The position numbers and the translations under genes were made by a program. Shown here piece by piece: positions 1 through 64,000 of a DNA stretch of 64,000 nucleotides. The notes beneath the pieces are model-generated. The model saw nothing but the letters and a program-made list of their open reading frames with translations. It made no database searches and was not told where the DNA came from. How positions within the stretch are numbered: the stretch's first letter is position 1; every line of letters begins with the position of its first letter. The stretch is from the NCBI GenBank assembly GCA_963812135.1, contig CAWETU010000001.1:448001-512000 (forward strand), written 5' to 3'. The DNA comes from Vulcanimicrobiota bacterium. GTDB lineage: Bacteria > Vulcanimicrobiota > Vulcanimicrobiia > Eremiobacterales > Eremiobacteraceae.

Positions 1-221
1 GCATCCAGCCGCTGCAGATCCAGGGCAAGACGGTCGACCAGATCGGGGTGCCGATGCACTGGAGCTACATGGGGGTGACCAAGGGCGACACGCCCAATGA
101 CCTGACCCACCTCGTGTTGGAACCGAACGTCTCGATCTACGAAGTCAAGGCGATCACGTGCAACGTGCGCGCCGGCCGGCGCACGCGCAAGACTCCGGCG
201 CCCGAGAACGACGTGCTGTGA
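1..221 (+). CDS. Formate dehydrogenase alpha subunit, C-terminal fragment (molybdopterin dinucleotide-binding domain); 5' part outside window
   Basis: Manual translation of frame +3: IQPLQIQGKTVDQIGVPMHWSYMGVTKGDTPNDLTHLVLEPNVSIYEVKAITCNVR..., the typical FdnG/FdhA C-terminal pattern; TGA at 219-221 overlaps the GTG of the beta subunit. Confidence 0.8.
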   Translation, partial: IQPLQIQGKTVDQIGVPMHWSYMGVTKGDTPNDLTHLVLEPNVSIYEVKAITCNVRAGRRTRKTPAPENDVL

Positions 222-1033
222 GCTTCTTCGAGGCCTTCGAGCGCGTCGAGCCGCCGCCGCAGCAGCGCCCGGTGGGGTTCTTCACCGACTCGTCCGTGTG
301 CATCGGCTGCAAGGCGTGCGAAGTCGCGTGCAAGCAGTGGAACCAGCTGCCCGCCGACGGCCAAAAATTCACCGGCATGTCGTACGACAACACGGTCGAG
401 CTGAGCGCGACGACGTGGCGGCACGTCCAGTTCATCGAGCAGCAAGACGAGCGCGGCAAGATGCGCTGGCTGTTCAACAGCGACGTGTGCAAGCATTGCG
501 TCGACGCGCCGTGCGAGAACGCGTGTCCGACCGGCTCGCTCATCCGGACCGAGTTCGACACGGTCTACGTGCAGCAAGACATCTGCAACGGCTGCGGCTA
601 CTGCGTCACCGCGTGTCCGTTCGGCGTCATCGAGACCGCGCACGCGCCGCCGAACGAAGATGGCGGCGCGCACAAGTGCACGCTGTGCTACGACCGGCTC
701 AAAGACGGCATGGAACCCGCGTGCGCGAAGGCGTGCCCGACGGATTCGATCATCTTCGGCGACGTCGAACAGCTGCGGGACTACGCGCAGCGGCGCGTCG
801 ACGTGTTGCATGCGCGCGGTGAAGAAAAAGCGCAGCTCTACGGCATGCCCGAAGGCAACGCGCTCGGCGGCCTCAACTCGTTCTTCCTCTTGCTCGACGA
901 GCCGGAACGCTACAACCTGCCACGCTACCCGCGATCGCCAAAACGCGCGATGCCGAAAGCATATCTCTTCGGCCTTGGCGCCGCGCTCGTGGTCGCGGCC
1001 ACGATGGCGCTCGCCTTCGACAGTTCGGGCTGA
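218..1033 (+). CDS. Formate dehydrogenase Fe-S (beta) subunit, FdnH/HybA-like 4x[4Fe-4S]
   Basis: CIGCKACEVACKQWN, CKHCVDAPCENACP, CNGCGYCVTACP, KCTLCYDR..PACAKACP motifs; C-terminal TM helix; GTGA overlap start at 218. Confidence 0.9.
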   Translation: MSFFEAFERVEPPPQQRPVGFFTDSSVCIGCKACEVACKQWNQLPADGQKFTGMSYDNTVELSATTWRHVQFIEQQDERGKMRWLFNSDVCKHCVDAPCENACPTGSLIRTEFDTVYVQQDICNGCGYCVTACPFGVIETAHAPPNEDGGAHKCTLCYDRLKDGMEPACAKACPTDSIIFGDVEQLRDYAQRRVDVLHARGEEKAQLYGMPEGNALGGLNSFFLLLDEPERYNLPRYPRSPKRAMPKAYLFGLGAALVVAATMALAFDSSG

Positions 1034-1040
1034 GCGATAG

Positions 1041-1976
1041 ATGGATATGAAAGAGCTGCCGGCGCAATCCACCGACGGCAACGGCGTCGCTCACTACTAC
1101 GATCAACCGGTGCTCAAACCGCCGGACTGGGGCTGGTCGGTGATCGGCTATCTCTTCGTCGGCGGCATCGGCGCGGGCGCGTTCGTCGCTTCGTCGCTCG
1201 CCGCATTGCGCGGACGCAAAGACGACCGCCAGATCGCCAAACTCGGCTACGCCGTCTCAACCATCGCCATGGGCATCAGCGCGCCGCTGCTCATCAGCCA
1301 TCTCGGGCGGCCGGCACGCTTCCATCATATGCTGCGCGTCTTCAAGCCGCGCTCGCCGATGAATGCCGGCGTCTGGGGAATGACGTCGCTTTCCACCGCG
1401 GCGTTCGGGGCGGCGGTCGTGAATCTCGCGAACGCAGGGAGCGTGCCGCGCGCATTGGCGGCGCTCGTTGGTCTGCCTCCCGCGCTGTTCGTCGGCACCT
1501 ACACGGGCGTGCTGCTCGGCCACTCGAGCATTCCGCTGTGGGCCAAGTCGCCATTGCTGCCGGCCGTGTTCGCCTGTTCGTCGCTGGCGACCGGCGCAGC
1601 CGGCGTCGCTCTGCTCGCAGAGCTCTTCGGCGTGGGTTCCACGCAAGCGCGCAAGCGTTTAGCCAATGCCGAGCGCATCGGGTCGCTCGCGGAAGCGATC
1701 GCATTGGCCGCATGGCTCTCCGACGTCGGCGAGTACGCAAAACCGCTGCGCGAGCCCCCGCTCAAAGATATTTTTGAAAAAGTGGTGCAAGGCGCCGGCA
1801 TTGCCGCGCCCATCGCGCTGCCGAGTACGAAGAAGTCGAGCATTTGGGACGTGCTCAAGCCCGCGCTGGTGTTAGCGGGCGGTTTGGCGCTGCGCTACGT
1901 CTTGATCGAAGGCGGCCGCAAGTCGTCGCAAGACGCGGACGCGTATCTGAAGTTCACGTCGCAACCGCAGGAGTGA
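1041..1976 (+). CDS. NrfD/PsrC-family molybdoenzyme membrane anchor
   Basis: W..IGYLFVGG, HLGRPARF, SPMNAGVW, YTGVLL...IPLW motifs; multiple TM helices; follows the Fe-S subunit. Confidence 0.85.
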   Translation: MDMKELPAQSTDGNGVAHYYDQPVLKPPDWGWSVIGYLFVGGIGAGAFVASSLAALRGRKDDRQIAKLGYAVSTIAMGISAPLLISHLGRPARFHHMLRVFKPRSPMNAGVWGMTSLSTAAFGAAVVNLANAGSVPRALAALVGLPPALFVGTYTGVLLGHSSIPLWAKSPLLPAVFACSSLATGAAGVALLAELFGVGSTQARKRLANAERIGSLAEAIALAAWLSDVGEYAKPLREPPLKDIFEKVVQGAGIAAPIALPSTKKSSIWDVLKPALVLAGGLALRYVLIEGGRKSSQDADAYLKFTSQPQE

Positions 1977-1983
1977 ATCGGGC

Positions 1984-2403
1984 TTAGAAGACGACGACCG
2001 GATTGCCGCCGGCCGCGACGAACAGCGCTTTGATCTGGTCGACTTTGTCGGTCTCGATGCCCGCGACACAACGTCCGGCTTCGACCGCTGACACATAATC
2101 GTCCGTCCGGCCGTCGGGCACGGCGAGATCGCTGAGCGACTCGAGCGCGGGCGAACTATCGGGCGCTTCAAGATCTGAGATGCCCGGCGAACCAGAACCC
2201 GGCACGCTGATTTCGACGTCGCCGCTGATGCGCGTCGGGTCCGCCGCGGAGACGAGGTTGGCGCCCACCGACACGAGGTACCCGGTGGGCTCCTGGTTGC
2301 TGATCACGGTGAGGCCTGCGACGTCGAAGCCGGCCGACTTCATCGCGTGCGCGAGCGCGCCGACGGTGTCGGTGTTCGCGAAGATCCCGACGACGGCGCT
2401 CAC
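1984..2403 (-). CDS. Hypothetical protein, general-stress (YflT-like) type
   Basis: GTG overlaps the ferredoxin stop; VVGIF...A...GF....LTVI N-terminus and L.VP.....Y...VEAG..V C-terminus. Confidence 0.55.
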   Translation of the reverse strand: MSAVVGIFANTDTVGALAHAMKSAGFDVAGLTVISNQEPTGYLVSVGANLVSAADPTRISGDVEISVPGSGSPGISDLEAPDSSPALESLSDLAVPDGRTDDYVSAVEAGRCVAGIETDKVDQIKALFVAAGGNPVVVF

Positions 2404-2642
2404 TTGTTGAAATAGTCCGCGTTGATCTTGGTGTAGTCTTTCCACTGATCCGGCACTTCGGTCTCGTTGTAGATCGCGGTCACCGGACAGGCGGCCACGC
2501 ACGCACCGCAATCGATGCACGTGCTCGGATCGATGTAGAGCATGGGATCTTCATCCGTGCCTTTGATGCAATCGACGGGACACACGTCGATGCACGACTT
2601 GTCTTTGACTCCGATGCACGGCTGGCAGATCACGTAGGTCAC
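2400..2642 (-). CDS. 7Fe/dicluster ferredoxin (FdxA type)
   Basis: MTYVICQPCIGVKDKSCIDVCPVDCI...LYIDP..CIDCGACVAACPVTAIY; AGGAG RBS upstream. Confidence 0.93.
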   Translation of the reverse strand: MTYVICQPCIGVKDKSCIDVCPVDCIKGTDEDPMLYIDPSTCIDCGACVAACPVTAIYNETEVPDQWKDYTKINADYFNK

Positions 2643-2720
2643 GGGCGGCGATTCCTCCTATTGGTCAAGCCAGGCGGTATTCTCAAGGATGGCTTTGGGG
2701 ACCTACTGAAGGCGCCCCGC

Positions 2721-3476
2721 ATGGCGCGTGCGATGTCCGTCAGCCGCTACTCGCAACTCATCGACCGGATGGACGCGCTCGGACGGCGGCCCGGCATCAG
2801 CGTCGAGGTGCTCGACGTTTTGCGACGCGGCGGATACGCACTGCCGTTCTTCTTGGTGACGCTCGGACCAGTGCAAGGGAAGCGTCTGCTCGTGAGCGCC
2901 GGCATCCATGGCGACGAACCTGCCGGAATCGAAGCGCTGCTCGCATTTCTCGAGCGGCCGGCACAGCCGCAACTGCGCATCACCGCATTGCCGTGCATGA
3001 ACCCGATTGGTTACATCGCCGGTACCCGCACGAACGATCTCGGCATCGATCTCAACCGGACGTTCGGTCAAGAACGCGCGCCATACGAGACCGAGCTGGT
3101 CCGCCTGGCGCTCGACGGGGAGCGCTTCGATTGCGGCATCGACCTCCATGAGGATTCGGAATCGAACGGGTTCTACGTCTACGAGCACGTGCGCGACGAA
3201 CGGCCGCATCTCTGCCCGCGCATCGTCGCCGGCGTGCGCGCGCTGCGACTTCCAGTCAGCGACGCGCCGAGCGTGGAAGGCCGCGCCCTCGTGGACGGCT
3301 GCGTCGAGCCCGCCGATGAGACGCTCTCGCCGTTCGTCGGATTCTTCTCCGTCTATCTGTTCGACCGCCACAGCGATCAGACGCTCGTACCCGAATCCGC
3401 GGCAGAGCTGCCGATGCAAGCGCGCGTCGCGATGCATCACGCCGCGCTCGACACGGCCGTCGCCGCGCTCGCATGA
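2721..3476 (+). CDS. M14-family zinc carboxypeptidase / succinylglutamate desuccinylase-like protein
   Basis: GIHGDE, NP.G, R.N..GIDLNR.F and DLHED zinc/active-site motifs; start uncertain (2661/2721/2733). Confidence 0.8.
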   Translation: MARAMSVSRYSQLIDRMDALGRRPGISVEVLDVLRRGGYALPFFLVTLGPVQGKRLLVSAGIHGDEPAGIEALLAFLERPAQPQLRITALPCMNPIGYIAGTRTNDLGIDLNRTFGQERAPYETELVRLALDGERFDCGIDLHEDSESNGFYVYEHVRDERPHLCPRIVAGVRALRLPVSDAPSVEGRALVDGCVEPADETLSPFVGFFSVYLFDRHSDQTLVPESAAELPMQARVAMHHAALDTAVAALA

Positions 3477-4333
3477 ACATCGTCGTCGGCACGTGCGGGT
3501 TCTCGTACCGCGATTGGGTCGGCCCGTTCTATCCGGCCGGCACGAAGAGCGCCGACATGCTCGAGTATTACGCGCGCCGCTTCCGCGCGGTCGAGATCGA
3601 CAGCACGTATTACGCGGTGCCCAAGCCGGCGCTATTCGAGCGCATGGCGGCGCGTACGCCGCCTGCTTTCATCTTCACCGTCAAAGCGCCGGGCAGCGTC
3701 ACCCACGTGCCCGCAGACGCGGAGCCCATGGCGAGCGAAGTCAGCGCTTTCGCGGAGTGCCTTGCGCCGTTGCTCGCGAGCCGAAAGCTCGGCGCCGTGC
3801 TGGCGCAGTTTCCGCACGGCTTTCGGCCGAACGCGGACGCCTATCGCCGCCTTGAGGCGCTGCGAGCGTGGTGGCCGAAACTTCCGCTGGTGTGCGAATT
3901 CCGGCATCGCGACTGGCAAGCGCACGACGTGTTGGTGCGCTTGCGCGAATTGGACCTCGGTTGGTGCAATGTGGACGAGCCGCAGTTCGGCACGCTGCTA
4001 CGCCCGAGCGCGGAAGCGACGTCGCCGATCGGCTACGTGCGCTTCCACGGGCGCAACTACGAGAAATGGTGGCGTCAAGAACGCGCGTCACACGAGCGTT
4101 ACTCGTACGAGTACACGCAGCCCGAACTCGAACGCTGGCTACCGAGGATCGGCGAGATCGCCGAGCAGACCGAGAAGACGTTTGTGTTCTTCAACAACCA
4201 TCATCTCGGACGCGCGGCGCAAAACGCGTTCGAGATGCGGCGCATCCTCGCGCCGCTCACCGGTGAGATCGTCGAGGAGCCTGCGTCCGATGACGCCGCG
4301 GGCGGGTCAGCCGCTCAGCCCCGGCTCTTGTGA
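3473..4333 (+). CDS. DUF72 family protein
   Basis: GTCGFSYRDW.GPFYP, VEIDSTYY, QFP..F, EFRH..W, YVRFHGRN, FFNNH motifs; ATGA overlap. Confidence 0.9.
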   Translation: MNIVVGTCGFSYRDWVGPFYPAGTKSADMLEYYARRFRAVEIDSTYYAVPKPALFERMAARTPPAFIFTVKAPGSVTHVPADAEPMASEVSAFAECLAPLLASRKLGAVLAQFPHGFRPNADAYRRLEALRAWWPKLPLVCEFRHRDWQAHDVLVRLRELDLGWCNVDEPQFGTLLRPSAEATSPIGYVRFHGRNYEKWWRQERASHERYSYEYTQPELERWLPRIGEIAEQTEKTFVFFNNHHLGRAAQNAFEMRRILAPLTGEIVEEPASDDAAGGSAAQPRLL

Positions 4334-5038
4334 GGCGGGTGGCTCCGGCGAAATGGGCAGCGGCTCCGATGGTGTAGGCGGCGGCTCCGGCACGGCTCCG
4401 AGACGGCGGGAGACGATGAAGCCGCCGATGAGATCCTGGAGCGCGTGGCCGATGATGCACGGCCAGATCGAACCCCACACCACCACAATCATCGCGAAGA
4501 ACAGACCGAAGATCGCCGTGCCGATCACGCCCCGCCGACCTTGGTAGATGTGGGCGAGGCCGAATGCCGCCGTCGAGAGGACGACACCGGCGGCCATGCT
4601 GTGCGTCAGCGCCGCCACGACGTGTAAAGCGTAGCCGCGATACAGGAACTCCTCGCAGATGCCCGCTGACAATGCTAACGGCACGTACCAGAACCAATCG
4701 CCGATCGTCAGCGGCGCGATGCGCCGGATGCGTTCGGCGTATTCTTGATCGCCCGACTTCGCGCTCATCGCGCCCAACACGCCAAGCGTCGCCACGAATG
4801 CGAGCACGACGAGGTAGGGATAGATCGGCAAGCTTGGCGGTACCCAGCCGACGTCTTCGGGCCCCTGGCCGTGGAGCCGCAGCGCGTACAGCGCCAACCA
4901 CGTCATTGCCCAAAGCACGAGCAGCGAACGCGCGTAGCGCGCGTGCTTCGCGCCTGGCGTGGTCTTCGCGCGCTTGGCGAGCAGCGCGCTCGCGAGCGGG
5001 GCGACCACGAGGATCACCGCGAGCGCGCACAAGAGCAC
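4307..5038 (-). CDS. CPBP (CAAX/Abi) intramembrane metalloprotease
   Basis: AGICEEFLYRG, FGLAH.YQG, H...D motifs; hydrophobic; start codon uncertain. Confidence 0.88.
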   Translation of the reverse strand: MLLCALAVILVVAPLASALLAKRAKTTPGAKHARYARSLLVLWAMTWLALYALRLHGQGPEDVGWVPPSLPIYPYLVVLAFVATLGVLGAMSAKSGDQEYAERIRRIAPLTIGDWFWYVPLALSAGICEEFLYRGYALHVVAALTHSMAAGVVLSTAAFGLAHIYQGRRGVIGTAIFGLFFAMIVVVWGSIWPCIIGHALQDLIGGFIVSRRLGAVPEPPPTPSEPLPISPEPPASQEPGLSG

Positions 5039-5065
5039 GATGAGCGGCAGGTGTGGGATGTCGGC

Positions 5066-5758
5066 CTACTCCGTCGCCATGAACACGGAGTACGATTGGA
5101 AGCCGAGCGTGCCCGGGCCTGTGAAGCGGTTCCACGTCAGATTGCCCGCGCTGCTGAAGAGGCTGGTCGAGAGCTTTTGCAAGATCGTGTCCATTTTGAC
5201 GGTCGGCGATTTGTAGAGCCACGCGCCTGGCTCGACGTCGATCACCTCGCCGGCAGCGAGTTGGACCTCGAAAACGTTGCCGTATCCGTGCAGCCAGAGC
5301 ACGCCCGCATCGCCGGCGCAGCGGAACGTGTCGATGAAGAAGCCGGTGCCCCCGAAGAGCATGCTCGCCATCCCTTTGACGCGCGCGTACGTGTAGCCGA
5401 TCTGATGCGTCGCGGCGAGGAACTGATGCTCGCGCACGTCGACGGCGTCGCCCTGCTTCATGTGGATCCCGAACACATGACCCGCGCCGTCGCGGCTGAA
5501 TGCGATCCGCCCATTGCCCTTTGCCTCGGTCACGAAGACCGGCATGCCGGCGAGCACGCGTTTCATCGCGCCGGGCATGACCGCGGCCGTGACTTCCACC
5601 GACGGGTCTTTCCACAACAGTATATTGTGCTCGAAATAGACGCGCTCGCCGGACAATTCGAGGTGGAGGACCGGCACGAGTTCGCCTTCGATGTGGTACG
5701 TCACGCCGGCGAATGACTCGTTCGTCACCCCGGTCGGTTTTAAGACAGGAACGGCCAT
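5066..5758 (-). CDS. AIM24 (DUF124) family protein
   Basis: Y.IEGELVPVL, GG.GFFID.F, LWLHGYGNVFE..L..GE.IDVEPG, FTGPG.LG.QS; RBS before ATG 5758. Confidence 0.8.
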   Translation of the reverse strand: MAVPVLKPTGVTNESFAGVTYHIEGELVPVLHLELSGERVYFEHNILLWKDPSVEVTAAVMPGAMKRVLAGMPVFVTEAKGNGRIAFSRDGAGHVFGIHMKQGDAVDVREHQFLAATHQIGYTYARVKGMASMLFGGTGFFIDTFRCAGDAGVLWLHGYGNVFEVQLAAGEVIDVEPGAWLYKSPTVKMDTILQKLSTSLFSSAGNLTWNRFTGPGTLGFQSYSVFMATE

Positions 5759-5917
5759 GTCACACCCTTCTTTCAGCTCGCCGACGTTCGTGGTTCCCGC
5801 CTGCCCGCGCGCATCCATCCAAAGTCTCTTCCCGCGCCGCCGCAGGAGACTTTGTAGAGCAAAGTAAATCGCGTCTAGAGGCTTTGCGGTGCAAAGCTGG
5901 ATCGAAAGCGGGGTGGG

Positions 5918-7087
5918 ATGGAAACGTACGACGTCGCGGTCATCGGTGCGGGATTATCAGGACTGTGGTGCGCGCGCGCGCTGAGCCGGCGGGGACTGTC
6001 GGTCGCGATTGTGGATGCGCATCGCACGGTGGATCGCGTGGTGCGTACTACGGGGATTTTCGTCCGCCGCACGTTCGATGATTTCGATCTGCCGCCGCGC
6101 AGCCTCGGTCCGCCGATCCGCACGGTCGTGCTGTATTCCCCACGTCGGCGTGCGATCGCGTTCGAAAGCGCGCACGACGAATTCCGGATCGGCGATATGC
6201 GGGCGCTCTATCGTGCGTTGTTGGACGATTGTCTGCGTGCCGGCGCGACGTGGCTTCCCGCGACGCGCTATTTGGAGATGCGGGCCGCCGGTGCGACAAG
6301 CGTGCTCCAGCTGCGCGACCTGAAGAGCCGCGAAATAGGGCGGATCGTCGCGCGTTTCGTCGTGGGTGCCGACGGCGCGCGCTCGCGCGTGGCGTCGGAT
6401 CTCGGCTTGTCGGCGAATCGCGACTTCTTGATCGGGCTTGAGGACGTCTACGATGATACGGCCGTGACGTCGCCGCCGGCGCTGCACTGTTTTCTCGAGC
6501 CGCGATTGGCGCCCGGCTACCTCGCGTGGATAGCGCGCGATGGCAGAGACGCCCACGTCGGCCTGGCGGGTGATGCGCGGCGTTGCCGGCCGGCGCCGTC
6601 GCTGCGCGCGTTCACGCGTTCTATCCGCGACGCGGCCTGCGGGCCGTTCGTGCGCCGGCGCGATCGGCGCGGTGGCCTCATTCCGTGGAACGGCGTGCTG
6701 CCGCGCATCGCGTGTCCGCGCGGCCTGTTGGTCGGCGATGCCGCTGGTGCAGTGTCGCCGTTGACGGCCGGCGGCTTGGACGGCTGCATCCGGCTTGCGG
6801 AATTCGCCGCGCAGATCATTCCCGAACAGCTGCGCGCCCCGAACTGCGACGCCCTCGTATCGTATGACGGGCGGCGCTTCGCGGCGCGATTCATCGCGCG
6901 GCGCTGGATGCGAGAGTTCCTGAGGAACTCTGGAGAACGCGCGCTCGAGTTGGCGTGTGCCGCGCTGACGGTGCCCGCCGTGCGCGCGATCGGCGCGCAC
7001 ATCTTCTTCGGCCGCGGCTCGTTCCCGGACACGGGGTCGCGACGCGTGCTGCGCGGAACGCGCGTCGCGCACAGGCCCGCCGGGTGA
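5918..7087 (+). CDS. FAD-dependent oxidoreductase, geranylgeranyl-reductase family
   Basis: DVAVIGAGLSG, VGADGARSRVA, LVGDAAG.VSPLTAGG motifs. Confidence 0.8.
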   Translation: METYDVAVIGAGLSGLWCARALSRRGLSVAIVDAHRTVDRVVRTTGIFVRRTFDDFDLPPRSLGPPIRTVVLYSPRRRAIAFESAHDEFRIGDMRALYRALLDDCLRAGATWLPATRYLEMRAAGATSVLQLRDLKSREIGRIVARFVVGADGARSRVASDLGLSANRDFLIGLEDVYDDTAVTSPPALHCFLEPRLAPGYLAWIARDGRDAHVGLAGDARRCRPAPSLRAFTRSIRDAACGPFVRRRDRRGGLIPWNGVLPRIACPRGLLVGDAAGAVSPLTAGGLDGCIRLAEFAAQIIPEQLRAPNCDALVSYDGRRFAARFIARRWMREFLRNSGERALELACAALTVPAVRAIGAHIFFGRGSFPDTGSRRVLRGTRVAHRPAG

Positions 7088-7110
7088 GCCCGCCGAAACG
7101 CGAAATCACT

Positions 7111-7536
7111 ATGAGACATGTATCCGCACGCGCCGTGCAGGCGCTTTTGCTCGTCGCCTTCGCGTTGCTTCCGGCCGCCGGCTGCAAGTCCGTGTCCACC
7201 AATCCGGCGGGCATCACGGTCGACCCGACGACGATGGTGCTCCACAACGTGAACCTCTTTCCGTCGCAGAATGCGAACGACTATAACAACTCCATCATGG
7301 TCATCGATATCACGTATACGAACCACGATCCCATCCCGCAAGCATTGGAAGCCAACAAGTTCGTCCTGATCGACCAGAACACGCTCGCGCAATACCACGC
7401 GCTCGACGGCGGCGACATCCACGTGCCGCCCTTCTCCCAATCTGGATTGCTCGATCCGAACAAGACGGTCGACCTCTCGCTCGGATTCCGCGTGCCCGCC
7501 AGCATCGTGGTGGCGCGGCTGTCCTACTCGCCGTAG
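7111..7536 (+). CDS. Lipoprotein with DUF4352-like Ig fold
   Basis: Signal peptide with lipobox AAGC; IDITYTN...F.L.D...L.P..TV..LGF.VP pattern. Confidence 0.6.
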   Translation: MRHVSARAVQALLLVAFALLPAAGCKSVSTNPAGITVDPTTMVLHNVNLFPSQNANDYNNSIMVIDITYTNHDPIPQALEANKFVLIDQNTLAQYHALDGGDIHVPPFSQSGLLDPNKTVDLSLGFRVPASIVVARLSYSP

Positions 7537-7552
7537 ACGAAGATCGTTCCGG

Positions 7553-10318
7553 GTGACCGCAATGCCGTCTGACGGGCGGACGTTGCTCCTCATCGACGTC
7601 TACGCCCTGGTATACCGCGCGTTTTTCGCGTTGCCGCCGCTCACCGCGCCCGATGGGCGTCCGGTGAATGCGGTCTACGGTTTCGAGCGGATGCTCAACC
7701 GCGTGCTGAACGACGAGAAGCCGACGCATGTCATCGCGGCGTGGGACGCAGGCATTCCCGCAGAACGCATGGCGCTGTACCCGGAGTACAAGGCTAACCG
7801 CGCCGAAACGCCCGACGATCTGCGCTCGCAATTCGCGTTGGTGCGCCGGGCGCTCGCCGCGTACGGCATCCCGATCGTCGAGGTCGAAGGCGAAGAAGCC
7901 GACGATGCGATCGCGACGTTGACGACGCGCGCGTCCGCTGACGGCCTGCGCACGATCGTCGTCTCCGGCGATCTCGATCTGCTGCAGTTGGTGGACGATC
8001 ACGTGACGGTGGTCGTGACGCGTCGCGGCATCTCCGACATGGCGCGCTACGACGAAGCGGCGGTCCGCGAGCGCTACGGGCTTTCGCCATCGCAGCTGCC
8101 GGACTATCGCGGGCTCAAGGGCGATCCATCAGACAACTTGCCCGGCGTGCCCGGCATCGGCGAGAAGACGGCGGCGCGCCTCATCGCGCAATACGGCACG
8201 CTGGATGAACTGCTCGCGCACACCGCCGAGGTGACGCCAACGCGCATCGGCGAGTTGCTTGACAGATATGCCGCCCAGGCGCGCGCGTGCCGCGACGTCT
8301 CCACGGCCAAGCGCGATCTGGCGATTCCACTGCGCTGGGAGGACGGCGAGTTGCGCTCGACCGATCCGATGGCGCGCAACGAATTGTTTCAAGAGCTCGG
8401 CTTTCGATCGCTGATGACGACGCTGCCCGGCCAAAGCCAAGGCCAGGCGCCGTCGCGGCCGCCTGCGGCCGAAGACGCGTTTCAAACGATCGACGCAGCG
8501 GATGCGAATGTGGCGCCCGTCGAGCAAATACCGACACAGTACCGGCTCGTCGCCGATCGCGCAGCCGCGACCGACGTGCTCGCCGCCGCGCGCCGCGCGC
8601 CCGAGTTCGCGTTGGTCACGCTGCCGGCGCTCACCGCATGGCGCAGCCCCGAGCCGCTTGCGTTCGCGCTTTCGCAGGCAGCCGGCTCGGCAGATGCGAT
8701 TCCGGCGGCGCTGGCGTTGCGCGACACCACCGTGCGCGAGGCGTTCGCCGAACTGCTCGCCGATCCGAACGCGATCAAGATCGTGCACGACTCCAAGACG
8801 CTTGCCGGTTGGCTGGCGGGCGAGCATCTCGAACTCGCCGGCGTCGGGCTTGACGCGAAGCTCGCGCACGAGCTGCTGGACGCGACGCGCGTCGAGCCGC
8901 CGCTGCCGGATACGCTCGCCTTCGCCGGCACCGCGGCGGTGCTCGCCTCGCCCGTGCCGCAGACGCAGCGCATCGATCTCTTCGAGCAGTCGCCCGCGCT
9001 CGAGGCCGCGCATGCCTCGGCGGCAGACGCGCTGCTGCGCGCCGCGCCGCGCTTGCGCGAGCGCATCCGCGCGGCCGGCATGGAATCGCTCTTGCGCGAC
9101 ATCGAGCAGCCGCTTGCCCCCGTGCTCGCCTCGATGGAGCGCGCCGGGTTTCGACTCGATCTTGAAGAGCTGACGCGCATCCGCGGCCGGCTCGACCGCA
9201 TCATGGCTGAGACGTCAGCGGCGATCTATTCGATCGCCGGCCACGAGTTCAACATCAATTCACCCAAAGCGCTGGGCGACGTCCTGTTCGAGAAACTCGC
9301 GCTGCCGCACGGCGGCAAGACCAAGACCGGCTACGCGACGGGCATCGAGGTGCTCGCGCCGCTGGCGGTCGAGCACGACATCGCCGCGAAAGTGCTCGAG
9401 TTCCGCGAAGTGAGCAAGCTCAAGGGAACGTACGTCGACGCGCTGCCGGCGCTGCTGGACGCGAACACCGGCTTGCTGCACACCACCTTTCATCAGCTCG
9501 GCGCCGCGACCGGGCGGCTTTCGAGCAGCGACCCGAACCTGCAGAACATCCCGATCCGCAGCGCAGCAGGACGCGAGATCCGGCGCGCGTTCCTCGCGCC
9601 GACGCCGGGCAATGTGCTGCTGGCGGCCGATTATTCGCAGATCGAGCTGCGGCTCTTCGCGCATCTGGCAGAAGATCCGAATCTCATCGACGCATTCGCG
9701 CGCGGCGAGGACATCCACGAATTCTCCGCCCGAGCGGTGTTTAGCATCGCGCCAGACGCAGAGGTCGACCGCGAGATGCGACGCCGCGCCAAAGCGGTCA
9801 ACTTCGGCATCCTCTACGGCCAGGGCGAGTTCGGCCTGGCGCAGAGCGTCGGCTTCTCGCGCGAGGAAGCGCGCGAATTCATCGGCGCGTATTTCACGCG
9901 CTTCCCGCGCGTGCGCGAGTACATCGACGCCGGGCTCGAACGGGCGCGCGACGATGGCTACGTGACGACGCTCATGGGCCGCCGGCGCTGGCTGCCCGAT
10001 CTGCGCTCGCGCAACTACGGCCTGCGCGCAGCGGCCGAGCGCATGGCGATCAACGCGCCGCTGCAAGGCGGCTCTGCCGATCTCATCAAGATCGCGATGG
10101 TGCGCGTGGCGCGCGGACTGCATGAGCGCGGACTGCAGGCGCGGCTCGTCCTGCAGGTCCACGACGAGTTGATGTTCGACGTCGCGCCAAGCGATGTGCC
10201 GGCTGTGCGCGCCATCGTCAAGGACGCGATGGAGCATGCGATGGATCTACGCGTGCCGTTGGTCGTCGATTTCAAAGTCGGGCCCACGTGGGGCGAGGCC
10301 GAAGCGGCCGACGACTGA
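7553..10318 (+). CDS. polA: DNA polymerase I
   Basis: 5'-3' exonuclease (YKANR, EADD, GD.SDNLPGVPGIGEKTA) and polymerase motifs (TGRLSSSDPNLQNIP, DYSQIELR, AKAVNFGILYG, QVHDEL); 3'-5' exonuclease motifs appear degenerate. Confidence 0.98.
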   Translation: MTAMPSDGRTLLLIDVYALVYRAFFALPPLTAPDGRPVNAVYGFERMLNRVLNDEKPTHVIAAWDAGIPAERMALYPEYKANRAETPDDLRSQFALVRRALAAYGIPIVEVEGEEADDAIATLTTRASADGLRTIVVSGDLDLLQLVDDHVTVVVTRRGISDMARYDEAAVRERYGLSPSQLPDYRGLKGDPSDNLPGVPGIGEKTAARLIAQYGTLDELLAHTAEVTPTRIGELLDRYAAQARACRDVSTAKRDLAIPLRWEDGELRSTDPMARNELFQELGFRSLMTTLPGQSQGQAPSRPPAAEDAFQTIDAADANVAPVEQIPTQYRLVADRAAATDVLAAARRAPEFALVTLPALTAWRSPEPLAFALSQAAGSADAIPAALALRDTTVREAFAELLADPNAIKIVHDSKTLAGWLAGEHLELAGVGLDAKLAHELLDATRVEPPLPDTLAFAGTAAVLASPVPQTQRIDLFEQSPALEAAHASAADALLRAAPRLRERIRAAGMESLLRDIEQPLAPVLASMERAGFRLDLEELTRIRGRLDRIMAETSAAIYSIAGHEFNINSPKALGDVLFEKLALPHGGKTKTGYATGIEVLAPLAVEHDIAAKVLEFREVSKLKGTYVDALPALLDANTGLLHTTFHQLGAATGRLSSSDPNLQNIPIRSAAGREIRRAFLAPTPGNVLLAADYSQIELRLFAHLAEDPNLIDAFARGEDIHEFSARAVFSIAPDAEVDREMRRRAKAVNFGILYGQGEFGLAQSVGFSREEAREFIGAYFTRFPRVREYIDAGLERARDDGYVTTLMGRRRWLPDLRSRNYGLRAAAERMAINAPLQGGSADLIKIAMVRVARGLHERGLQARLVLQVHDELMFDVAPSDVPAVRAIVKDAMEHAMDLRVPLVVDFKVGPTWGEAEAADD

Positions 10319-10321
10319 TCG

Positions 10322-11122
10322 ATGCCCGAACTGCCCGAAGTCGAAACGATCGCCCGCGATCTCGCACGCACGCTCACGGGAAGGCGCATCGCCTCCGTGG
10401 ACGTGCGCTGGGCGCGCACCATCGATTCGCGCGGCCTGCCGGGGCAGACGTTGGTGGGCGACACCATCTCGCGCGTCCGCCGCGTCGGCAAGTTCGTCAT
10501 CTTCGATCTCGCGAGCGGCCGTCATGTCGCCGTGCACCTGCGAATGACCGGCAGGCTCGTCGCCGATCCGCGCGACGAAGCGCCTCACACTCGACTTACG
10601 TTGCATTTCGACGACGGTGGCAGCCTCCGGTTCGCCGACGCGCGCAAGTTCGGGCGCTGGCGCATCTTCGAGGGCGATCCACGTGATGTGCTTCAGGTCG
10701 GCATTGATCCGTTCGATCCGGCGCTCGACGCGAAGCGCATGTACGAGCTCACGCGCGGCCGCTCCACCAAAGTGAAGGCCTGGCTGCTCGACCAGCGGCG
10801 CCTGTCGGGCGTGGGCAATATCTACGCCTGCGAAGCGCTGTACGACGCGCGCATCCGCCCCACTCGGCGGACCGGCCGCTTGACCGCCGCGCAGGCCTCG
10901 GCGCTGCTGGCGAGCCTGCGCAAAGTGTTGCGCAAAGCCATACAGCATCGGGGTTCGAGCGTTGACGACTACGTCGATGGGGAAGGATTGCCCGGCGAGT
11001 TTCAGAAGAAACTCGCTGTCTACGGGCGTGGTGGTTTGCCGTGTCGCCGATGCAAGACGGCGATCAGGCGGGTTGTCCTCGCGCAACGAGGGACGTTTTT
11101 CTGCCCCGTGTGCCAGCACTGA
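10322..11122 (+). CDS. mutM: Formamidopyrimidine-DNA glycosylase
   Basis: MPELPEVET, HLRMTG, GVGNIY, C-terminal zinc finger CRRC...RGTFFCPVCQ. Confidence 0.97.
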   Translation: MPELPEVETIARDLARTLTGRRIASVDVRWARTIDSRGLPGQTLVGDTISRVRRVGKFVIFDLASGRHVAVHLRMTGRLVADPRDEAPHTRLTLHFDDGGSLRFADARKFGRWRIFEGDPRDVLQVGIDPFDPALDAKRMYELTRGRSTKVKAWLLDQRRLSGVGNIYACEALYDARIRPTRRTGRLTAAQASALLASLRKVLRKAIQHRGSSVDDYVDGEGLPGEFQKKLAVYGRGGLPCRRCKTAIRRVVLAQRGTFFCPVCQH

Positions 11123-11188
11123 TCCAATTCGTTCCACGCGGTTCCCAAGACGAAAAAACTCGGAAGAGGGATAGGTTAACTTTTGTTA

Positions 11189-12346
11189 ATGACTGATACA
11201 CCGGCGGACGCGCAAACGCAGACCCAGGACGAGTTCGCGCTCGAGCAGCAGCTCTACGAAGCAAGTCTGCGGACGCTTGATGAAGGCCAGGTGCTCACCG
11301 GCGTCATCGTCGCGAAGACGCATGACGAATTGCTCGTCGACATCGGCGGCAAATCCGAAGGCATCGTGACGGGCCGCGAACTGTCGCCGGGGATGCGCGT
11401 CGCCGATCTCAAGGTGGGCGACACGCTCGAAGTGCTCGTGCATCGCATCGACGGCGACGGCGATGGCGCGATGTACTTGTCCGAGCGGCGCGCGCGCGCG
11501 CTCAAGACGTGGGAGCGCGTGCTCGAAGCGCACGAGAACAACGAAGCGATCACCGCGACGGTCACGCAGGTCGTCAAGGGCGGCGTGCTCGTCGACCTTG
11601 GCATGCGGGGCTTTGTGCCCGCGTCGCAGATCCGGCGCCACCCGGTCGGCAATCTCGAAGAGATGGTCGGCAAAGTGCTGCGTCTCAAAGTGATCGATCT
11701 CGATCACAAGCGCCGCCGCGTCGTCTTGAGCCAGCGCGTGGTGCTCGAAGAAGAGCTCAATCAGAAGAAGCAGGAGCTGCTCTCGACGTTGCAACCCGGA
11801 CAGATCCGCGAAGGCACCGTCGTGCGGCTTGCCGATTTCGGCGCGTTCGTCGACCTCGGTGGCGTCGATGGCCTGATCCACAACAGCGAGCTGTCGTGGT
11901 CGCGCATCAAACACCCGAGCGAGGCCGTGCAGATCGGCGACAAGGTCCAGGTTGAGATCATGAAGTTCGACTCGGAAGCGCGCAAGGTCAGCCTGTCGCT
12001 CAAACACTCGCTCGAAGATCCATGGAAGAACGTGCCGGATCAGCTGCAAGAAGGCCAGATCGTGCCCGCGACGCTGATCAAAGCGACATCGAACTATCTG
12101 TTGGTCGAAGTGCTGCCTGGCGTCACCGGGATGGTGCCCAAGTCGGAGTTCGATCCGAACACGCCGATCCAGGTCGGCGAGCAGCTCAACGTCAAACTGC
12201 TCTCGATCAACGCCGCGTCGAGGCGCATCAACGCGAGCGCCACCAAAGCCGAGGCGAATGGCGGCGAGGGCGAGCAAGCGGCTGCGGAAGAACCGGCGGC
12301 GCCTGAGTCAGGCGCTCCAGAAGAGACCGCAGACGCGACGACATAG
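11189..12346 (+). CDS. rpsA: 30S ribosomal protein S1 (short form, about 4 S1 domains)
   Basis: VDIGGKSEG, VKGGVLVDLG.RGFVPAS, FGAFVDLGGVDGLIH.SELSW repeats. Confidence 0.92.
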   Translation: MTDTPADAQTQTQDEFALEQQLYEASLRTLDEGQVLTGVIVAKTHDELLVDIGGKSEGIVTGRELSPGMRVADLKVGDTLEVLVHRIDGDGDGAMYLSERRARALKTWERVLEAHENNEAITATVTQVVKGGVLVDLGMRGFVPASQIRRHPVGNLEEMVGKVLRLKVIDLDHKRRRVVLSQRVVLEEELNQKKQELLSTLQPGQIREGTVVRLADFGAFVDLGGVDGLIHNSELSWSRIKHPSEAVQIGDKVQVEIMKFDSEARKVSLSLKHSLEDPWKNVPDQLQEGQIVPATLIKATSNYLLVEVLPGVTGMVPKSEFDPNTPIQVGEQLNVKLLSINAASRRINASATKAEANGGEGEQAAAEEPAAPESGAPEETADATT

Positions 12347-12367
12347 ACGGATCTCGATTCTCGGGCG

Positions 12368-12392
12368 AAGGGGCGACGCACATCGCCCCTTT
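12368..12392 (+). terminator. Probable intrinsic terminator after rpsA
   Basis: AAGGGGCGA-cgcaca-TCGCCCCTT hairpin followed by a short T/A tract. Confidence 0.55.
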
Positions 12393-12403
12393 AATATTGC
12401 GCC

Positions 12404-12991
12404 ATGGTGATCGGACTGACCGGGGGGATCGGGTCCGGTAAATCCAGCGTTGCCGCTCTGTTCGCCGCTCGCGGCGCCACCATCATCGACACCGATGCCG
12501 TGGCGCGCGAGATCGTCGAGCCGCCTAGTCCTGTGCTCGACGCGATTCATTACGAATTCGGCGGCGGCGTCATCACCCCCGACGGCAAGCTCAATCGTGA
12601 GGCGATGGCGCGGATCGTGTTCGCCGATCCTCGCCAACGCGAACTGCTCAACCGGCTCACCCACCCCGCCATTCGCGAGCGCACCATCGAGCTCATGGCC
12701 GCGCAACCGGCCGGCGCGACCGTCGTCGTCGTGGTGCCGCTGCTGTTCGAGGCAGAATTCGACAAGTTGTGCGACAGCGTCGTCGCAGTCGTCGCCGACC
12801 CCGATCTACGCCGTTCGCGCGTCGCGGAGCGCGACCGCGTGAAAGAAGAGGCGGTCGCGGCGCGCATGAACGCGCAACTCGCCGACGACGAGTACGCGCG
12901 CCGCGCCAAACACGTGATCAGAAACGACGGCGACCTGGCGCATCTGGAGCGCCAAGTCGCGGCTATCTGGGAGACGATCCACTCGGGCTGA
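12404..12991 (+). CDS. coaE: Dephospho-CoA kinase
   Basis: IGLTGGIGSGKS, ID.D.VAR, HP.IR, VPLLFE motifs. Confidence 0.96.
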   Translation: MVIGLTGGIGSGKSSVAALFAARGATIIDTDAVAREIVEPPSPVLDAIHYEFGGGVITPDGKLNREAMARIVFADPRQRELLNRLTHPAIRERTIELMAAQPAGATVVVVVPLLFEAEFDKLCDSVVAVVADPDLRRSRVAERDRVKEEAVAARMNAQLADDEYARRAKHVIRNDGDLAHLERQVAAIWETIHSG

Positions 12992-12993
12992 GG

Positions 12994-13788
12994 TCAGAGG
13001 TCCTGGTGCGCGAGGAGTTGGCTGACCGTCACAAATGTGTAGCCTTCCGCGCGCAGCTGCGGGATGATCTCGGCCAGCGCTATGGCCGTGTTGTATTGGC
13101 CGCTGTGCAGCAGCACGATTCCGCCGGGCGTGGCACGCTTGACCACGCGCTCGACGATCAGCGATACGGGCAGCTCGATGTTGTCGACCTTGGCATCGTC
13201 GGGAGCATCGCTCCAAAGAATGGTCCGGTAGCCGAGCTTGCGCGCGATGTCGATCACACGGGTATCGTAGTGGCCGTGCGGTGGCCGGAACAGCGTTGGC
13301 GCGTCGCCGGTGTAGCTCTGGATGAGCCCGCCGCATGCCGAGATCTGGTCTTCGATCTCGTCGTCGCTGAGCGACGTCAAGGTGAAATGATTGAACGTGT
13401 GGTTCCCGAGCTCGCTGCCGGATGCGATGATCCGCTCGACGAGTTGCGGATATTCTTGCATCGTGCGGCCGACCAGGAAGAACGTCGCGGGCGTGCCGTC
13501 GGTTTCGAGCTGGTGCAGCAGCAACGGCGTGTAGAAGGGGTACGGGCCATCATCGAAGGTGAGCGCGATTTCCTTGCGCTGCATCGGCACGAACCACACG
13601 CGGCCGTCGGCCGCCATCCCGCCGGGATGCGGATGTTCGCCAGAGGCCGGCAGCGCATCGGCGGAAGCAAGCGACGTCGCGGCCCGCGCGGGCGATGCCG
13701 CTGTGGCGCAAACCATGAACAGGGCGACGCCGAGCGCGAGCAAGGGAGCCAGGCGGCGGATCAGCGGGGCACCTGCGGCGCGAGCCAC
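12994..13788 (-). CDS. Secreted polysaccharide deacetylase (NodB/CE4)
   Basis: LTFDDGP, ATFF, NHTFNH, FRPPHG, IVLLH motifs; signal peptide. Confidence 0.92.
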   Translation of the reverse strand: MARAAGAPLIRRLAPLLALGVALFMVCATAASPARAATSLASADALPASGEHPHPGGMAADGRVWFVPMQRKEIALTFDDGPYPFYTPLLLHQLETDGTPATFFLVGRTMQEYPQLVERIIASGSELGNHTFNHFTLTSLSDDEIEDQISACGGLIQSYTGDAPTLFRPPHGHYDTRVIDIARKLGYRTILWSDAPDDAKVDNIELPVSLIVERVVKRATPGGIVLLHSGQYNTAIALAEIIPQLRAEGYTFVTVSQLLAHQDL

Positions 13789-14426
13789 ACTCGGCCGAAC
13801 GCCGCCAAGAACGATTCGTCGCTGTACCCGCGCGTGCGGATCGCGAGGTACGTCGGGCGATCGGCGGACACGGAGAAGACGGTGCTCTCGATGCTGGTCA
13901 GATCGCTGCGGTCGACCGGGATCGTGGCCCAGATGTCGAGCGTCTGCAGATCCGGAAAGCGGTCAAAGGCGGTCCGGATGAGCGTCACGGCTTCGCGCTG
14001 CATCTCGGTCGCATCGATATCGCGCATCGTGTGCGGCACTCGCGCAGAGAACCGGATGCCCGCGGCGTCGTACGCGCCTTCGTCCGACACGTAGATCTTG
14101 ATGATGTTGTGCGCGGGCAGCAGGGGATATGTGGCGCGGAACAGCTCGTCCTCACGCGCCGGCTCGTAGCCTTCGATCCACGGCCGGTCGGCATACGGGG
14201 TGGTGCCGGGCATGACCGCGCGATCGGTCATCGGCTCGGAGCTGACGCCGCCTGCCGCTTGCGCGGCTTCGACCGCCCCGCCGACGCCGCCGGTGGGCGC
14301 GGTGTGCACGGCGTGCACCGAATGCGCCGCCTGACCGTGCGCGTGCGCTTGGGCGGCCAGCGCGCCCGCCGATGGCGCGGCGCAAAGAACGCCGGCTGCT
14401 AACGCCCCGGCGCACAAGAACCTCAT
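13761..14426 (-). CDS. Secreted hypothetical protein
   Basis: Signal peptide MRFLCAGALAAGVL.., His/Ala-rich linker, globular C-terminus; overlaps the deacetylase start. Confidence 0.6.
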   Translation of the reverse strand: MRFLCAGALAAGVLCAAPSAGALAAQAHAHGQAAHSVHAVHTAPTGGVGGAVEAAQAAGGVSSEPMTDRAVMPGTTPYADRPWIEGYEPAREDELFRATYPLLPAHNIIKIYVSDEGAYDAAGIRFSARVPHTMRDIDATEMQREAVTLIRTAFDRFPDLQTLDIWATIPVDRSDLTSIESTVFSVSADRPTYLAIRTRGYSDESFLAAFGRVWLAPQVPR

Positions 14427-14662
14427 ATCGATAAAACGTCCAAGCAAAGGGCTTTGTTTCCTCGCGGTCTTCTTCACGCGCGACGTCCGGCGCGTCAATG
14501 ACAGACCCGCTGGACCAAGATTAATTCCCGATGAGTCGCCCTGAGCCCTCGGGACGCGGCGGCACGTTTCGGAGCGTCCGTGCGTTTCCTTGACGAGTAG
14601 ACAGCCGCTCAACGTGGTGCGCCCCGAGCGACGCCGTCTGCCGGCCCAAACGAGGAAAGATA

Positions 14663-14962
14663 ATGCAAGAGGAAACAGCTCAAGAGGGAACGGGCACCCC
14701 GATGACCGTGCGCGAGGCCGGCAAAAAAGGCGGCGACGCGGTGCGGAAAAAGTACGGCCCTTCCTTTTATGAAGAGATCGGGCGCAAGGGCGGCGAGCGC
14801 ACCAAGGAACGCCACGGCGCCGGCTTTTACGGCAGCATCGGACAAAAAGGCGGCAACGCCGTCAAGGACAAGTATGGGACCGGTTTCTACGAGCAGATCG
14901 GTCACAAGGGCGGGCAAAAGGTCAAGCGGTTGATCGAAGAGGCGAAAAAGGCGGCCTCGTAG
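14663..14962 (+). CDS. KGG-repeat general stress protein (GsiB/Em-like)
   Basis: 20-aa repeats of the form G.KGG..V..KYG..FY..I; GAGGA RBS. Confidence 0.9.
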   Translation: MQEETAQEGTGTPMTVREAGKKGGDAVRKKYGPSFYEEIGRKGGERTKERHGAGFYGSIGQKGGNAVKDKYGTGFYEQIGHKGGQKVKRLIEEAKKAAS

Positions 14963-14998
14963 GCCCAGAAGGCGGCCCGCTACGAAGGGGTCGAAGCG

Positions 14999-15031
14999 CA
15001 GCGCGGGGATTCAGGTCCCCGCGCTGTTTTT
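14999..15031 (+). terminator. Intrinsic terminator
   Basis: CAGCGCGGGGAT-tcag-GTCCCCGCGCTG followed by TTTTT. Confidence 0.85.
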
Positions 15032-15075
15032 GCCTCGGTCGAATAAATTCGACCGCCACATGGGTGGGTGCAAGC

Positions 15076-16161
15076 ATGCTCGACGCCATCGATCGAAAAG
15101 CCGCCGATCCCCAAGACATGATGGGCGCGATCCTGTCGCTGCCCGACCAGTGCGCCCGAGCCAAACAGATCGCGCGCGATGCGGACCTCGGCCCATTGAC
15201 CGGCCGTCGCTTCGCCAACGCGGTCGTCGCCGGGATGGGCGGCTCGGCGATCGGCGGCGATCTGCTGCGGGCCATCTTCCAATCGGTGCTGCGCGTGCCG
15301 GTCGAGGTGTCGCGCGATTACCACGTCCCAGAATATGTCGGCGCGGACTCGCTGGTCATCGCCGCAAGCTACTCAGGGAACACGGAAGAGACGCTGGCCG
15401 CATACGACGCGGCGCGCAACGCAAGGGCGGCGCTGCTCGCCGTCACGACCGGCGGGGAGCTTCGGGCCTGCTGCACGCGCGATGGCGTGCCGGCCATCAT
15501 CATCCCGGGCGGTCTCCAGCCGCGCGCGGCGCTCGGCTATTCGTTCGTGCCGCTCATCGTCGCAGCCGCGCGCCTCGGTCTCATGCCGGAAACGCTGACC
15601 GACGACATCGACGAGATGATCGCCGTGCTCGAACGCGTGCGCAACGAGTGCAACCCGGAAGCGGCGCAATCGAGCAACCGCGCGAAGCAGCTCGCCGCGC
15701 AATGGACCGGCACGATTCCGGTGATCTACGGCTCGCAAGGCGAACGCGGCGTCGTCGCCTACCGCTGGAAGACGCAGATCAACGAGAACGCCAAAGCGTT
15801 CGCCGTCTCAAACGTGCTGCCCGAACTCGATCATAACGAATCGGTCGGCTGGAGCGGCCACCGGGATCAATCGGCCCCGGAACACGCGCTCGCGGTCGTC
15901 TTCTTGCGCGATGAGCACGAACCGGCCGCCACCCGCCGGCGCGCGGAGCTGACGAGGACGATCGTCGAAAAACGGGCTGCGGCCGTCACCGACGTCTGGT
16001 CGATCGGGGAGAGCGCGCTCGCGAGAGCGCTTTCGCTGGTCTACGTCGGGGATTTCGCGTCGTGCTATCTCGCCTACGCGTACGGCGAGGATCCGACGCC
16101 GGTCAAAGTCATCGATTGGTTGAAGGGCGAGTTGGCGAAGACTGACCGACATTCGCGATAG
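15076..16161 (+). CDS. Bifunctional phosphoglucose/phosphomannose isomerase
   Basis: GMGGSAIGGD, SYSGNTEET, QPRAALGY, RWKTQINENAK, PELDHNE motifs. Confidence 0.93.
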   Translation: MLDAIDRKAADPQDMMGAILSLPDQCARAKQIARDADLGPLTGRRFANAVVAGMGGSAIGGDLLRAIFQSVLRVPVEVSRDYHVPEYVGADSLVIAASYSGNTEETLAAYDAARNARAALLAVTTGGELRACCTRDGVPAIIIPGGLQPRAALGYSFVPLIVAAARLGLMPETLTDDIDEMIAVLERVRNECNPEAAQSSNRAKQLAAQWTGTIPVIYGSQGERGVVAYRWKTQINENAKAFAVSNVLPELDHNESVGWSGHRDQSAPEHALAVVFLRDEHEPAATRRRAELTRTIVEKRAAAVTDVWSIGESALARALSLVYVGDFASCYLAYAYGEDPTPVKVIDWLKGELAKTDRHSR

Positions 16162-16717
16162 ACTCGCCGGTCGTGATCATCCCCGTCTGGAGGTTCGCGG
16201 CCAGGTGGGTGGTGTGGATGGCGACGCCGTGATAGAGCAAGTCGGTATCGCCGGGGCAGTTCAACAATTGCGAGTTGTTGTTCCAGACCAGCGATTGCGT
16301 CAAGAAGTGCTGCTTCTCGGGTAAGCCGATCGACCACACGTGCACGCCTTTGTCGGCGGCGTAGTTCAGGCTGCGGGTGTCGAGCGTCACCTCGCCGGCG
16401 ATGATGCGGTACGTGGGTTTGCCGCGCAGATAGTAGGTCGCGGTCGCGTTGTGATACGTCTGGGTCGCGCCGTCGATGCTGAACTCCGAGCGGGATGACG
16501 CGAAGCGCCAGCTGGTGCGGCCATCATGCAGGCCCTGACCGGTGATGTTGTTGACGACGATCTTCGCGTTCGACGTCGCGGGCACGAGATCGGGCGTCAT
16601 GAGACCGGCGATCAAAAAGCCCACGATCGTCAGCGCGAACGCGCCGCCGGCGATGGCCGCTATCAGCGACCAGCGTTTGCGAAGAGCGACGAGCCCATCG
16701 TACAGCTTTGCGAACAT
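16109..16717 (-). CDS. LptC-like LPS transport protein
   Basis: Single N-terminal TM followed by a beta-rich jellyroll-like region (W.F.S, T.SL.WNN..Q); ATG overlaps the lnt stop; located in the Lpt cluster. Confidence 0.6.
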   Translation of the reverse strand: MFAKLYDGLVALRKRWSLIAAIAGGAFALTIVGFLIAGLMTPDLVPATSNAKIVVNNITGQGLHDGRTSWRFASSRSEFSIDGATQTYHNATATYYLRGKPTYRIIAGEVTLDTRSLNYAADKGVHVWSIGLPEKQHFLTQSLVWNNNSQLLNCPGDTDLLYHGVAIHTTHLAANLQTGMITTGESIANVGQSSPTRPSTNR

Positions 16718-18234
16718 TATTTGCGCCGTGTCTTCTGCACGGGCGGTCGCGCCACCGCTGCGCCGAGCAACGCGAGCAGCGCAAGCGCTTCGAGCCAGCC
16801 CGCGCCGTAGCGCACGTACGGCGTGTCGACCGGCGGGCCGATGTTGGCGATCAGCACCCCGGCGGCGTCCAGCGGCAGCTGCGCCACGACCTGGCCTTTC
16901 GGATTGATGAACTGCGAGATGCCCGTGTCGGCACCGCGCACCACCCAGCGCCCCGTCTGCACCGCGTCGATGGCGGCGAGATCGGCGTGCATCAGCGGAC
17001 CTGAGGTCGGCCCGAACCACGCGTCATCGGTGATGATCAATAGCGCTGTCGCGCCGAGCACCGCGTTCTGGCGCGCGTATGAGGAGTAGGCGGATTCGAA
17101 GCAGATCAGCGCGCCGAAGCGCGTGCTGCCGATATCCAGCACTGTCGCGCCCGGGCCGTGGCTGAACGTCGATGCCTGATCGAAGCCCGGGAAACGGCGG
17201 AAGATGAAATCGAGCGGCAAGTATTCCGCGAACGGCACGAGGATGTGCTTCTGATATACGCCGCGCACGTGCCCATCGGGGTCCAGCGTCATGATGACGT
17301 TGTAGGTGAAGCCGGGCTGCGGCGAATCGACCGTGCCCGCGAGCAGCCACACGTGTTGCTGACGCACGAGATACTGCAGCGATGCGAGGATCTCGGATTT
17401 CTCGAGCGGGTAGTCGGTGATCGCGGTCTCCGGCCACACCACGATGTGCGCGCCTTCTGCCGCAGCGCGCCGGGTCAATGTCGAATACACGTCGATCGTG
17501 TGCGCGAAGACGGCGGGCGACCACTTGACGCGCTGCGAGATATCGCCTTGCACGACGGCGACTTTCGTGCGTGCGGGCGCCGGTTTGACGGCTTCGCGTG
17601 CCGCATCGCCGATGGCGATGAGGACGACGAGGCACCCGAGCGTCGTCACCGCGGCGATGCGCGTGCCCCGGTCGCCGAAGATCAAGCCGGCGAACGCGCC
17701 GTTGGCGAGCGCCACGATCGCGGTGAGGCCGTAGATGCCGGCGTAGGCGGCCATCGGCAGCAGCCACGCGGCGTGCGGCGCGATCGCGCCGAGCTGCGCG
17801 AACGGCATGCTCGCGGAACCGTTGGTGCGCACCGACTCCATGACCAGCCATGCCGCCGGCGCGGCGAAGATCATCGGCGTGCCGAAGCGTCCGCGCGCGA
17901 CGAGCGAGATCGCGATCGCGCCGACCGCCACGAAGAGACTTTCGATGACCGACAGCAGCCCGATCGCGACGAAACGCGCGGCGCCGATCTCGTCGCCGAG
18001 CGAATAGATCATCCATTGATCGACGACGCAGAAATACAGCGTGCAGGATAGCACGCACCAGCCAAGCGCCGCTTTCCAGGACGACACGGACCACAGCCAG
18101 AACAGGGGCGCCAGTGCGATGAACGCCAGCGGCGTGAGATCGGTTTTCGGAAACGCCAAGGCCGCCAGCAACGGACAGACGATCGCCAGAAGCAGACGCA
18201 GGAAGAATGAATTTCGACCAAACACGCCGCTCAT
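16717..18234 (-). CDS. lnt: Apolipoprotein N-acyltransferase
   Basis: QGDISQ..KW, VVWPET, YQKHILVPFAEYLP, LICFES, TDDAWFG, TGIS motifs (E-K-C triad). Confidence 0.95.
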   Translation of the reverse strand: MSGVFGRNSFFLRLLLAIVCPLLAALAFPKTDLTPLAFIALAPLFWLWSVSSWKAALGWCVLSCTLYFCVVDQWMIYSLGDEIGAARFVAIGLLSVIESLFVAVGAIAISLVARGRFGTPMIFAAPAAWLVMESVRTNGSASMPFAQLGAIAPHAAWLLPMAAYAGIYGLTAIVALANGAFAGLIFGDRGTRIAAVTTLGCLVVLIAIGDAAREAVKPAPARTKVAVVQGDISQRVKWSPAVFAHTIDVYSTLTRRAAAEGAHIVVWPETAITDYPLEKSEILASLQYLVRQQHVWLLAGTVDSPQPGFTYNVIMTLDPDGHVRGVYQKHILVPFAEYLPLDFIFRRFPGFDQASTFSHGPGATVLDIGSTRFGALICFESAYSSYARQNAVLGATALLIITDDAWFGPTSGPLMHADLAAIDAVQTGRWVVRGADTGISQFINPKGQVVAQLPLDAAGVLIANIGPPVDTPYVRYGAGWLEALALLALLGAAVARPPVQKTRRK

Positions 18235-18983
18235 CGTTCGCGCCTTGGCGCGTCGCGTCCGCCCTGATCGCTGCGGCGTTGGTCGCATCGTGCGGCCGCG
18301 GTCCGCTGGTTCCGCCGCCGATCAGCACCGCGGGGCCGACGATCCAATTCCAGCTCATCGTGGCAGGCCAGATCACGCAGGCGCAAGGCGACTATATCAT
18401 CGCGGTCAACGCGGTGACCGCGCAAGGCACCAGCGTCAATCCTGGTGAGCCGGCGGGCATGCCCACCGTCGCGGAGGCGCAAGCGGGCTCGTTCACCCAT
18501 TGGGATCAAGAGTTCGTCTACGGCTTCGACACGGTCGCCGCGCCGAACGGTTTCAACTATGCGTACAAGGCCCTGGGCACGGGCGGTCAGGTCAGCTTCA
18601 TCCCGATCATCTTGACGACCAACCAGTTCATCTTCAATCCGACGCTGACGACCGGGACCGGTTCGATGAACACGCTGTCCATCACGTTGCCGATCGCGGC
18701 GCTCTCGATCCGCAGCAACCCGAACGGCACGAATCCTCCGACCGTGAACACGCCGCCGGCGGTCTTGCTCCATGTCAATTACATCACGACCGACAATAGC
18801 ATCGGTCACACGCCGCAAGATCAATTGGGCTGCTGCAGTCTGCTGACCAGCGGCTACGATCTGGTCATCGACCTGACCACCGCTGCGACCTATTTCAATC
18901 AGCTGACGTCGCCGCCGACCAAAATGGGACCGGCGAACCCCAACCTGTTCATCACCGGCGGACAGATCATCGTCTCGCCCTAG
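18207..18983 (+). CDS. Hypothetical lipoprotein (beta-rich, Thr/Pro-rich)
   Basis: Lipobox LVASC; coding-like codon usage; lies antisense within the Lpt/Lnt cluster. Confidence 0.65.
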   Translation: MNFDQTRRSSFAPWRVASALIAAALVASCGRGPLVPPPISTAGPTIQFQLIVAGQITQAQGDYIIAVNAVTAQGTSVNPGEPAGMPTVAEAQAGSFTHWDQEFVYGFDTVAAPNGFNYAYKALGTGGQVSFIPIILTTNQFIFNPTLTTGTGSMNTLSITLPIAALSIRSNPNGTNPPTVNTPPAVLLHVNYITTDNSIGHTPQDQLGCCSLLTSGYDLVIDLTTAATYFNQLTSPPTKMGPANPNLFITGGQIIVSP

Positions 18984-21424
18984 GGGCTGCTGCCGAAGCT
19001 CTGCGGCAGCAGCGATCCACCGGTCAAGCCGAAGTTCACGGTCTGCGACGGGAATGCGAGCAGGCTGAACGACACGTCGAGCTCGTGGAGCGCCTGGCGG
19101 TAGGCCAACCGGATCTGATAGCAATCGTTCACGGTGTGCGTCAGGAAATAGTTCTGGCCTTGCAGCCCGTGCAGCTTGAAATCGTAGTTGCCGAGGAACT
19201 GCAGGTAATCGTTGCGCCCGAGCGGCGTCGAGAGCGTGATGCTGACGGGCCCGTAGCCGGTGCCGTGCGGATCGTATGAGTCGCCGAGCAGCACGTTCGA
19301 AAAGGGCGTGGGGTTCACGGTGAGCTGGTAGTTGATCGAGCCGAGGAATTTGTTCTTGAAGTCGTAGTTCGTCGTCGCGGTGAAGCGGTACGCGCTGCCG
19401 TTGTAGACGTTGAGCGTCTCGTTGATCTGATCGTAGCCGGTGAGCAGATCGTACGCGGGCAACGGCGTGAAACCGCGCACGCTTTGCATCTGATAGGCGA
19501 GGGTGTCGTCGGCATGCCGGCCGAAGAACTTCTGCAGCGAGAACTGCTCCGTGATCGCGCCGCGCTCGTCACCCGTGCCGTAGATGTCTTGGCGGATGCC
19601 CACCAAACCGGTCGCCGTGGCGCTATCGCCGATGCGATAGAGCGCACTGCCCGCCTGCGCGTTGAGCTCGTAGCGCGCGGTCGTGATGTTGTCGTAGCCG
19701 TCGTCGTAGACGCCGTCCACCAGCGTCAACTGCAGCGGCAGCCTGATGTTGCTGATCGTCAGCGGCCGGCTGCGGACCGTCAGCTCAGGCACTTTTTGAA
19801 GACCGATGACGGGCTGCGTCGTCTCGACGCCGTTGAACGTGTCGCTCGTCTGACCGTGGTTCGTCAGGACGAGCAGATCGGCGTCGAACGAGCGCGCCGA
19901 ATAGCGGGTGTCGTTGGAGAACACGACCGATCGCGAGAACGAGGTCGACTCCGACGAGGTGCCCGACCCGAAGACCGAGTTGTTGTATTGAAGCTGCAGC
20001 GAGACGTTCTCTGAGAACACCGGGGAGAACGAGATGCTGTGGTTGATGATGCCGCCGAACGAGCTGCTCGGGCCGGTGGTCGTCGCGGTTCCGCCGTAAC
20101 TGGTCGTGCTCCGCGCGCCGTTGTGCACGACGTTGACGTTGGCGGAAAGCGTCGGCGGAATCGACGTGAGCAGCGACTGGCTGACGTAGTTCGCGTTGGC
20201 CGACAACGTCACGCGATGCGAGAACACCCGCGAGTACGTCAAGCTTGAGTTGAGAGAGTTCTTCACGCCGGTGATCGCCAGCTGGTATTGGTTGCTGTGC
20301 AGATCGTAGATCGTGAACTCGCCTTGGCCCAGGCCGTCGCGGCGCGCGAAGAACAGGTCGGCGCCCAAGCCGATGCCGGCTTTCTGGAAATAGTCGACGT
20401 GATACGTGCCGTAGAAGTACGGGCTGGAATAGAAATTGATGTAGTTCTTGATGAAGAATCCGTAGATCGAGTTATAGCCGATGCGCGGTGCGATCGCAGT
20501 CGGCCGCCGCTGCCCTTCCTGGGTGAGCGGGATTACCAAGATGCCCAACCCCGCGACGAGATACTTGCCCAGATACAGCGCCGGGCTGTGCACGATCATC
20601 CGATCATTCGGACGCAGCTCGATCTCCTTGCCCGTGACGTGATACGCGACGTGGCGCAGATCGCAGGTCGTCACCCAGCCGCGTTCGAGCACCGCATGGC
20701 CGTTGTGGTCGATCGTGATGCGCTGGCCTTTGTAGTACACGAAGCCGTGGATATGCTCTGACTGAAAAGCCACTGCTGAGGATTGGCCTTCGACGTCGTC
20801 CATGATGACGCGATCGTGGGTGACATCGTAGTCGAGCGTCTTCGCGGTAGCGGTGTCGCCGTTCGCTGCGACGTAATGCACGTCGCCGATGGCGCGCACG
20901 GTCCGGGTGGCGGCGTCGTAATGCGCGCGGTCGGCGGTGATGGTCGAATCGCCCGACACGATGAGCACGTGGCCGTCGGCGTCCATGTCGCCGTTCGCGT
21001 TGCCGTACAGCCGGTCGGCGGTCAGCCGGCCAAAACCCGGCGGCGGTGGCGGCGGCGGGGCGGTCTGTTCGGCGCCTGGCGAACCTGATGGACCAGGTGT
21101 CGGCGCCACCGCCGGGTGCACGAGGGTTGGATACGAATCCGGATCGGGAGGTCCGACCGGATTGGCGGCCGGCGTTTGCGGAATCGCGGTCGGCGGCATC
21201 GGCGGCATCGGCGTGATTGTCGGCGACCCGGATGGTGCGGGGGACTCAGCCGGCGACGGCGATGTCAGCGCGGGGGTCGGCGTCGGCGTGGGAAGCGCGG
21301 GACCTGGCGATGCCGGCGAGCCGCTGATGTCAGCGCTCGCGTTCAGTCCGCCGCCTGCCACAACGAAGACCGCCGCGAGGACTGCGGCGGCGGCTCCGAA
21401 TTGACGCATGCGTTTTTGGCGCAC
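18980..21424 (-). CDS. LptD-like LPS-assembly outer-membrane protein
   Basis: Signal peptide, Pro-rich stalk, OstA-like N-domain (ITADRAHYD, TTCD...YH), P.IGYNS..GFF, long amphipathic beta-barrel C-terminus. Confidence 0.75.
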   Translation of the reverse strand: MRQKRMRQFGAAAAVLAAVFVVAGGGLNASADISGSPASPGPALPTPTPTPALTSPSPAESPAPSGSPTITPMPPMPPTAIPQTPAANPVGPPDPDSYPTLVHPAVAPTPGPSGSPGAEQTAPPPPPPPGFGRLTADRLYGNANGDMDADGHVLIVSGDSTITADRAHYDAATRTVRAIGDVHYVAANGDTATAKTLDYDVTHDRVIMDDVEGQSSAVAFQSEHIHGFVYYKGQRITIDHNGHAVLERGWVTTCDLRHVAYHVTGKEIELRPNDRMIVHSPALYLGKYLVAGLGILVIPLTQEGQRRPTAIAPRIGYNSIYGFFIKNYINFYSSPYFYGTYHVDYFQKAGIGLGADLFFARRDGLGQGEFTIYDLHSNQYQLAITGVKNSLNSSLTYSRVFSHRVTLSANANYVSQSLLTSIPPTLSANVNVVHNGARSTTSYGGTATTTGPSSSFGGIINHSISFSPVFSENVSLQLQYNNSVFGSGTSSESTSFSRSVVFSNDTRYSARSFDADLLVLTNHGQTSDTFNGVETTQPVIGLQKVPELTVRSRPLTISNIRLPLQLTLVDGVYDDGYDNITTARYELNAQAGSALYRIGDSATATGLVGIRQDIYGTGDERGAITEQFSLQKFFGRHADDTLAYQMQSVRGFTPLPAYDLLTGYDQINETLNVYNGSAYRFTATTNYDFKNKFLGSINYQLTVNPTPFSNVLLGDSYDPHGTGYGPVSITLSTPLGRNDYLQFLGNYDFKLHGLQGQNYFLTHTVNDCYQIRLAYRQALHELDVSFSLLAFPSQTVNFGLTGGSLLPQSFGSSP

Positions 21425-21433
21425 GGTCTTTAG

Positions 21434-22666
21434 TCAGCGCTCTTCTAAGAACAACAAGACCAGACCGGCTGATCCCATGATGATATTGGGCGCCCACGCT
21501 GCCAATATCGGCGGCATGGCGCCGCTCTTGCCGAGCGCATTGGTGGCAGCCATGATGAGATAGTACCCAAGCAGGATGACGATCGCGAAGATCGCGGCCA
21601 CGCCCCGGCCGCGCTTGCCGAAGCGGATGCCCATCGGCAGGGCGATGAGCACGCCGATCAAGCAAGCGGCCGGCATCGCGTACTTCTGTTGCAGCGACAT
21701 CTCGAGCTGGGTCACGTCCTGGCCGCCGGTCTTCAGGTTTTGGATCTGCAGGCGCAGCTCTCGAGAATTGGTCTCGAACGCGCTCTGCGGCGAATACAGC
21801 AAGCTCGTGTCGCCCAGCGGGAACTCGAGCTTGTCGAAATGCTTGACCTGCGTGACGGTGCCTTGGAATCCGGTCGTCGTCACGACGCCGTCCGTGAGCA
21901 CGAGCTTGCCGCCCAGCTGCTGCCCGGTCTTCGCGGTCAGCGTCTCGGGCCAGTAGCCGGAGCCGATGTTGAACACTTGCACGTTGTGCATGACGCCCGT
22001 ACCGGAGTCAACCGACTGGATGTAGATGACGTGCTGGCCGTCGGTCGTGCGGAAGAACTGATACGGTTGGATGATCGCCTGCGTCGAGTGGAAGGCGATT
22101 TGGCGGAAGAGCTCGACCGATTTGGCTTGTGAGCGCGGCGCGATCTCTTCGTTGATGCCGAACGCGATGAGCGTCATGATCACGCCGAGCACGTAGCACG
22201 GCATTGCGATGCGCTGCAGGCTGATGCCGCTGGTGCGCATCGCGGCGATCTCGTTATCGGCGGCAAGCCGGCCGATGCCGAGCAAGATGCCGAACAGGCA
22301 CGAGAACGGCAGGATCAAGTACATGAGCGCCGGCAGCTGCAACGCAAGGTATTTGGCGATGAGGAACGCCGGCACGCCCTTGTTGATCACGTACTCGGCC
22401 GCGAGGAAGAGCGAATTGATCAACATGAACAGCGTGAACGCGGCGATCGCGAATCCAAAAGGCGCGAGCAGTTCGCGCGCCATGTAGCCATCGAGGATGG
22501 ACAGTCTCAGGTAACTGCGCCACGACTTGCGCCCGGTCGGAGGCGGCTCGCCATGGCCTGCCGACAGCCAGTCGAGCCGATGCCCGGACGCAGACGGCAC
22601 AGGCGCCGTCGACGGCGGGCCGAGAGTGGTGGAACGGGAGATCGGCTGTTCGAACGCGCCGAACAT
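21434..22666 (-). CDS. LptF/LptG family permease
   Basis: ILD.Y..REL..PF, LP....G.L...GRL..DNEI.AMR.SGISL, K.A.P.AC, LAAW.PNI motifs. Confidence 0.92.
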   Translation of the reverse strand: MFGAFEQPISRSTTLGPPSTAPVPSASGHRLDWLSAGHGEPPPTGRKSWRSYLRLSILDGYMARELLAPFGFAIAAFTLFMLINSLFLAAEYVINKGVPAFLIAKYLALQLPALMYLILPFSCLFGILLGIGRLAADNEIAAMRTSGISLQRIAMPCYVLGVIMTLIAFGINEEIAPRSQAKSVELFRQIAFHSTQAIIQPYQFFRTTDGQHVIYIQSVDSGTGVMHNVQVFNIGSGYWPETLTAKTGQQLGGKLVLTDGVVTTTGFQGTVTQVKHFDKLEFPLGDTSLLYSPQSAFETNSRELRLQIQNLKTGGQDVTQLEMSLQQKYAMPAACLIGVLIALPMGIRFGKRGRGVAAIFAIVILLGYYLIMAATNALGKSGAMPPILAAWAPNIIMGSAGLVLLFLEER

Positions 22667-22679
22667 CAGGCGCTGCTAC

Positions 22680-23189
22680 CTATTTGTGCGTGTCCGGCGC
22701 GTGATACACCGACAGCACGCTGTTCACGTAGGCGCCGGTTTCGGCGTACGGGGGGATGCCCTTATAATGCGCGACCGCGCCCGAGCCGGCGTTGTATGCG
22801 GCGAGCGCCAAGGGAACGTTGCCGCGGTACTCGCGCAATAGGTCGCTCAAGTGCTTCGCGCCGCCGGCGACGTTCTGCTCGGGATCCCATGGATTCGAAA
22901 CGCCGAGCGCGCGCGCCGTGCCGGGCATGAGCTGCATGAGGCCCATCGCACCCGCGGTCGAGATGGCGGACGGATCCCCGCCCGACTCGATGCGGATGAC
23001 CGCCTTCACGAGGTTAGGATCGACGTGATTCGCCTTGGATTGCACGCTGACGATGGAGTTGAGGCGCTGGGCAGCCATGCTGTGCGGCCCCTCGCCCATC
23101 GGGAACAGCCCGCCGCCGCTGCAGCCCGCGAGGACTGCGGCTGCGATGACCGGTGCCGTGCGCCAAAATGCGCGCGTGGCGTCCACCAA
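22680..23189 (-). CDS. Lytic transglycosylase (SLT domain), probable lipoprotein
   Basis: AVIRIESGG, GAMGLMQLMP, ALAAYNAG, PPYAET..YV; lipobox LAGC; GAGGAG RBS before TTG/GTG. Confidence 0.9.
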   Translation of the reverse strand: MVDATRAFWRTAPVIAAAVLAGCSGGGLFPMGEGPHSMAAQRLNSIVSVQSKANHVDPNLVKAVIRIESGGDPSAISTAGAMGLMQLMPGTARALGVSNPWDPEQNVAGGAKHLSDLLREYRGNVPLALAAYNAGSGAVAHYKGIPPYAETGAYVNSVLSVYHAPDTHK

Positions 23190-23328
23190 CGTCCCAATCT
23201 CCTCTGATGATCGTCGAGGGGACGGTTTCAACGTCCCGCGGGACTCTACATCTAATACGTATCGGCCGACGGGCGCGGCTTAACGAACCTCTCATAGAGA
23301 TCGTACGGGATGACCGACGGGGACGGTC

Positions 23329-23628
23329 TTACGTGCGGGTGCGCCGGCCAGCGACCGTCTTGTAACAGTCTTGGCAGTAGACCGGCTTATCGGCCCGCGG
23401 CGAAAACGGGACTTGCGTCGCCACTCCGCACTGAGAACAGATCGCGTCGTACATCGTGCGTTCGCCGCTCGCCGAGGAGCGATCGCGCTTGCGCGCCTGC
23501 CTGCAGTTCGGGCAACGGGCTGGTTCGTGCTCGAAGCCTTTTTGTGCGTAGAATTCTTGCTCGCCCACCGTGAAGATGAATTCGGAACCACAGTCGCGGC
23601 AGGTCAGCGTGCGGTCTTGCAATGCCAC
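23329..23628 (-). CDS. Zinc-ribbon / CxxC-x17-CxxC domain protein
   Basis: C.DCG..F.FT.GEQEFY..KGF..EP.RC..CR and C..CG....VPF.P..DKPVYC.DC. Confidence 0.9.
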   Translation of the reverse strand: MALQDRTLTCRDCGSEFIFTVGEQEFYAQKGFEHEPARCPNCRQARKRDRSSASGERTMYDAICSQCGVATQVPFSPRADKPVYCQDCYKTVAGRRTRT

Positions 23629-23779
23629 TTATCTGCTCTCAGTTCCACCATCTGGAAACGTCAAAAACGCTCGTGGCCATGGTGAGTGGCCGCGAATCGT
23701 GAAAAAACTCTAACACACCATGCGCCCGAAAAGCAACCTGCAGGCCATGGGGCAAGGCCGCGCGTACCATCATAGCGCT

Positions 23780-25480
23780 ATGCGTCTGCTCAAAACGCTG
23801 CTGCTCGTCAGCACCTATGTCATAGCGGGCCTCTTGTGCCCGCGCGCGGCCCTCGCCGCCTCGCCCACTGTCGGCCAGATCGCTCCCGACTTTTCGCTGC
23901 AAACCACCGCCGGGAAGACCCTCAAGCTCTCGGATCTGCGCGGGAAAGTCGTCGTTGTCAATTTCTTCGCAACCTGGTGCCCGCCGTGCCGCGCGGAGAC
24001 GCCTGACTTGGTCAGCGCGTCCTCTGCGTTCACACCGCGCAACGTCGTCTTTCTCGGCGTCGACGGCAAAGAGGCGTCGCCGCTCGTGCAAGAGTTCGCA
24101 GCGGCGAAGGGCATCGCATTCCCGATAGTCCTGGACCTGGACGGTAAGGTCAACCAACTGTACGACGTCCGCGCGATCCCTACGACGTTCGTGGTGGGAC
24201 GCGACGGCCGGATCGTCTATCGACAAGTCGACCAGCTTTCGAACGCGGTTCTCGCGAGCGCGCTCAACGACGTGCTCGCTGGCCGCACTCCGAACGAGTC
24301 TCCGTTGGGCCGTCAATTTGCGACGGTCGCCGCCGTGGCGACACAAAACGTGAACGCGCTCGTCGCGCAAGCGAATTCGGCGCAGGCCGCGCATGACAAG
24401 GCGGTCGCGCTCGCGGCAGCGAGCCATGCGATCGACGCCGGCGTGGCTGCGAACAAGAAACTCGACGATCTGCAGAGCTTGGACGATCAGTCTTCCATCA
24501 ACTATTACACGAGCACGCAACAGCGCGACACGCTCGGCGTCGCGCTCGCGAGCGCGTACATGTTGCGGTCGCAGATCAGGCTCGCGGGTTCGAAACAGCC
24601 GCCCGCCGGCGCGGCTCGAAGCGACATCGAACAAGCGGATCTGCTGCTCGGACAGCAAGCCGAAGACCAAGAGCGCTTCGCGCAGGCCGAGAACTATTAC
24701 AAGCAGGCAGCGGTTCTCGAGCCCAAAGACACAAAGTCGCTCGACGGCATCTATTTGGCGGCCTACGAGCTGCGCGACTACGCGACGTCAGCGGATGCCG
24801 CGCAGACCGAAGCGCGCATCGCGCCGACCGACCCGGAATCATGGCTCACACTCGCTTCGGCGTACAATTCGCTCAAGCGGTATGACGACGCGATCAACGC
24901 TGAAATGACTGCGTTGGCGTTGGCTGGAGTGGACTACGCGAATCACCCTCGCAAGAAGCACGCTGCGTACGAAGTCGGGCGCGTCTTTTTGAAGATGGGC
25001 CGCACCTCGATCCTTGCGGGCAAGAATGACATTGCCGGACTGTACCTGGCGACGTCATCCACCATGGCGCCCGGCACGATCGTCGCGCAACAGGCGGATG
25101 AACAGTTCGCGGCGCTTTCGCCGCAACCGGTCTACGTGGCGGTGTCGGGTTCGGACAACGTCGCGACGAACGGCTCGCAACCCGCGAAGCTGTACGTGAC
25201 CGTGCGCAATGATGCCTCGACGACGCGCATGGTCCACCTGGCTGCGATGAACGTGCCCAAGAAGTGGGTGCTGTCGTTCTGCTATGACAAGGTCTGCGAT
25301 CCGTACAAGAGCGATGTGTCGCTCGCCCCGAATTCCACGCGCCGCGTGGAGCTGCAAGTCGTGCCGCTCTCGCCCGTCAAAGGCAAGTGGAATATGACGT
25401 TGCATCCGGGCGGCGTCGATCAGATGGACGTCAACGTCGACGGCACCGCAAAGGCGAGCATCACCGTCCTCGCGTCGTAA
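23780..25480 (+). CDS. Secreted TlpA/redoxin - TPR - C-terminal beta-domain protein
   Basis: Signal peptide; APDFSL, NFFATWCPPCRAE, IPTTFVV; helical TPR-like middle; C-terminal W.LSFCYDKVC. Confidence 0.8.
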   Translation: MRLLKTLLLVSTYVIAGLLCPRAALAASPTVGQIAPDFSLQTTAGKTLKLSDLRGKVVVVNFFATWCPPCRAETPDLVSASSAFTPRNVVFLGVDGKEASPLVQEFAAAKGIAFPIVLDLDGKVNQLYDVRAIPTTFVVGRDGRIVYRQVDQLSNAVLASALNDVLAGRTPNESPLGRQFATVAAVATQNVNALVAQANSAQAAHDKAVALAAASHAIDAGVAANKKLDDLQSLDDQSSINYYTSTQQRDTLGVALASAYMLRSQIRLAGSKQPPAGAARSDIEQADLLLGQQAEDQERFAQAENYYKQAAVLEPKDTKSLDGIYLAAYELRDYATSADAAQTEARIAPTDPESWLTLASAYNSLKRYDDAINAEMTALALAGVDYANHPRKKHAAYEVGRVFLKMGRTSILAGKNDIAGLYLATSSTMAPGTIVAQQADEQFAALSPQPVYVAVSGSDNVATNGSQPAKLYVTVRNDASTTRMVHLAAMNVPKKWVLSFCYDKVCDPYKSDVSLAPNSTRRVELQVVPLSPVKGKWNMTLHPGGVDQMDVNVDGTAKASITVLAS

Positions 25481-25483
25481 TCG

Positions 25484-26326
25484 ATGAAGCTCGGCTCGAT
25501 CTTCGATCGAGCCGTTAGTCTTTGCGCCAAGAACATCGGGCCGATTGCGACATGTATGGCGCCGGCCGCGGTAACTCAACTCGCCGCCTTCCTCGGACCG
25601 TGGTTTCCCGAGCCCCCGGAAAGCGTCGCCGCAAGCGATTTCGCTCCATCCGCAATACTATTCGTCGGGGTATCCGCTACTCTCGGCTTCATCCAATGGT
25701 TTTGTGCTGCATCGCTTATGTGCGGGGTTTCGGCGATGTCGCTCGGCCAGCCAACGCAACCGATATCGTGGCTGAGCACAGGATTAAAACGATGGGCAGC
25801 TCTGGCAACTACATTTCTCATACCGGTCGCTGCTGCCGCGGTGCTTTGGGTGCCGCTGGCATTTACGATGGTAAGACTCAACCAAATCATCAGCGGCATC
25901 CGCTTCATCACTCCGCTATCGCTGGATTTTCAACTCGAGGCGATGCGGTACGAAATGCTTGGAGCTCTCCTGATCTTTGCGGTTGGGATTCCATTTGCGT
26001 GGATCACAACCGCCGAGGTGATACTCGGTCAATCGCGCCTGCTACCCGCGGCGATGACGGTGCTGCGCGCCTGTTTTTCGAGAGCTGGTGCCGCCCGTTT
26101 CCTTGGGCTTTCCGCTTCGATCTACGCTCTTTGGGGAGTCTTTCTTGGAATTGCTGCACTGGCGGAAACGATTGATCGGTTCTTCCCAAACCCTCGCATA
26201 GTCGCAAACACAATCGAGGTTGTTGCCGGCGTGGCGGTGGGCGCCTTTATCGCAGTTGTTGTCGCGCTGGCGAGGTCGGAAGGGTATTTGCCAATCGCGC
26301 GCCGGCCCGAGGCCACAGAAGCGTAG
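25484..26326 (+). CDS. Hypothetical membrane protein
   Basis: About 6 hydrophobic segments; N-terminal LG.IFDRA..L pattern; weaker GC3 bias than neighbours. Confidence 0.6.
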   Translation: MKLGSIFDRAVSLCAKNIGPIATCMAPAAVTQLAAFLGPWFPEPPESVAASDFAPSAILFVGVSATLGFIQWFCAASLMCGVSAMSLGQPTQPISWLSTGLKRWAALATTFLIPVAAAAVLWVPLAFTMVRLNQIISGIRFITPLSLDFQLEAMRYEMLGALLIFAVGIPFAWITTAEVILGQSRLLPAAMTVLRACFSRAGAARFLGLSASIYALWGVFLGIAALAETIDRFFPNPRIVANTIEVVAGVAVGAFIAVVVALARSEGYLPIARRPEATEA

Positions 26327-26359
26327 GCTAACGCCAAAAAGCCTCACGAACATGTGTGT

Positions 26360-26420
26360 CCCACTTTACAAACAGCCGATAAGTGGGGTATAGTGGGGCA
26401 AAGTGGTTCACCGTGGGGAT
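26360..26420 (+). promoter_or_regulatory. dcw promoter with MraZ-binding direct repeats
   Basis: TTTACA (26365)-18 nt-TATAGT (26389); GTGG(G/T) boxes at 26383, 26393, 26403, 26413 with a 10-bp period. Confidence 0.85.
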
Positions 26421-26433
26421 TGGAACCTCTGTT

Positions 26434-26874
26434 ATGACCGCGCTCCCGAAGTTCACGGGACAGTTCGAACATTCTCTGGACGAGAAGGGTCGTTTGACCA
26501 TCCCGGCCCGTTTTCGCGCGCGCCTTGGCGACCACTTCGTTTTGACGATCGCGCCGCCCGAACCGTGCCTGGCCATGTATCCGGAATCGGCGTGGTCGGA
26601 TTTTTGCGCCAAGCTGGAAGCCGCGCCGCGCAAGGACGCGCAGTATCGCAGCTTCGTCCGCCATCTTTTCGCCCACACGGACGAGGTCACGCTGGATGGC
26701 CAGGGCCGTCTGCTCATCCCACCTACGCTGCGGGAACATGCTCAGCTCGATCGCGACACGGTGCTCGTCGGAGCGCTCACGCGCATCGAGCTCTGGTCCG
26801 CGGATGGCTGGCGCAAAGCCAGCGGTGCGCCGGAGCGCATGGCCGATTTGATGACCGAGCTTGGACTCTACTAG
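26434..26874 (+). CDS. mraZ: Transcriptional regulator MraZ
   Basis: F.GQFEHSLDEKGRLTIPARFR; LDGQGRLLIP; RIELWS. Confidence 0.96.
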   Translation: MTALPKFTGQFEHSLDEKGRLTIPARFRARLGDHFVLTIAPPEPCLAMYPESAWSDFCAKLEAAPRKDAQYRSFVRHLFAHTDEVTLDGQGRLLIPPTLREHAQLDRDTVLVGALTRIELWSADGWRKASGAPERMADLMTELGLY

Positions 26875-27823
26875 CCATGTGCCGGTCATGCTCGCCGAGA
26901 CCCTCGACCTGCTGCTGCCGGCCGCAAGCGAAGGTGCGCCTCGCAAAAGTTCGACTAGCGAGCATCCGCTGTTCGTCGATTGCACCTTCGGCGCAGGCGG
27001 ACACACCCAAGCGTTACTCGATCGAGTTCCCGGCTCGCGCGTCATCGCGCTCGACGCCGACCCGAACGCAGTGGCGCGGGCGGAGGAGCTTGCTCGCAAG
27101 TACCCCCGCCGCGTCACCCCGATCCACGCCAACTTCGCCGAGCTTGGCCCAAAGCTCGCTTCCATTGGAGTCAGCGACGTGAACGGCATCATGTACGATC
27201 TCGGTCTGTCGTCGCTGCAGCTCGCTGACGAGGCGAGAGGCTTCGCGTTCGCCGGCACCGGCGAGCTCGATATGCGCCTGGATCCAACCTCCGACGCCGC
27301 AACCGCTGCACAGTTGCTCGCGACCGCCAAAGAAGGCGAGATCGCGGACATCATCTTCGAATTCGGCGACGAGCGCAACGCGCGGCGCATCGCGCGTCAG
27401 ATCGTCAGGCGTCGGGAACGCTCGCCGTTGCGCACGACGTCGGATCTGGTGGCGGCGGTGCTCTCCGCGCAACCGCGCGCGACGCGCGGCCGGCGCAGTG
27501 CGCTGCATCCCGCGACGCGCACGTTTCTCGCGCTGCGCATGGCGGTCAACGCTGACCTCGAGAGCCTTGCGACGAGCTTGCAAGATGCGATCGCGTGCGT
27601 CGTACCCGGCGGACGGATCGCCGTGATCAGTTTCCACTCCGGCGAGGATCGCGTCGTCAAGCATCAATTCGCCGCATGGCGTCGCGCCGGCGTTGCGGAG
27701 TCGCTGACGCGCAAGCCGATGACGCCGACGCAGACGGAGATCGCCTCGAATCCACGCAGCCGGAGCGCCAAGCTTCGCGCGGTCGAGCGCGCGCACCATC
27801 CCGATCTGCCGAGGAGCGCCTGA
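26861..27823 (+). CDS. rsmH: 16S rRNA m4C1402 methyltransferase
   Basis: HVPVML.E, DCTFGAGGH, DLGLSSLQL, LDMR, HPATRTF.ALR, VISFHS.EDR, NPRSRSAKLR. Confidence 0.97.
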   Translation: MDSTSHVPVMLAETLDLLLPAASEGAPRKSSTSEHPLFVDCTFGAGGHTQALLDRVPGSRVIALDADPNAVARAEELARKYPRRVTPIHANFAELGPKLASIGVSDVNGIMYDLGLSSLQLADEARGFAFAGTGELDMRLDPTSDAATAAQLLATAKEGEIADIIFEFGDERNARRIARQIVRRRERSPLRTTSDLVAAVLSAQPRATRGRRSALHPATRTFLALRMAVNADLESLATSLQDAIACVVPGGRIAVISFHSGEDRVVKHQFAAWRRAGVAESLTRKPMTPTQTEIASNPRSRSAKLRAVERAHHPDLPRSA

Positions 27824-27825
27824 CC

Positions 27826-28266
27826 GTGCCCGCCGCGCACGCATACAAGCTCGAATTCGACCGCCGCTTGGCCCCGCCGTCGCGCACGGCCCGCGCCGCG
27901 CGCCCAACCAGCCGCGCCGCGCGCCGCAAGAGCATGTCGACGGCACGCATCGTCGCGCTCGTCGCCGCGCCGCTCATCATGTTGTTCGGCTACGTCGGAT
28001 TGACGGCAGAGCTCGCGGCGCAGACGTATCGGCTCAACGCCGATCAGACGCTCCAGGCACAGCTCGTGCAGACCGACGACGCGCTGCGCCAGCATCTCGC
28101 ACAAGTACAATCCGTCGCCAAGCTTGAAGCCGCGGCGGCCGCGCTGCACATGAAGGAACCGGCGCGCACCGCCGTCATCACGCTGCCGTCCGCAAGCACC
28201 AAGCCCACGACCACGGCCTTCGCCGCCCGACTCGCGAGCTTCAAGCGCTTGTTCTTCGCGCGCTGA
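27826..28266 (+). CDS. Cell division protein FtsL-like
   Basis: Position between rsmH and ftsI; basic N-terminus, one TM, coiled coil, LE..A...L.M..P; GAGGAG RBS. Confidence 0.7.
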   Translation: MPAAHAYKLEFDRRLAPPSRTARAARPTSRAARRKSMSTARIVALVAAPLIMLFGYVGLTAELAAQTYRLNADQTLQAQLVQTDDALRQHLAQVQSVAKLEAAAAALHMKEPARTAVITLPSASTKPTTTAFAARLASFKRLFFAR

Positions 28267-28287
28267 GCGCGCGCCGGCCTTGACGCC

Positions 28288-30078
28288 GTGAAGGAAAAGG
28301 AACGCAGCCGCCTCCGCGGGCGAGCTATCGCCGTCTTTTGGCTGTTCTTCATCGTCGCCGGCCTGCTCGGCGTCCGCCTCTACGTCGTACAAGTACGCGA
28401 AGGCGCCGCGCTCGCGTCGATCGCGGTCGATCAACATCGCGCGGAATATCCGGTCAGCGGACGGCGCGGCCGTGTCGTCGACAGGTTCGGTACCGTGTTC
28501 GCGGGCACGTCACCGGCGGTGCAAATATTTGCGCAACCGCCCGACGTCACCGATCCGCACGCCGAAGCGCTCGCGCTCGCCCCGTTGCTGCGCGAACCGG
28601 CGCCGCTCATCGAGCGCCAGCTCACCGAGAAGACGACGTTCGTCTATCTCGGACGCATGCTGCCCAAAGCGCTGGGCGCGAGCGTCGAAGCGCTCGGTCT
28701 TCCAGGCATCGGCACGAGCGACGAGCCGACCGGTTTGCGCATCGATCCGCAAGGTCGGATCGGCTCCACGGTCATCGGCTTCACCGGCATCGACAACCAA
28801 GGGCTCGCGGGCATCGAAGTGTCGTTCAACGACGTGCTCGCAGGCAAGGCGGGCCAAGTGGTCGAGGAGACCGACAGCCAGTTGCGGCCATTGCCGTTCG
28901 GCCGGCGCGTGGTGCACGAGGCGGTCACGGGCGACACGGTCGTGCTCACTCTCGATCGATCGCTGCAGCTCGCGGCCGAAGACGTGCTCGCGAAGACGGC
29001 GTCGACGACCGGCGCGCGTAGCGCCAGCGCGATCGTCATGCGTGCCGATACCGGCGAGATCCTCGCGCTTGCGAACTGGCCCAACTTCGATCCGAATCAT
29101 TACGCCGCATTCCCGCAAGATTCGTATAAGAACCGGGCGATCGCCGATCCCTACGAGCCGGGCTCGACGTTCAAAGTCATCACCGCGACCGCCGCGATCG
29201 ATTCGGGCCGCGTGTCACTCGACGACACCTTCCCCGCTGAGAACGTCATCGACATCGGCGGCTACGTCATCCACAACGCCGACGACGGACTCATGCCCTC
29301 AGGCCATACGCGCGAAACGCTAAGCGACATCGTCACTTTCTCCCACAACGTCGGCGCAGCCGAAGTCGCGCTGCGCGTCGGCAAGAAGACGATGGGCGAA
29401 TATATCAAGCGTTTCGGACTCGACGACGTCAGCGGCATCGATCTGCCGGGCGAGAGCCCTGGCATCATCGACACGCCCGATCATTGGTATGGCTCGCGTG
29501 AGGCGACGATCGCGTTTGGCCAGGGCGTGTCGGTGACCGCGCTTGCGCTGGCCCGCGCCTATGCGGCGATCGCCAATGGCGGCCGCCTGATGAAACCGCT
29601 CATCGTGCGCGAGGTGCTGGATCCCGACGGGCGGGTCGTCACCCGCTACGAGCCTGAGACGGTGCGTCGGGTGATGCGCCCGCAGACGGCGGCAGCGCTG
29701 CTCGCGATGCTGCGTAACGTCGTCAAGAAAGGCACCGGCACGAACGCGGCGATCGCCGGCTACGCGGTCGCGGGCAAGACCGGTACCGCCGAAATCGTCG
29801 CGCACGGCGAATACCAACCCGGCGAATACATCGCTTCCTTCATAGGCATCGTGCCGGCGGATCGACCGCAGTACGTCGTATTGGTCAACGTCGAGCGGCC
29901 GCGCGGCCTGTATTACGGCGGCTTGGTGGCGGCGCCGGCGTTCCGCGAGCTCGCCCGGCGCGTCTTGTGGCGCGAGGGCGTGCTTCCGCAACGCCCGGTG
30001 AGCGCGCTGACGGAGAACGCACCCCCGCGCGAGGCGCCGGCTCCCGCTCGGCGGAATACGTCTCCGAAACATCCATGA
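28288..30078 (+). CDS. ftsI: Class B penicillin-binding protein (FtsI/PBP3)
   Basis: RG...DR.G, GLAGIE, EPGSTFK (SxxK), SHN (SxN), KTGTA motifs. Confidence 0.93.
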   Translation: MKEKERSRLRGRAIAVFWLFFIVAGLLGVRLYVVQVREGAALASIAVDQHRAEYPVSGRRGRVVDRFGTVFAGTSPAVQIFAQPPDVTDPHAEALALAPLLREPAPLIERQLTEKTTFVYLGRMLPKALGASVEALGLPGIGTSDEPTGLRIDPQGRIGSTVIGFTGIDNQGLAGIEVSFNDVLAGKAGQVVEETDSQLRPLPFGRRVVHEAVTGDTVVLTLDRSLQLAAEDVLAKTASTTGARSASAIVMRADTGEILALANWPNFDPNHYAAFPQDSYKNRAIADPYEPGSTFKVITATAAIDSGRVSLDDTFPAENVIDIGGYVIHNADDGLMPSGHTRETLSDIVTFSHNVGAAEVALRVGKKTMGEYIKRFGLDDVSGIDLPGESPGIIDTPDHWYGSREATIAFGQGVSVTALALARAYAAIANGGRLMKPLIVREVLDPDGRVVTRYEPETVRRVMRPQTAAALLAMLRNVVKKGTGTNAAIAGYAVAGKTGTAEIVAHGEYQPGEYIASFIGIVPADRPQYVVLVNVERPRGLYYGGLVAAPAFRELARRVLWREGVLPQRPVSALTENAPPREAPAPARRNTSPKHP

Positions 30079-31562
30079 CGAATCCGATGCCGACGCTGCT
30101 CCGGCGCCTGCTCGCCGGAGTTGCTGACGCCCGTGTGAGCGGGGATCCCGACGTCCTCATAACTTCGGTGAGCATCGACTCGCGCCGCATCGAGCGCGGG
30201 GGTCTCTTCGCCTGTCTGCGCGGCCTGCGCGACGACGGTCACGCGCACGCGCGCGAGGCCATCGCCGCCGGCGCGGCCGCCGTGCTGGCCGAGCGGGATC
30301 TCGATATCGGCACCGCGTCGCTGGTCGTGGTGCCGTCGGTGCTCGCGTCGCTGTCGCCGATTGCCGCCGAGCTGTGGGCGCGCCCGGCGAATTCGCTCGT
30401 GTGCGTCGGCGTCACGGGGACGAACGGCAAGACGACGACCACGCATCTTTTTGAATCCATCGCAGCGGCGGCGGGCCGCTCGTTCGGTCTCATCGGAACG
30501 CTCGGCGCGCGCTTGGGCGACAAGTTTTCCGTCGACCTCGACCACACGACCCCGTATGCGCACGACCTTCAAGCGTTGCTCGCGCGCTTTCGCGCGGCGG
30601 GTGCGAACGGCGCCGTGCTCGAGGTCTCAAGCCATGCGCTTGCGATGCATCGCATCGACGACGTCGAGTTCGACGTCACAGCGCTTACCAATGTCACGCA
30701 CGATCATCTCGATTTCCACGGCAGTTTCGAGGAGTACGCGAAGACCAAGCGGCGACTTTTCGATCTAGCGCGGCACAACGAGACCAAGGCGCCGGGCACG
30801 TGCGTCATCAATCTCGATGACCCCGAAGGTCGCCGGATCGCGGCGGAGCTGCCGTCGGCGCTGACCTATTCGATCGCGAGCCCGGACGGCGCGCTGCGCG
30901 CCGTCGATGTGGAGCTGTTCGCCGACGGTTCGCGCTTCCGAGTGCCGGCGCTCCGAGCCGAGCCGTTCACGATGCGGTTGCCCGGTCCGTTCAACGTGGC
31001 CAATGCGATGGCGGCGATCGGCGCAGCGTCGGCGCTCGAGTTCGACGTCGACGCGATCGCGCAGGGCCTGCTGTCGGTCACGACCGTGCCTGGGCGCATG
31101 TCGCAAGTGCCGGCAGAACATATCGGCGTGTATGTCGACTACGCTCACACGCCGGACGGATTGCGCAACGTGTTGCAAGCGGCGCGCGCGCTCACGCAAC
31201 ACCGCGTCGTGTGCGTGTTCGGCTGCGGTGGCGACCGCGACGCGCTCAAGCGGCCGGTGATGGGCCGCATCGCGCGCGAGTTGGCGGATCACGTCGTGCT
31301 GACCAACGACAATCCGCGCTTTGAGGATCCCCAACGCATCGTCAACGACGTGCTCGCCGGATTGGAAGGCGACGGCGCATCCTATACTGTGGTGCTCGAT
31401 CGGGCGCTCGCGATCGAAAACGCTATCGCCGAAGCCGAACCGGGCGATGTCGTCGTCATCGCAGGCAAAGGCCACGAGTCATATCAGCTCGTGCGCGACG
31501 AGCGCTTGCCGTTCTCCGATGTGAGCACGGCCGAGGCGGCCATCCGTAAGGTGGGCGCGTGA
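30075..31562 (+). CDS. murE: UDP-MurNAc-tripeptide synthetase (meso-DAP type)
   Basis: GVTGTNGKTTT, EVSSH, DHLDFH, DYAHTPD, GCGGDRD, DNPR, AGKGHE. Confidence 0.97.
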   Translation: MTNPMPTLLRRLLAGVADARVSGDPDVLITSVSIDSRRIERGGLFACLRGLRDDGHAHAREAIAAGAAAVLAERDLDIGTASLVVVPSVLASLSPIAAELWARPANSLVCVGVTGTNGKTTTTHLFESIAAAAGRSFGLIGTLGARLGDKFSVDLDHTTPYAHDLQALLARFRAAGANGAVLEVSSHALAMHRIDDVEFDVTALTNVTHDHLDFHGSFEEYAKTKRRLFDLARHNETKAPGTCVINLDDPEGRRIAAELPSALTYSIASPDGALRAVDVELFADGSRFRVPALRAEPFTMRLPGPFNVANAMAAIGAASALEFDVDAIAQGLLSVTTVPGRMSQVPAEHIGVYVDYAHTPDGLRNVLQAARALTQHRVVCVFGCGGDRDALKRPVMGRIARELADHVVLTNDNPRFEDPQRIVNDVLAGLEGDGASYTVVLDRALAIENAIAEAEPGDVVVIAGKGHESYQLVRDERLPFSDVSTAEAAIRKVGA

Positions 31563-33778
31563 ACAGGTTGACGCTGTCGCGCTTTCTCGAAGCGTCAGGC
31601 GGCATGCTCGCCGGCGGCGAACTCGACGGCGAGCTGCCGTTTGTCCCCAGCACCGACTCGCGGACGTTGCGCCCCGGCGAGACGTTCGTCGCCTTGCGCG
31701 GCCCGAATTTCGACGGCCATCAATATGTGAAGGCGGCGCTCGAGGCCGGTGCGGTCGCGGTGGTGGTGGACCGGGCCGACGCGTTGCCGGTCGATGGCAC
31801 GGTGCCGGCGGTCATCGTCGACGATACGAACGCCGCATATCTGCGCGGCGCCGCCGCGGCACGGCGGCTGGCGTCGGGCACGATACTCGTGGGCGTCACC
31901 GGCAGCGCCGGCAAGACGACCACCAAAGCGTTCGCCGCGCAGCTGATCGGCCGGGTGCGGCGCGTGATCGCGACGCCGATGAACGAGAACAACGAGCTCG
32001 GCGTGGCCAAGCTGTGCTACGCGCTCGACGACAGCGTCGAGATCGCGATCGCGGAGTTTGGCGCGCGCCACCCGGACGAGATCGCGCAACTCGTCGAGAT
32101 GGCCGCGCCGGATGTCGGAGTGCTCGTCAACATCGGCGAGTCCCATTTGGAGTTCTTCGCCGATCGCGAGCAGCTCGCGCGCACGAAATTCGCGATCTTC
32201 GGTGCGGGCGCGCGCCCAGTGTGCAATGCCGCGGATGAGTGGACGCGCAAACTCGCGGCTGAGGCGGGCATCGTCGAGCGTGCCTTGTGGGTGCGGCTGT
32301 GCGGTGAGCCGGAGTTGGCGGGCTTGATGCTTGAAGCCGGCGTGCCGCGCGACGGACGCGTGGCGCTTTCGCTCGGCGCGTCACACGCGTTCGCGCCGTG
32401 GCATCTGATCGGCGAACATCATCTACGCGACGCGCTGCTGGCGGTGGGCGCAGCGCTGCAATGCGGCGTGCGCTTCGAAGACGCGATTGAAGGCGTTGGC
32501 GATCTGCGCTTGCCGCCCGGACGTTTTGAGCTGCACTCGCTGCCGAGCGGCGCTACCGCGGTGTATGACGCATATAACGCGAGCCCGACTTCAATGCGCC
32601 ATGCGTTTAGCGCATTCGCATCGCTGCCCGCGGCGCGGCGCATCGCGGTGCTGGGCAGCATGGCCGAGCTCGGGGCGGACGCGGCAGCTGGTCACGAAAG
32701 CACGGGCGCAGCGGCGGCGAGCGCCGGACTCGACGCGCTCTATTGCGGCGGCGATCACGCGCAGACGATCGCGCGCGGCGCGCTCGACGCCGGCATGGCG
32801 CCGACATCCGTCCACACGTATGTCACAAATGCGGAAATCGCAAAAACCCTGCGGGACCAGCTGCGCGAAGGCGATGCGGTTCTGCTCAAGGGCTCTCGCG
32901 TGCAACGGATGGAGGAGATTCTCGACGCCTTGCTCTTGGCTGACGCGCCTCCGGCACCGAAAGCCGAGACGTCGGAGGCGGCGAGAGCCGCCGGAGCCGA
33001 GCCGGGGAGGGAGACTATTCCGATGATCCCCGGCGTTCTCGGCGCAGGTGCCGGAAGCGCGGCAGATGAGAACGAGCGACGATTTGATGTCCAGGTACCC
33101 GAGCTTCCCGCGCGCATCGTGGCATTACCCGTTCGGACTCCCATCGTCCGCCCCGGGGATGACATTGCGAGGCTCGTCGCAGATTGCGTGCGCGGAATAA
33201 CCGGACCTGACGATGTCATCTGCGTCGCTGAGACAGCGGTCGCCATCGCGCAGGGCCGTTCCATCCCAGCTGAAGCGATCCGTCCGGGTCGCTTAGCTCG
33301 CGTTCTTGCGGAACAAGCTGGCCCGTACGCGACGATGAGCCAACCCGAGTCGGTGCAACTCGTGATCGAACAAGTCGGCACTGCGAAGGTGCTTGCGGCC
33401 GCCGTCGCCGGCGCAGCCGGCAGACTCGTCGGCCGACGCGGCGACTTCTACCGTTTCCTGGGCGCGGCCGTCGCGGAGATCGACGGTTACACCGGCACGA
33501 TGCCGCCGTACGAGCGCCACATCGTGTTTGGTCCGGCGGATCCCGCGGGCGTTGCTGAGGGGATCGCGGCCGCTTGCGGCGCGCGAGCCGTCATCGTCGA
33601 CGCGAACGATCTGCACAAAGCCGAGATCCTCGGGGCGAGCGCCGGCGTCGATGCCGACACGGTCCGGCTGTGCCTGTTGAGCAATCCGCACGGCAACAGC
33701 GACCAGCAAACCCCGGTCGTGGTGTTGAAATACCGGCCGCTGTCGGACGCCCCGCGCCGCTCGCCGTTGCTCGCATGA
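31559..33778 (+). CDS. murF: MurF (about aa 1-460) fused through a low-complexity linker to a CofE-like (F420-0:gamma-glutamyl ligase family) domain
   Basis: MurF motifs TDSR, GPNFDGH, TGSAGKTTTK, DAYNASP, LG.MAELG, LLKGSR; C-terminal domain PVRTPIVRPGDD, AETAVAIAQGR, GDFYR, IDGYTGTMPPY, IVDANDL, NPHGNSDQQTP. Confidence 0.9.
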   Translation: MNRLTLSRFLEASGGMLAGGELDGELPFVPSTDSRTLRPGETFVALRGPNFDGHQYVKAALEAGAVAVVVDRADALPVDGTVPAVIVDDTNAAYLRGAAAARRLASGTILVGVTGSAGKTTTKAFAAQLIGRVRRVIATPMNENNELGVAKLCYALDDSVEIAIAEFGARHPDEIAQLVEMAAPDVGVLVNIGESHLEFFADREQLARTKFAIFGAGARPVCNAADEWTRKLAAEAGIVERALWVRLCGEPELAGLMLEAGVPRDGRVALSLGASHAFAPWHLIGEHHLRDALLAVGAALQCGVRFEDAIEGVGDLRLPPGRFELHSLPSGATAVYDAYNASPTSMRHAFSAFASLPAARRIAVLGSMAELGADAAAGHESTGAAAASAGLDALYCGGDHAQTIARGALDAGMAPTSVHTYVTNAEIAKTLRDQLREGDAVLLKGSRVQRMEEILDALLLADAPPAPKAETSEAARAAGAEPGRETIPMIPGVLGAGAGSAADENERRFDVQVPELPARIVALPVRTPIVRPGDDIARLVADCVRGITGPDDVICVAETAVAIAQGRSIPAEAIRPGRLARVLAEQAGPYATMSQPESVQLVIEQVGTAKVLAAAVAGAAGRLVGRRGDFYRFLGAAVAEIDGYTGTMPPYERHIVFGPADPAGVAEGIAAACGARAVIVDANDLHKAEILGASAGVDADTVRLCLLSNPHGNSDQQTPVVVLKYRPLSDAPRRSPLLA

Positions 33779-34737
33779 CGTTCACGCCGTTCTTCTCGAT
33801 CACGCTCGCGTTCGGTCTCGGCGCGATCGCGGCCGCACTCGTCGTTCCCGTGCTGATCGCCTGGCAGCGCCGGCATGCGCTCGGCCAACAGATCTATGAA
33901 GACGGGCCGGCATCGCACGCCGTGAAGCAAGGCACGCCCACCATGGGCGGCGTCGCGTTCGCGCTCGCCGCCATCATCGGAGCGCTCGTGCCGCCGATGG
34001 ACTGGTCGTGGCGCCTGCCAATCTTGTGCCTTGTCATAGCCGCTGCGGCGATCGGCTTCACCGATGACTATCTCAAACTGATCAGACAGCGCGCGCTGGG
34101 TTTGCGCGCGCGTTGGAAGTTCGGGTTGCTGGTGCTCGTCGCGATCGGCTTCGTGTGGTGGACATCGGCCTATCACCCGTTTGCCTCGGTCTGGTTCACC
34201 GGCGTCGTCGCGATGCCGCCCTGGTTGTGGGCGCTGTTGGGTGTGTGCGCGATCGTCGGCGCCGCCAACGCCGTGAATCTGACCGACGGTCTCGATGGCT
34301 TAGCAGCCGGAACCGCGATCCCGCCGCTCTTGCTGCTGGGTTTCTTGTTCGCCGGAATGATCCCGGCGGCGGTGGCCGGCAGCTGCACCGGCTTCCTTTA
34401 TTATAACCGGCACCCGGCTCGCATCTTCATGGGCGACACCGGCTCGCTCGCGCTGGGCGCGCTGCTCGGCGGCCTCGCGATCGAATACAATTTCCTGTTG
34501 CTGCTGCCCATCATCGGCATCGTCTTCGTCATCGAGGCGCTCTCCGTGATCGCGCAGGTGATCGGTTTCAAAACGACCGGCAAACGGATCCTTAAGATGA
34601 GTCCGCTGCATCATCACCTCGAGATGTCGGGCTGGCCGGAGCAGCGGATCACGATCGTCTTCGGCATTGTCTCGTTCTGCGCCACCTTCGGCGCCTACGT
34701 CCTCTTGTTGCTGACGTTGCGAGGCTCCGAGCTGTAA
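33775..34737 (+). CDS. mraY: Phospho-N-acetylmuramoyl-pentapeptide transferase
   Basis: H..KQGTPTMGG, GF.DDYLK, NAVNLTDGLDGL, FMGDTGS, PLHHHLE. Confidence 0.97.
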   Translation: MTFTPFFSITLAFGLGAIAAALVVPVLIAWQRRHALGQQIYEDGPASHAVKQGTPTMGGVAFALAAIIGALVPPMDWSWRLPILCLVIAAAAIGFTDDYLKLIRQRALGLRARWKFGLLVLVAIGFVWWTSAYHPFASVWFTGVVAMPPWLWALLGVCAIVGAANAVNLTDGLDGLAAGTAIPPLLLLGFLFAGMIPAAVAGSCTGFLYYNRHPARIFMGDTGSLALGALLGGLAIEYNFLLLLPIIGIVFVIEALSVIAQVIGFKTTGKRILKMSPLHHHLEMSGWPEQRITIVFGIVSFCATFGAYVLLLLTLRGSEL

Positions 34738-36174
34738 ATGCCGAACGACGCAGCAGTGAATCTCGTAGAAGGCGACCGGGCGCTGATCATCGGCGTCGGC
34801 CGCAGCGGCATGGCCACCGCGGCCGTGCTGCGCGACCGCGGCCTCCGCGTCGCCGCCTACGACGACAAACCGCCCGAACAGCTCACCGCGCAACGCGCGG
34901 AGCTCGCTCGGCTCGACGTCGAGCTCGTCGACAAAGACGCCCTTACCGCTGCGACGTCGGACACCGACGTCGCCATTTTATCGCCCGGCGTGCCGCCCAA
35001 CAATCCGGCCGTGCTCCAGATCCAGCGAGCAGGCGTGCCGGTCATCGCGGAGATCGAAGCCGCGTATCGCATCGCCAAGGCGCCGATCATCGCGATCACG
35101 GGAAGCAAGGGCAAATCGACCACCACCGCGCTGACCGGGCACTTGCTGCGCAGCGCAGGCGCGCGCGCGCGGACCGGCGGCAACATCGGCAACCCGCTTA
35201 TCCGCGAAGCCGCCGCAGCGGCCGCGGACGAATGGCTCGTCGCCGAGGTCTCGAGCTTTCAGCTCGAAGCGATCAGCACGTTCCACCCACGCGTCAGCGT
35301 CATGCTCAATCTCTCGCCGGATCACCTGGACCGCTATCCGTCGATGGAAGAATACCGCGAAGCGAAGCTGCGCATTTTCGCCAACCAGGGCGAAGGCGAT
35401 TGGTTCGTCGGCAATGCCGACGATGCGGCGATCCGCGAATTGCACGACGGACCGGTGAAGCGCTTGCGCTGCGATAGCGCGTGGTTCTCCCTGTATGGGG
35501 CGGATATCGCCGACGTCACGTCCACCGACGGGTGGATCGTGCGGCGCACGCGCGGCAAGCGCGCGGCGAGCACCCGGTTCACGCCGGTCATCGCCATAAG
35601 CGACCTCAAGATCAAAGGCGCGCACAACGTGGCGAATGCGATGGCTGCGTATTTGGCGGCGTCGCTGGCGCTCTTGCGCGGCACGGTGATCGGCGCGCAC
35701 GACGATGCGCTCGTCGAAGGATTGCGTACCTTCGAACCGCTCGCGCACCGCTTGCAAACGGTCGCCACTGCCGCCGGCGTCGTCTGGGTCGACGACAGCA
35801 AGGCCAGTAATCCGGATGCTGTTGTCAAGGCGCTGCATGCGTTTGACGGCCCGATCATCCTGATCGCCGGCGGGCGCAGCAAACGGACCGACTTCGCCGG
35901 GCTCGCGAAAGCTGCGTCGGACCGCGCCAAGCTCATCGTCTTGATCGGCGAGAGCGCGCGGGAGATCGGATCGCTGGTGGAACGCGGCCCGATCGTTTAC
36001 GCGGATTCGATGACCGCTGCCGTGGCCGCCGCCGCCGAGGCCGCTGCCCCCGGCGACGTCGTGCTGCTCTCGCCTGGCTGCTCTTCCTTTGATATGTTCG
36101 ACAGCGCGGAGCAGCGAGGCGATGCGTTCGTCGCCGCCGTTCGCGGCCTGCTCGGCGAAACGGCCATCGCATGA
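34738..36174 (+). CDS. murD: UDP-MurNAc-L-Ala:D-Glu ligase
   Basis: G.GRSG, SPGVP, TGSKGKSTT, GGNIG.P, EVSSFQL, DHLDRY, DDSKASN, LLSPGCSSFDMF. Confidence 0.97.
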   Translation: MPNDAAVNLVEGDRALIIGVGRSGMATAAVLRDRGLRVAAYDDKPPEQLTAQRAELARLDVELVDKDALTAATSDTDVAILSPGVPPNNPAVLQIQRAGVPVIAEIEAAYRIAKAPIIAITGSKGKSTTTALTGHLLRSAGARARTGGNIGNPLIREAAAAAADEWLVAEVSSFQLEAISTFHPRVSVMLNLSPDHLDRYPSMEEYREAKLRIFANQGEGDWFVGNADDAAIRELHDGPVKRLRCDSAWFSLYGADIADVTSTDGWIVRRTRGKRAASTRFTPVIAISDLKIKGAHNVANAMAAYLAASLALLRGTVIGAHDDALVEGLRTFEPLAHRLQTVATAAGVVWVDDSKASNPDAVVKALHAFDGPIILIAGGRSKRTDFAGLAKAASDRAKLIVLIGESAREIGSLVERGPIVYADSMTAAVAAAAEAAAPGDVVLLSPGCSSFDMFDSAEQRGDAFVAAVRGLLGETAIA

Positions 36175-37397
36175 CTGGCGAGCGGCGAGCGCCGGACATG
36201 ACGCTGCTCATAGCGGCCGGACTGCTGACCGCGATCGGCGCGATCATGGTCTTCTCGGCATCGTCCGTCGTCGGCATCACCCGCTATCACGACGCGACGC
36301 ACTTCTTCAAACGCGAGATCATCTGGGTCGTGCTCGGTGCAGCCGCATGCTGGATCGGGATGAAGCTCGACTACGGCGCGCTGCGTCGCGCGGCGCCGTG
36401 GCTGCTCGGCGTCGCGGTCGTGCTGCTCGTCGGCGTGCTGTTCCCGCATTTCGGCACCATCGAAGGCGGCGCGCGCCGCTGGTACGAGTTCGGCCTGTTC
36501 TCGTTCGAACCGTCCGAGTTCGCAAAGGTCGCGCTGATCATCTTCTTGGCCAAGCTGTTGGCGGACCGCGAGGACAGCGCACGCGATTTCAGCGCGATCG
36601 GCTTCCCCGCGCTGTTCTGGGTCGGCGTGTGCTTCATGCTCGTGCTGCGCCAACCGGACCTCGGCACCGCGACGCTGTTCTTGATGATCGCCTTCGTCAT
36701 GCTGTTCGCCGCTGGTGCTCGCCTCAGCCACCTCGCGATCGGCGTTGCGGTCGCGGTGCCTGCGCTGCTCGCGTTCGTCTATGCGAGTCCGTACCGGCGC
36801 GCGCGCTTCACCGCGTTCTTAGACCCAAATGCGGATCCCAAAGGCACCGGCTATCACATCTTGCAGTCGCTCTATGGCTTGGGCTCGGGCGGGATCTTCG
36901 GCGTCGGCCTCGGCCAAAGCCGGCAGAAGTTCGGCTACCTGCCCGAGCAGTACACCGACTTCATCTATTCGGTGCTGGGCGAAGAGCTCGGCTTCATCGG
37001 CGCGGCGGCGGTCCTCGTGCTGTTCTTGCTTTTCGCATACCGTGGACTGCGCATCGCGATGAAGGCCGAAGACCGCTTCGGCTTCTTCCTCGCGGTCGGC
37101 ATCACCGCAGCGATCGCGCTGCAAGCCTTCATCAATATCGGCGTGGTGACGTCGACATGGCCCGTCACGGGCGTGCCGCTGCCGTTCATCAGCTACGGCG
37201 GCACGTCGCTGGTCATGAGCCTGTTCGGAGTCGGCCTGCTGGCCGGCATCTCGCGCGGTCGATCGCGGGCGGCGCTTGCAGCCGACGAACGCACGAGAGG
37301 ATCTCGCGGTGCGTATTCTGCTCACCGGCGGCGGCACGGGCGGTCACCTATACCCCGCGCTGTCACTAGCGCAGGCGCTCTCCGGCGCGCCCGCTGA
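36171..37397 (+). CDS. ftsW: SEDS peptidoglycan polymerase FtsW
   Basis: GARRW, PSEFAK, QPDLGT, GYH..QS...GSGG, LPEQYTDFI, GVPLPFISYGG; C-terminal tail overlaps murG by 89 bp. Confidence 0.95.
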   Translation: MTGERRAPDMTLLIAAGLLTAIGAIMVFSASSVVGITRYHDATHFFKREIIWVVLGAAACWIGMKLDYGALRRAAPWLLGVAVVLLVGVLFPHFGTIEGGARRWYEFGLFSFEPSEFAKVALIIFLAKLLADREDSARDFSAIGFPALFWVGVCFMLVLRQPDLGTATLFLMIAFVMLFAAGARLSHLAIGVAVAVPALLAFVYASPYRRARFTAFLDPNADPKGTGYHILQSLYGLGSGGIFGVGLGQSRQKFGYLPEQYTDFIYSVLGEELGFIGAAAVLVLFLLFAYRGLRIAMKAEDRFGFFLAVGITAAIALQAFINIGVVTSTWPVTGVPLPFISYGGTSLVMSLFGVGLLAGISRGRSRAALAADERTRGSRGAYSAHRRRHGRSPIPRAVTSAGALRRAR

Positions 37398-38523
37398 TCC
37401 CGGCGTCTGCTTGCCGGACGACGGCGAGCCACGCCTTGTCTTCCCCAACGACGCGCACGAAGTGCTCTTCGTCGGCACGCGTGGCGGGATGGAAACGGAG
37501 ATCGTCGCGCGCGCGAACGTACCCGCCGCGTACGTGCGCAGCCGGCCGCTTTCGCGCACGTCGCTGACCGCTGCGGCGGGCGGCGTCGCCGCCAACATGC
37601 TCGGCACCGGCGAAGCGATGCCGATCGTCCAGAAATTCAAACCGCACGTCGTGATCGCCACCGGCGGCTACGCAAGCGTGCCCGTCGTGATGGCCGCGGC
37701 TGCGTTGCGCGCATCGGGTTCGCTGCGCGGCACGAAGATCGTCTTGCTGGAGCCGAACGTGGAGCCCGGGCGCGCGAACCGCTTCATGGCACACGCTGCC
37801 AACGAGGTGTGGGGCGCGTTCGACGAGACAGCCGCGTTCTTCGGGCGCAAGTTCGTGACGACCGGCATTCCTGTGCGCGCGGAGATCTACGCGCGCCCGA
37901 CCCAGGTCGAAGCGCGGCGCAGCCTCGGGCTTGATCCCAAACTCATGACGGTGATCGTGTTCGGGGGAAGCCAGGGCGCACGCAGCATCAACGTGGCAGT
38001 GAGCGGCATGGTCGCGCGGCGCCGCTTGCCGCCCGACTTCCAGCTGCTCCACATCGCCGGCGAACGCGATTTCACGTGGATGGCCGCCGAGCGCAAAGTT
38101 GAGGCCAACACGAACCGCTATCAGCTCGTGCCGTACCTCGATCGCATGGAGCTCGCATACTCGGCGGCCGATGTCGCGGTCTGTCGCGCGGGCGCATCGA
38201 CGCTTGCCGAGCTCGCCGTCGTCGGTCTGCCGTCGATTCTCATCCCGTATCCGCACGCGACCGACGACCACCAGCGCAAGAACGCGGACGTGTTCGCGCG
38301 CCACAACGCGGCGCTGCTGATCGAGGACAAGAAGCTCGATTCGGATTCATTGTATTGGGCGCTCGTCGACGTGCTCACGCCCGACAAGCTCGCCGCGATG
38401 CGCTTCGGCGCCGCGTCCCTGTCGCACCCGCGTGCGCTGCAGACGATGATCGAGCGAATCGTCAAAGGCGAGATCGGCAAAAAACAGGCGCGCGTGGCCG
38501 CCAAGAAAAAGGCAGCCACATGA
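37309..38523 (+). CDS. murG: Lipid II GlcNAc transferase MurG
   Basis: TGGGTGGHLYP, TGGYAS.P, E.N..PG.AN, GGSQGA, RAGAST, HQ.KNA. Confidence 0.96.
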   Translation: MRILLTGGGTGGHLYPALSLAQALSGAPADPGVCLPDDGEPRLVFPNDAHEVLFVGTRGGMETEIVARANVPAAYVRSRPLSRTSLTAAAGGVAANMLGTGEAMPIVQKFKPHVVIATGGYASVPVVMAAAALRASGSLRGTKIVLLEPNVEPGRANRFMAHAANEVWGAFDETAAFFGRKFVTTGIPVRAEIYARPTQVEARRSLGLDPKLMTVIVFGGSQGARSINVAVSGMVARRRLPPDFQLLHIAGERDFTWMAAERKVEANTNRYQLVPYLDRMELAYSAADVAVCRAGASTLAELAVVGLPSILIPYPHATDDHQRKNADVFARHNAALLIEDKKLDSDSLYWALVDVLTPDKLAAMRFGAASLSHPRALQTMIERIVKGEIGKKQARVAAKKKAAT

Positions 38524-40451
38524 TCCACTCCGCCTCCATTATCTTCACGCTGTTGCTCGCGCTACCGCTCATGGCGCTCGCGTCCCCGGTGGACGTCGCT
38601 CCGTATCTGCAGATCAAGGGGCAAAGCGGACCATCGCTTTCGCCGGACGGCACGCGCGTGGCGTTCAGCTTCGCGAAATCGGGCGTCTCTCAGGTCTGGG
38701 TCGCGCCGCTCGCGGGCGGCGATCCCGTCGAGCTCACTCGCGGTCCGGAACGCGCGGACTTCAAAGCGTGGTCGCCCACGCGCGCCGACGAGATCCTCTT
38801 CGGCCGCGATCTCGGCGGCGACGAGAACTGGCAGATCTGGATGTCGCGTCCGCACGATACTAGCGAAGCGCCGTTCATCGACGAGCCCGGCGTCCGTCAC
38901 CTTTTCGGCGGCTATTCATTTAACGGCGACAAGATCGCGTTTGCCTCGAACCGGCGCAACCGCGAATTCTTCGACGTGTACACCGCGACCGGAGAATTTC
39001 TATACATCCTCAACCAGTCCGAGCACTGCGCCCACCCACCGTGCGGCCCGCTGCCGGCGCTGGAGTCGGCGCGCATGGTCATGCAGGGCGACGGCGACAA
39101 CCAGCCCATCGCGTGGTCGCATGACGGCAAGACCTTGCTCGTCAGCATGCGCAAAGATAACTTTAACAACGATCTGCTGCTCGTCGACCTCGATCACGAC
39201 ACGTACATGGGCCGGTTGCTGACCGCGCACCCAGGCAACGCGGATTTCGAGAGCTGCGCGTTTTCGGGCGACGACTCAAAGGTCTATTGCGTGAGCGACT
39301 ACGGCGGCCGCGAGCATCGCGGCAGAGCCGTCATCGATCTACGAGGCGGCGCGCCGATCCACTTCCTCCCCGATCCTGCGCACGATGTCGAGTCACTGAC
39401 CCTGTCGCGCGACGGATCGAAAATGGCCTACGTGCGCAACCGCGATGGCTACGGCGACCTCATCGCCGTCGACGTCGCGACCGATGCGGTCATCGCATCG
39501 CCGCACATGCCGGCGGGCGTCGTAGCATCGCCTGTGTTCTCGGCAAAGGGTGACAAGCTTGCGTTCGAGTTCTCAGGCCCTTCGCACCCGAGCGCGATCT
39601 GGACCTATGATTTTGCGACCAAACAGACGCAGCAGATCACCACGCCGGAGCTCGCGGGAATCGCGCCGAGCACGTTCGTCGAGCCGCAGCTCATCACGTA
39701 CAGGTCGTTCGACGGCCTGAGCGTGCCGGCGTGGTACTACAAACCGCGAGGCGCCTCCGGGAATCTGCCGGTCATCATCGACGTCCATGGCGGCCCGGAA
39801 GCGCAGGCGCGCCCAGCGTTCAATCCGATCATCCAATTCTTCCTCGCGAGCGGCTACGCGGTGCTCGTGCCGAACGTGCGCGGCAGTTTCGGCTATGGCA
39901 ACACCTATCTGCATCTCGCCGACGTGCGCAAGCGGCTTGACTCGGTCAAGGATCTACACGCCGCACATGACTGGCTGATCGCCCAAGGCGGCGCCGATCC
40001 CAAGCGCATCGCGCTTTACGGCGGCTCGTACGGCGGCTACATGGTGCTCGCCGGCCTCACCGAGTTTCCTGACGACTGGGCGGCCGGCGTCGACGTCGTC
40101 GGCATCTCCAATTTCGTCACGTTCCTTGAACACACGAGTCCGTACCGCCGCGCGAATCGCGAAGCCGTCTACGGATCGCTTGCGAACGACCGCCAGTTCC
40201 TCGACTCGATCTCACCGCTGAACCACGTCGACCGCATCAAGGCGCCGCTGATCATCTTCATGGGGCAGAACGATCCGCGCGTGCCCGCGTCCGAAGGCCA
40301 GCAGATGGCCGACGCGCTCAAGGCGAAAGGCGTGCCCGTCGAGCTGACCATTTTCCCGAACGAGGGCCACGGCATCGCGCGCGACGAGAACCGCATCACC
40401 GCCTACACGCAGATCGCGCAGTTCCTCGGCACGCATCTCGCCGTGCCGTAG
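38520..40451 (+). CDS. Secreted S9 family peptidase (dipeptidyl aminopeptidase/acylaminoacyl peptidase)
   Basis: Signal peptide; beta-propeller; VHGGP, PNVRGS.GYG, GGSYGG, NDPRVP, EGHG; ATGA overlap with murG. Confidence 0.93.
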   Translation: MIHSASIIFTLLLALPLMALASPVDVAPYLQIKGQSGPSLSPDGTRVAFSFAKSGVSQVWVAPLAGGDPVELTRGPERADFKAWSPTRADEILFGRDLGGDENWQIWMSRPHDTSEAPFIDEPGVRHLFGGYSFNGDKIAFASNRRNREFFDVYTATGEFLYILNQSEHCAHPPCGPLPALESARMVMQGDGDNQPIAWSHDGKTLLVSMRKDNFNNDLLLVDLDHDTYMGRLLTAHPGNADFESCAFSGDDSKVYCVSDYGGREHRGRAVIDLRGGAPIHFLPDPAHDVESLTLSRDGSKMAYVRNRDGYGDLIAVDVATDAVIASPHMPAGVVASPVFSAKGDKLAFEFSGPSHPSAIWTYDFATKQTQQITTPELAGIAPSTFVEPQLITYRSFDGLSVPAWYYKPRGASGNLPVIIDVHGGPEAQARPAFNPIIQFFLASGYAVLVPNVRGSFGYGNTYLHLADVRKRLDSVKDLHAAHDWLIAQGGADPKRIALYGGSYGGYMVLAGLTEFPDDWAAGVDVVGISNFVTFLEHTSPYRRANREAVYGSLANDRQFLDSISPLNHVDRIKAPLIIFMGQNDPRVPASEGQQMADALKAKGVPVELTIFPNEGHGIARDENRITAYTQIAQFLGTHLAVP

Positions 40452-40464
40452 CGACCGCGGCTGG

Positions 40465-41418
40465 CTAGTGGATGGCCAGCCCTGCCGTGTGGACGCTGCC
40501 GCCGAACGCCGCGATGGTGATGATCGTCGGAACGGGCGTGGTCGTGCTGAACGTCGAGGCTGCGTTCGGGAACAGGTACAGCATCGGATCCTGCAAGTTG
40601 CTCGCGTAAAGATTGCCGCTCGCGTCGAAGACGAGCTGTTCGCCGGTGAAGATCAACGTCACCGAATTGCCGAGATGCGTGCTGATCGGCCCGCCGCCGG
40701 CAGTTGGGGCGTTGAACCGATCGATGCTGCCGTCGTTCACGTTCACGGTATACAGGTTGCCCGAGGCGTCAAACGCGAGCCCGTTGGGCTGGCTGGACCC
40801 GGTGAGCGGCGTTCCCGTCGGCAACTGCCCGGTCGTGAAAGGCGGATTGAATATCTCGATCGCCCCCGAGCCAAAAACCGATTTCGACACGTACAGATTG
40901 CCCGCGGCGTCGAACGCGATACCGCCGGGAGCCGTGACGCTTGAAATCGTCACCACGGGCGCCGGGGTGATGGAGCCGCTGAACGGTCCGACGAATTCGT
41001 ACACTTTGTTGGTGCCGCCATCCCCGACCCACAGGTTCCCAGTCGCGTCGAACGCGATCGCAACAGGGTTCATGGAGCCGGGGATGTTGATGGTCGCGAA
41101 CGGCGTGCTGGCGCTGGTCAGCGGGAGCGTATAGCCCACCACCTCGGCGCTCGTTGCATCGTTGACCGCCCAAAGATTGCCTTGATGATCGAACGCCAGG
41201 CCCACCGGGAATTTCAATCCGGCCGGCGTGACCACCGACGTCGGAACGGAGCCGCCAGATAACGGCAGGGAGAAGATGGCGACTTGTGGGGTGCCGGTGA
41301 AGCCGCTGACGTAAATGGACTGCCCCGAGCCCGGCGGCGGCCCAGGATTGGTCGACGCGGCAGAACAGCCTATTGACGTCAGGATTATGATTCCGGCCAA
41401 GAGCCACAAGCGCTTCAT
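40465..41418 (-). CDS. NHL/beta-propeller repeat lipoprotein
   Basis: Lipobox SIGC; five to six repeats of P.G(L/I)AFD..GNL(W/Y). Confidence 0.8.
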   Translation of the reverse strand: MKRLWLLAGIIILTSIGCSAASTNPGPPPGSGQSIYVSGFTGTPQVAIFSLPLSGGSVPTSVVTPAGLKFPVGLAFDHQGNLWAVNDATSAEVVGYTLPLTSASTPFATINIPGSMNPVAIAFDATGNLWVGDGGTNKVYEFVGPFSGSITPAPVVTISSVTAPGGIAFDAAGNLYVSKSVFGSGAIEIFNPPFTTGQLPTGTPLTGSSQPNGLAFDASGNLYTVNVNDGSIDRFNAPTAGGGPISTHLGNSVTLIFTGEQLVFDASGNLYASNLQDPMLYLFPNAASTFSTTTPVPTIITIAAFGGSVHTAGLAIH

Positions 41419-41598
41419 TGAACGAGTCTCCCTACTAGTGGACGATCGCACAAAGCGACGGGAACGCAGAGCCGCGCCGTTCCCCGCGTTGGGTACACGA
41501 GTCCTGGCGAGACGACGGCTGATCGAGGTATCAGACTGCGCTCGCTCACACTCGAAGCAAAGGGGCCGAATGCCGGGACACCTAAATCAACAGTCCGG

Positions 41599-43017
41599 AT
41601 GATAACGTACCGACACGTGCATTTCGTCGGCATCGGCGGCGTCGGCATGAGCGCGATCGCGCGCGTGCTGATCGCAATGGGCATCACCGTTTCCGGTTCC
41701 GATCTCAAAACGACGAATACGCTTGAAAAATTGCGCGCGCTCGGCGCGCAGGTGCATCTCGGCCACGGTTCGGGCAACATTAAAGGCGCGGACGCCGTCG
41801 TCATCTCATCCGCCATCCCGCAAGACAATCCTGAAGTCATCGCCGCGCAACGCACGGGTGTGCCCGTGCTCCAGCGCGCGGAGATGCTCGCGCAGATCAT
41901 GGCGGACAAGCGTGCGGTCGCGGTGTCCGGCACGCACGGCAAGACGACCACGACGTCGATGATCTCGCTCGTGCTCGATGCGGGCGGTTTCGAATCGACC
42001 GTGCTCATCGGCGGCGAGGTCAACGATCTCGGCGCGAACGCGCGGCTCGGCAGCGGCGACGTGGTTGTCGCGGAAGCTGACGAAAGCGACGCGTCGTTCC
42101 TGCGCCTCACGCCCACCTGTGCCGTCGTCACTAATATCGAGAACGACCATCTCGGCTACTATCGCGATCTCGAGCACCTCATCGACACGTTCTCGTTGTT
42201 CATCAATCGCGTGCCGCCCAATGGCAGCATCGTCGCGTCAGCGGATTGCCCAGCCGTCAACGAACTCATCCGGCGCTTCTACGAATCGCCGAAACTGCTC
42301 GGCGATCCCAAGATCGTCACCGCGGGTTTCGACGCCGCCGCGGACGTGCGCGCCGACAGCGTGCGCCTCGCCGACTTCGGCTCGGTCTTCGACGCATTTC
42401 AGAAAGGCCAGCTGCTCGGCGAAGTCCGGCTGCGCGTGCCCGGCCGCATCAACGTGCACAACGCGCTGTGCGCGCTCGCCGTCGGCCTCGAGTTCGGCGT
42501 GCCGTTCGACCGCATCGTGCATGCGCTCGGAAGGTTCCGCGGCGTCGCGCGCCGCTTTCAGATCTTGTACGATAGCGACGCGCTCAAGATCGTCGATGAT
42601 TACGCGCATCACCCGACCGCCGTCCAAGAGACAATCGCGGCGGCGCGCGCGTATTGGGCCGGGCACATCGTGGTCGCGTTCCAGCCGCACCGCTACAGCC
42701 GCACGGCGTATCTGTTCCGCGATTTCGCGCACGCGCTGCTCGGCGCCGATGAGATCATCGTCACGGATATCTACGCCGCGGGTGAGGTGCCGCTGCCCGG
42801 CGTGCGCGCCGAGTCGATCGTCGAGTGCGTGCGCGACCTCGACGCTGCCAAACGCGTCACCTATCTGCCCAAAGCCGCAGACGTGCTCGCGTACCTGCAA
42901 CGCACGCTCGGATCCGGCGACCTGGCGCTCACGCTCGGCGCCGGCGACATCGGCGGTGTCGCCCACGAACTTGCGGCCAGTCTGTCGGCCGCCGACGCCG
43001 GCATCGGTTCCGTCTAA
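41599..43017 (+). CDS. murC: UDP-MurNAc:L-Ala ligase
   Basis: HFVGIGGVGMS, GTHGKTTT, EADESD, DDYAHHPT, FQPHRYSR. Confidence 0.98.
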   Translation: MITYRHVHFVGIGGVGMSAIARVLIAMGITVSGSDLKTTNTLEKLRALGAQVHLGHGSGNIKGADAVVISSAIPQDNPEVIAAQRTGVPVLQRAEMLAQIMADKRAVAVSGTHGKTTTTSMISLVLDAGGFESTVLIGGEVNDLGANARLGSGDVVVAEADESDASFLRLTPTCAVVTNIENDHLGYYRDLEHLIDTFSLFINRVPPNGSIVASADCPAVNELIRRFYESPKLLGDPKIVTAGFDAAADVRADSVRLADFGSVFDAFQKGQLLGEVRLRVPGRINVHNALCALAVGLEFGVPFDRIVHALGRFRGVARRFQILYDSDALKIVDDYAHHPTAVQETIAAARAYWAGHIVVAFQPHRYSRTAYLFRDFAHALLGADEIIVTDIYAAGEVPLPGVRAESIVECVRDLDAAKRVTYLPKAADVLAYLQRTLGSGDLALTLGAGDIGGVAHELAASLSAADAGIGSV

Positions 43018-43914
43018 GTGCTGAACGACGCGCAACGCGCCGCGTTGAAGAGTACGCTCGGCAAGAGCGTCGAGTTCGACGTGCCGCTGGCGCCGAAAAC
43101 CTCGATGAAAGTCGGTGGACCGGCCGCAGCGCACGCCGAGATCAGCAGCATCGTGACGCTGACCGCCGCGTTGAGCCTGTGCGAACAGCACCAGATCCCA
43201 TGGACGATCATCGGATTCGGCAGCAACCTGCTCGTGCCCGACGAGGGATACCCCGGCCTCGTCGTCAGGCTCGTCGGCGACTTCACCAAAGTGAGCATCA
43301 ACGGCACGCGCGTGCGTGCGGGCGGTGCGACGCCCGTCGTGTCGCTGTGCCGCGAAGCCGCGCTCGCCGGCCTTTCGGGAGCGGAGGGTCTGGTCGGCAT
43401 CCCCGGCACGGTCGGCGGAGCGGTGCGCATGAACGCCGGCACCGACGTCGAGATCGGCGACGTCGTCACCCGCGTCGAGGTGCTCGTCGCAGGCGAGAAG
43501 CTGCAAACATTCACAACGCCCGAATTCTCCTATCGCCGTTCGTCGCTCGACCGGCGCGCGGTGGTCACCGCCGCCGAGCTCGAACTCAAGCCCGGCGATC
43601 CCGCCGAGGTGCAAGCCGAGCTCAAACGGCGCATCACCAAGCGCAATTCGACGCAGCCGCTCGAATTGCCCAACTCCGGCAGCATCTTCCGCAATCCGCC
43701 CGGTGACTTCGCCGCGCGGCTCATCGAGACGACGGGTTGCAAAGGCTGGCACTGGGGCGGCGCCGAGGTGTCCGACAAACACGCCAACTTCATCGTCAAT
43801 CGCGGCAACGCGACGTGCGCCGACGTGCTCGCGCTCGTCGAGCGGGTGCGCGAAGCGGTCAAAGCCAAACACGGCGTCGAACTGGAGCTTGAAGTGCACG
43901 TCCTCAAGGCGTGA
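43018..43914 (+). CDS. murB: UDP-N-acetylenolpyruvoylglucosamine reductase
   Basis: VGGPA, G.GSNLL, GIPGTVGGAVRMNAG, QP...PNSGSIFRNP, KHANFIVN, LELEV. Confidence 0.97.
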   Translation: MLNDAQRAALKSTLGKSVEFDVPLAPKTSMKVGGPAAAHAEISSIVTLTAALSLCEQHQIPWTIIGFGSNLLVPDEGYPGLVVRLVGDFTKVSINGTRVRAGGATPVVSLCREAALAGLSGAEGLVGIPGTVGGAVRMNAGTDVEIGDVVTRVEVLVAGEKLQTFTTPEFSYRRSSLDRRAVVTAAELELKPGDPAEVQAELKRRITKRNSTQPLELPNSGSIFRNPPGDFAARLIETTGCKGWHWGGAEVSDKHANFIVNRGNATCADVLALVERVREAVKAKHGVELELEVHVLKA

Positions 43915-44855
43915 GCGGGGGTCGGGTGGGCAAACCGAGGATCGCCGTCGTCACCGGCGGCGATTCCGCCGAACGCGAGATCAGCCTGCAGACCGGCGCA
44001 GGCGTCGCGGCCGCGCTCACGGAGCTCGGTTATCCGAGCATCACCCTCGACTTCGACAAGAACATCGTCGACGCGCTGCGCGAGCAGCGCCCTGACGCGA
44101 TCTTCAACGCGCTGCATGGCGGCACGGGTGAAGACGGCACGTTGCAAGCGATCTTGGATTGGCTGCGCATCCCCTATCAGGGTTCCGGCGCGCGCGCGAG
44201 CGCCCTGGCCATGGATAAGTGGATCACCAAAGCGGTCGCGCGTTCGCTCGACATCCCGGTGCCGCGCGGCGTCTTGCTCGACGCGAGCGCGGGCGAAGCC
44301 GACGCGATACCGGAAATGCCCGGACTGCCGTGCGTCGTCAAACCGGTCGCGCAAGGTTCCGCGGTCGGCGTCAACATCGTGCACTTCCCCGAGCAGTTTT
44401 CGGCAGCGGTTCGCGAGGCGGCCGCGTTCGATCACGCGATCATCGTCGAAGAGTATGTCGAGGGACGCGAATTCACGGTCGCCGTTTTGGCAGACCAGAC
44501 GTTACCGGTGGTCGAGATCGTGCCGCACGACGATTTCTACACGTATCACGCCAAGTACACGGCCGGCGCGAGCACGCACGTGGTGCCTGCCGACCTGCCC
44601 GAGCACGTGTCGGCCCGCATGGCGGCGCACGCCACGCGTTTGCATCGCGCGCTCGGCTGCCGTGATTATTCGCGAGTGGACGTGTTGATGTCGGTCACCA
44701 ATTCGATGTACGTGCTCGAATGCAACACGCTGCCTGGGCTCACGCCGCTCAGCCTGTTCCCGGAAGCGGCAGCCGCAGCGGGCATCACGTACGGCGCCCT
44801 CATCGAGCGCCTTGTTCACGCGGCGTTGTCGCGGGCGGGAGTCGGCGCGTCATGA
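43911..44855 (+). CDS. ddl: D-Ala-D-Ala ligase
   Basis: GG.SAEREISL, LHGG.GEDG, MDK, VKP..QGS.VG, Y.Y.AKY omega loop, E.NTLPG.T..S. Confidence 0.96.
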   Translation: MSGGRVGKPRIAVVTGGDSAEREISLQTGAGVAAALTELGYPSITLDFDKNIVDALREQRPDAIFNALHGGTGEDGTLQAILDWLRIPYQGSGARASALAMDKWITKAVARSLDIPVPRGVLLDASAGEADAIPEMPGLPCVVKPVAQGSAVGVNIVHFPEQFSAAVREAAAFDHAIIVEEYVEGREFTVAVLADQTLPVVEIVPHDDFYTYHAKYTAGASTHVVPADLPEHVSARMAAHATRLHRALGCRDYSRVDVLMSVTNSMYVLECNTLPGLTPLSLFPEAAAAAGITYGALIERLVHAALSRAGVGAS

Positions 44856-45544
44856 CAAGCTCGCGCAAGCCGATCCGCGTCGTGTTGTTCGATCTCGACG
44901 GAACTTTGATCGACTCGACCGAGCTGATCGTCGCGTCCTTTGATCACACATATCGCAAACTCGGACGCGTGATGACCTTGGAGAACATCAACGCGGATCT
45001 CGGGATGCCGCTGCGCGACACGCTGCGCCGCTATTTCAGTGGCGCCGATCTCGAGCGCGCGATGCAGACCTACCTCGAGTACAACCTCGAGCGGCACGAC
45101 GCCAGCGTCCGTCAGATGGCGGGGGTCGCGGAGCTCGTCCACCGCCTCAAGGAAGCGGGACTGCGCCTGGGCGTGGTGACGTCTAAATTGAGGGACACTG
45201 CGCTGCGCGGGCTGACGCTGTGTCACCTGGACCGCCCTTTCGAAGTAGTAGTGGCCAAGGAAGACACCGCCCGGCACAAGCCGGAGAGCGAACCGCTTAT
45301 CTATGCGCTTGCTTCGTTCGAAGCGGAGGGAGCCGAGTGCGCGTACGTCGGCGACACGCCGCTGGATGTCGAGGCGGCTCGAGGCGCCGGCGTGCGCCCG
45401 GTGGCAGCCTTGTGGCGTCCCGTGCCGGCCGAGGCGTTCGCGCAGTGGCCCCCGGACGCGTATGCGAAGACGCCGCAAGAAGCCGCCGATATCTTAGAGA
45501 GCTGGCGCACGAACGCATCGGATGAAATAGAAGAGGCGATGTAG
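44852..45544 (+). CDS. HAD-IA hydrolase (PpaX-like)
   Basis: LFDLDGTLIDS, GVVTSK, HKP..EP, YVGD...D; ATGA overlap with ddl. Confidence 0.88.
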   Translation: MTSSRKPIRVVLFDLDGTLIDSTELIVASFDHTYRKLGRVMTLENINADLGMPLRDTLRRYFSGADLERAMQTYLEYNLERHDASVRQMAGVAELVHRLKEAGLRLGVVTSKLRDTALRGLTLCHLDRPFEVVVAKEDTARHKPESEPLIYALASFEAEGAECAYVGDTPLDVEAARGAGVRPVAALWRPVPAEAFAQWPPDAYAKTPQEAADILESWRTNASDEIEEAM

Positions 45545-45579
45545 TCTCGCGCTCACGGGCGCGCAGACGAAGACTGACG

Positions 45580-46308
45580 ATGGGACTTCTCAACTTCATA
45601 GCCTGGCTCATCAACGGCAACCAGAACCAGACGGTGCGCATGTGGACGAGCGATGACGTAGACCTTCCGCCGGATGCGTTCTCGGGCGACGCCGGCGCGA
45701 TGGCTGCGCTGCAAAAGCCGAGCACGCCGATGTGGCAGCAGGCCAAAGATCAGATCGCATCGCTTGAGAAGATCGATCCGGATTTCTCAGACGTCGCGTT
45801 CCTCGAACAAGCGACCAAGACGTATCTCGCGGCGCAGAACGCTGAGAACAACATGGACCCGTCGGCCCTTGGCGACAGCGCGACGCAGCAGTTCGCCGAT
45901 CAGCTCGGACAAAACGTGGCGCAGTGGAAAGGCGCCGGTCTGGTACGCCATGTGAGCGACGTGAAGCTCGACGCGCCGCTCATCTTCAAGGTCTCGGTCG
46001 ACGGCATGCAGCAGCTGATCACGGTGCGTTTCACGGGCCAAGCGCTTCGTTACACCGCCGATGACGCGAACTGCGTCGTCACCGACGGCAGCAAGCAGCC
46101 GAACTATTTCACGGAGTTCGCCGTGTTCGTGCGACCCGCAGGGACGACCACGCCGAAGACCGTCGGGGAGGGCGCGCCCGCGCACTGCCAAGGCTGCGGA
46201 GCCCCGGTGGAGCCGGGCGTCACGGTGTGCCCGTACTGCCACACGCCGCTGACCGGCACGGGCGCGAATTGGCAGATCGACCGGCTGAGCGCGTCGCCTT
46301 ACACTTAA
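45580..46308 (+). CDS. TIM44-like domain protein with C-terminal zinc ribbon
   Basis: DPDFS...FL..A...Y, ITVRF, F.E...F.R, then C.GCGAP......CPYC. Confidence 0.75.
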   Translation: MGLLNFIAWLINGNQNQTVRMWTSDDVDLPPDAFSGDAGAMAALQKPSTPMWQQAKDQIASLEKIDPDFSDVAFLEQATKTYLAAQNAENNMDPSALGDSATQQFADQLGQNVAQWKGAGLVRHVSDVKLDAPLIFKVSVDGMQQLITVRFTGQALRYTADDANCVVTDGSKQPNYFTEFAVFVRPAGTTTPKTVGEGAPAHCQGCGAPVEPGVTVCPYCHTPLTGTGANWQIDRLSASPYT

Positions 46309-46583
46309 GGCAGATTCGTAGCGGTCGAATTCATCCGGCCGACATTCCGACCGATTCGACCGAACTCGATCCGCACGTCGCTCGGCGCCGGTATTTGCAC
46401 TGGCGCCGCCGCGTTTCCGACGAGCAGCGGCCAGCGAAGTCCGCTTTCGCGCGCGCGCAATTGCGGCGGCAATGGCATCGAGGTGATGCGATGAGGCTCG
46501 GCATGGCGGTGGGAACCCAAAAGGACGAGCGCCCAAAAACCGATGACCGCGAGCGCGATTGAGATCGCAGCGATCCAACGCAT
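46305..46583 (-). CDS. Small secreted/membrane-anchored hypothetical protein
   Basis: MRWIAAISIALAVIGFWALVLL signal/TM; GGAGG RBS upstream. Confidence 0.45.
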   Translation of the reverse strand: MRWIAAISIALAVIGFWALVLLGSHRHAEPHRITSMPLPPQLRARESGLRWPLLVGNAAAPVQIPAPSDVRIEFGRIGRNVGRMNSTATNLP

Positions 46584-46713
46584 GGTCGAGGTTTTCGAAC
46601 CTCCGGTGAACCGCGCCTTGCGAAAATTGCCATGTCCGCAATGCGACGGCCGCGAGCATTCGCTCGCGGCCGCACCCGAGCTTCGCTCGGGTCCTACATA
46701 CGCCGCTCGGGTC

Positions 46714-47154
46714 TTACTGGCCAGCCATGTCGGGGCCGGGATCGCCGCCCTCGGCGACGATCTTGAGGCGACCGAGGTAGTCACCCCAACCCTTGGCGTG
46801 ACTGGATGCCCACTCGGCGTCGACGAAGCCGGTATGGGTAAGACGGACCAGCGTACCGTCGCCGTCCTTCTTCAGCTCGTACTTCACGACGGTGCGCGAG
46901 CCGATTGGCTCGTTCTGCCAATCCCAGGTATATGCAACGGTGTTCGGTCGATCGAATTCGATGATCTCACCGACCGCGATCCATTCTCCCTTGGCGAATC
47001 GGTATTTGCCGCCGACGCGCGGCTCGAAGAACTCCATAGGTTGCCAGCGTTCCATCTGGGTCGGATCGGTGAGCAGTTCGAAGACCGCTTCTTGCGGCGC
47101 TTCGATGCGAATGGTCTGATCGACCAGGAGTTGCTCGGACGTGTTCTTGATCAT
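46714..47154 (-). CDS. SRPBCC/AHA1 domain protein
   Basis: I.AP.E.VF..LTDP....W, VAYTW.W, GT.VRLTH.GF, H..GW..YL..L. Confidence 0.9.
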   Translation of the reverse strand: MIKNTSEQLLVDQTIRIEAPQEAVFELLTDPTQMERWQPMEFFEPRVGGKYRFAKGEWIAVGEIIEFDRPNTVAYTWDWQNEPIGSRTVVKYELKKDGDGTLVRLTHTGFVDAEWASSHAKGWGDYLGRLKIVAEGGDPGPDMAGQ

Positions 47155-47477
47155 TGCTTTCTCCTACGCTTACGATGGTCGCTCTCCGCGACCGCTTTGA
47201 GGTTGGACAGCGCCGCGCCCCAGAAGGCCTCGAGGTACGTGCGCAGACCGGCCAACCCGTCGGGATTGACCTGGTAGACGCGCTGCGTGCCGTTGCGCCT
47301 GTCTGCCACGAGCCCGGCCTCCTTGAGGACTTTGAGGTGTTGCGAGACCGCCGGCCGGCTCACCGGCAAGCGGCTCGCCAGCTCCCCGACGGGCCGCGGT
47401 CCGCGCCTCAGCATGTCGAGGATCGCGCGCCGCGTCGGGTCGCCAAGTGCGTCGAGTTGCCGTTCGTAAGTTTGCAC
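47151..47477 (-). CDS. ArsR/SmtB family transcriptional regulator
   Basis: ALGDPTRRAIL, V.ELA..LPVSRPAVSQHLKVLKEAGLV, G..R.Y. Confidence 0.93.
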   Translation of the reverse strand: MQTYERQLDALGDPTRRAILDMLRRGPRPVGELASRLPVSRPAVSQHLKVLKEAGLVADRRNGTQRVYQVNPDGLAGLRTYLEAFWGAALSNLKAVAESDHRKRRRKQ

Positions 47478-47514
47478 TAACGGTAAGTTACCACTAACCG
47501 ATAGGTCTTGTCAA
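47466..47514 (-). promoter_or_regulatory. Promoter and tandem ArsR operator
   Basis: TTGACA on the minus strand (47514-47509); two copies of the imperfect palindrome GTAAGT-N4-ACTAAC at 47466-47481 and 47483-47498, the first overlapping the start codon. Confidence 0.7.
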
Positions 47515-48746
47515 GCCTGCGCGGCGGAATCCGCGGTACCAGCGGGCTGGGCTTGTCCGATAAGCCCCATCGCCCGCAGCAGCGGCTCGAGCAGCGAGCC
47601 CTGGACCACCACCGTGAAGAGCACGACCGAGAACACCATCGACACGAGCAGCGATTTGCTCGGGAAATCGTCCGGCAGGCTCAACACCAGCGCCATCGAG
47701 AGCGCGCCGCGCATCCCCGCGAGCGTGATGGCGTTCTGCCATTTCGAGGAGAGCGGCCGCCCGAGCAGCGCGCTCACCGGGGCGAGCAGTCGGACGATGA
47801 GCGGCCGGCCGACGATGACGGCGAGCAGGCCCCAGGCGGCATCGGGCCACTCCGACATGATGTCGCGGATGTGGATCGATGCGCCGATCAGCAAGAACAG
47901 CGCAGTGTTCGCCAAGAACGCGACCACTTCCCAAAAACCGCCGATCGTGGCGCGCTGTTCGGGCGCGAGCTTGCTAAGACTGGTGGACCCGGCGATCACG
48001 ATCGCGGCGAAGATCACCGCCATGATGCCGGACACGCCGAGGTCGTCGGCGATGAAGTACGCGCCGTACGCGACGGCGACCGTCACACCCGCGACCACCA
48101 TCACCTGATCGGCGATCAGGCGGATGACCAGCCGTGAGAGGTAACCGATCACCACCCCGACGGCGATGCCGCCGGCCGTCATCAGGAAGAACTCCCACGC
48201 CGTCTGCCCGAGGTGAAAGCCGGGTCCTTGGGCGGCGAACACCGCCAACAGCGCGCTGAACGCAACGACCGAGGTGCCGTCGTTGAACAAGCTTTCGCCT
48301 TCGACGATCGCGAGCAGGCTCGGATTCACCCGCAGCGTCTTGAACAGCGCGAGCACCGCGACCGGATCCGTCGCGGCGACCACGGCGCCGAAGATGATCG
48401 CCGTCTGGGGCGCCAAATGCGCGCCGAATACCAAGAAGACGTATGAGAGCGCGATGACGAGCACGACGCCGACCGTCGCAAGCAGCGTGATCGGGACCCA
48501 GTTGCGGCGCAGCTCCTTCGTGTCGGCATTCCAACCGCCATCGAACAGCAGCGGCGGCAAAAACACGAACAAGACGAGGCCCGGCGTGAGCTCGATCGCG
48601 CGCTGATGCGGTATCAGTCCGATCAGCAGTCCGGCGAGCACCAGGCCGACCGTGTACGGGATGCGCAGCCGCGCGGTGAGCACCGACATCGCCACGACCA
48701 CGGCGAGCATTTCCGCGAGTTGCGGTGCGCCCGGCAGATGGGTCAT
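47511..48746 (-). CDS. Na+/H+ antiporter, CPA1 (NhaP/NhaG-like)
   Basis: FLPPLLF, ATDPVAV, EGESLFNDG, GVSG, GMRGALS; ATG 48746 overlaps the alr stop. Confidence 0.92.
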   Translation of the reverse strand: MTHLPGAPQLAEMLAVVVAMSVLTARLRIPYTVGLVLAGLLIGLIPHQRAIELTPGLVLFVFLPPLLFDGGWNADTKELRRNWVPITLLATVGVVLVIALSYVFLVFGAHLAPQTAIIFGAVVAATDPVAVLALFKTLRVNPSLLAIVEGESLFNDGTSVVAFSALLAVFAAQGPGFHLGQTAWEFFLMTAGGIAVGVVIGYLSRLVIRLIADQVMVVAGVTVAVAYGAYFIADDLGVSGIMAVIFAAIVIAGSTSLSKLAPEQRATIGGFWEVVAFLANTALFLLIGASIHIRDIMSEWPDAAWGLLAVIVGRPLIVRLLAPVSALLGRPLSSKWQNAITLAGMRGALSMALVLSLPDDFPSKSLLVSMVFSVVLFTVVVQGSLLEPLLRAMGLIGQAQPAGTADSAAQA

Positions 48747-49844
48747 GTGTAGCGGCGTTCGAGATGGTGTGGCAGGCGCGCGAGGATCTCGTAGTTGATC
48801 GTACCGGCCGCTTTGGCGAGCGGCTCGATCTCGATCTGCGCGAGGTCGCCGAGCGCGACCGCCGGCTCGATGCCGGTGACGTCGAGCATACAGGCGTTCA
48901 TGCAGATGCGCCCGACGATCGGCGCGCGCGCCGCGCCGAGCCGCACGTGCATGCGCCCGCCGCCGGCCGCGCGCGGCAGTCCATCCGCATAGCCGGCGGG
49001 CAACACGGCGATACGGCTGTCGCGTGAGGCGACGAACGCGCGCGAGTATCCCACGCTCTCGCCCGCTCGCACATCGCGCAGCTGCACGATCGGGGCGAAC
49101 CAGCGCAGCGCCGGGCGCAATTCGAACGATGGATCGTCGCCGGCGAGCACTGCCGCGACTTGCGGGGACGGCCACGCGCCGTAGAGCGCGATGCCGCAGC
49201 GCACCATGTCGAGGCGCGTCTGCGGCCACATCATCGCAGCCGCGGAAGCCGCGATGTGCCTTTTCGCTTGAGGAAATGTGGCGGTCGAGTTCTACTCGAC
49301 CGAGCGCCTCGACTTGTTGCATCACGAACGTTGTATCGATATCCTCGGCGCTTGCGAGGTGCGAGTAGATGCCGGCGATCTCAAGACCGAGCGCTTTCGC
49401 GCGTTCGAGGACTGCGCCTGCCCGGTCGCTCGGCACGCCGAAGCGGCCGACGCCGGTGTCGACCTTGAGATGCGCGACGATGTGATGGCGCGCGAACGGC
49501 TCGACCATGCTCTCGTCGAGCAGGCCGAGTTGCAATCGCGCGCTCGCGGCCTGCGCGAGTTGCGCTTCCGCAACCGGCCCGACGACGAGGATCGGCTGTT
49601 CGATGCCCGCATCGCGCAGCGCCAGTCCCTCATCCGCGGTGAAGACGCCGAACCACAGTCCGTCGATGCCGGCGCCGGCCAAGGCAAGGCCGACCGGCAC
49701 GAGCCCGTGGCCGTACGCCTCGGACTTGACGACCGCGCAAAAGGCCGCCGGCGCCGCTTTTTTGGCCAGCGCCCGGGCGTTGGCGACAAGCGTCGCACGG
49801 TCGATTTCGAGCCACGAAGCGGCCTCAGCCACGACCCCGTCCAC
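48743..49844 (-). pseudogene. alr: Alanine racemase interrupted by a +1 frameshift near 49256-49291 (pseudogene, assembly error or recoded gene)
   Basis: N-half AVVKSEAYGHG, HLKVDTG..RFG, GIYSHLAS in one frame; C-half HIAASAA..MVRCGIALYG, GESVGY, GYADG, VGRICMN, TINYEI in another. Confidence 0.85.
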
Positions 49845-49859
49845 AGGGGCAGGAACCCC

Positions 49860-49919
49860 TTGTCAAAGCCTGAACCTCCCGGTATACTGGGTTTAGCACT
49901 CAACTGCTGAGACTGCTAA
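49860..49919 (+). promoter_or_regulatory. Sigma-A promoter and CIRCE (HrcA operator) upstream of groESL
   Basis: TTGTCA (49860)-17 nt-TATACT (49883); TTAGCACTC-N9-GACTGCTAA at 49893-49919 (one mismatch to CIRCE). Confidence 0.92.
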
Positions 49920-50040
49920 TCCAGGCGAAAAAAGCCCCGTTCGGGGCGCATCCTAGGACCTTTAGATTCTCGCCGGCGTGCGGACGCCCCGCTTGGGGTT
50001 CGCGTCGGCATCGACCCCAGCCGATCAAGGAGGTTTGTCC

Positions 50041-50352
50041 GTGCCTGCTACCGCGACCAAAGTCGAACTCACGCCCCTCGCCGACCGAGTCGTCCTCGAG
50101 CCCGTCGAGCCGGCTGCAACGTCCACCGGCGGCATCATCTTGCCGGATACCGCCCAGCAAAAGACTCAAGAAGGCATCGTCATGGCCGTCGGACCCGGCC
50201 GCAAGACCGACAAAGGCGAGATCATCCATCTCGACCTCAAAGTCGGCGACAAAGTCATCTACTCGAAATATGCGGGTAGCGAAGTCAAGATCGACGGTAA
50301 AGAATACCTCATCATCGGTGAGAAAGACGTTCTCGCCACTGTCAAGCGCTAA
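50041..50352 (+). CDS. groES: Co-chaperonin GroES
   Basis: PL.DRVV, GGIILPD.A, AVGPG, VGDKV.YSKY.G.EVK; AAGGAGG RBS. Confidence 0.98.
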   Translation: MPATATKVELTPLADRVVLEPVEPAATSTGGIILPDTAQQKTQEGIVMAVGPGRKTDKGEIIHLDLKVGDKVIYSKYAGSEVKIDGKEYLIIGEKDVLATVKR

Positions 50353-52014
<1,662 letters not shown>

Positions 52015-52034
52015 TCGCTTCGGCGATTGCAAAT

Positions 52035-52070
52035 AAGGGCCCGGCGGGCGACCGCCGGGCCTTTCTCTTT
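52035..52070 (+). terminator. Intrinsic terminator of groESL
   Basis: GGCCCGGCGG-gcga-CCGCCGGGCC followed by TTTCTCTTT. Confidence 0.88.
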
Positions 52071-52082
52071 GCGAAAGAATGG

Positions 52083-52934
52083 TTAGAGCGTCGGCAATCC
52101 GGCGGCTTCTCTGACCGGGAACGCCGCATCGATGGCCTTGATCTCGTCGGGCGAGAGGCGCAGATCGCCCGCGGCCGCGTTCTCGCGCACGTGGGCTTCC
52201 GATTCGGCTTTCGGGATCGCGAACGTGCCCTCGAGGCGCGTGAGAAACGCGAGCGCCACCTGGCGCGCAGTCGCGCCCTGGCGCTGCGCGATTTTCCCAA
52301 GCATTTGGCCGTCGCGCGAGCGCGCAGACGGAAATTCACCGTGACCGAAGGGGCTGTAGGCCACGAGCGCGATGTCGTGCGCTTGGCAATATGGCAACAC
52401 GAACCGCTCCACATGCCGTTCTTGCAGATGATAGAGCACTTGGTTGCACACGATCGGGTGGCGCGTGAGCGCGGCCTGCGCTTCTTTCAGATCGTCGACG
52501 TCGAAGTTGCTCACGCCAAGCGCCCGGATCTTGCCCGTGTCGACGAGATGTTCCAGCGCTGACATGGTCTGCTCCAACGGGTAGCTGCCGCGCCAGTGCA
52601 GCAGATAGACGTCGAGAAAATCCAGGCCCAGCCGGCGCAGCGAACCCTCGCAGGCTTTGATCGTGCCTTCGTAGCTGGCATGCTGCGGCAAGACTTTGGA
52701 GACGACGAAGACGCTGTCGCGCGGCAGGCCGGCGATCGCTTCACCGACGATCTCCTCGGCGCGCCCGTCGCCGTACATCTCCGCTGTGTCGATGTGGGTC
52801 ATGCCCAGTTCGATGCCCAAACGCAGCGCATGCACTGCCCGGGCGGCGCTCGCGCCTGCCGCGTGCATTTGCCACGTCCCTTGGCCGATCACCGGGACTC
52901 GCCGTTCGAGGGGACCGAATTTTGAGGTTCGCAC
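52083..52934 (-). CDS. Aldo/keto reductase
   Basis: IGQGTW, IDTAEMYG, VSKV.P, YLLHW, GVSNF, NQVLY, AYSPFG, IPKA. Confidence 0.95.
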   Translation of the reverse strand: MRTSKFGPLERRVPVIGQGTWQMHAAGASAARAVHALRLGIELGMTHIDTAEMYGDGRAEEIVGEAIAGLPRDSVFVVSKVLPQHASYEGTIKACEGSLRRLGLDFLDVYLLHWRGSYPLEQTMSALEHLVDTGKIRALGVSNFDVDDLKEAQAALTRHPIVCNQVLYHLQERHVERFVLPYCQAHDIALVAYSPFGHGEFPSARSRDGQMLGKIAQRQGATARQVALAFLTRLEGTFAIPKAESEAHVRENAAAGDLRLSPDEIKAIDAAFPVREAAGLPTL

Positions 52935-52973
52935 CTCCCGCGCGTTCTTCGCGCCGTGCGCGTACCCTTGCCA

Positions 52974-53012
52974 AATAAAAAACCGGGGCGTCTGCGGAGC
53001 GGCCCCGGTTTT
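52974..53012 (-). terminator. Intrinsic terminator downstream of the DUF1036 gene
   Basis: AAAACCGGGGC...GCCCCGGTTTT hairpin with a T tract on the minus strand. Confidence 0.8.
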
Positions 53013-53026
53013 GATGGCAGGTTACG

Positions 53027-53443
53027 TTATTTAAACGTGTAGGTGAACGACTTGTAGTCGCCCGTGTCCACTTCTCGGAAGTCCTTGTATACGAACGGAC
53101 ACTTGTTCTGAGCGTTGTAAAGCGTGAACGGATCGTTCGGATTGACGCACATTTTGTAATCGCCCGGCCAGTGCCACGAATCGCCATCGTTCACGGCGTA
53201 TACGTAGACGTACTTGACCTTGAGGTCGCCGGCGATCGCCGTCTTGCACTGACCCGGATCCAGCGACCACCAGCCCTCGGAGATGAAGTAATCGTACTCC
53301 GACGAGTAGTAGGCCACCGCCGAGTTTATATGTTCTTTATAGTCGTTGCAGACTCGAAATGATGCCTTCGCCTGTGCGGGAGTGAACGCCACGGCGCCCA
53401 TAACAGCGATCGCCGCGGCGAGCAGTAACGCGTATCTAGTCAT
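53027..53443 (-). CDS. Secreted DUF1036 family protein
   Basis: Signal peptide; F.VCN, AVAY, SEGWW.L.PG.C, YVYA, W.G...C, F.EVDTG. Confidence 0.85.
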   Translation of the reverse strand: MTRYALLLAAAIAVMGAVAFTPAQAKASFRVCNDYKEHINSAVAYYSSEYDYFISEGWWSLDPGQCKTAIAGDLKVKYVYVYAVNDGDSWHWPGDYKMCVNPNDPFTLYNAQNKCPFVYKDFREVDTGDYKSFTYTFK

Positions 53444-53675
53444 CCAACAGCTCTCCTCATTCGGTGCTATGGCCTAAGACCGCCGCGAGCACGGGCTTGT
53501 TACAGCGATCCAGGTCGACGCGGACGCGATTATGCAAGTGTGACCGGGTGCTTCTAAGCGAGAGTGCAAACCCGGACCGGCAGCGAACCGGACGCGTCAT
53601 ACCGCGCTGCTCGTCCTTTGGATTATCGGCGCTCCGCACCAAATCATGCAGGGGTCGTCCGGGGGAGATGCCGCG

Positions 53676-54641
53676 ATGAACGCGATCGTCGTCAAGCAAT
53701 TCGGCGGGCCAGAGGCGCTCTCGTATGAAGATATGCCGATTCCCAGCTTGGGAGCCGGCCAAGCGCTCGTTCGCATCGCGGCGACCGGCGTCAACTTCAT
53801 CGACGTCTACCATCGGATGGGCAAGTATGAGGGCGCGCCGCCGTTTATCTTGGGCAACGAGGCGGCCGGCGTCATCGAGGCGCTCGCGCCGGACGCGCGC
53901 GGTTTCAGAGTCGGCGACCGCGTCGCGTATTGCAACGTCCGGGGCAGTTATGCGGAGTACGCCGCCGTGCCGGTCGAACGGCTCGTGCCGGTGCCCAACA
54001 GCGTCGACGACCAGACCGCTGCCGCGGTGCTCCTGCAGGGCATGACCGCGCACTATCTGAGCCGGACCACCTACCCGCTTCGCAACGGAGACGACGCGCT
54101 CGTGCACGCGGCTGCCGGCGGCGTCGGCTTGCTCCTCACCCAAATGGCACGGCGCATCGGCGCGCGCGTGATCGCCACCGTGTCGACCGACGAGAAAGCC
54201 ACGCTTGCGCGCGAGGCCGGCGCCGACGACGTCATCCTCTACACAAAGCAAGACTTCGAAAGCGAGACCAAACGCCTCACCGCGGGTGCCGGCGTGCACG
54301 TCGTCTACGATTCCGTCGGCAAGACGACGTTCGAGAAAGGGCTCAACGTCTTGCGCCGGCGCGGCATGATGGTGAGTTTCGGGCAGTCGAGCGGCAACGC
54401 GCCGGCGATCGAGCCGCTGCGGTTGGTCAAGGGATCGCTGTTCTTGACGCGTCCGACGTTGATCGACTACGTGGCGACGACCGAAGAGCTGCGCGAGCGC
54501 GCCGCCGACGTCTTCGGCATGGTCGAACGGCACGAACTGCACGTGCGCGTCGCGCACGTGTACAAGCTCGCGGACGCCGCACAGGCGCACTGCGATCTCG
54601 AAGCGCGTAAGACGACCGGCAAGCTGATCCTACTCCCGTAA
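53676..54641 (+). CDS. qor: NADPH:quinone oxidoreductase (zeta-crystallin type)
   Basis: GGPE.L, GVNFID.Y.R.G.Y, LQGMTAHYL, HAAAGGVG, YDSVGK.TF, FGQSSG, TRPTL, TTGK. Confidence 0.93.
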   Translation: MNAIVVKQFGGPEALSYEDMPIPSLGAGQALVRIAATGVNFIDVYHRMGKYEGAPPFILGNEAAGVIEALAPDARGFRVGDRVAYCNVRGSYAEYAAVPVERLVPVPNSVDDQTAAAVLLQGMTAHYLSRTTYPLRNGDDALVHAAAGGVGLLLTQMARRIGARVIATVSTDEKATLAREAGADDVILYTKQDFESETKRLTAGAGVHVVYDSVGKTTFEKGLNVLRRRGMMVSFGQSSGNAPAIEPLRLVKGSLFLTRPTLIDYVATTEELRERAADVFGMVERHELHVRVAHVYKLADAAQAHCDLEARKTTGKLILLP

Positions 54642-54654
54642 CGCGCCCGCGGGG

Positions 54655-56295
54655 TCAGATCGCCCACTCCCAGGTGTTCCAGAACGGCGTCACGGCGTGC
54701 GCCGGCTTGTAGTTCTTGAAGTCCGTGTTGATGACGTCCATGCGACGCACGTACCAGATGATGATGAACGGCAACGCGTTGTTCATCTCTTCTTGCACGA
54801 TCGCGTAGTCGGCCTTGCGTTTGGCCTGATCGTACGTGCTAAGCGCATCCGCTTCTGCCGCATCGAGGCGCTTGCTGCAGAAATGGTAGACGTTCCAGCC
54901 CGCCGGCGGCGCCATCGTGCAGGTCACCAGGATCGAATCGTCCGGATCGATGCCGTTGGCCCACTCCTCGTAGGCGACATCGAACTTGCCGCTCTGCTCG
55001 ACGCCGCCGTTGGCGAGCGTCGCGTAGAGCTCATTCGACGGCCAATCCTTGATCTCGATATCCACGCCGACTTTGCGCCACTGCTGTTGGATCACCACTT
55101 GCGCGCCGCTCACCGTCGACGAACCGGTGAACCCCGTCATCCCCAGCTGCAGCGGTTTGCCGTCCTTGGCGCGCATGCCGTCGGAGCCGAGCTTCCAGCC
55201 GGCGGCGTCAAGCAAGGCCGCAGCCTTGCGCGGATCGTACGGATAGGTGGCCGCGTGGTCGTCGTGCGCCCACAAGAAATCGGGCTGATCCGTATCGCCT
55301 AACGCATTGACGCCGTGGCTCACCTTGTCGATCAGCTCTTTTCGATCGGTGGCATAGGCAAGCGCTTGGCGGACGCGCAGGTCGTCCAGCGGCGGGTGCG
55401 ACGCGTTGATGCCGATGTCCGCGTACTGCGTGAACGGGTAAATGATGATGCTCGTGCCCGGGATATGCTCGAGACTGGGCTTCAGGCCTTCGGTCGCCCG
55501 GTAGTAGAAATCGATCTGGTTGGATTCCAACAGCGTGAGGATGGTGTTGTCGTTGCCGACGATCTGCCATTCGATGCGCTTGAGCTTGGGCGGTCCGCGC
55601 CAGTAGAGCGGATTGGCGTCGAACGTGATATGCGAGCCGCGCACGTACTCCACGACTCGGAACGGCCCAGTGCCGACCGGCATCCGGTTATAGGCGACTC
55701 GGGTGAGATCGTGATATTGGGAGAGCAGGTGCTTGGGCAGCACGGCGACCGGGTTGTTGCTCATCGCAAAAAACATGTTCACGAACGGCGAGAAACGCTT
55801 CTTGAGATGCACCGCGATGGTGTGGTCGTCGCGCCTGTCGATGCGCGCGATGTCGTCAAAACCGAGGCGGCTGATGACGGGATTGTCGGGGTTGAGCTGC
55901 TGCTGCCAGGTGAAGATGACGTCATCGGCGCTAAACGGCGCGCCGTCCTGCCATTTGACGCCGGAGCGTAGGTGATACGTGATCGTGAGGCCGTCTTTGC
56001 TGATGCCGCCGTTGGCGAGCGTCGGGACTTGCGCAGCAAGCTCCGGCACGAGTTGGTTCTGGTCGTTCCAATTGAACAGATAACCGCCCCAGAACATCGA
56101 GAGGTCCTTGTCGATGACCTCAGTGCCGAGCATGGGATTGAGGTTGTCCGGCTCTTGACGGCTGGCGATGCGCAGCTCGCCCGGATGGGTCCACGCGTTG
56201 CCGCCGGTGCTTGCGCCCGTCTGGGTGCTGATCTTCGTGCAAGCGGACAGCGCGATCGCCACCACGACGAACGCAAAACGAAGCGGCGTCCTCAA
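54655..56295 (-). CDS. Peptide ABC transporter substrate-binding lipoprotein (family 5)
   Basis: Lipobox LSAC; PELA...PT..NGGISKDG.TITYHLR.GVKWQDG.PF.ADDV, GTGPF, VRQAL; TTG overlaps the creatininase stop. Confidence 0.9.
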   Translation of the reverse strand: MRTPLRFAFVVVAIALSACTKISTQTGASTGGNAWTHPGELRIASRQEPDNLNPMLGTEVIDKDLSMFWGGYLFNWNDQNQLVPELAAQVPTLANGGISKDGLTITYHLRSGVKWQDGAPFSADDVIFTWQQQLNPDNPVISRLGFDDIARIDRRDDHTIAVHLKKRFSPFVNMFFAMSNNPVAVLPKHLLSQYHDLTRVAYNRMPVGTGPFRVVEYVRGSHITFDANPLYWRGPPKLKRIEWQIVGNDNTILTLLESNQIDFYYRATEGLKPSLEHIPGTSIIIYPFTQYADIGINASHPPLDDLRVRQALAYATDRKELIDKVSHGVNALGDTDQPDFLWAHDDHAATYPYDPRKAAALLDAAGWKLGSDGMRAKDGKPLQLGMTGFTGSSTVSGAQVVIQQQWRKVGVDIEIKDWPSNELYATLANGGVEQSGKFDVAYEEWANGIDPDDSILVTCTMAPPAGWNVYHFCSKRLDAAEADALSTYDQAKRKADYAIVQEEMNNALPFIIIWYVRRMDVINTDFKNYKPAHAVTPFWNTWEWAI

Positions 56296-57098
56296 TGGTG
56301 GTCCTTTCGCTTCGCGTCCGGGCGCGCGCGCAGCTCGTCGACGAGTTCGACGATCCCCTTGGCCGCCGCCGCGAGCAGCCGCTCCCCTTTTCGCGCGCTC
56401 GCTTTGGTGGGGTCGCCCATGACCCCCGTGTCCGAGATCGCGCTCCAGTGTTCCATCATCGCGAGAGGTCCATCGCCGGCCACGAGATCCGTCCAATAGT
56501 TCTTGGTAGGCCGGTGCGACAGTTCGCGAGCCGCCTTTGACATGTCGACGAGATCCGGCCGCAGCGCGAGATAGATCGATGTCTCGAATTCGCACGCGTG
56601 GTTCATGCCGCCGACCTTGTCGGACTCGCGCAAGCTCTCTGCGACCTCGTGGACGCCTGGCGCATTCCAATAGTTTACTGCTGCGGCCAAGGCGTGCGTC
56701 TCGACGACCGTCAGGCGGGCGATGATATCCACGAACGGCGTGTTGCTGCCATGTCCGTTGACGATCAAGATGCGGGAGAAACCGTGATGGGCGAGGCTGC
56801 GGCATACGTCGAGCCCGTAGGCGATGAAGGTCTGCCAGCCGATCGTGATCGGTCCGGGAAAGTCCATGTGGTGCGGCGTGTAGCCGTGATTGATCGCCGG
56901 CACGAGCACCGCTCGATCGGCGCACGCCGCCACGGCGCGCTCGCACACCGCGTTGCAGAGCAGCAAGTCGGTGTCGATCGGCAGATGCAACCCGTGGTCT
57001 TCGAGCACGGCGACCGGCACGACGGCGACCTTACGAGCGGCCACCGCCTCTTTGACTTGCGGCCATGTCAAAGAGCCGTAATGATATTCAGTGGGCAT
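56292..57098 (-). CDS. Creatininase/creatinine amidohydrolase family protein
   Basis: E.HG.HLP..TD, HH.DFPG, NGHGSN, HACEFETS, GVMGDP..A...KG. Confidence 0.92.
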   Translation of the reverse strand: MPTEYHYGSLTWPQVKEAVAARKVAVVPVAVLEDHGLHLPIDTDLLLCNAVCERAVAACADRAVLVPAINHGYTPHHMDFPGPITIGWQTFIAYGLDVCRSLAHHGFSRILIVNGHGSNTPFVDIIARLTVVETHALAAAVNYWNAPGVHEVAESLRESDKVGGMNHACEFETSIYLALRPDLVDMSKAARELSHRPTKNYWTDLVAGDGPLAMMEHWSAISDTGVMGDPTKASARKGERLLAAAAKGIVELVDELRARPDAKRKDHH

Positions 57099-57156
57099 GG
57101 ACGCCCATTTTAGGTGCGTCGGCTGCAGAATCCCCCGCAGCGGGACAAATCGGCGC

Positions 57157-57210
57157 TTGACAGCTCGTCTCCCTGATGGTATATTCACTATCGTACTAGT
57201 GAACTAGTAC
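57157..57210 (+). promoter_or_regulatory. Consensus sigma-A promoter and YtrA-type palindromic operator
   Basis: TTGACA (57157)-17 nt-TATATT (57180) with extended TG; perfect inverted repeat GTACTAGT-GA-ACTAGTAC at 57193-57210. Confidence 0.88.
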
Positions 57211-57237
57211 AACAGTAAACTAGGAAAGGAAAGGCAC

Positions 57238-57360
57238 ATGCTCACCAACCGCATCAACTCCAACGGCGTCGAGACGATTGACGATGTCAACCACCCCTTC
57301 GTACGCCTGCCCAACGCAAACACCGCCACGATGTTCCAAGGTTGGGGCCCGAGGATCTAA
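57238..57360 (+). CDS. Unannotated 40-aa small protein (MLTNRINSNGVETIDDVNHPFVRLPNANTATMFQGWGPRI)
   Basis: Strong purine-rich RBS AGGAAAGGAAAGG before ATG; first ORF after the promoter; C-ending codon bias; stop 5 nt before the GntR ATG. Confidence 0.7.
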   Translation: MLTNRINSNGVETIDDVNHPFVRLPNANTATMFQGWGPRI

Positions 57361-57365
57361 CTCCG

Positions 57366-57785
57366 ATGCCCGCAATCTTCACGGTCGACCCGCGCAGCGG
57401 AGTGCCGATCTACCTCCAGATCATGGAGCAGGTCAAGCGCTCTGTTGCGCTCGGTGTTCTTGCACCGGGCGAGCAGCTGCCCACCGTCAAGCAGCTCGCG
57501 GCCGACCTCGTCGTCAATGCCAACACCGTCGCGCGAGCCTATCGAGAGCTCGAGCGCGATGGCGTCATCGAAACCATGGCCGGCCGGGGCTCGTTCATCG
57601 CCGGCACCGGTTCCGTCGCCGGCGCGAAGCGCGCTGTCGCTGACGTCGCCGATCAAGCGATCGCGCAAGCCGTCCGCGAGGGCAAATCCATGGGCCTGTC
57701 GCGCGACGAGATGAAAGTTTTGTTCGAGCACGTGCTCGACCGCTGGTATCCACACGATGCGTCAGAGGAGAACGCAGCATCATGA
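57366..57785 (+). CDS. GntR family regulator, YtrA subfamily
   Basis: PIYLQI.EQ, L.PGEQLPTV.QLA..L.VN.NTVARAY.ELE..G; short C-terminal helix. Confidence 0.93.
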   Translation: MPAIFTVDPRSGVPIYLQIMEQVKRSVALGVLAPGEQLPTVKQLAADLVVNANTVARAYRELERDGVIETMAGRGSFIAGTGSVAGAKRAVADVADQAIAQAVREGKSMGLSRDEMKVLFEHVLDRWYPHDASEENAAS

Positions 57786-58708
57786 TGATCGAAAACACAC
57801 CGATGATCTCAGTCAAAGGTCTGACCAAAGCATACGGCTCGACGGTCGCGGCAGACGATGTGTCATTCGCAATCGACAAAGGTTCGATCTTCGGCTTGCT
57901 CGGCACGAACGGCGCCGGCAAGACGACGACCTTCAAATGCGCGTTGGGCTTGGCGTTTCCAAACGCCGGCACGGTGCGCTTCGACGGCGAGTCTTTGCGG
58001 CCAGAGCTGTTCGAACGAATCTCGTACGTGCCGGAGCGCAACGCGCTCTACGGTTGGATGACCGGCCGCGACCATCTTGAGCTGACCAAGCGGTCGTTTC
58101 GCCGGTACGACGCAGCGCGAGCGCAAGCACTGCTGGACCTCTTCGCCTTCGACATCAAGAAGAAGGTGAAGAATCTCTCCAAAGGCCAGCAGAGCGCGCT
58201 CGCGCTGACGATGGCGTTCGCTACCCGGCCCGACATCCTCGTGCTCGACGAGCCGTCGAGCGGGCTGGATCCGGTGCATCAGCGCCACGTGCTCGACTTG
58301 ATGATCGACGCGGCGGCAGGCGGCGCGACGATCCTGTTCAGCTCGCACCAGATCGGTCAGGTCGAACGCGCGGCGGACCATGTCGCGATCATGCACAAGG
58401 GCAAGATCGTGCTACAGGGCGACGTCGAGGAGCTGCGGGCGGGCGAGAAGGTCGTCGAAGCGACGTTCGACGGCGACGCGCCTGCGATCGCCGCACTCGA
58501 CTCCGATCCGCACGTGCGCCGCATAATGCGCCAGGGGCGCATCTTGCGCGCGTATATCCGCGACGGCGGCAACGGTGTGGCCAAGATGATCGATGCGGCC
58601 AAACCCGTGAGCCTGCGCGTGCTCAACCAGAACCTGGAAGACATCTTCCTCGCGGCGGTCGGCGACGATTCGGCCAACGCGATGGCGGCGCTCAACCGGG
58701 AGAACTGA
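57782..58708 (+). CDS. ABC transporter ATP-binding protein (YtrB-like)
   Basis: G.NGAGKTT, LSKGQ, LDEP..GLDP, SSH. Confidence 0.95.
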   Translation: MMIENTPMISVKGLTKAYGSTVAADDVSFAIDKGSIFGLLGTNGAGKTTTFKCALGLAFPNAGTVRFDGESLRPELFERISYVPERNALYGWMTGRDHLELTKRSFRRYDAARAQALLDLFAFDIKKKVKNLSKGQQSALALTMAFATRPDILVLDEPSSGLDPVHQRHVLDLMIDAAAGGATILFSSHQIGQVERAADHVAIMHKGKIVLQGDVEELRAGEKVVEATFDGDAPAIAALDSDPHVRRIMRQGRILRAYIRDGGNGVAKMIDAAKPVSLRVLNQNLEDIFLAAVGDDSANAMAALNREN

Positions 58709-58709
58709 G

Positions 58710-59483
58710 ATGTACTACAAGGAGTGGCTCTGCGTTCGCCGTTATCTGATCGTGTTGACGATCGGGTTGGTGGCGCTGCTCGGTATCGTCGCGCTCGTCG
58801 GCGCCGTGACCGCGCTCGACAGCGCTGGGGGGCACACGCACGCGACGCAGCCGCAGGGCATGACCGGCGTCATCGATTTCTTTGGAACCACCGCGCTGAT
58901 CGTCGGGGGTCTCATGGCGACGGTGCTCGGCTCAGCGCTCTCGAGGGAAAACGACGGCCATCTCGAGGCGGCGTGGACCAAACCTCATTCGCGCACGGAC
59001 TACGCGACGGCCGTCATGCTTGTCGACGCGGCCGGCATCGCGATCGCCATCCTCATCGGGCTCGTCGTGCACGCCCTCATCCATGGCGCCCTGCGCGCAC
59101 CGATCTCGCTCGCCGGCGCTTCGACGATGGCGGGCGATCTCGTGCGCTTCGGGCTCTTCCCGTTCGCGTGGTACGCGGTCATCGTAGCGCTGAGCGCGCG
59201 CGTGCGCGGCGGCGGGCTCGTGCAAGGTCTCGTCTGGCCCATCGGCCTGATCCTGCTCGGCTTGCACGAGATCCCCTTAGGGCCTGTGTGGCAAGGTTTG
59301 ACGGGGCTGCTCAATCTGGTCAACCCTTTGACGTACATACAGTACCACGAAACCGGATACTCGCTCCTGACGACAGGCGGCGGCAGCATGGCCTCGGCGT
59401 TCACCGCCGATGTCGCGCTAGCGCTGTTGGTCGTCGGCGGCTGGGCGCTGGCGACCATGCAGTGGCGCCGGATGGAGGCGTAG
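58710..59483 (+). CDS. ABC-2-type permease, paralog 1
   Basis: About 6 TM; ENDGHLEAAWTKPHSRT loop; ends WRRMEA. Confidence 0.8.
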   Translation: MYYKEWLCVRRYLIVLTIGLVALLGIVALVGAVTALDSAGGHTHATQPQGMTGVIDFFGTTALIVGGLMATVLGSALSRENDGHLEAAWTKPHSRTDYATAVMLVDAAGIAIAILIGLVVHALIHGALRAPISLAGASTMAGDLVRFGLFPFAWYAVIVALSARVRGGGLVQGLVWPIGLILLGLHEIPLGPVWQGLTGLLNLVNPLTYIQYHETGYSLLTTGGGSMASAFTADVALALLVVGGWALATMQWRRMEA

Positions 59484-59493
59484 GAGAAGCACG

Positions 59494-60270
59494 ATGTACT
59501 ATTTCGAACAACTGCGGGTCCGCAATTCGTTGATCTGGCTGATCGTCACGCTTGCCATCATGCTTGGCATCATCGCGCTAGTCAACGCGCTCGCGCCGCA
59601 TGGGCATGTGAACGTTTCGGTCGGCGACGATCCCCACACGACCCCATCGGAACCGACCACCCTCATCGAGCTGCTCGGCGCCGCGTCGCTGCTCGTAGGC
59701 GGCATCATGGCGACGATCTTCGGCAACTCGCTTGCGAGAGAGAACGACGGCCATCTCGAGGTGGCCTGGACGAAGCCCGTTTCTCGCACGACGTACGCGA
59801 CCGCGGTGATGCTCGTCGATGGCGTCGGGCTCTTGCTGTCAGTGGTTCTCGGGTTCATCGCGCTCGTGCTGATCCTGATCGACGTGCGGTCGCCGATCGC
59901 GTTCAGCGTCCCACCCTCGAGTCTGATGGACATCGCACGCTTCATGCTCTTCCCGTTGGCATGGTACGCGCTCATCGTCGCGCTCAGCGCACGCTTGCGC
60001 GGTGGCGGGGTCGTCCAGGGGCTGATCTGGCCGATCTCGTTGGGCCTCACCGCTATTGCAGCGGCTCCGCTTCCTCCGGTCTGGCATGCGCTCGCAAAGA
60101 TCATCAGCTTCTTGAACCCGCTGACGTATCTCCAATATCACGCGAACGATTTCTCGCTGGTGACGAGCACCATCATGGCACCGGCGCTGCTGAGCGTCAT
60201 CGCACTCGCGGTGTTCGTGATCGGCGGCTGGGCATTTGCGACCTCGCAATGGCGCCGCATGGAGGCCTAG
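59494..60270 (+). CDS. ABC-2-type permease, paralog 2
   Basis: About 6 TM; ENDGHLEVAWTKPVSRT; ends WRRMEA; AGGAG RBS. Confidence 0.8.
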   Translation: MYYFEQLRVRNSLIWLIVTLAIMLGIIALVNALAPHGHVNVSVGDDPHTTPSEPTTLIELLGAASLLVGGIMATIFGNSLARENDGHLEVAWTKPVSRTTYATAVMLVDGVGLLLSVVLGFIALVLILIDVRSPIAFSVPPSSLMDIARFMLFPLAWYALIVALSARLRGGGVVQGLIWPISLGLTAIAAAPLPPVWHALAKIISFLNPLTYLQYHANDFSLVTSTIMAPALLSVIALAVFVIGGWAFATSQWRRMEA

Positions 60271-60280
60271 GAGACTGACG

Positions 60281-61060
60281 ATGTTCTACGTAGAGCAACT
60301 TCGAGTCCGCAACGGACTTATCTGGACCGGCGTGGGCCTGGGGGCGATCCTTCTGGTGACGCTCGCACTGGCGGCCGGCTGCCCGTCGCTCGTCGGCTCA
60401 CGCGGATGCGAGCCCATAGATATCAGCAATACCCAGGCTGTGCTCGCGATCATCGGCTACGCAGCGGCCATTACCGCCGCGATTTTCGGCTCGATCTTCG
60501 GCTCGAGCCTGGCGATCGAGAACGACGGCCATCTCGAGATCGCGTGGACGAGGCCCATCAGCCGGACCAGCAACGCGCTTGGCAAGTTGCTCATCGACGT
60601 CGCCGCGATCGTCACCGTCTTCGTGCTCTGCTACGCGACCGGATGGCTGGTCGTCAGCCTGCTCGGCGACCACCCGTTCAACCCCGCGTACGACAGCGCG
60701 TCGTTGCTGAAGGTCGCGCGCTTCCTCGCGTTTCCACTGGCATGGTTCGGGTTGACGCAAGCGCTCACAGCGGGAATCAAAGGCAGCTGGTTCGGCGCGA
60801 TCGTCGGACCGTTGTGGCCCGTGTGCCAAGGGCTCTTCGCGGTCGGACTCTTGCCGCTGCCGGCGACATGGCATAAGATCTGGCAGATCGCGAACATCCC
60901 GAATCCCATCGCGTACTTCCCGTTTTGGGTGTTCGACGAAAACGTCTTCCACGTGTACCAATTCGGATACGGCGTGGTGCTCGACGTCATCGCGCTCGCC
61001 GCGATCGCGACCATCGGCATCACCCTTGCAACACTGCGCTGGCGGCGCTTGGAGGCCTAG
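60281..61060 (+). CDS. ABC-2-type permease, paralog 3
   Basis: About 6 TM; ENDGHLEIAWTRPISRT; ends WRRLEA; AGGAG RBS. Confidence 0.8.
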   Translation: MFYVEQLRVRNGLIWTGVGLGAILLVTLALAAGCPSLVGSRGCEPIDISNTQAVLAIIGYAAAITAAIFGSIFGSSLAIENDGHLEIAWTRPISRTSNALGKLLIDVAAIVTVFVLCYATGWLVVSLLGDHPFNPAYDSASLLKVARFLAFPLAWFGLTQALTAGIKGSWFGAIVGPLWPVCQGLFAVGLLPLPATWHKIWQIANIPNPIAYFPFWVFDENVFHVYQFGYGVVLDVIALAAIATIGITLATLRWRRLEA

Positions 61061-61064
61061 GATA

Positions 61065-61154
61065 ATGCAACTCGCGGCCACACGACTTGAAATGCGGCTT
61101 GGACCGCTCGTCTTGCGCGTCAACTTCGCCCTCGAGGAGAACATCGAGGACTAG
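61065..61154 (+). CDS. Possible 29-aa small protein (MQLAATRLEMRLGPLVLRVNFALEENIED)
   Basis: ATG 4 nt after the permease stop with GGAGG/AGGA upstream; fills the gap before the ppk1 upstream region. Confidence 0.4.
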   Translation: MQLAATRLEMRLGPLVLRVNFALEENIED

Positions 61155-61202
61155 GCCCGGGCTTTAGTTAACCTTAACCATTCCTTGCTAGCCTAGGACC
61201 AA

Positions 61203-63257
61203 ATGAAGTATCTCAATCGGGATCTCTCGTGGCTTGACTTTGACGCGCGGGTGCTTGCGCTCGCCGAAAACGAGTCGGTACCGCTCCTCGAGCGCGTCCG
61301 TTTCATGGCGATTTTCAGCCGCAATCTCGACGAGTTCTTCCAGGTGCGCATCGGCGGCTTACAAGAACAGCTGTCCGCCGGCGTCGGCGGCACCAGCTCC
61401 GAAGGTCTCACGGTCATCGAGCAGCTCGACATCGTCAAACCGCGTGTCGAGGAGCTCGTCGCGCGCAGCGTCCGCATCTTCCGCGAACAGCTCAAGCCCG
61501 CGCTCGCGCAGGCGGGCATCCAATTCACCGACTGGGCCGACCTCGACGAAGCCGATCGCGCGCATCTCGACAAGATGTTCTACGAGCAGATCTTCCCGGT
61601 GCTCACGCCGCTCGCGGTCGATCCCGGCCATCCGTTCCCCTATATCTCCAACCTGTCGCTGAACCTCGCCGTGGTCGTCGGCGATCCAGCGGCCGCCGAG
61701 CCCCGCATCGCGCGCCTGAAGGTCCCACCACTGCTGCCGCGATTCGTGCGCATGCCCGACGGCGAGCGCTTCGTCCCCATCGAGCAGATCATCGCCGCGC
61801 GGCTCGACTCGCTCTTCCCCGGCATGGAGATCATCGAGCGCCACGCATTTCGCATCACGCGCAACGCCGACTTCGCGCTCAAAGAAGACGAGGCAGAAGA
61901 TCTGCTCGAGGCCGTCGAGTCGGTGCTGCGCATGCGCCGCCGCTCTCCCGACGCCGTCCGCTTGGAGATCGAGCGCGCGATGTCGGCGGACGTCCGCAAC
62001 TTGCTGGCGCGCGAGCTCGAGCTCGACGACTCGGACATCTACGTCGTCGACGGACCGCTCGATCTGGGCGATCTGTGGTCGATCGCCGATCTGGAACGGC
62101 CGGCGCTGAAATACGAACCGTGGCTGCCGCTCACGCCGGCGCAGCTGTCCGTGACCGGCGACCAGACGCTGCATCTGTTCCGCGCGCTGCGCCAAGGCGA
62201 CATCCTCGTCCACCATCCGTACGACTCGTTCTTGACGTCGGTCGAGGCGTTCGTCGATCAGGCGGTGCGCGATCCGGGCGTGATGGCCATCAAGCAGACG
62301 CTCTACCGCACCGGCGCCGACAGTCCGATCATCCGGTCGCTCATCCGCGCGGCCGAAGCCGGCAAACAGGTCGTGGCGCTGGTCGAGGTCACGGCCCGGT
62401 TCGACGAAGCCACCAACATCAATTTCGCGCGCGCCCTTGAAGAAGCGGGCGTCCACGTCGTGTATGGCATCGTCGGTCTGAAGACGCACGCGAAGATCAC
62501 GCTCGTCGTGCGCCAAGAAGCTTCGGGCATCAAACGCTACAGCCACGTCGGCACCGGCAACTACAACCCGACGACCGCGCGGCTGTACGAGGACATCGGC
62601 ATCCTCTCGAGCGACCAGGACCTCGGCGCCGATCTCACCGAGCTGTTCAACTATTTGACCGGCTACAGCAAACAAAGCCGCTACAAGAAACTGCTCGTCG
62701 CGCCCGGCACGTTGCGGCCCGCGCTGCTCGAGCTCATCAAGCGCGAGGCCGACGCGCCCGACGGGCGTATCGTCATCAAAGTGAACAACCTGGTCGATCC
62801 GGCGATCATCCAAGCGCTCTACAACGCGTCCCAAGCCGGCACGCAGATCGACCTGATCGTGCGCGGCATCTGCTGCCTCCAGCCGGGCGTCGAGGGATTG
62901 TCCGAGAACATCCGCGTGCGTTCGATCGTGGGGCGCTATCTCGAGCACTCGCGCATCATGCGCTTCGGCAGCGAAGAGCGCGGGCGGGACTATTTCATCG
63001 GCTCGGCGGACGTCATGCAGCGCAACCTCGACCGCCGCGTCGAAGCGGTCATCCCAGTGACCGATCCGCTGCTCAAGGCGCGGCTGCAGGAGATCCTCGA
63101 CGTCAATCTCGCCGACGACGCGCTCGCCTGGACGCTCGACGCTGAGGGCGTGTGGCACAAGGTGCCCAACCTGACCAACCTCAACTCGCATCGCCGGCTG
63201 CAAGAGCTCGCCACCGCGCGGCTCCAGGCGCACACGCCTGTCGACGTCAGTGCTTGA
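61203..63257 (+). CDS. ppk1: Polyphosphate kinase 1
   Basis: NRDLSWL.F..RVL, NLDEFF.VR, HPFPYISN, HHPYDSF, KQTLYR, KTHAK, GTGNYN, GRYLEHSR, RNLDRRVE. Confidence 0.98.
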   Translation: MKYLNRDLSWLDFDARVLALAENESVPLLERVRFMAIFSRNLDEFFQVRIGGLQEQLSAGVGGTSSEGLTVIEQLDIVKPRVEELVARSVRIFREQLKPALAQAGIQFTDWADLDEADRAHLDKMFYEQIFPVLTPLAVDPGHPFPYISNLSLNLAVVVGDPAAAEPRIARLKVPPLLPRFVRMPDGERFVPIEQIIAARLDSLFPGMEIIERHAFRITRNADFALKEDEAEDLLEAVESVLRMRRRSPDAVRLEIERAMSADVRNLLARELELDDSDIYVVDGPLDLGDLWSIADLERPALKYEPWLPLTPAQLSVTGDQTLHLFRALRQGDILVHHPYDSFLTSVEAFVDQAVRDPGVMAIKQTLYRTGADSPIIRSLIRAAEAGKQVVALVEVTARFDEATNINFARALEEAGVHVVYGIVGLKTHAKITLVVRQEASGIKRYSHVGTGNYNPTTARLYEDIGILSSDQDLGADLTELFNYLTGYSKQSRYKKLLVAPGTLRPALLELIKREADAPDGRIVIKVNNLVDPAIIQALYNASQAGTQIDLIVRGICCLQPGVEGLSENIRVRSIVGRYLEHSRIMRFGSEERGRDYFIGSADVMQRNLDRRVEAVIPVTDPLLKARLQEILDVNLADDALAWTLDAEGVWHKVPNLTNLNSHRRLQELATARLQAHTPVDVSA

Positions 63258-64000
63258 GCGCGAGCTTAAACTCGGAGCGACGCCCGGCTTCAGGCTCCCC
63301 GACCTCTCGCAGGTGACCACCGAAGTCGCCAGCGTCGACGCCACCACCGACAAGCTCCACACCACGTACTTCGACACGCGCGACCTTCGCATCACGCGCT
63401 GGAACTGCAGCTTGCGCTTTCGTGCCGGCCAGGGCTGGACGGTCAAGTTGCCAGGCCCGGCAGAATCCAAGGGCGATCTGCTCGTGCGCGGCGAGCATCT
63501 GTACCAAGGCCCGCCGGACGAACCGCCGTCGCCAGCGCTCGATCTGCTGACCGCGTACGTGCGTCGCGCCGCCGTGCATCCGATCGCGCGCTTGCGCACC
63601 ACGCGGCAGATGGTGTCGTTGAAGGCCGCCGATGGAACGACGCTCGCCGAAGTCGTCCTGGATGACGTCGCGGTCGTCGATGGCCGCAAGATCCTCAAGC
63701 GCTTCCATGAGATCGAAGTCGAGCTCAAGGACGAGGGCGCAGAGATGCTGCTGCCGGCCGTCCTCGTCCGCCTGCAGGCCGCCGGCGCCGGGTTGCCCGA
63801 CCCCACGTCTAAAGTCGTGCGCGCGCTCGGCCCGCGCGCGCAGCGTCCGTCCGAGTTGGAGGTCGAGGTGCTTGCGCCGGAGGCGACGGCGGGCGCGATA
63901 CTGCGCCGGGCGCTCGCGCTCGCGGCCACGCGGTTGTTGCGCCACGACGCCGGCATCCGTCTGGGCACGGATCCTGAGGACATCCATCAAGCGCGCGTCG
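63250..64000 (+). CDS. CYTH + CHAD domain protein (runs off the window end)
   Basis: Manual translation from GTG 63250: MLERELKL..., YFDTRDLRI.....LR.R...GWTVKLP, EIEVEL (CYTH), then DPEDIHQARV (start of CHAD). Confidence 0.88.
   Translation, partial: MLERELKLGATPGFRLPDLSQVTTEVASVDATTDKLHTTYFDTRDLRITRWNCSLRFRAGQGWTVKLPGPAESKGDLLVRGEHLYQGPPDEPPSPALDLLTAYVRRAAVHPIARLRTTRQMVSLKAADGTTLAEVVLDDVAVVDGRKILKRFHEIEVELKDEGAEMLLPAVLVRLQAAGAGLPDPTSKVVRALGPRAQRPSELEVEVLAPEATAGAILRRALALAATRLLRHDAGIRLGTDPEDIHQARV

Follow-up and report, generated by a model that had tools for sequence, protein, structure and literature searches.

A CofE-fold domain joined to MurF in one genus of Vulcanimicrobiota is a candidate amide ligase of peptidoglycan precursors

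The window analysed here, a stretch of 64,000 nucleotides from a Vulcanimicrobiota genome, carries a dcw cluster in which MurF continues in frame into a domain with the fold of CofE. We propose, with a probability of about 0.6, that this domain acts not on F420 but as a cytoplasmic amide ligase on a peptidoglycan precursor. The subfamily to which it belongs probably carries out a decoration of the cell-wall peptide for which the enzyme was missing, because its relatives in bacteria, cyanobacteria, and wall-bearing plant chloroplasts recur beside cell-wall genes. Links to murI, fusions to muramoyl amidase or AsnB, and retention by plants and algae whose chloroplasts have peptidoglycan independently point to peptidoglycan. 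A literature search, covering few subscription journals, returned no paper tying the CofE-like family to peptidoglycan.

The fusion gene and its locus

The general features of the locus are as follows.

26383..44855, + strand: dcw cluster (mraZ, mraW, ftsI, murE, the fusion gene, mraY, murD, ftsW, murG, two inserted genes, murC, murB, ddl)
29967..31562, + strand: murE, start not fixed (TIGR01085, 479 bits); its stop overlaps the fusion start
31559..33778, + strand: murF-CofE-like fusion gene, a single open frame of 739 aa
31652..32932, + strand: MurF domain, residues 32-458 (TIGR01143 above cut-off; three Mur Pfam domains)
32933..33097, + strand: linker of ~55 aa, rich in Ala/Pro/Gly/Glu, which varies among fused relatives
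32962..33038, no strand assigned: 77-bp hairpin-forming palindromic repeat within the linker, with a further copy elsewhere in the genome
33098..33775, + strand: CofE-fold domain, residues 514-739, a subfamily of PF01996/COG1478
33775..34737, + strand: mraY (TIGR00445, 271 bits); its start overlaps the fusion stop

An earlier note on this DNA had described MurF and a CofE-like domain in one reading frame, and profile searches agree: within the 739-aa frame TIGR01143 scores 317.9 bits on the MurF domain (cut-off 288.6) and PF01996 (F420_ligase) matches residues 525-606 with 50.4 bits (cut-off 25). All six motifs quoted there for the C-terminal domain are found in the translation, and the frame does overlap murE at its stop (GTGA, 31559-31562) and mraY at its start (ATGA, 33775-33778). 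The linker repeat has an 89.6% copy on the opposite strand (G000 C1:50251-50327), and weaker copies too.

The full-length fused frame recurs in five of the seven genomes of the genus, and the fusion is thus not an assembly accident; a sixth genome is fused but interrupted by a contig end, and in the seventh (81% complete) the fusion is frameshifted. An assembly or read-through artefact is ruled out by the same full-length frame in sister genomes, and a separate protein initiated internally at 33023 is ruled out by the lack of this ATG in two of them.

Fusion is not a class-wide trait, being seen at only 4 of 50 class loci; at the other 46 the CofE-like domain is a gene of its own between murF and mraY. 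Long open frames outside the genus, where checked, contain no fusions. The linkage of homologues to the dcw cluster is borne out, as the murF-mraY interval holds a CofE-like gene or domain at all 50 class loci (30/30 top-scoring and 20/20 lower-scoring). The fusion arose recently and at the level of the genus, and the stronger evidence is therefore the conserved gene position; taken by itself the fusion is a local oddity, valuable as one more pointer. The earlier note had argued for a peptidoglycan role from the fusion as a Rosetta stone; that role is backed by independent links in other lineages, but the weight placed on a genus-level fusion is not supported. An insertion that included the short repeat may have joined the CofE-like gene to MurF in this genus. 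MurF is likewise joined to a pathway neighbour in the MurE-MurF and MurF-Alr fusions PRK11929 and PRK11930, whereas the partner here is a CofE-fold domain. In other classes of the phylum none of 20 loci adjoins murF or mraY, and one adjoins ddl, which counts against the proposed role.

Structure and conservation of the CofE-fold domain

The CofE fold proposed in the note is supported by structure prediction (pLDDT 81.8), by Foldseek (2PHN, E 2.2e-10), and by VIA (2PHN, Z 14.4 over 179 residues, rmsd 3.2; next match Z 4.2), in addition to the Pfam search. Profile-profile comparison of the domain with CofE gives 97.4%. Domain residues E45, D129, D168, N170, D171, N196 and N200 are invariant in all 25 alignment rows, and Asp, Asn, Glu and Thr residues are invariant from bacteria through plants. 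Although the invariant Asp, Asn and Glu are present, their register against the metal- and GTP-binding residues of CofE is off by a few residues and is unreliable in the C-terminal half.

The gene behaves as a core gene: of 151 genomes of the phylum 149 have a match, as do all 121 high-quality ones (a count that includes the unpublished G128) and 82/82 genomes of the class, and at 48 of 48 loci the CofE-like domain is more conserved than MurF and MraY. Plasmids yielded no match to the subfamily, and two unannotated phage records match it. PF01996 matches three archaea only among 14 control genomes; this model misses many members of the subfamily, cyanobacterial ones included, so that the control is no test of distribution.

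Relationship to F420 and folate ligases

The CofE-like domain is most probably neither an F420 nor a folate ligase, because the genome has FolC (TIGR01499, 339.9 bits, above cut-off) and no F420 pathway, and 38 relatives carry a true CofE as well. The CofE equivalogs give it 32.3–35.1 bits against a cut-off of 180.65 (TIGR01916) and 38.8–42.5 bits against 274 (PRK13293). The absence of cof and fbi genes noted earlier for the window extends to the whole genome (98.4% complete), in which we found no CofC, CofD, CofG or CofH; the matches are GlmU, YvcK, MqnC and MqnE proteins, on which the CofG model gives only weak scores. A true CofE is present in 39 of 151 genomes of the phylum and 0 of 82 of the class, and 38 of these 39 hold the CofE-like gene separately. 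That the window encodes a true F420-0:glutamate ligase, as the database label and the fold would have it, is scarcely credible against these scores and counts. The outcomes that the earlier note named as refuting its reading did not arise, so far as they can be computed.

The relationship is nonetheless one of fold: the domain resembles CofE and FbiB's N-terminal domain (2PHN, 2G9I, 7ULD), with the N-terminal nucleotide-binding half alignable by sequence, and acyl-phosphate chemistry is presumably common to both (PMC8498797). They differ between a conserved Asp and the last Pro, a stretch of 38-39 residues in the subfamily versus 64 in CofE, i.e. 25 shorter. This appears to be where the CofE hairpin wraps F420 (PMC10861534). 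The C-terminal tail that holds F420 in CofE/FbiB is short in the subfamily, with different motifs, and CofE/FbiB belong to the F420 pathway whereas the subfamily occurs without that pathway and also coexists with CofE.

Glutamyl ligation to folate or another cofactor, by an enzyme lying in the dcw cluster by chance, would have a precedent in Chlamydia CT611 (FolC2), a COG1478 amide ligase of an F420-less organism that performs another ligation, replacing the missing FolC (PMC1971073). Five scattered loci of the subfamily, in other lineages, do have folate-related neighbours (pabABC at L167, FTHFS at L201, folD at L040 and L048, MetH-MTHFR at L031). However, CT611 by its description clusters with folate genes, whereas this genome has FolC and the gene lies among wall genes; all 50 class loci lie in dcw, the partner described below is predicted to be membrane-anchored, and angiosperms need folate, yet none is named among the 120 matches listed of 3181. 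We regard a folate role as improbable.

Neighbours, fusions and a one-helix partner in Bacillota

Among 54 Bacillota loci, which were hand-picked and have no background control, an amidase, a MurJ/SpoVB-like flippase or murI is fused or lies within 2.5 kb at 32; Amidase_3 alone accounts for 24, the flippase is a neighbour at 9, and an Orn/Lys/Arg decarboxylase is found at 2. Fusions among 79 representatives involve Amidase_3 (6), asparagine-synthase type AsnB (4) and polysaccharide deacetylase (1), with TPR, adenylate kinase, PlsY, CDP-alcohol transferase, M20 peptidase and GNAT as further partners. The fused amidase P0144 has no signal peptide and keeps its H/E/H/E motifs, as read by eye.

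The gene is present in single copy in 120 of 121 Negativicutes genomes, the class-wide presence expected of a diamine transferase. At 48 of 80 Negativicutes loci murI lies 563-1194 nt upstream, and at 79 of 80 a one-helix partner gene is adjacent, whose product has a positive-inside bias. The partner's domain folds as an Ig-like beta-sandwich, whose structural matches (best Z 9.3) are so often nearly tied as to be uninformative; a profile search did not find the partner in the window's genome. Diamine transfer in Selenomonas is ATP-dependent, and, going by the title of a 1999 paper by Pfanzagl, transfer of this kind is membrane-associated and acts on lipid intermediates. In rows of the V. parvula membrane-extract supplement (PMC5491611), Vpar_0430 is murI, Vpar_0431 a one-helix protein and Vpar_0432 a COG1478 protein that is ~19x as abundant as MurI.

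Negativicutes attach cadaverine or putrescine to the D-Glu alpha-carboxyl (PMC10628300, PMC5020339); this site of the Selenomonas/Veillonella diamine and the cyanelle N-acetylputrescine is the one proposed here (PMC5020339, PMC3334493). Such polyamination underlies the outer-membrane tether of Negativicutes, and the portions of the cited literature drawn on here name no gene for diamine or N-acetylputrescine transfer. For Negativicutes a diamine is an appealing reading; for the window's enzyme we infer both the amine and the acceptor carboxyl. The window's clade stands apart from the Negativicutes clade in the tree, in a position with support of 0.3, and the substrate is therefore not simply transferable.

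The earlier note had framed the domain as a candidate transferase of diderm Terrabacteria, but the subfamily is not restricted to diderms: 75 of 111 Bacillota carriers lack Omp85, and 38 of 74 Omp85-bearing genomes lack a strong match. A role in SLH anchoring is also doubtful in this genome, which has an SLH porin, because it has CsaB for the SLH tether; in cyanobacteria and Thermus the outer membrane is reported to be tethered via pyruvylated polymers and not diamines (10.1101/2021.05.31.446380). MurT/GatD, which amidates D-Glu of lipid II, and AsnB/LtsA-type enzymes do a job like that proposed here, NTP-dependent amidation of a stem-peptide carboxyl, but are of unrelated fold, and the CofE-like domain has no glutaminase partner. 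Because MurT acts on this same carboxyl, the two were predicted to exclude each other, but across Bacillota they do not (MurT in 34/111 carriers versus 68/190 non-carriers; odds ratio 0.79, p 0.38), a point against the proposal; MurT_C was not found in this genome.

Cyanobacteria, algae and plants

At cyanobacteria-type loci a GNAT acetyltransferase is the next gene in five of nine, and mltG lies a few genes further on in the two scanned. The eukaryotic members are of this cyanobacterial type and, among the matches listed, come from M. pusilla CCMP1545, mosses, liverworts, Closterium, ferns, a lycophyte and a conifer; no glaucophyte is named among the 120 listed of 3181. These carriers overlap the lineages reported to retain a plastid peptidoglycan pathway (PMC4815162, PMC10784329, PMC9434261). 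Moss UDP-MurNAc-pentapeptide was reported to be of the plain DAP type, which counts against the proposal, and the modifier of chloroplast peptidoglycan in mosses is described as an open question (both PMC9434261). The van Baren supplements, in a search for F420, Tetraselmis, Pyramimonas and Pycnococcus, gave no entry. A member labelled Diacronema lutheri, a haptophyte, nests beside Chlorokybus in the tree.

Proposed function and alternatives

By analogy with CofE, the domain would use a nucleoside triphosphate and a divalent metal to convert a free stem-peptide carboxyl to an acyl phosphate and then to an amide with an amine. The likeliest site would be the D-glutamate alpha-carboxyl of the UDP-MurNAc-pentapeptide made by MurF, or of lipid I/II. 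A diamine or polyamine is tentatively our first choice of amine for the window's enzyme; failing that, it would be an amino acid or ammonia. The partner with one helix and a beta-sandwich, whether fused or encoded by the next gene, may in most lineages hold the enzyme at the inner membrane face; in this class, with no detectable partner, co-translation of the gene between murF and mraY may serve instead. More speculatively, the subfamily could be the enzyme that joins diamines to peptidoglycan D-glutamate, an old Terrabacteria-wide step represented by Vpar_0431/0432 in Veillonella, passed from cyanobacteria to chloroplasts, persisting among the plastid peptidoglycan genes of mosses, liverworts, ferns and conifers as a member so far overlooked, and coupled to MurF in this genus.

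Genes for recycling are rarely found both universally and in single copy. The near-universal single-copy occurrence in Negativicutes and in the class, together with the murI and murF-mraY links, which favour synthesis, thus makes it unlikely that the ligase serves peptidoglycan turnover, re-activating or re-ligating stem peptides freed by a partner amidase in an Mpl-like role that feeds MurF, even though the Amidase_3 associations, the intact motifs of the signal-less P0144, and the nearby mltG would suit such a role. An amine or amino acid might instead be ligated to another envelope molecule built on undecaprenyl phosphate, such as a secondary wall polymer or a lipid, with the dcw position reflecting a common carrier and timing. 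The flippase neighbours, the PlsY and CDP-alcohol transferase fusions, and the CsaB and SLH porin of this genome are compatible with this, as is qimC, a CofE-like gene of a Streptococcus wall-modification operon (PMC12803152) that may or may not belong to the subfamily. Retention in algae and plants along with plastid peptidoglycan and the direct fusions to MurF and muramoyl amidases argue against it, and we consider it quite unlikely.

The lysine and C-terminal glutamate positions of CofE, which we take from the A. fulgidus numbering, are not clearly kept, and the F420-wrapping hairpin is missing, as might be expected of a protein that retains the fold but, without catalysis, scaffolds or regulates the Mur/MraY machinery. 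Such a protein is very improbable given the residues invariant from bacteria to plants, a pattern typical of an active site.

Whichever amine is used, ligation to the wall peptide would change thousands of 'F420 ligase' labels and add a third fold to wall-peptide chemistry, beside the Mur ligases and ATP-grasp ligases. Single-copy candidates are available in tractable organisms, namely Vpar_0431/0432, Marchantia Mp2g07820 and Physcomitrium XP_024398868.

The MurF fusion and its dcw cluster

One reading frame in the window joins MurF, through a linker, to a C-terminal domain (residues 514-739) resembling CofE, the F420-0 glutamate ligase. The earlier note had claimed this frame and its overlaps with murE and mraY, and translation and domain matches confirm both. 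The features are listed below.

31559-33778 (+): murF-CofE-like fusion, 739 residues in a stop-free frame, beginning within the murE stop and finishing within the mraY start
Residues 32-458 of the fusion: MurF domain, scoring over the TIGR01143 cut-off
Residues 525-606 of the fusion: Pfam F420_ligase match, at less than one quarter of the CofE equivalog cut-offs
dcw cluster order: mraZ, mraW, ftsI, murE, fusion, mraY, murD, ftsW, murG, two inserted genes, murC, murB, ddl
38355-40451 (+): inserted gene between murG and murC, S9 peptidase with propeller
40465-41451 (-): inserted gene on the opposite strand, NHL-repeat protein

The nearest named homologues are from Ca. Eremiobacteraeota and are almost all stand-alone proteins of ~238 aa, in a search unable to reveal full-length fusions. 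The complete fused frame is present in five of the seven genomes of the genus; a sixth is also fused but runs off a contig edge, and the last is frameshifted, probably by sequencing error (G458 C2:469971-472118, genome 81% complete). The best-scoring 30 loci of the class, one of them from an unpublished genome (L008, G128), include four fused genes, all of the window's genus, and 26 in which a murF stop stands directly ahead of a stand-alone gene; no fused form occurs at 20 lower-scoring loci. murF lies upstream and mraY downstream in all 50 class genomes examined of 82, with aligned ends more than 250 nt from the gene at two loci. Because the fusion is confined to the genus while these flanks hold at every class locus examined, the fusion is a recent event that postdates the conserved position. 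Conserved gene position is thus stronger evidence than the fusion, from which the earlier note drew its Rosetta-stone argument; at the other class loci checked the domain is a separate gene.

The linker contains a 77-bp hairpin-forming element (window 32962-33038) whose second copy lies elsewhere in the genome. It belongs to a short palindromic repeat family also seen at C1:50251-50327 and C1:1366071-1366197 of the window's genome (G000). By eye, the linker of P0016, a metagenomic fusion protein, resembles this element in reverse, and the repeat inside the linker appears to be open in both orientations in different relatives.

Fold of the domain and its likely role

A model of the domain built from a 25-row alignment (pLDDT 81.8) has Archaeoglobus fulgidus CofE as its sole structural match (Foldseek E 2.2e-10, TM 0.59), in keeping with the fold proposed earlier. 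VIA gave Z 14.4 across 179 residues for the same protein, with a runner-up at Z 4.2, and the profile-profile probability against 12 true CofE proteins of the same phylum was 97.4%. The conserved Asp and last Pro are 38-39 residues apart in the subfamily but 64 in CofE, in which a long hairpin, R234 and F92 are described as holding F420 (PMC10861534); we infer that the absent stretch is this hairpin. D129, D168, N196, G199, P206 and G115 are invariant in 119/119 subfamily rows; the alignment to CofE, and so to its metal ligands, is out of register by a few residues. A distinct Bacillota family of 515-550 aa (L224, L225, L227, L228, L229) has a split CofE-like fold with a large insertion and a weak profile match.

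The domain is very unlikely to be an F420 ligase or a FolC2. It is the one PF01996 match in G000 (98.4% complete), and the absence of cof/fbi genes, noted earlier for the window, holds genome-wide; CofD-, CofH- and CofC-like matches turn out to be YvcK, MqnC, MqnE and GlmU. True CofE occurs in 39/151 genomes of the phylum, 38 of which also carry the subfamily gene, and in none of the window's class. Chlamydia CT611 is reported to stand in for FolC (PMC1971073); FolC is present in G000, so there is no gap for a CT611-like enzyme to fill. Folate neighbours at five subfamily loci count against a peptidoglycan reading. We put a wall or envelope role for the domain at about 0.85, a judgement, like the gradings that follow, and not a computed value. 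Amide ligation on the stem peptide is somewhat favoured; joining of a diamine or polyamine to D-Glu is an even bet for the Veillonella orthologue and a tentative proposal for the window's enzyme. A search of mainly open-access literature found no paper tying the subfamily to peptidoglycan.

Conservation and a putative membrane partner

Subfamily matches, one of them weak, occur in 149/151 phylum genomes, the other two being 67 and 75% complete. At 48/48 loci the domain shares more identity with the window than do MurF and MraY (medians 58, 42 and 48%, respectively). Proteins from the other classes measure ~400-430 aa and carry an N-terminal helix plus a 150-residue domain; the murF-mraY setting found at all 50 class loci was not seen there, neither of the two being beside the gene at any of 20 loci. 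Helix-partner forms from these classes, Negativicutes, cyanobacteria and plants cluster in the tree (support 0.87); amidase-linked forms are separate, and the window's class has no firm placement.

The gene is present as a single copy in 120/121 Negativicutes genomes. Among the best 80 of 564 loci, which are related by descent and not independent events, 79 have the N-terminal part as an adjoining gene of its own, with homology to the long forms. A glutamate racemase gene is found 563-1194 nt upstream at 48 of the 80 (66 have room for it), speD at eight and a histone-deacetylase-family gene at 26. Since murI-rph-rdgB is a common cluster in Firmicutes, the ligase-partner pair would be an insertion beside murI. 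In about one third of these loci (L056-L135) a hydantoinase/oxoprolinase and histone-deacetylase-family pair lies downstream, a possible acetyl-polyamine link. Records titled Bacteroidaceae, Paludibacteraceae and Fusicatenibacter (L103, L104, L108) have Negativicutes-type loci and are probably mistitled; the genome of L103 is placed in Bacillota.

Proteome tables for V. parvula give Vpar_0430 as murI, Vpar_0431 as a one-helix protein and Vpar_0432 as COG1478, with membrane-extract iBAQ values of 8.5e6, 9.1e7 and 1.6e8, respectively (PMC5491611). Lys/Arg residues are more numerous after the helix than before it in 20/26 Negativicutes partners, 79/81 cyanobacterial and 10/11 other long forms, with the opposite bias in none, which suggests from sequence that the enzyme is cytoplasmic and held at the membrane.

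Other bacteria

Scanning every representative at 50% identity yielded 1266 matches. Pfam analysis of 79 of the 150 listed, picked by length, revealed fused domains of TPR (~12), muramoyl-L-Ala amidase (6) and asparagine-synthase (4) type, and one fusion each to polysaccharide deacetylase, GNAT, PlsY, CDP-alcohol transferase, M20 peptidase, adenylate kinase and HD. Strong matches occur in 111/301 Bacillota genomes. At 32 of 54 Bacillota loci, hand-chosen on score and contig extent and counted without a background control, amidase (24), MurJ/SpoVB-like (9) or murI (6) genes are fused or within 2.5 kb. An Orn/Lys/Arg decarboxylase occurs at two of the 54, once in the order decarboxylase-amidase-ligase. 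The expected exclusion of MurT was not seen in Bacillota (34/111 carriers vs 68/190 non-carriers), and in five genomes MurT is 3-9 kb away from the gene; this fits a wall role but not a straight exchange at a single carboxyl. At L176 (G212), murJ-murT-gatD is ~3 kb from amidase and CofE-like genes. BlaI-type repressors adjoin NPLGQ-subclade members at L168, L236 and L238, the last two also with a BlaR1-type M56 gene, and L196 has the gene in a sporulation cluster, flanked by gpr and spoIIP.

The family is not restricted to diderms, the setting envisaged in the earlier note: 75/111 Bacillota carriers have no Omp85 and 38/74 Omp85 genomes have no strong match. G000 encodes an SLH-barrel protein, a CsaB that scores over its cut-off and an Orn/Lys/Arg decarboxylase; MurT_C was not found there. 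CsaB with SLH is described as the usual outer-membrane tether outside Negativicutes (10.1101/2021.05.31.446380), which counts against an SLH-anchoring role for the domain in G000. An OmpM/SlpA-like candidate of ~880 aa, with one SLH domain ahead of an extended beta-rich stretch whose last residue is Phe, lies at G000 C1:272241-274982 (-).

Cyanobacteria and plants

A GNAT acetyltransferase is the next gene in five of nine cyanobacterial-type metagenome loci (two of the five identical; downstream sequence available in six), followed by ruvX and mltG. Cyanelle peptidoglycan is reported to carry N-acetylputrescine (PMC3334493), which together with the GNAT neighbour provides a lead only.

Algal members listed are Micromonas pusilla CCMP1545, Pyramimonas, Pycnococcus, Pseudoscourfieldia, Chloropicon roscoffensis and Tetraselmis striata, and, among streptophytes, Mesostigma and Mesotaenium (presumably the names behind JGI tags), Chlorokybus, Klebsormidium and Closterium. 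Bryophytes (Marchantia, Riccia, Calypogeia, Physcomitrium, Ceratodon, Sphagnum) and vascular plants (Diphasiastrum, Adiantum, Ceratopteris, Cryptomeria) are also represented. The land-plant branch mirrors organism relationships and is nested among cyanobacterial sequences, with deep algal nodes lacking support, and several eukaryotic members have, by eye, transit-peptide-like N-terminal extensions. A full plastid peptidoglycan pathway is reported in mosses, M. pusilla and certain classes of prasinophytes, and reported lacking in M. commoda, Ostreococcus, Arabidopsis and red algae (PMC4815162); Chloropicon primus and Marchantia are further listed holders (PMC10784329). Among the 120 matches listed of 3181, none bears the name of an angiosperm, a red alga, Chlamydomonas or a glaucophyte, and the unnamed plant-like rows that were placed group with ferns, the conifer or basal streptophytes. 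The lack of these names is suggestive and no more. A record labelled Diacronema lutheri nests by Chlorokybus, which could reflect contamination or a transfer.
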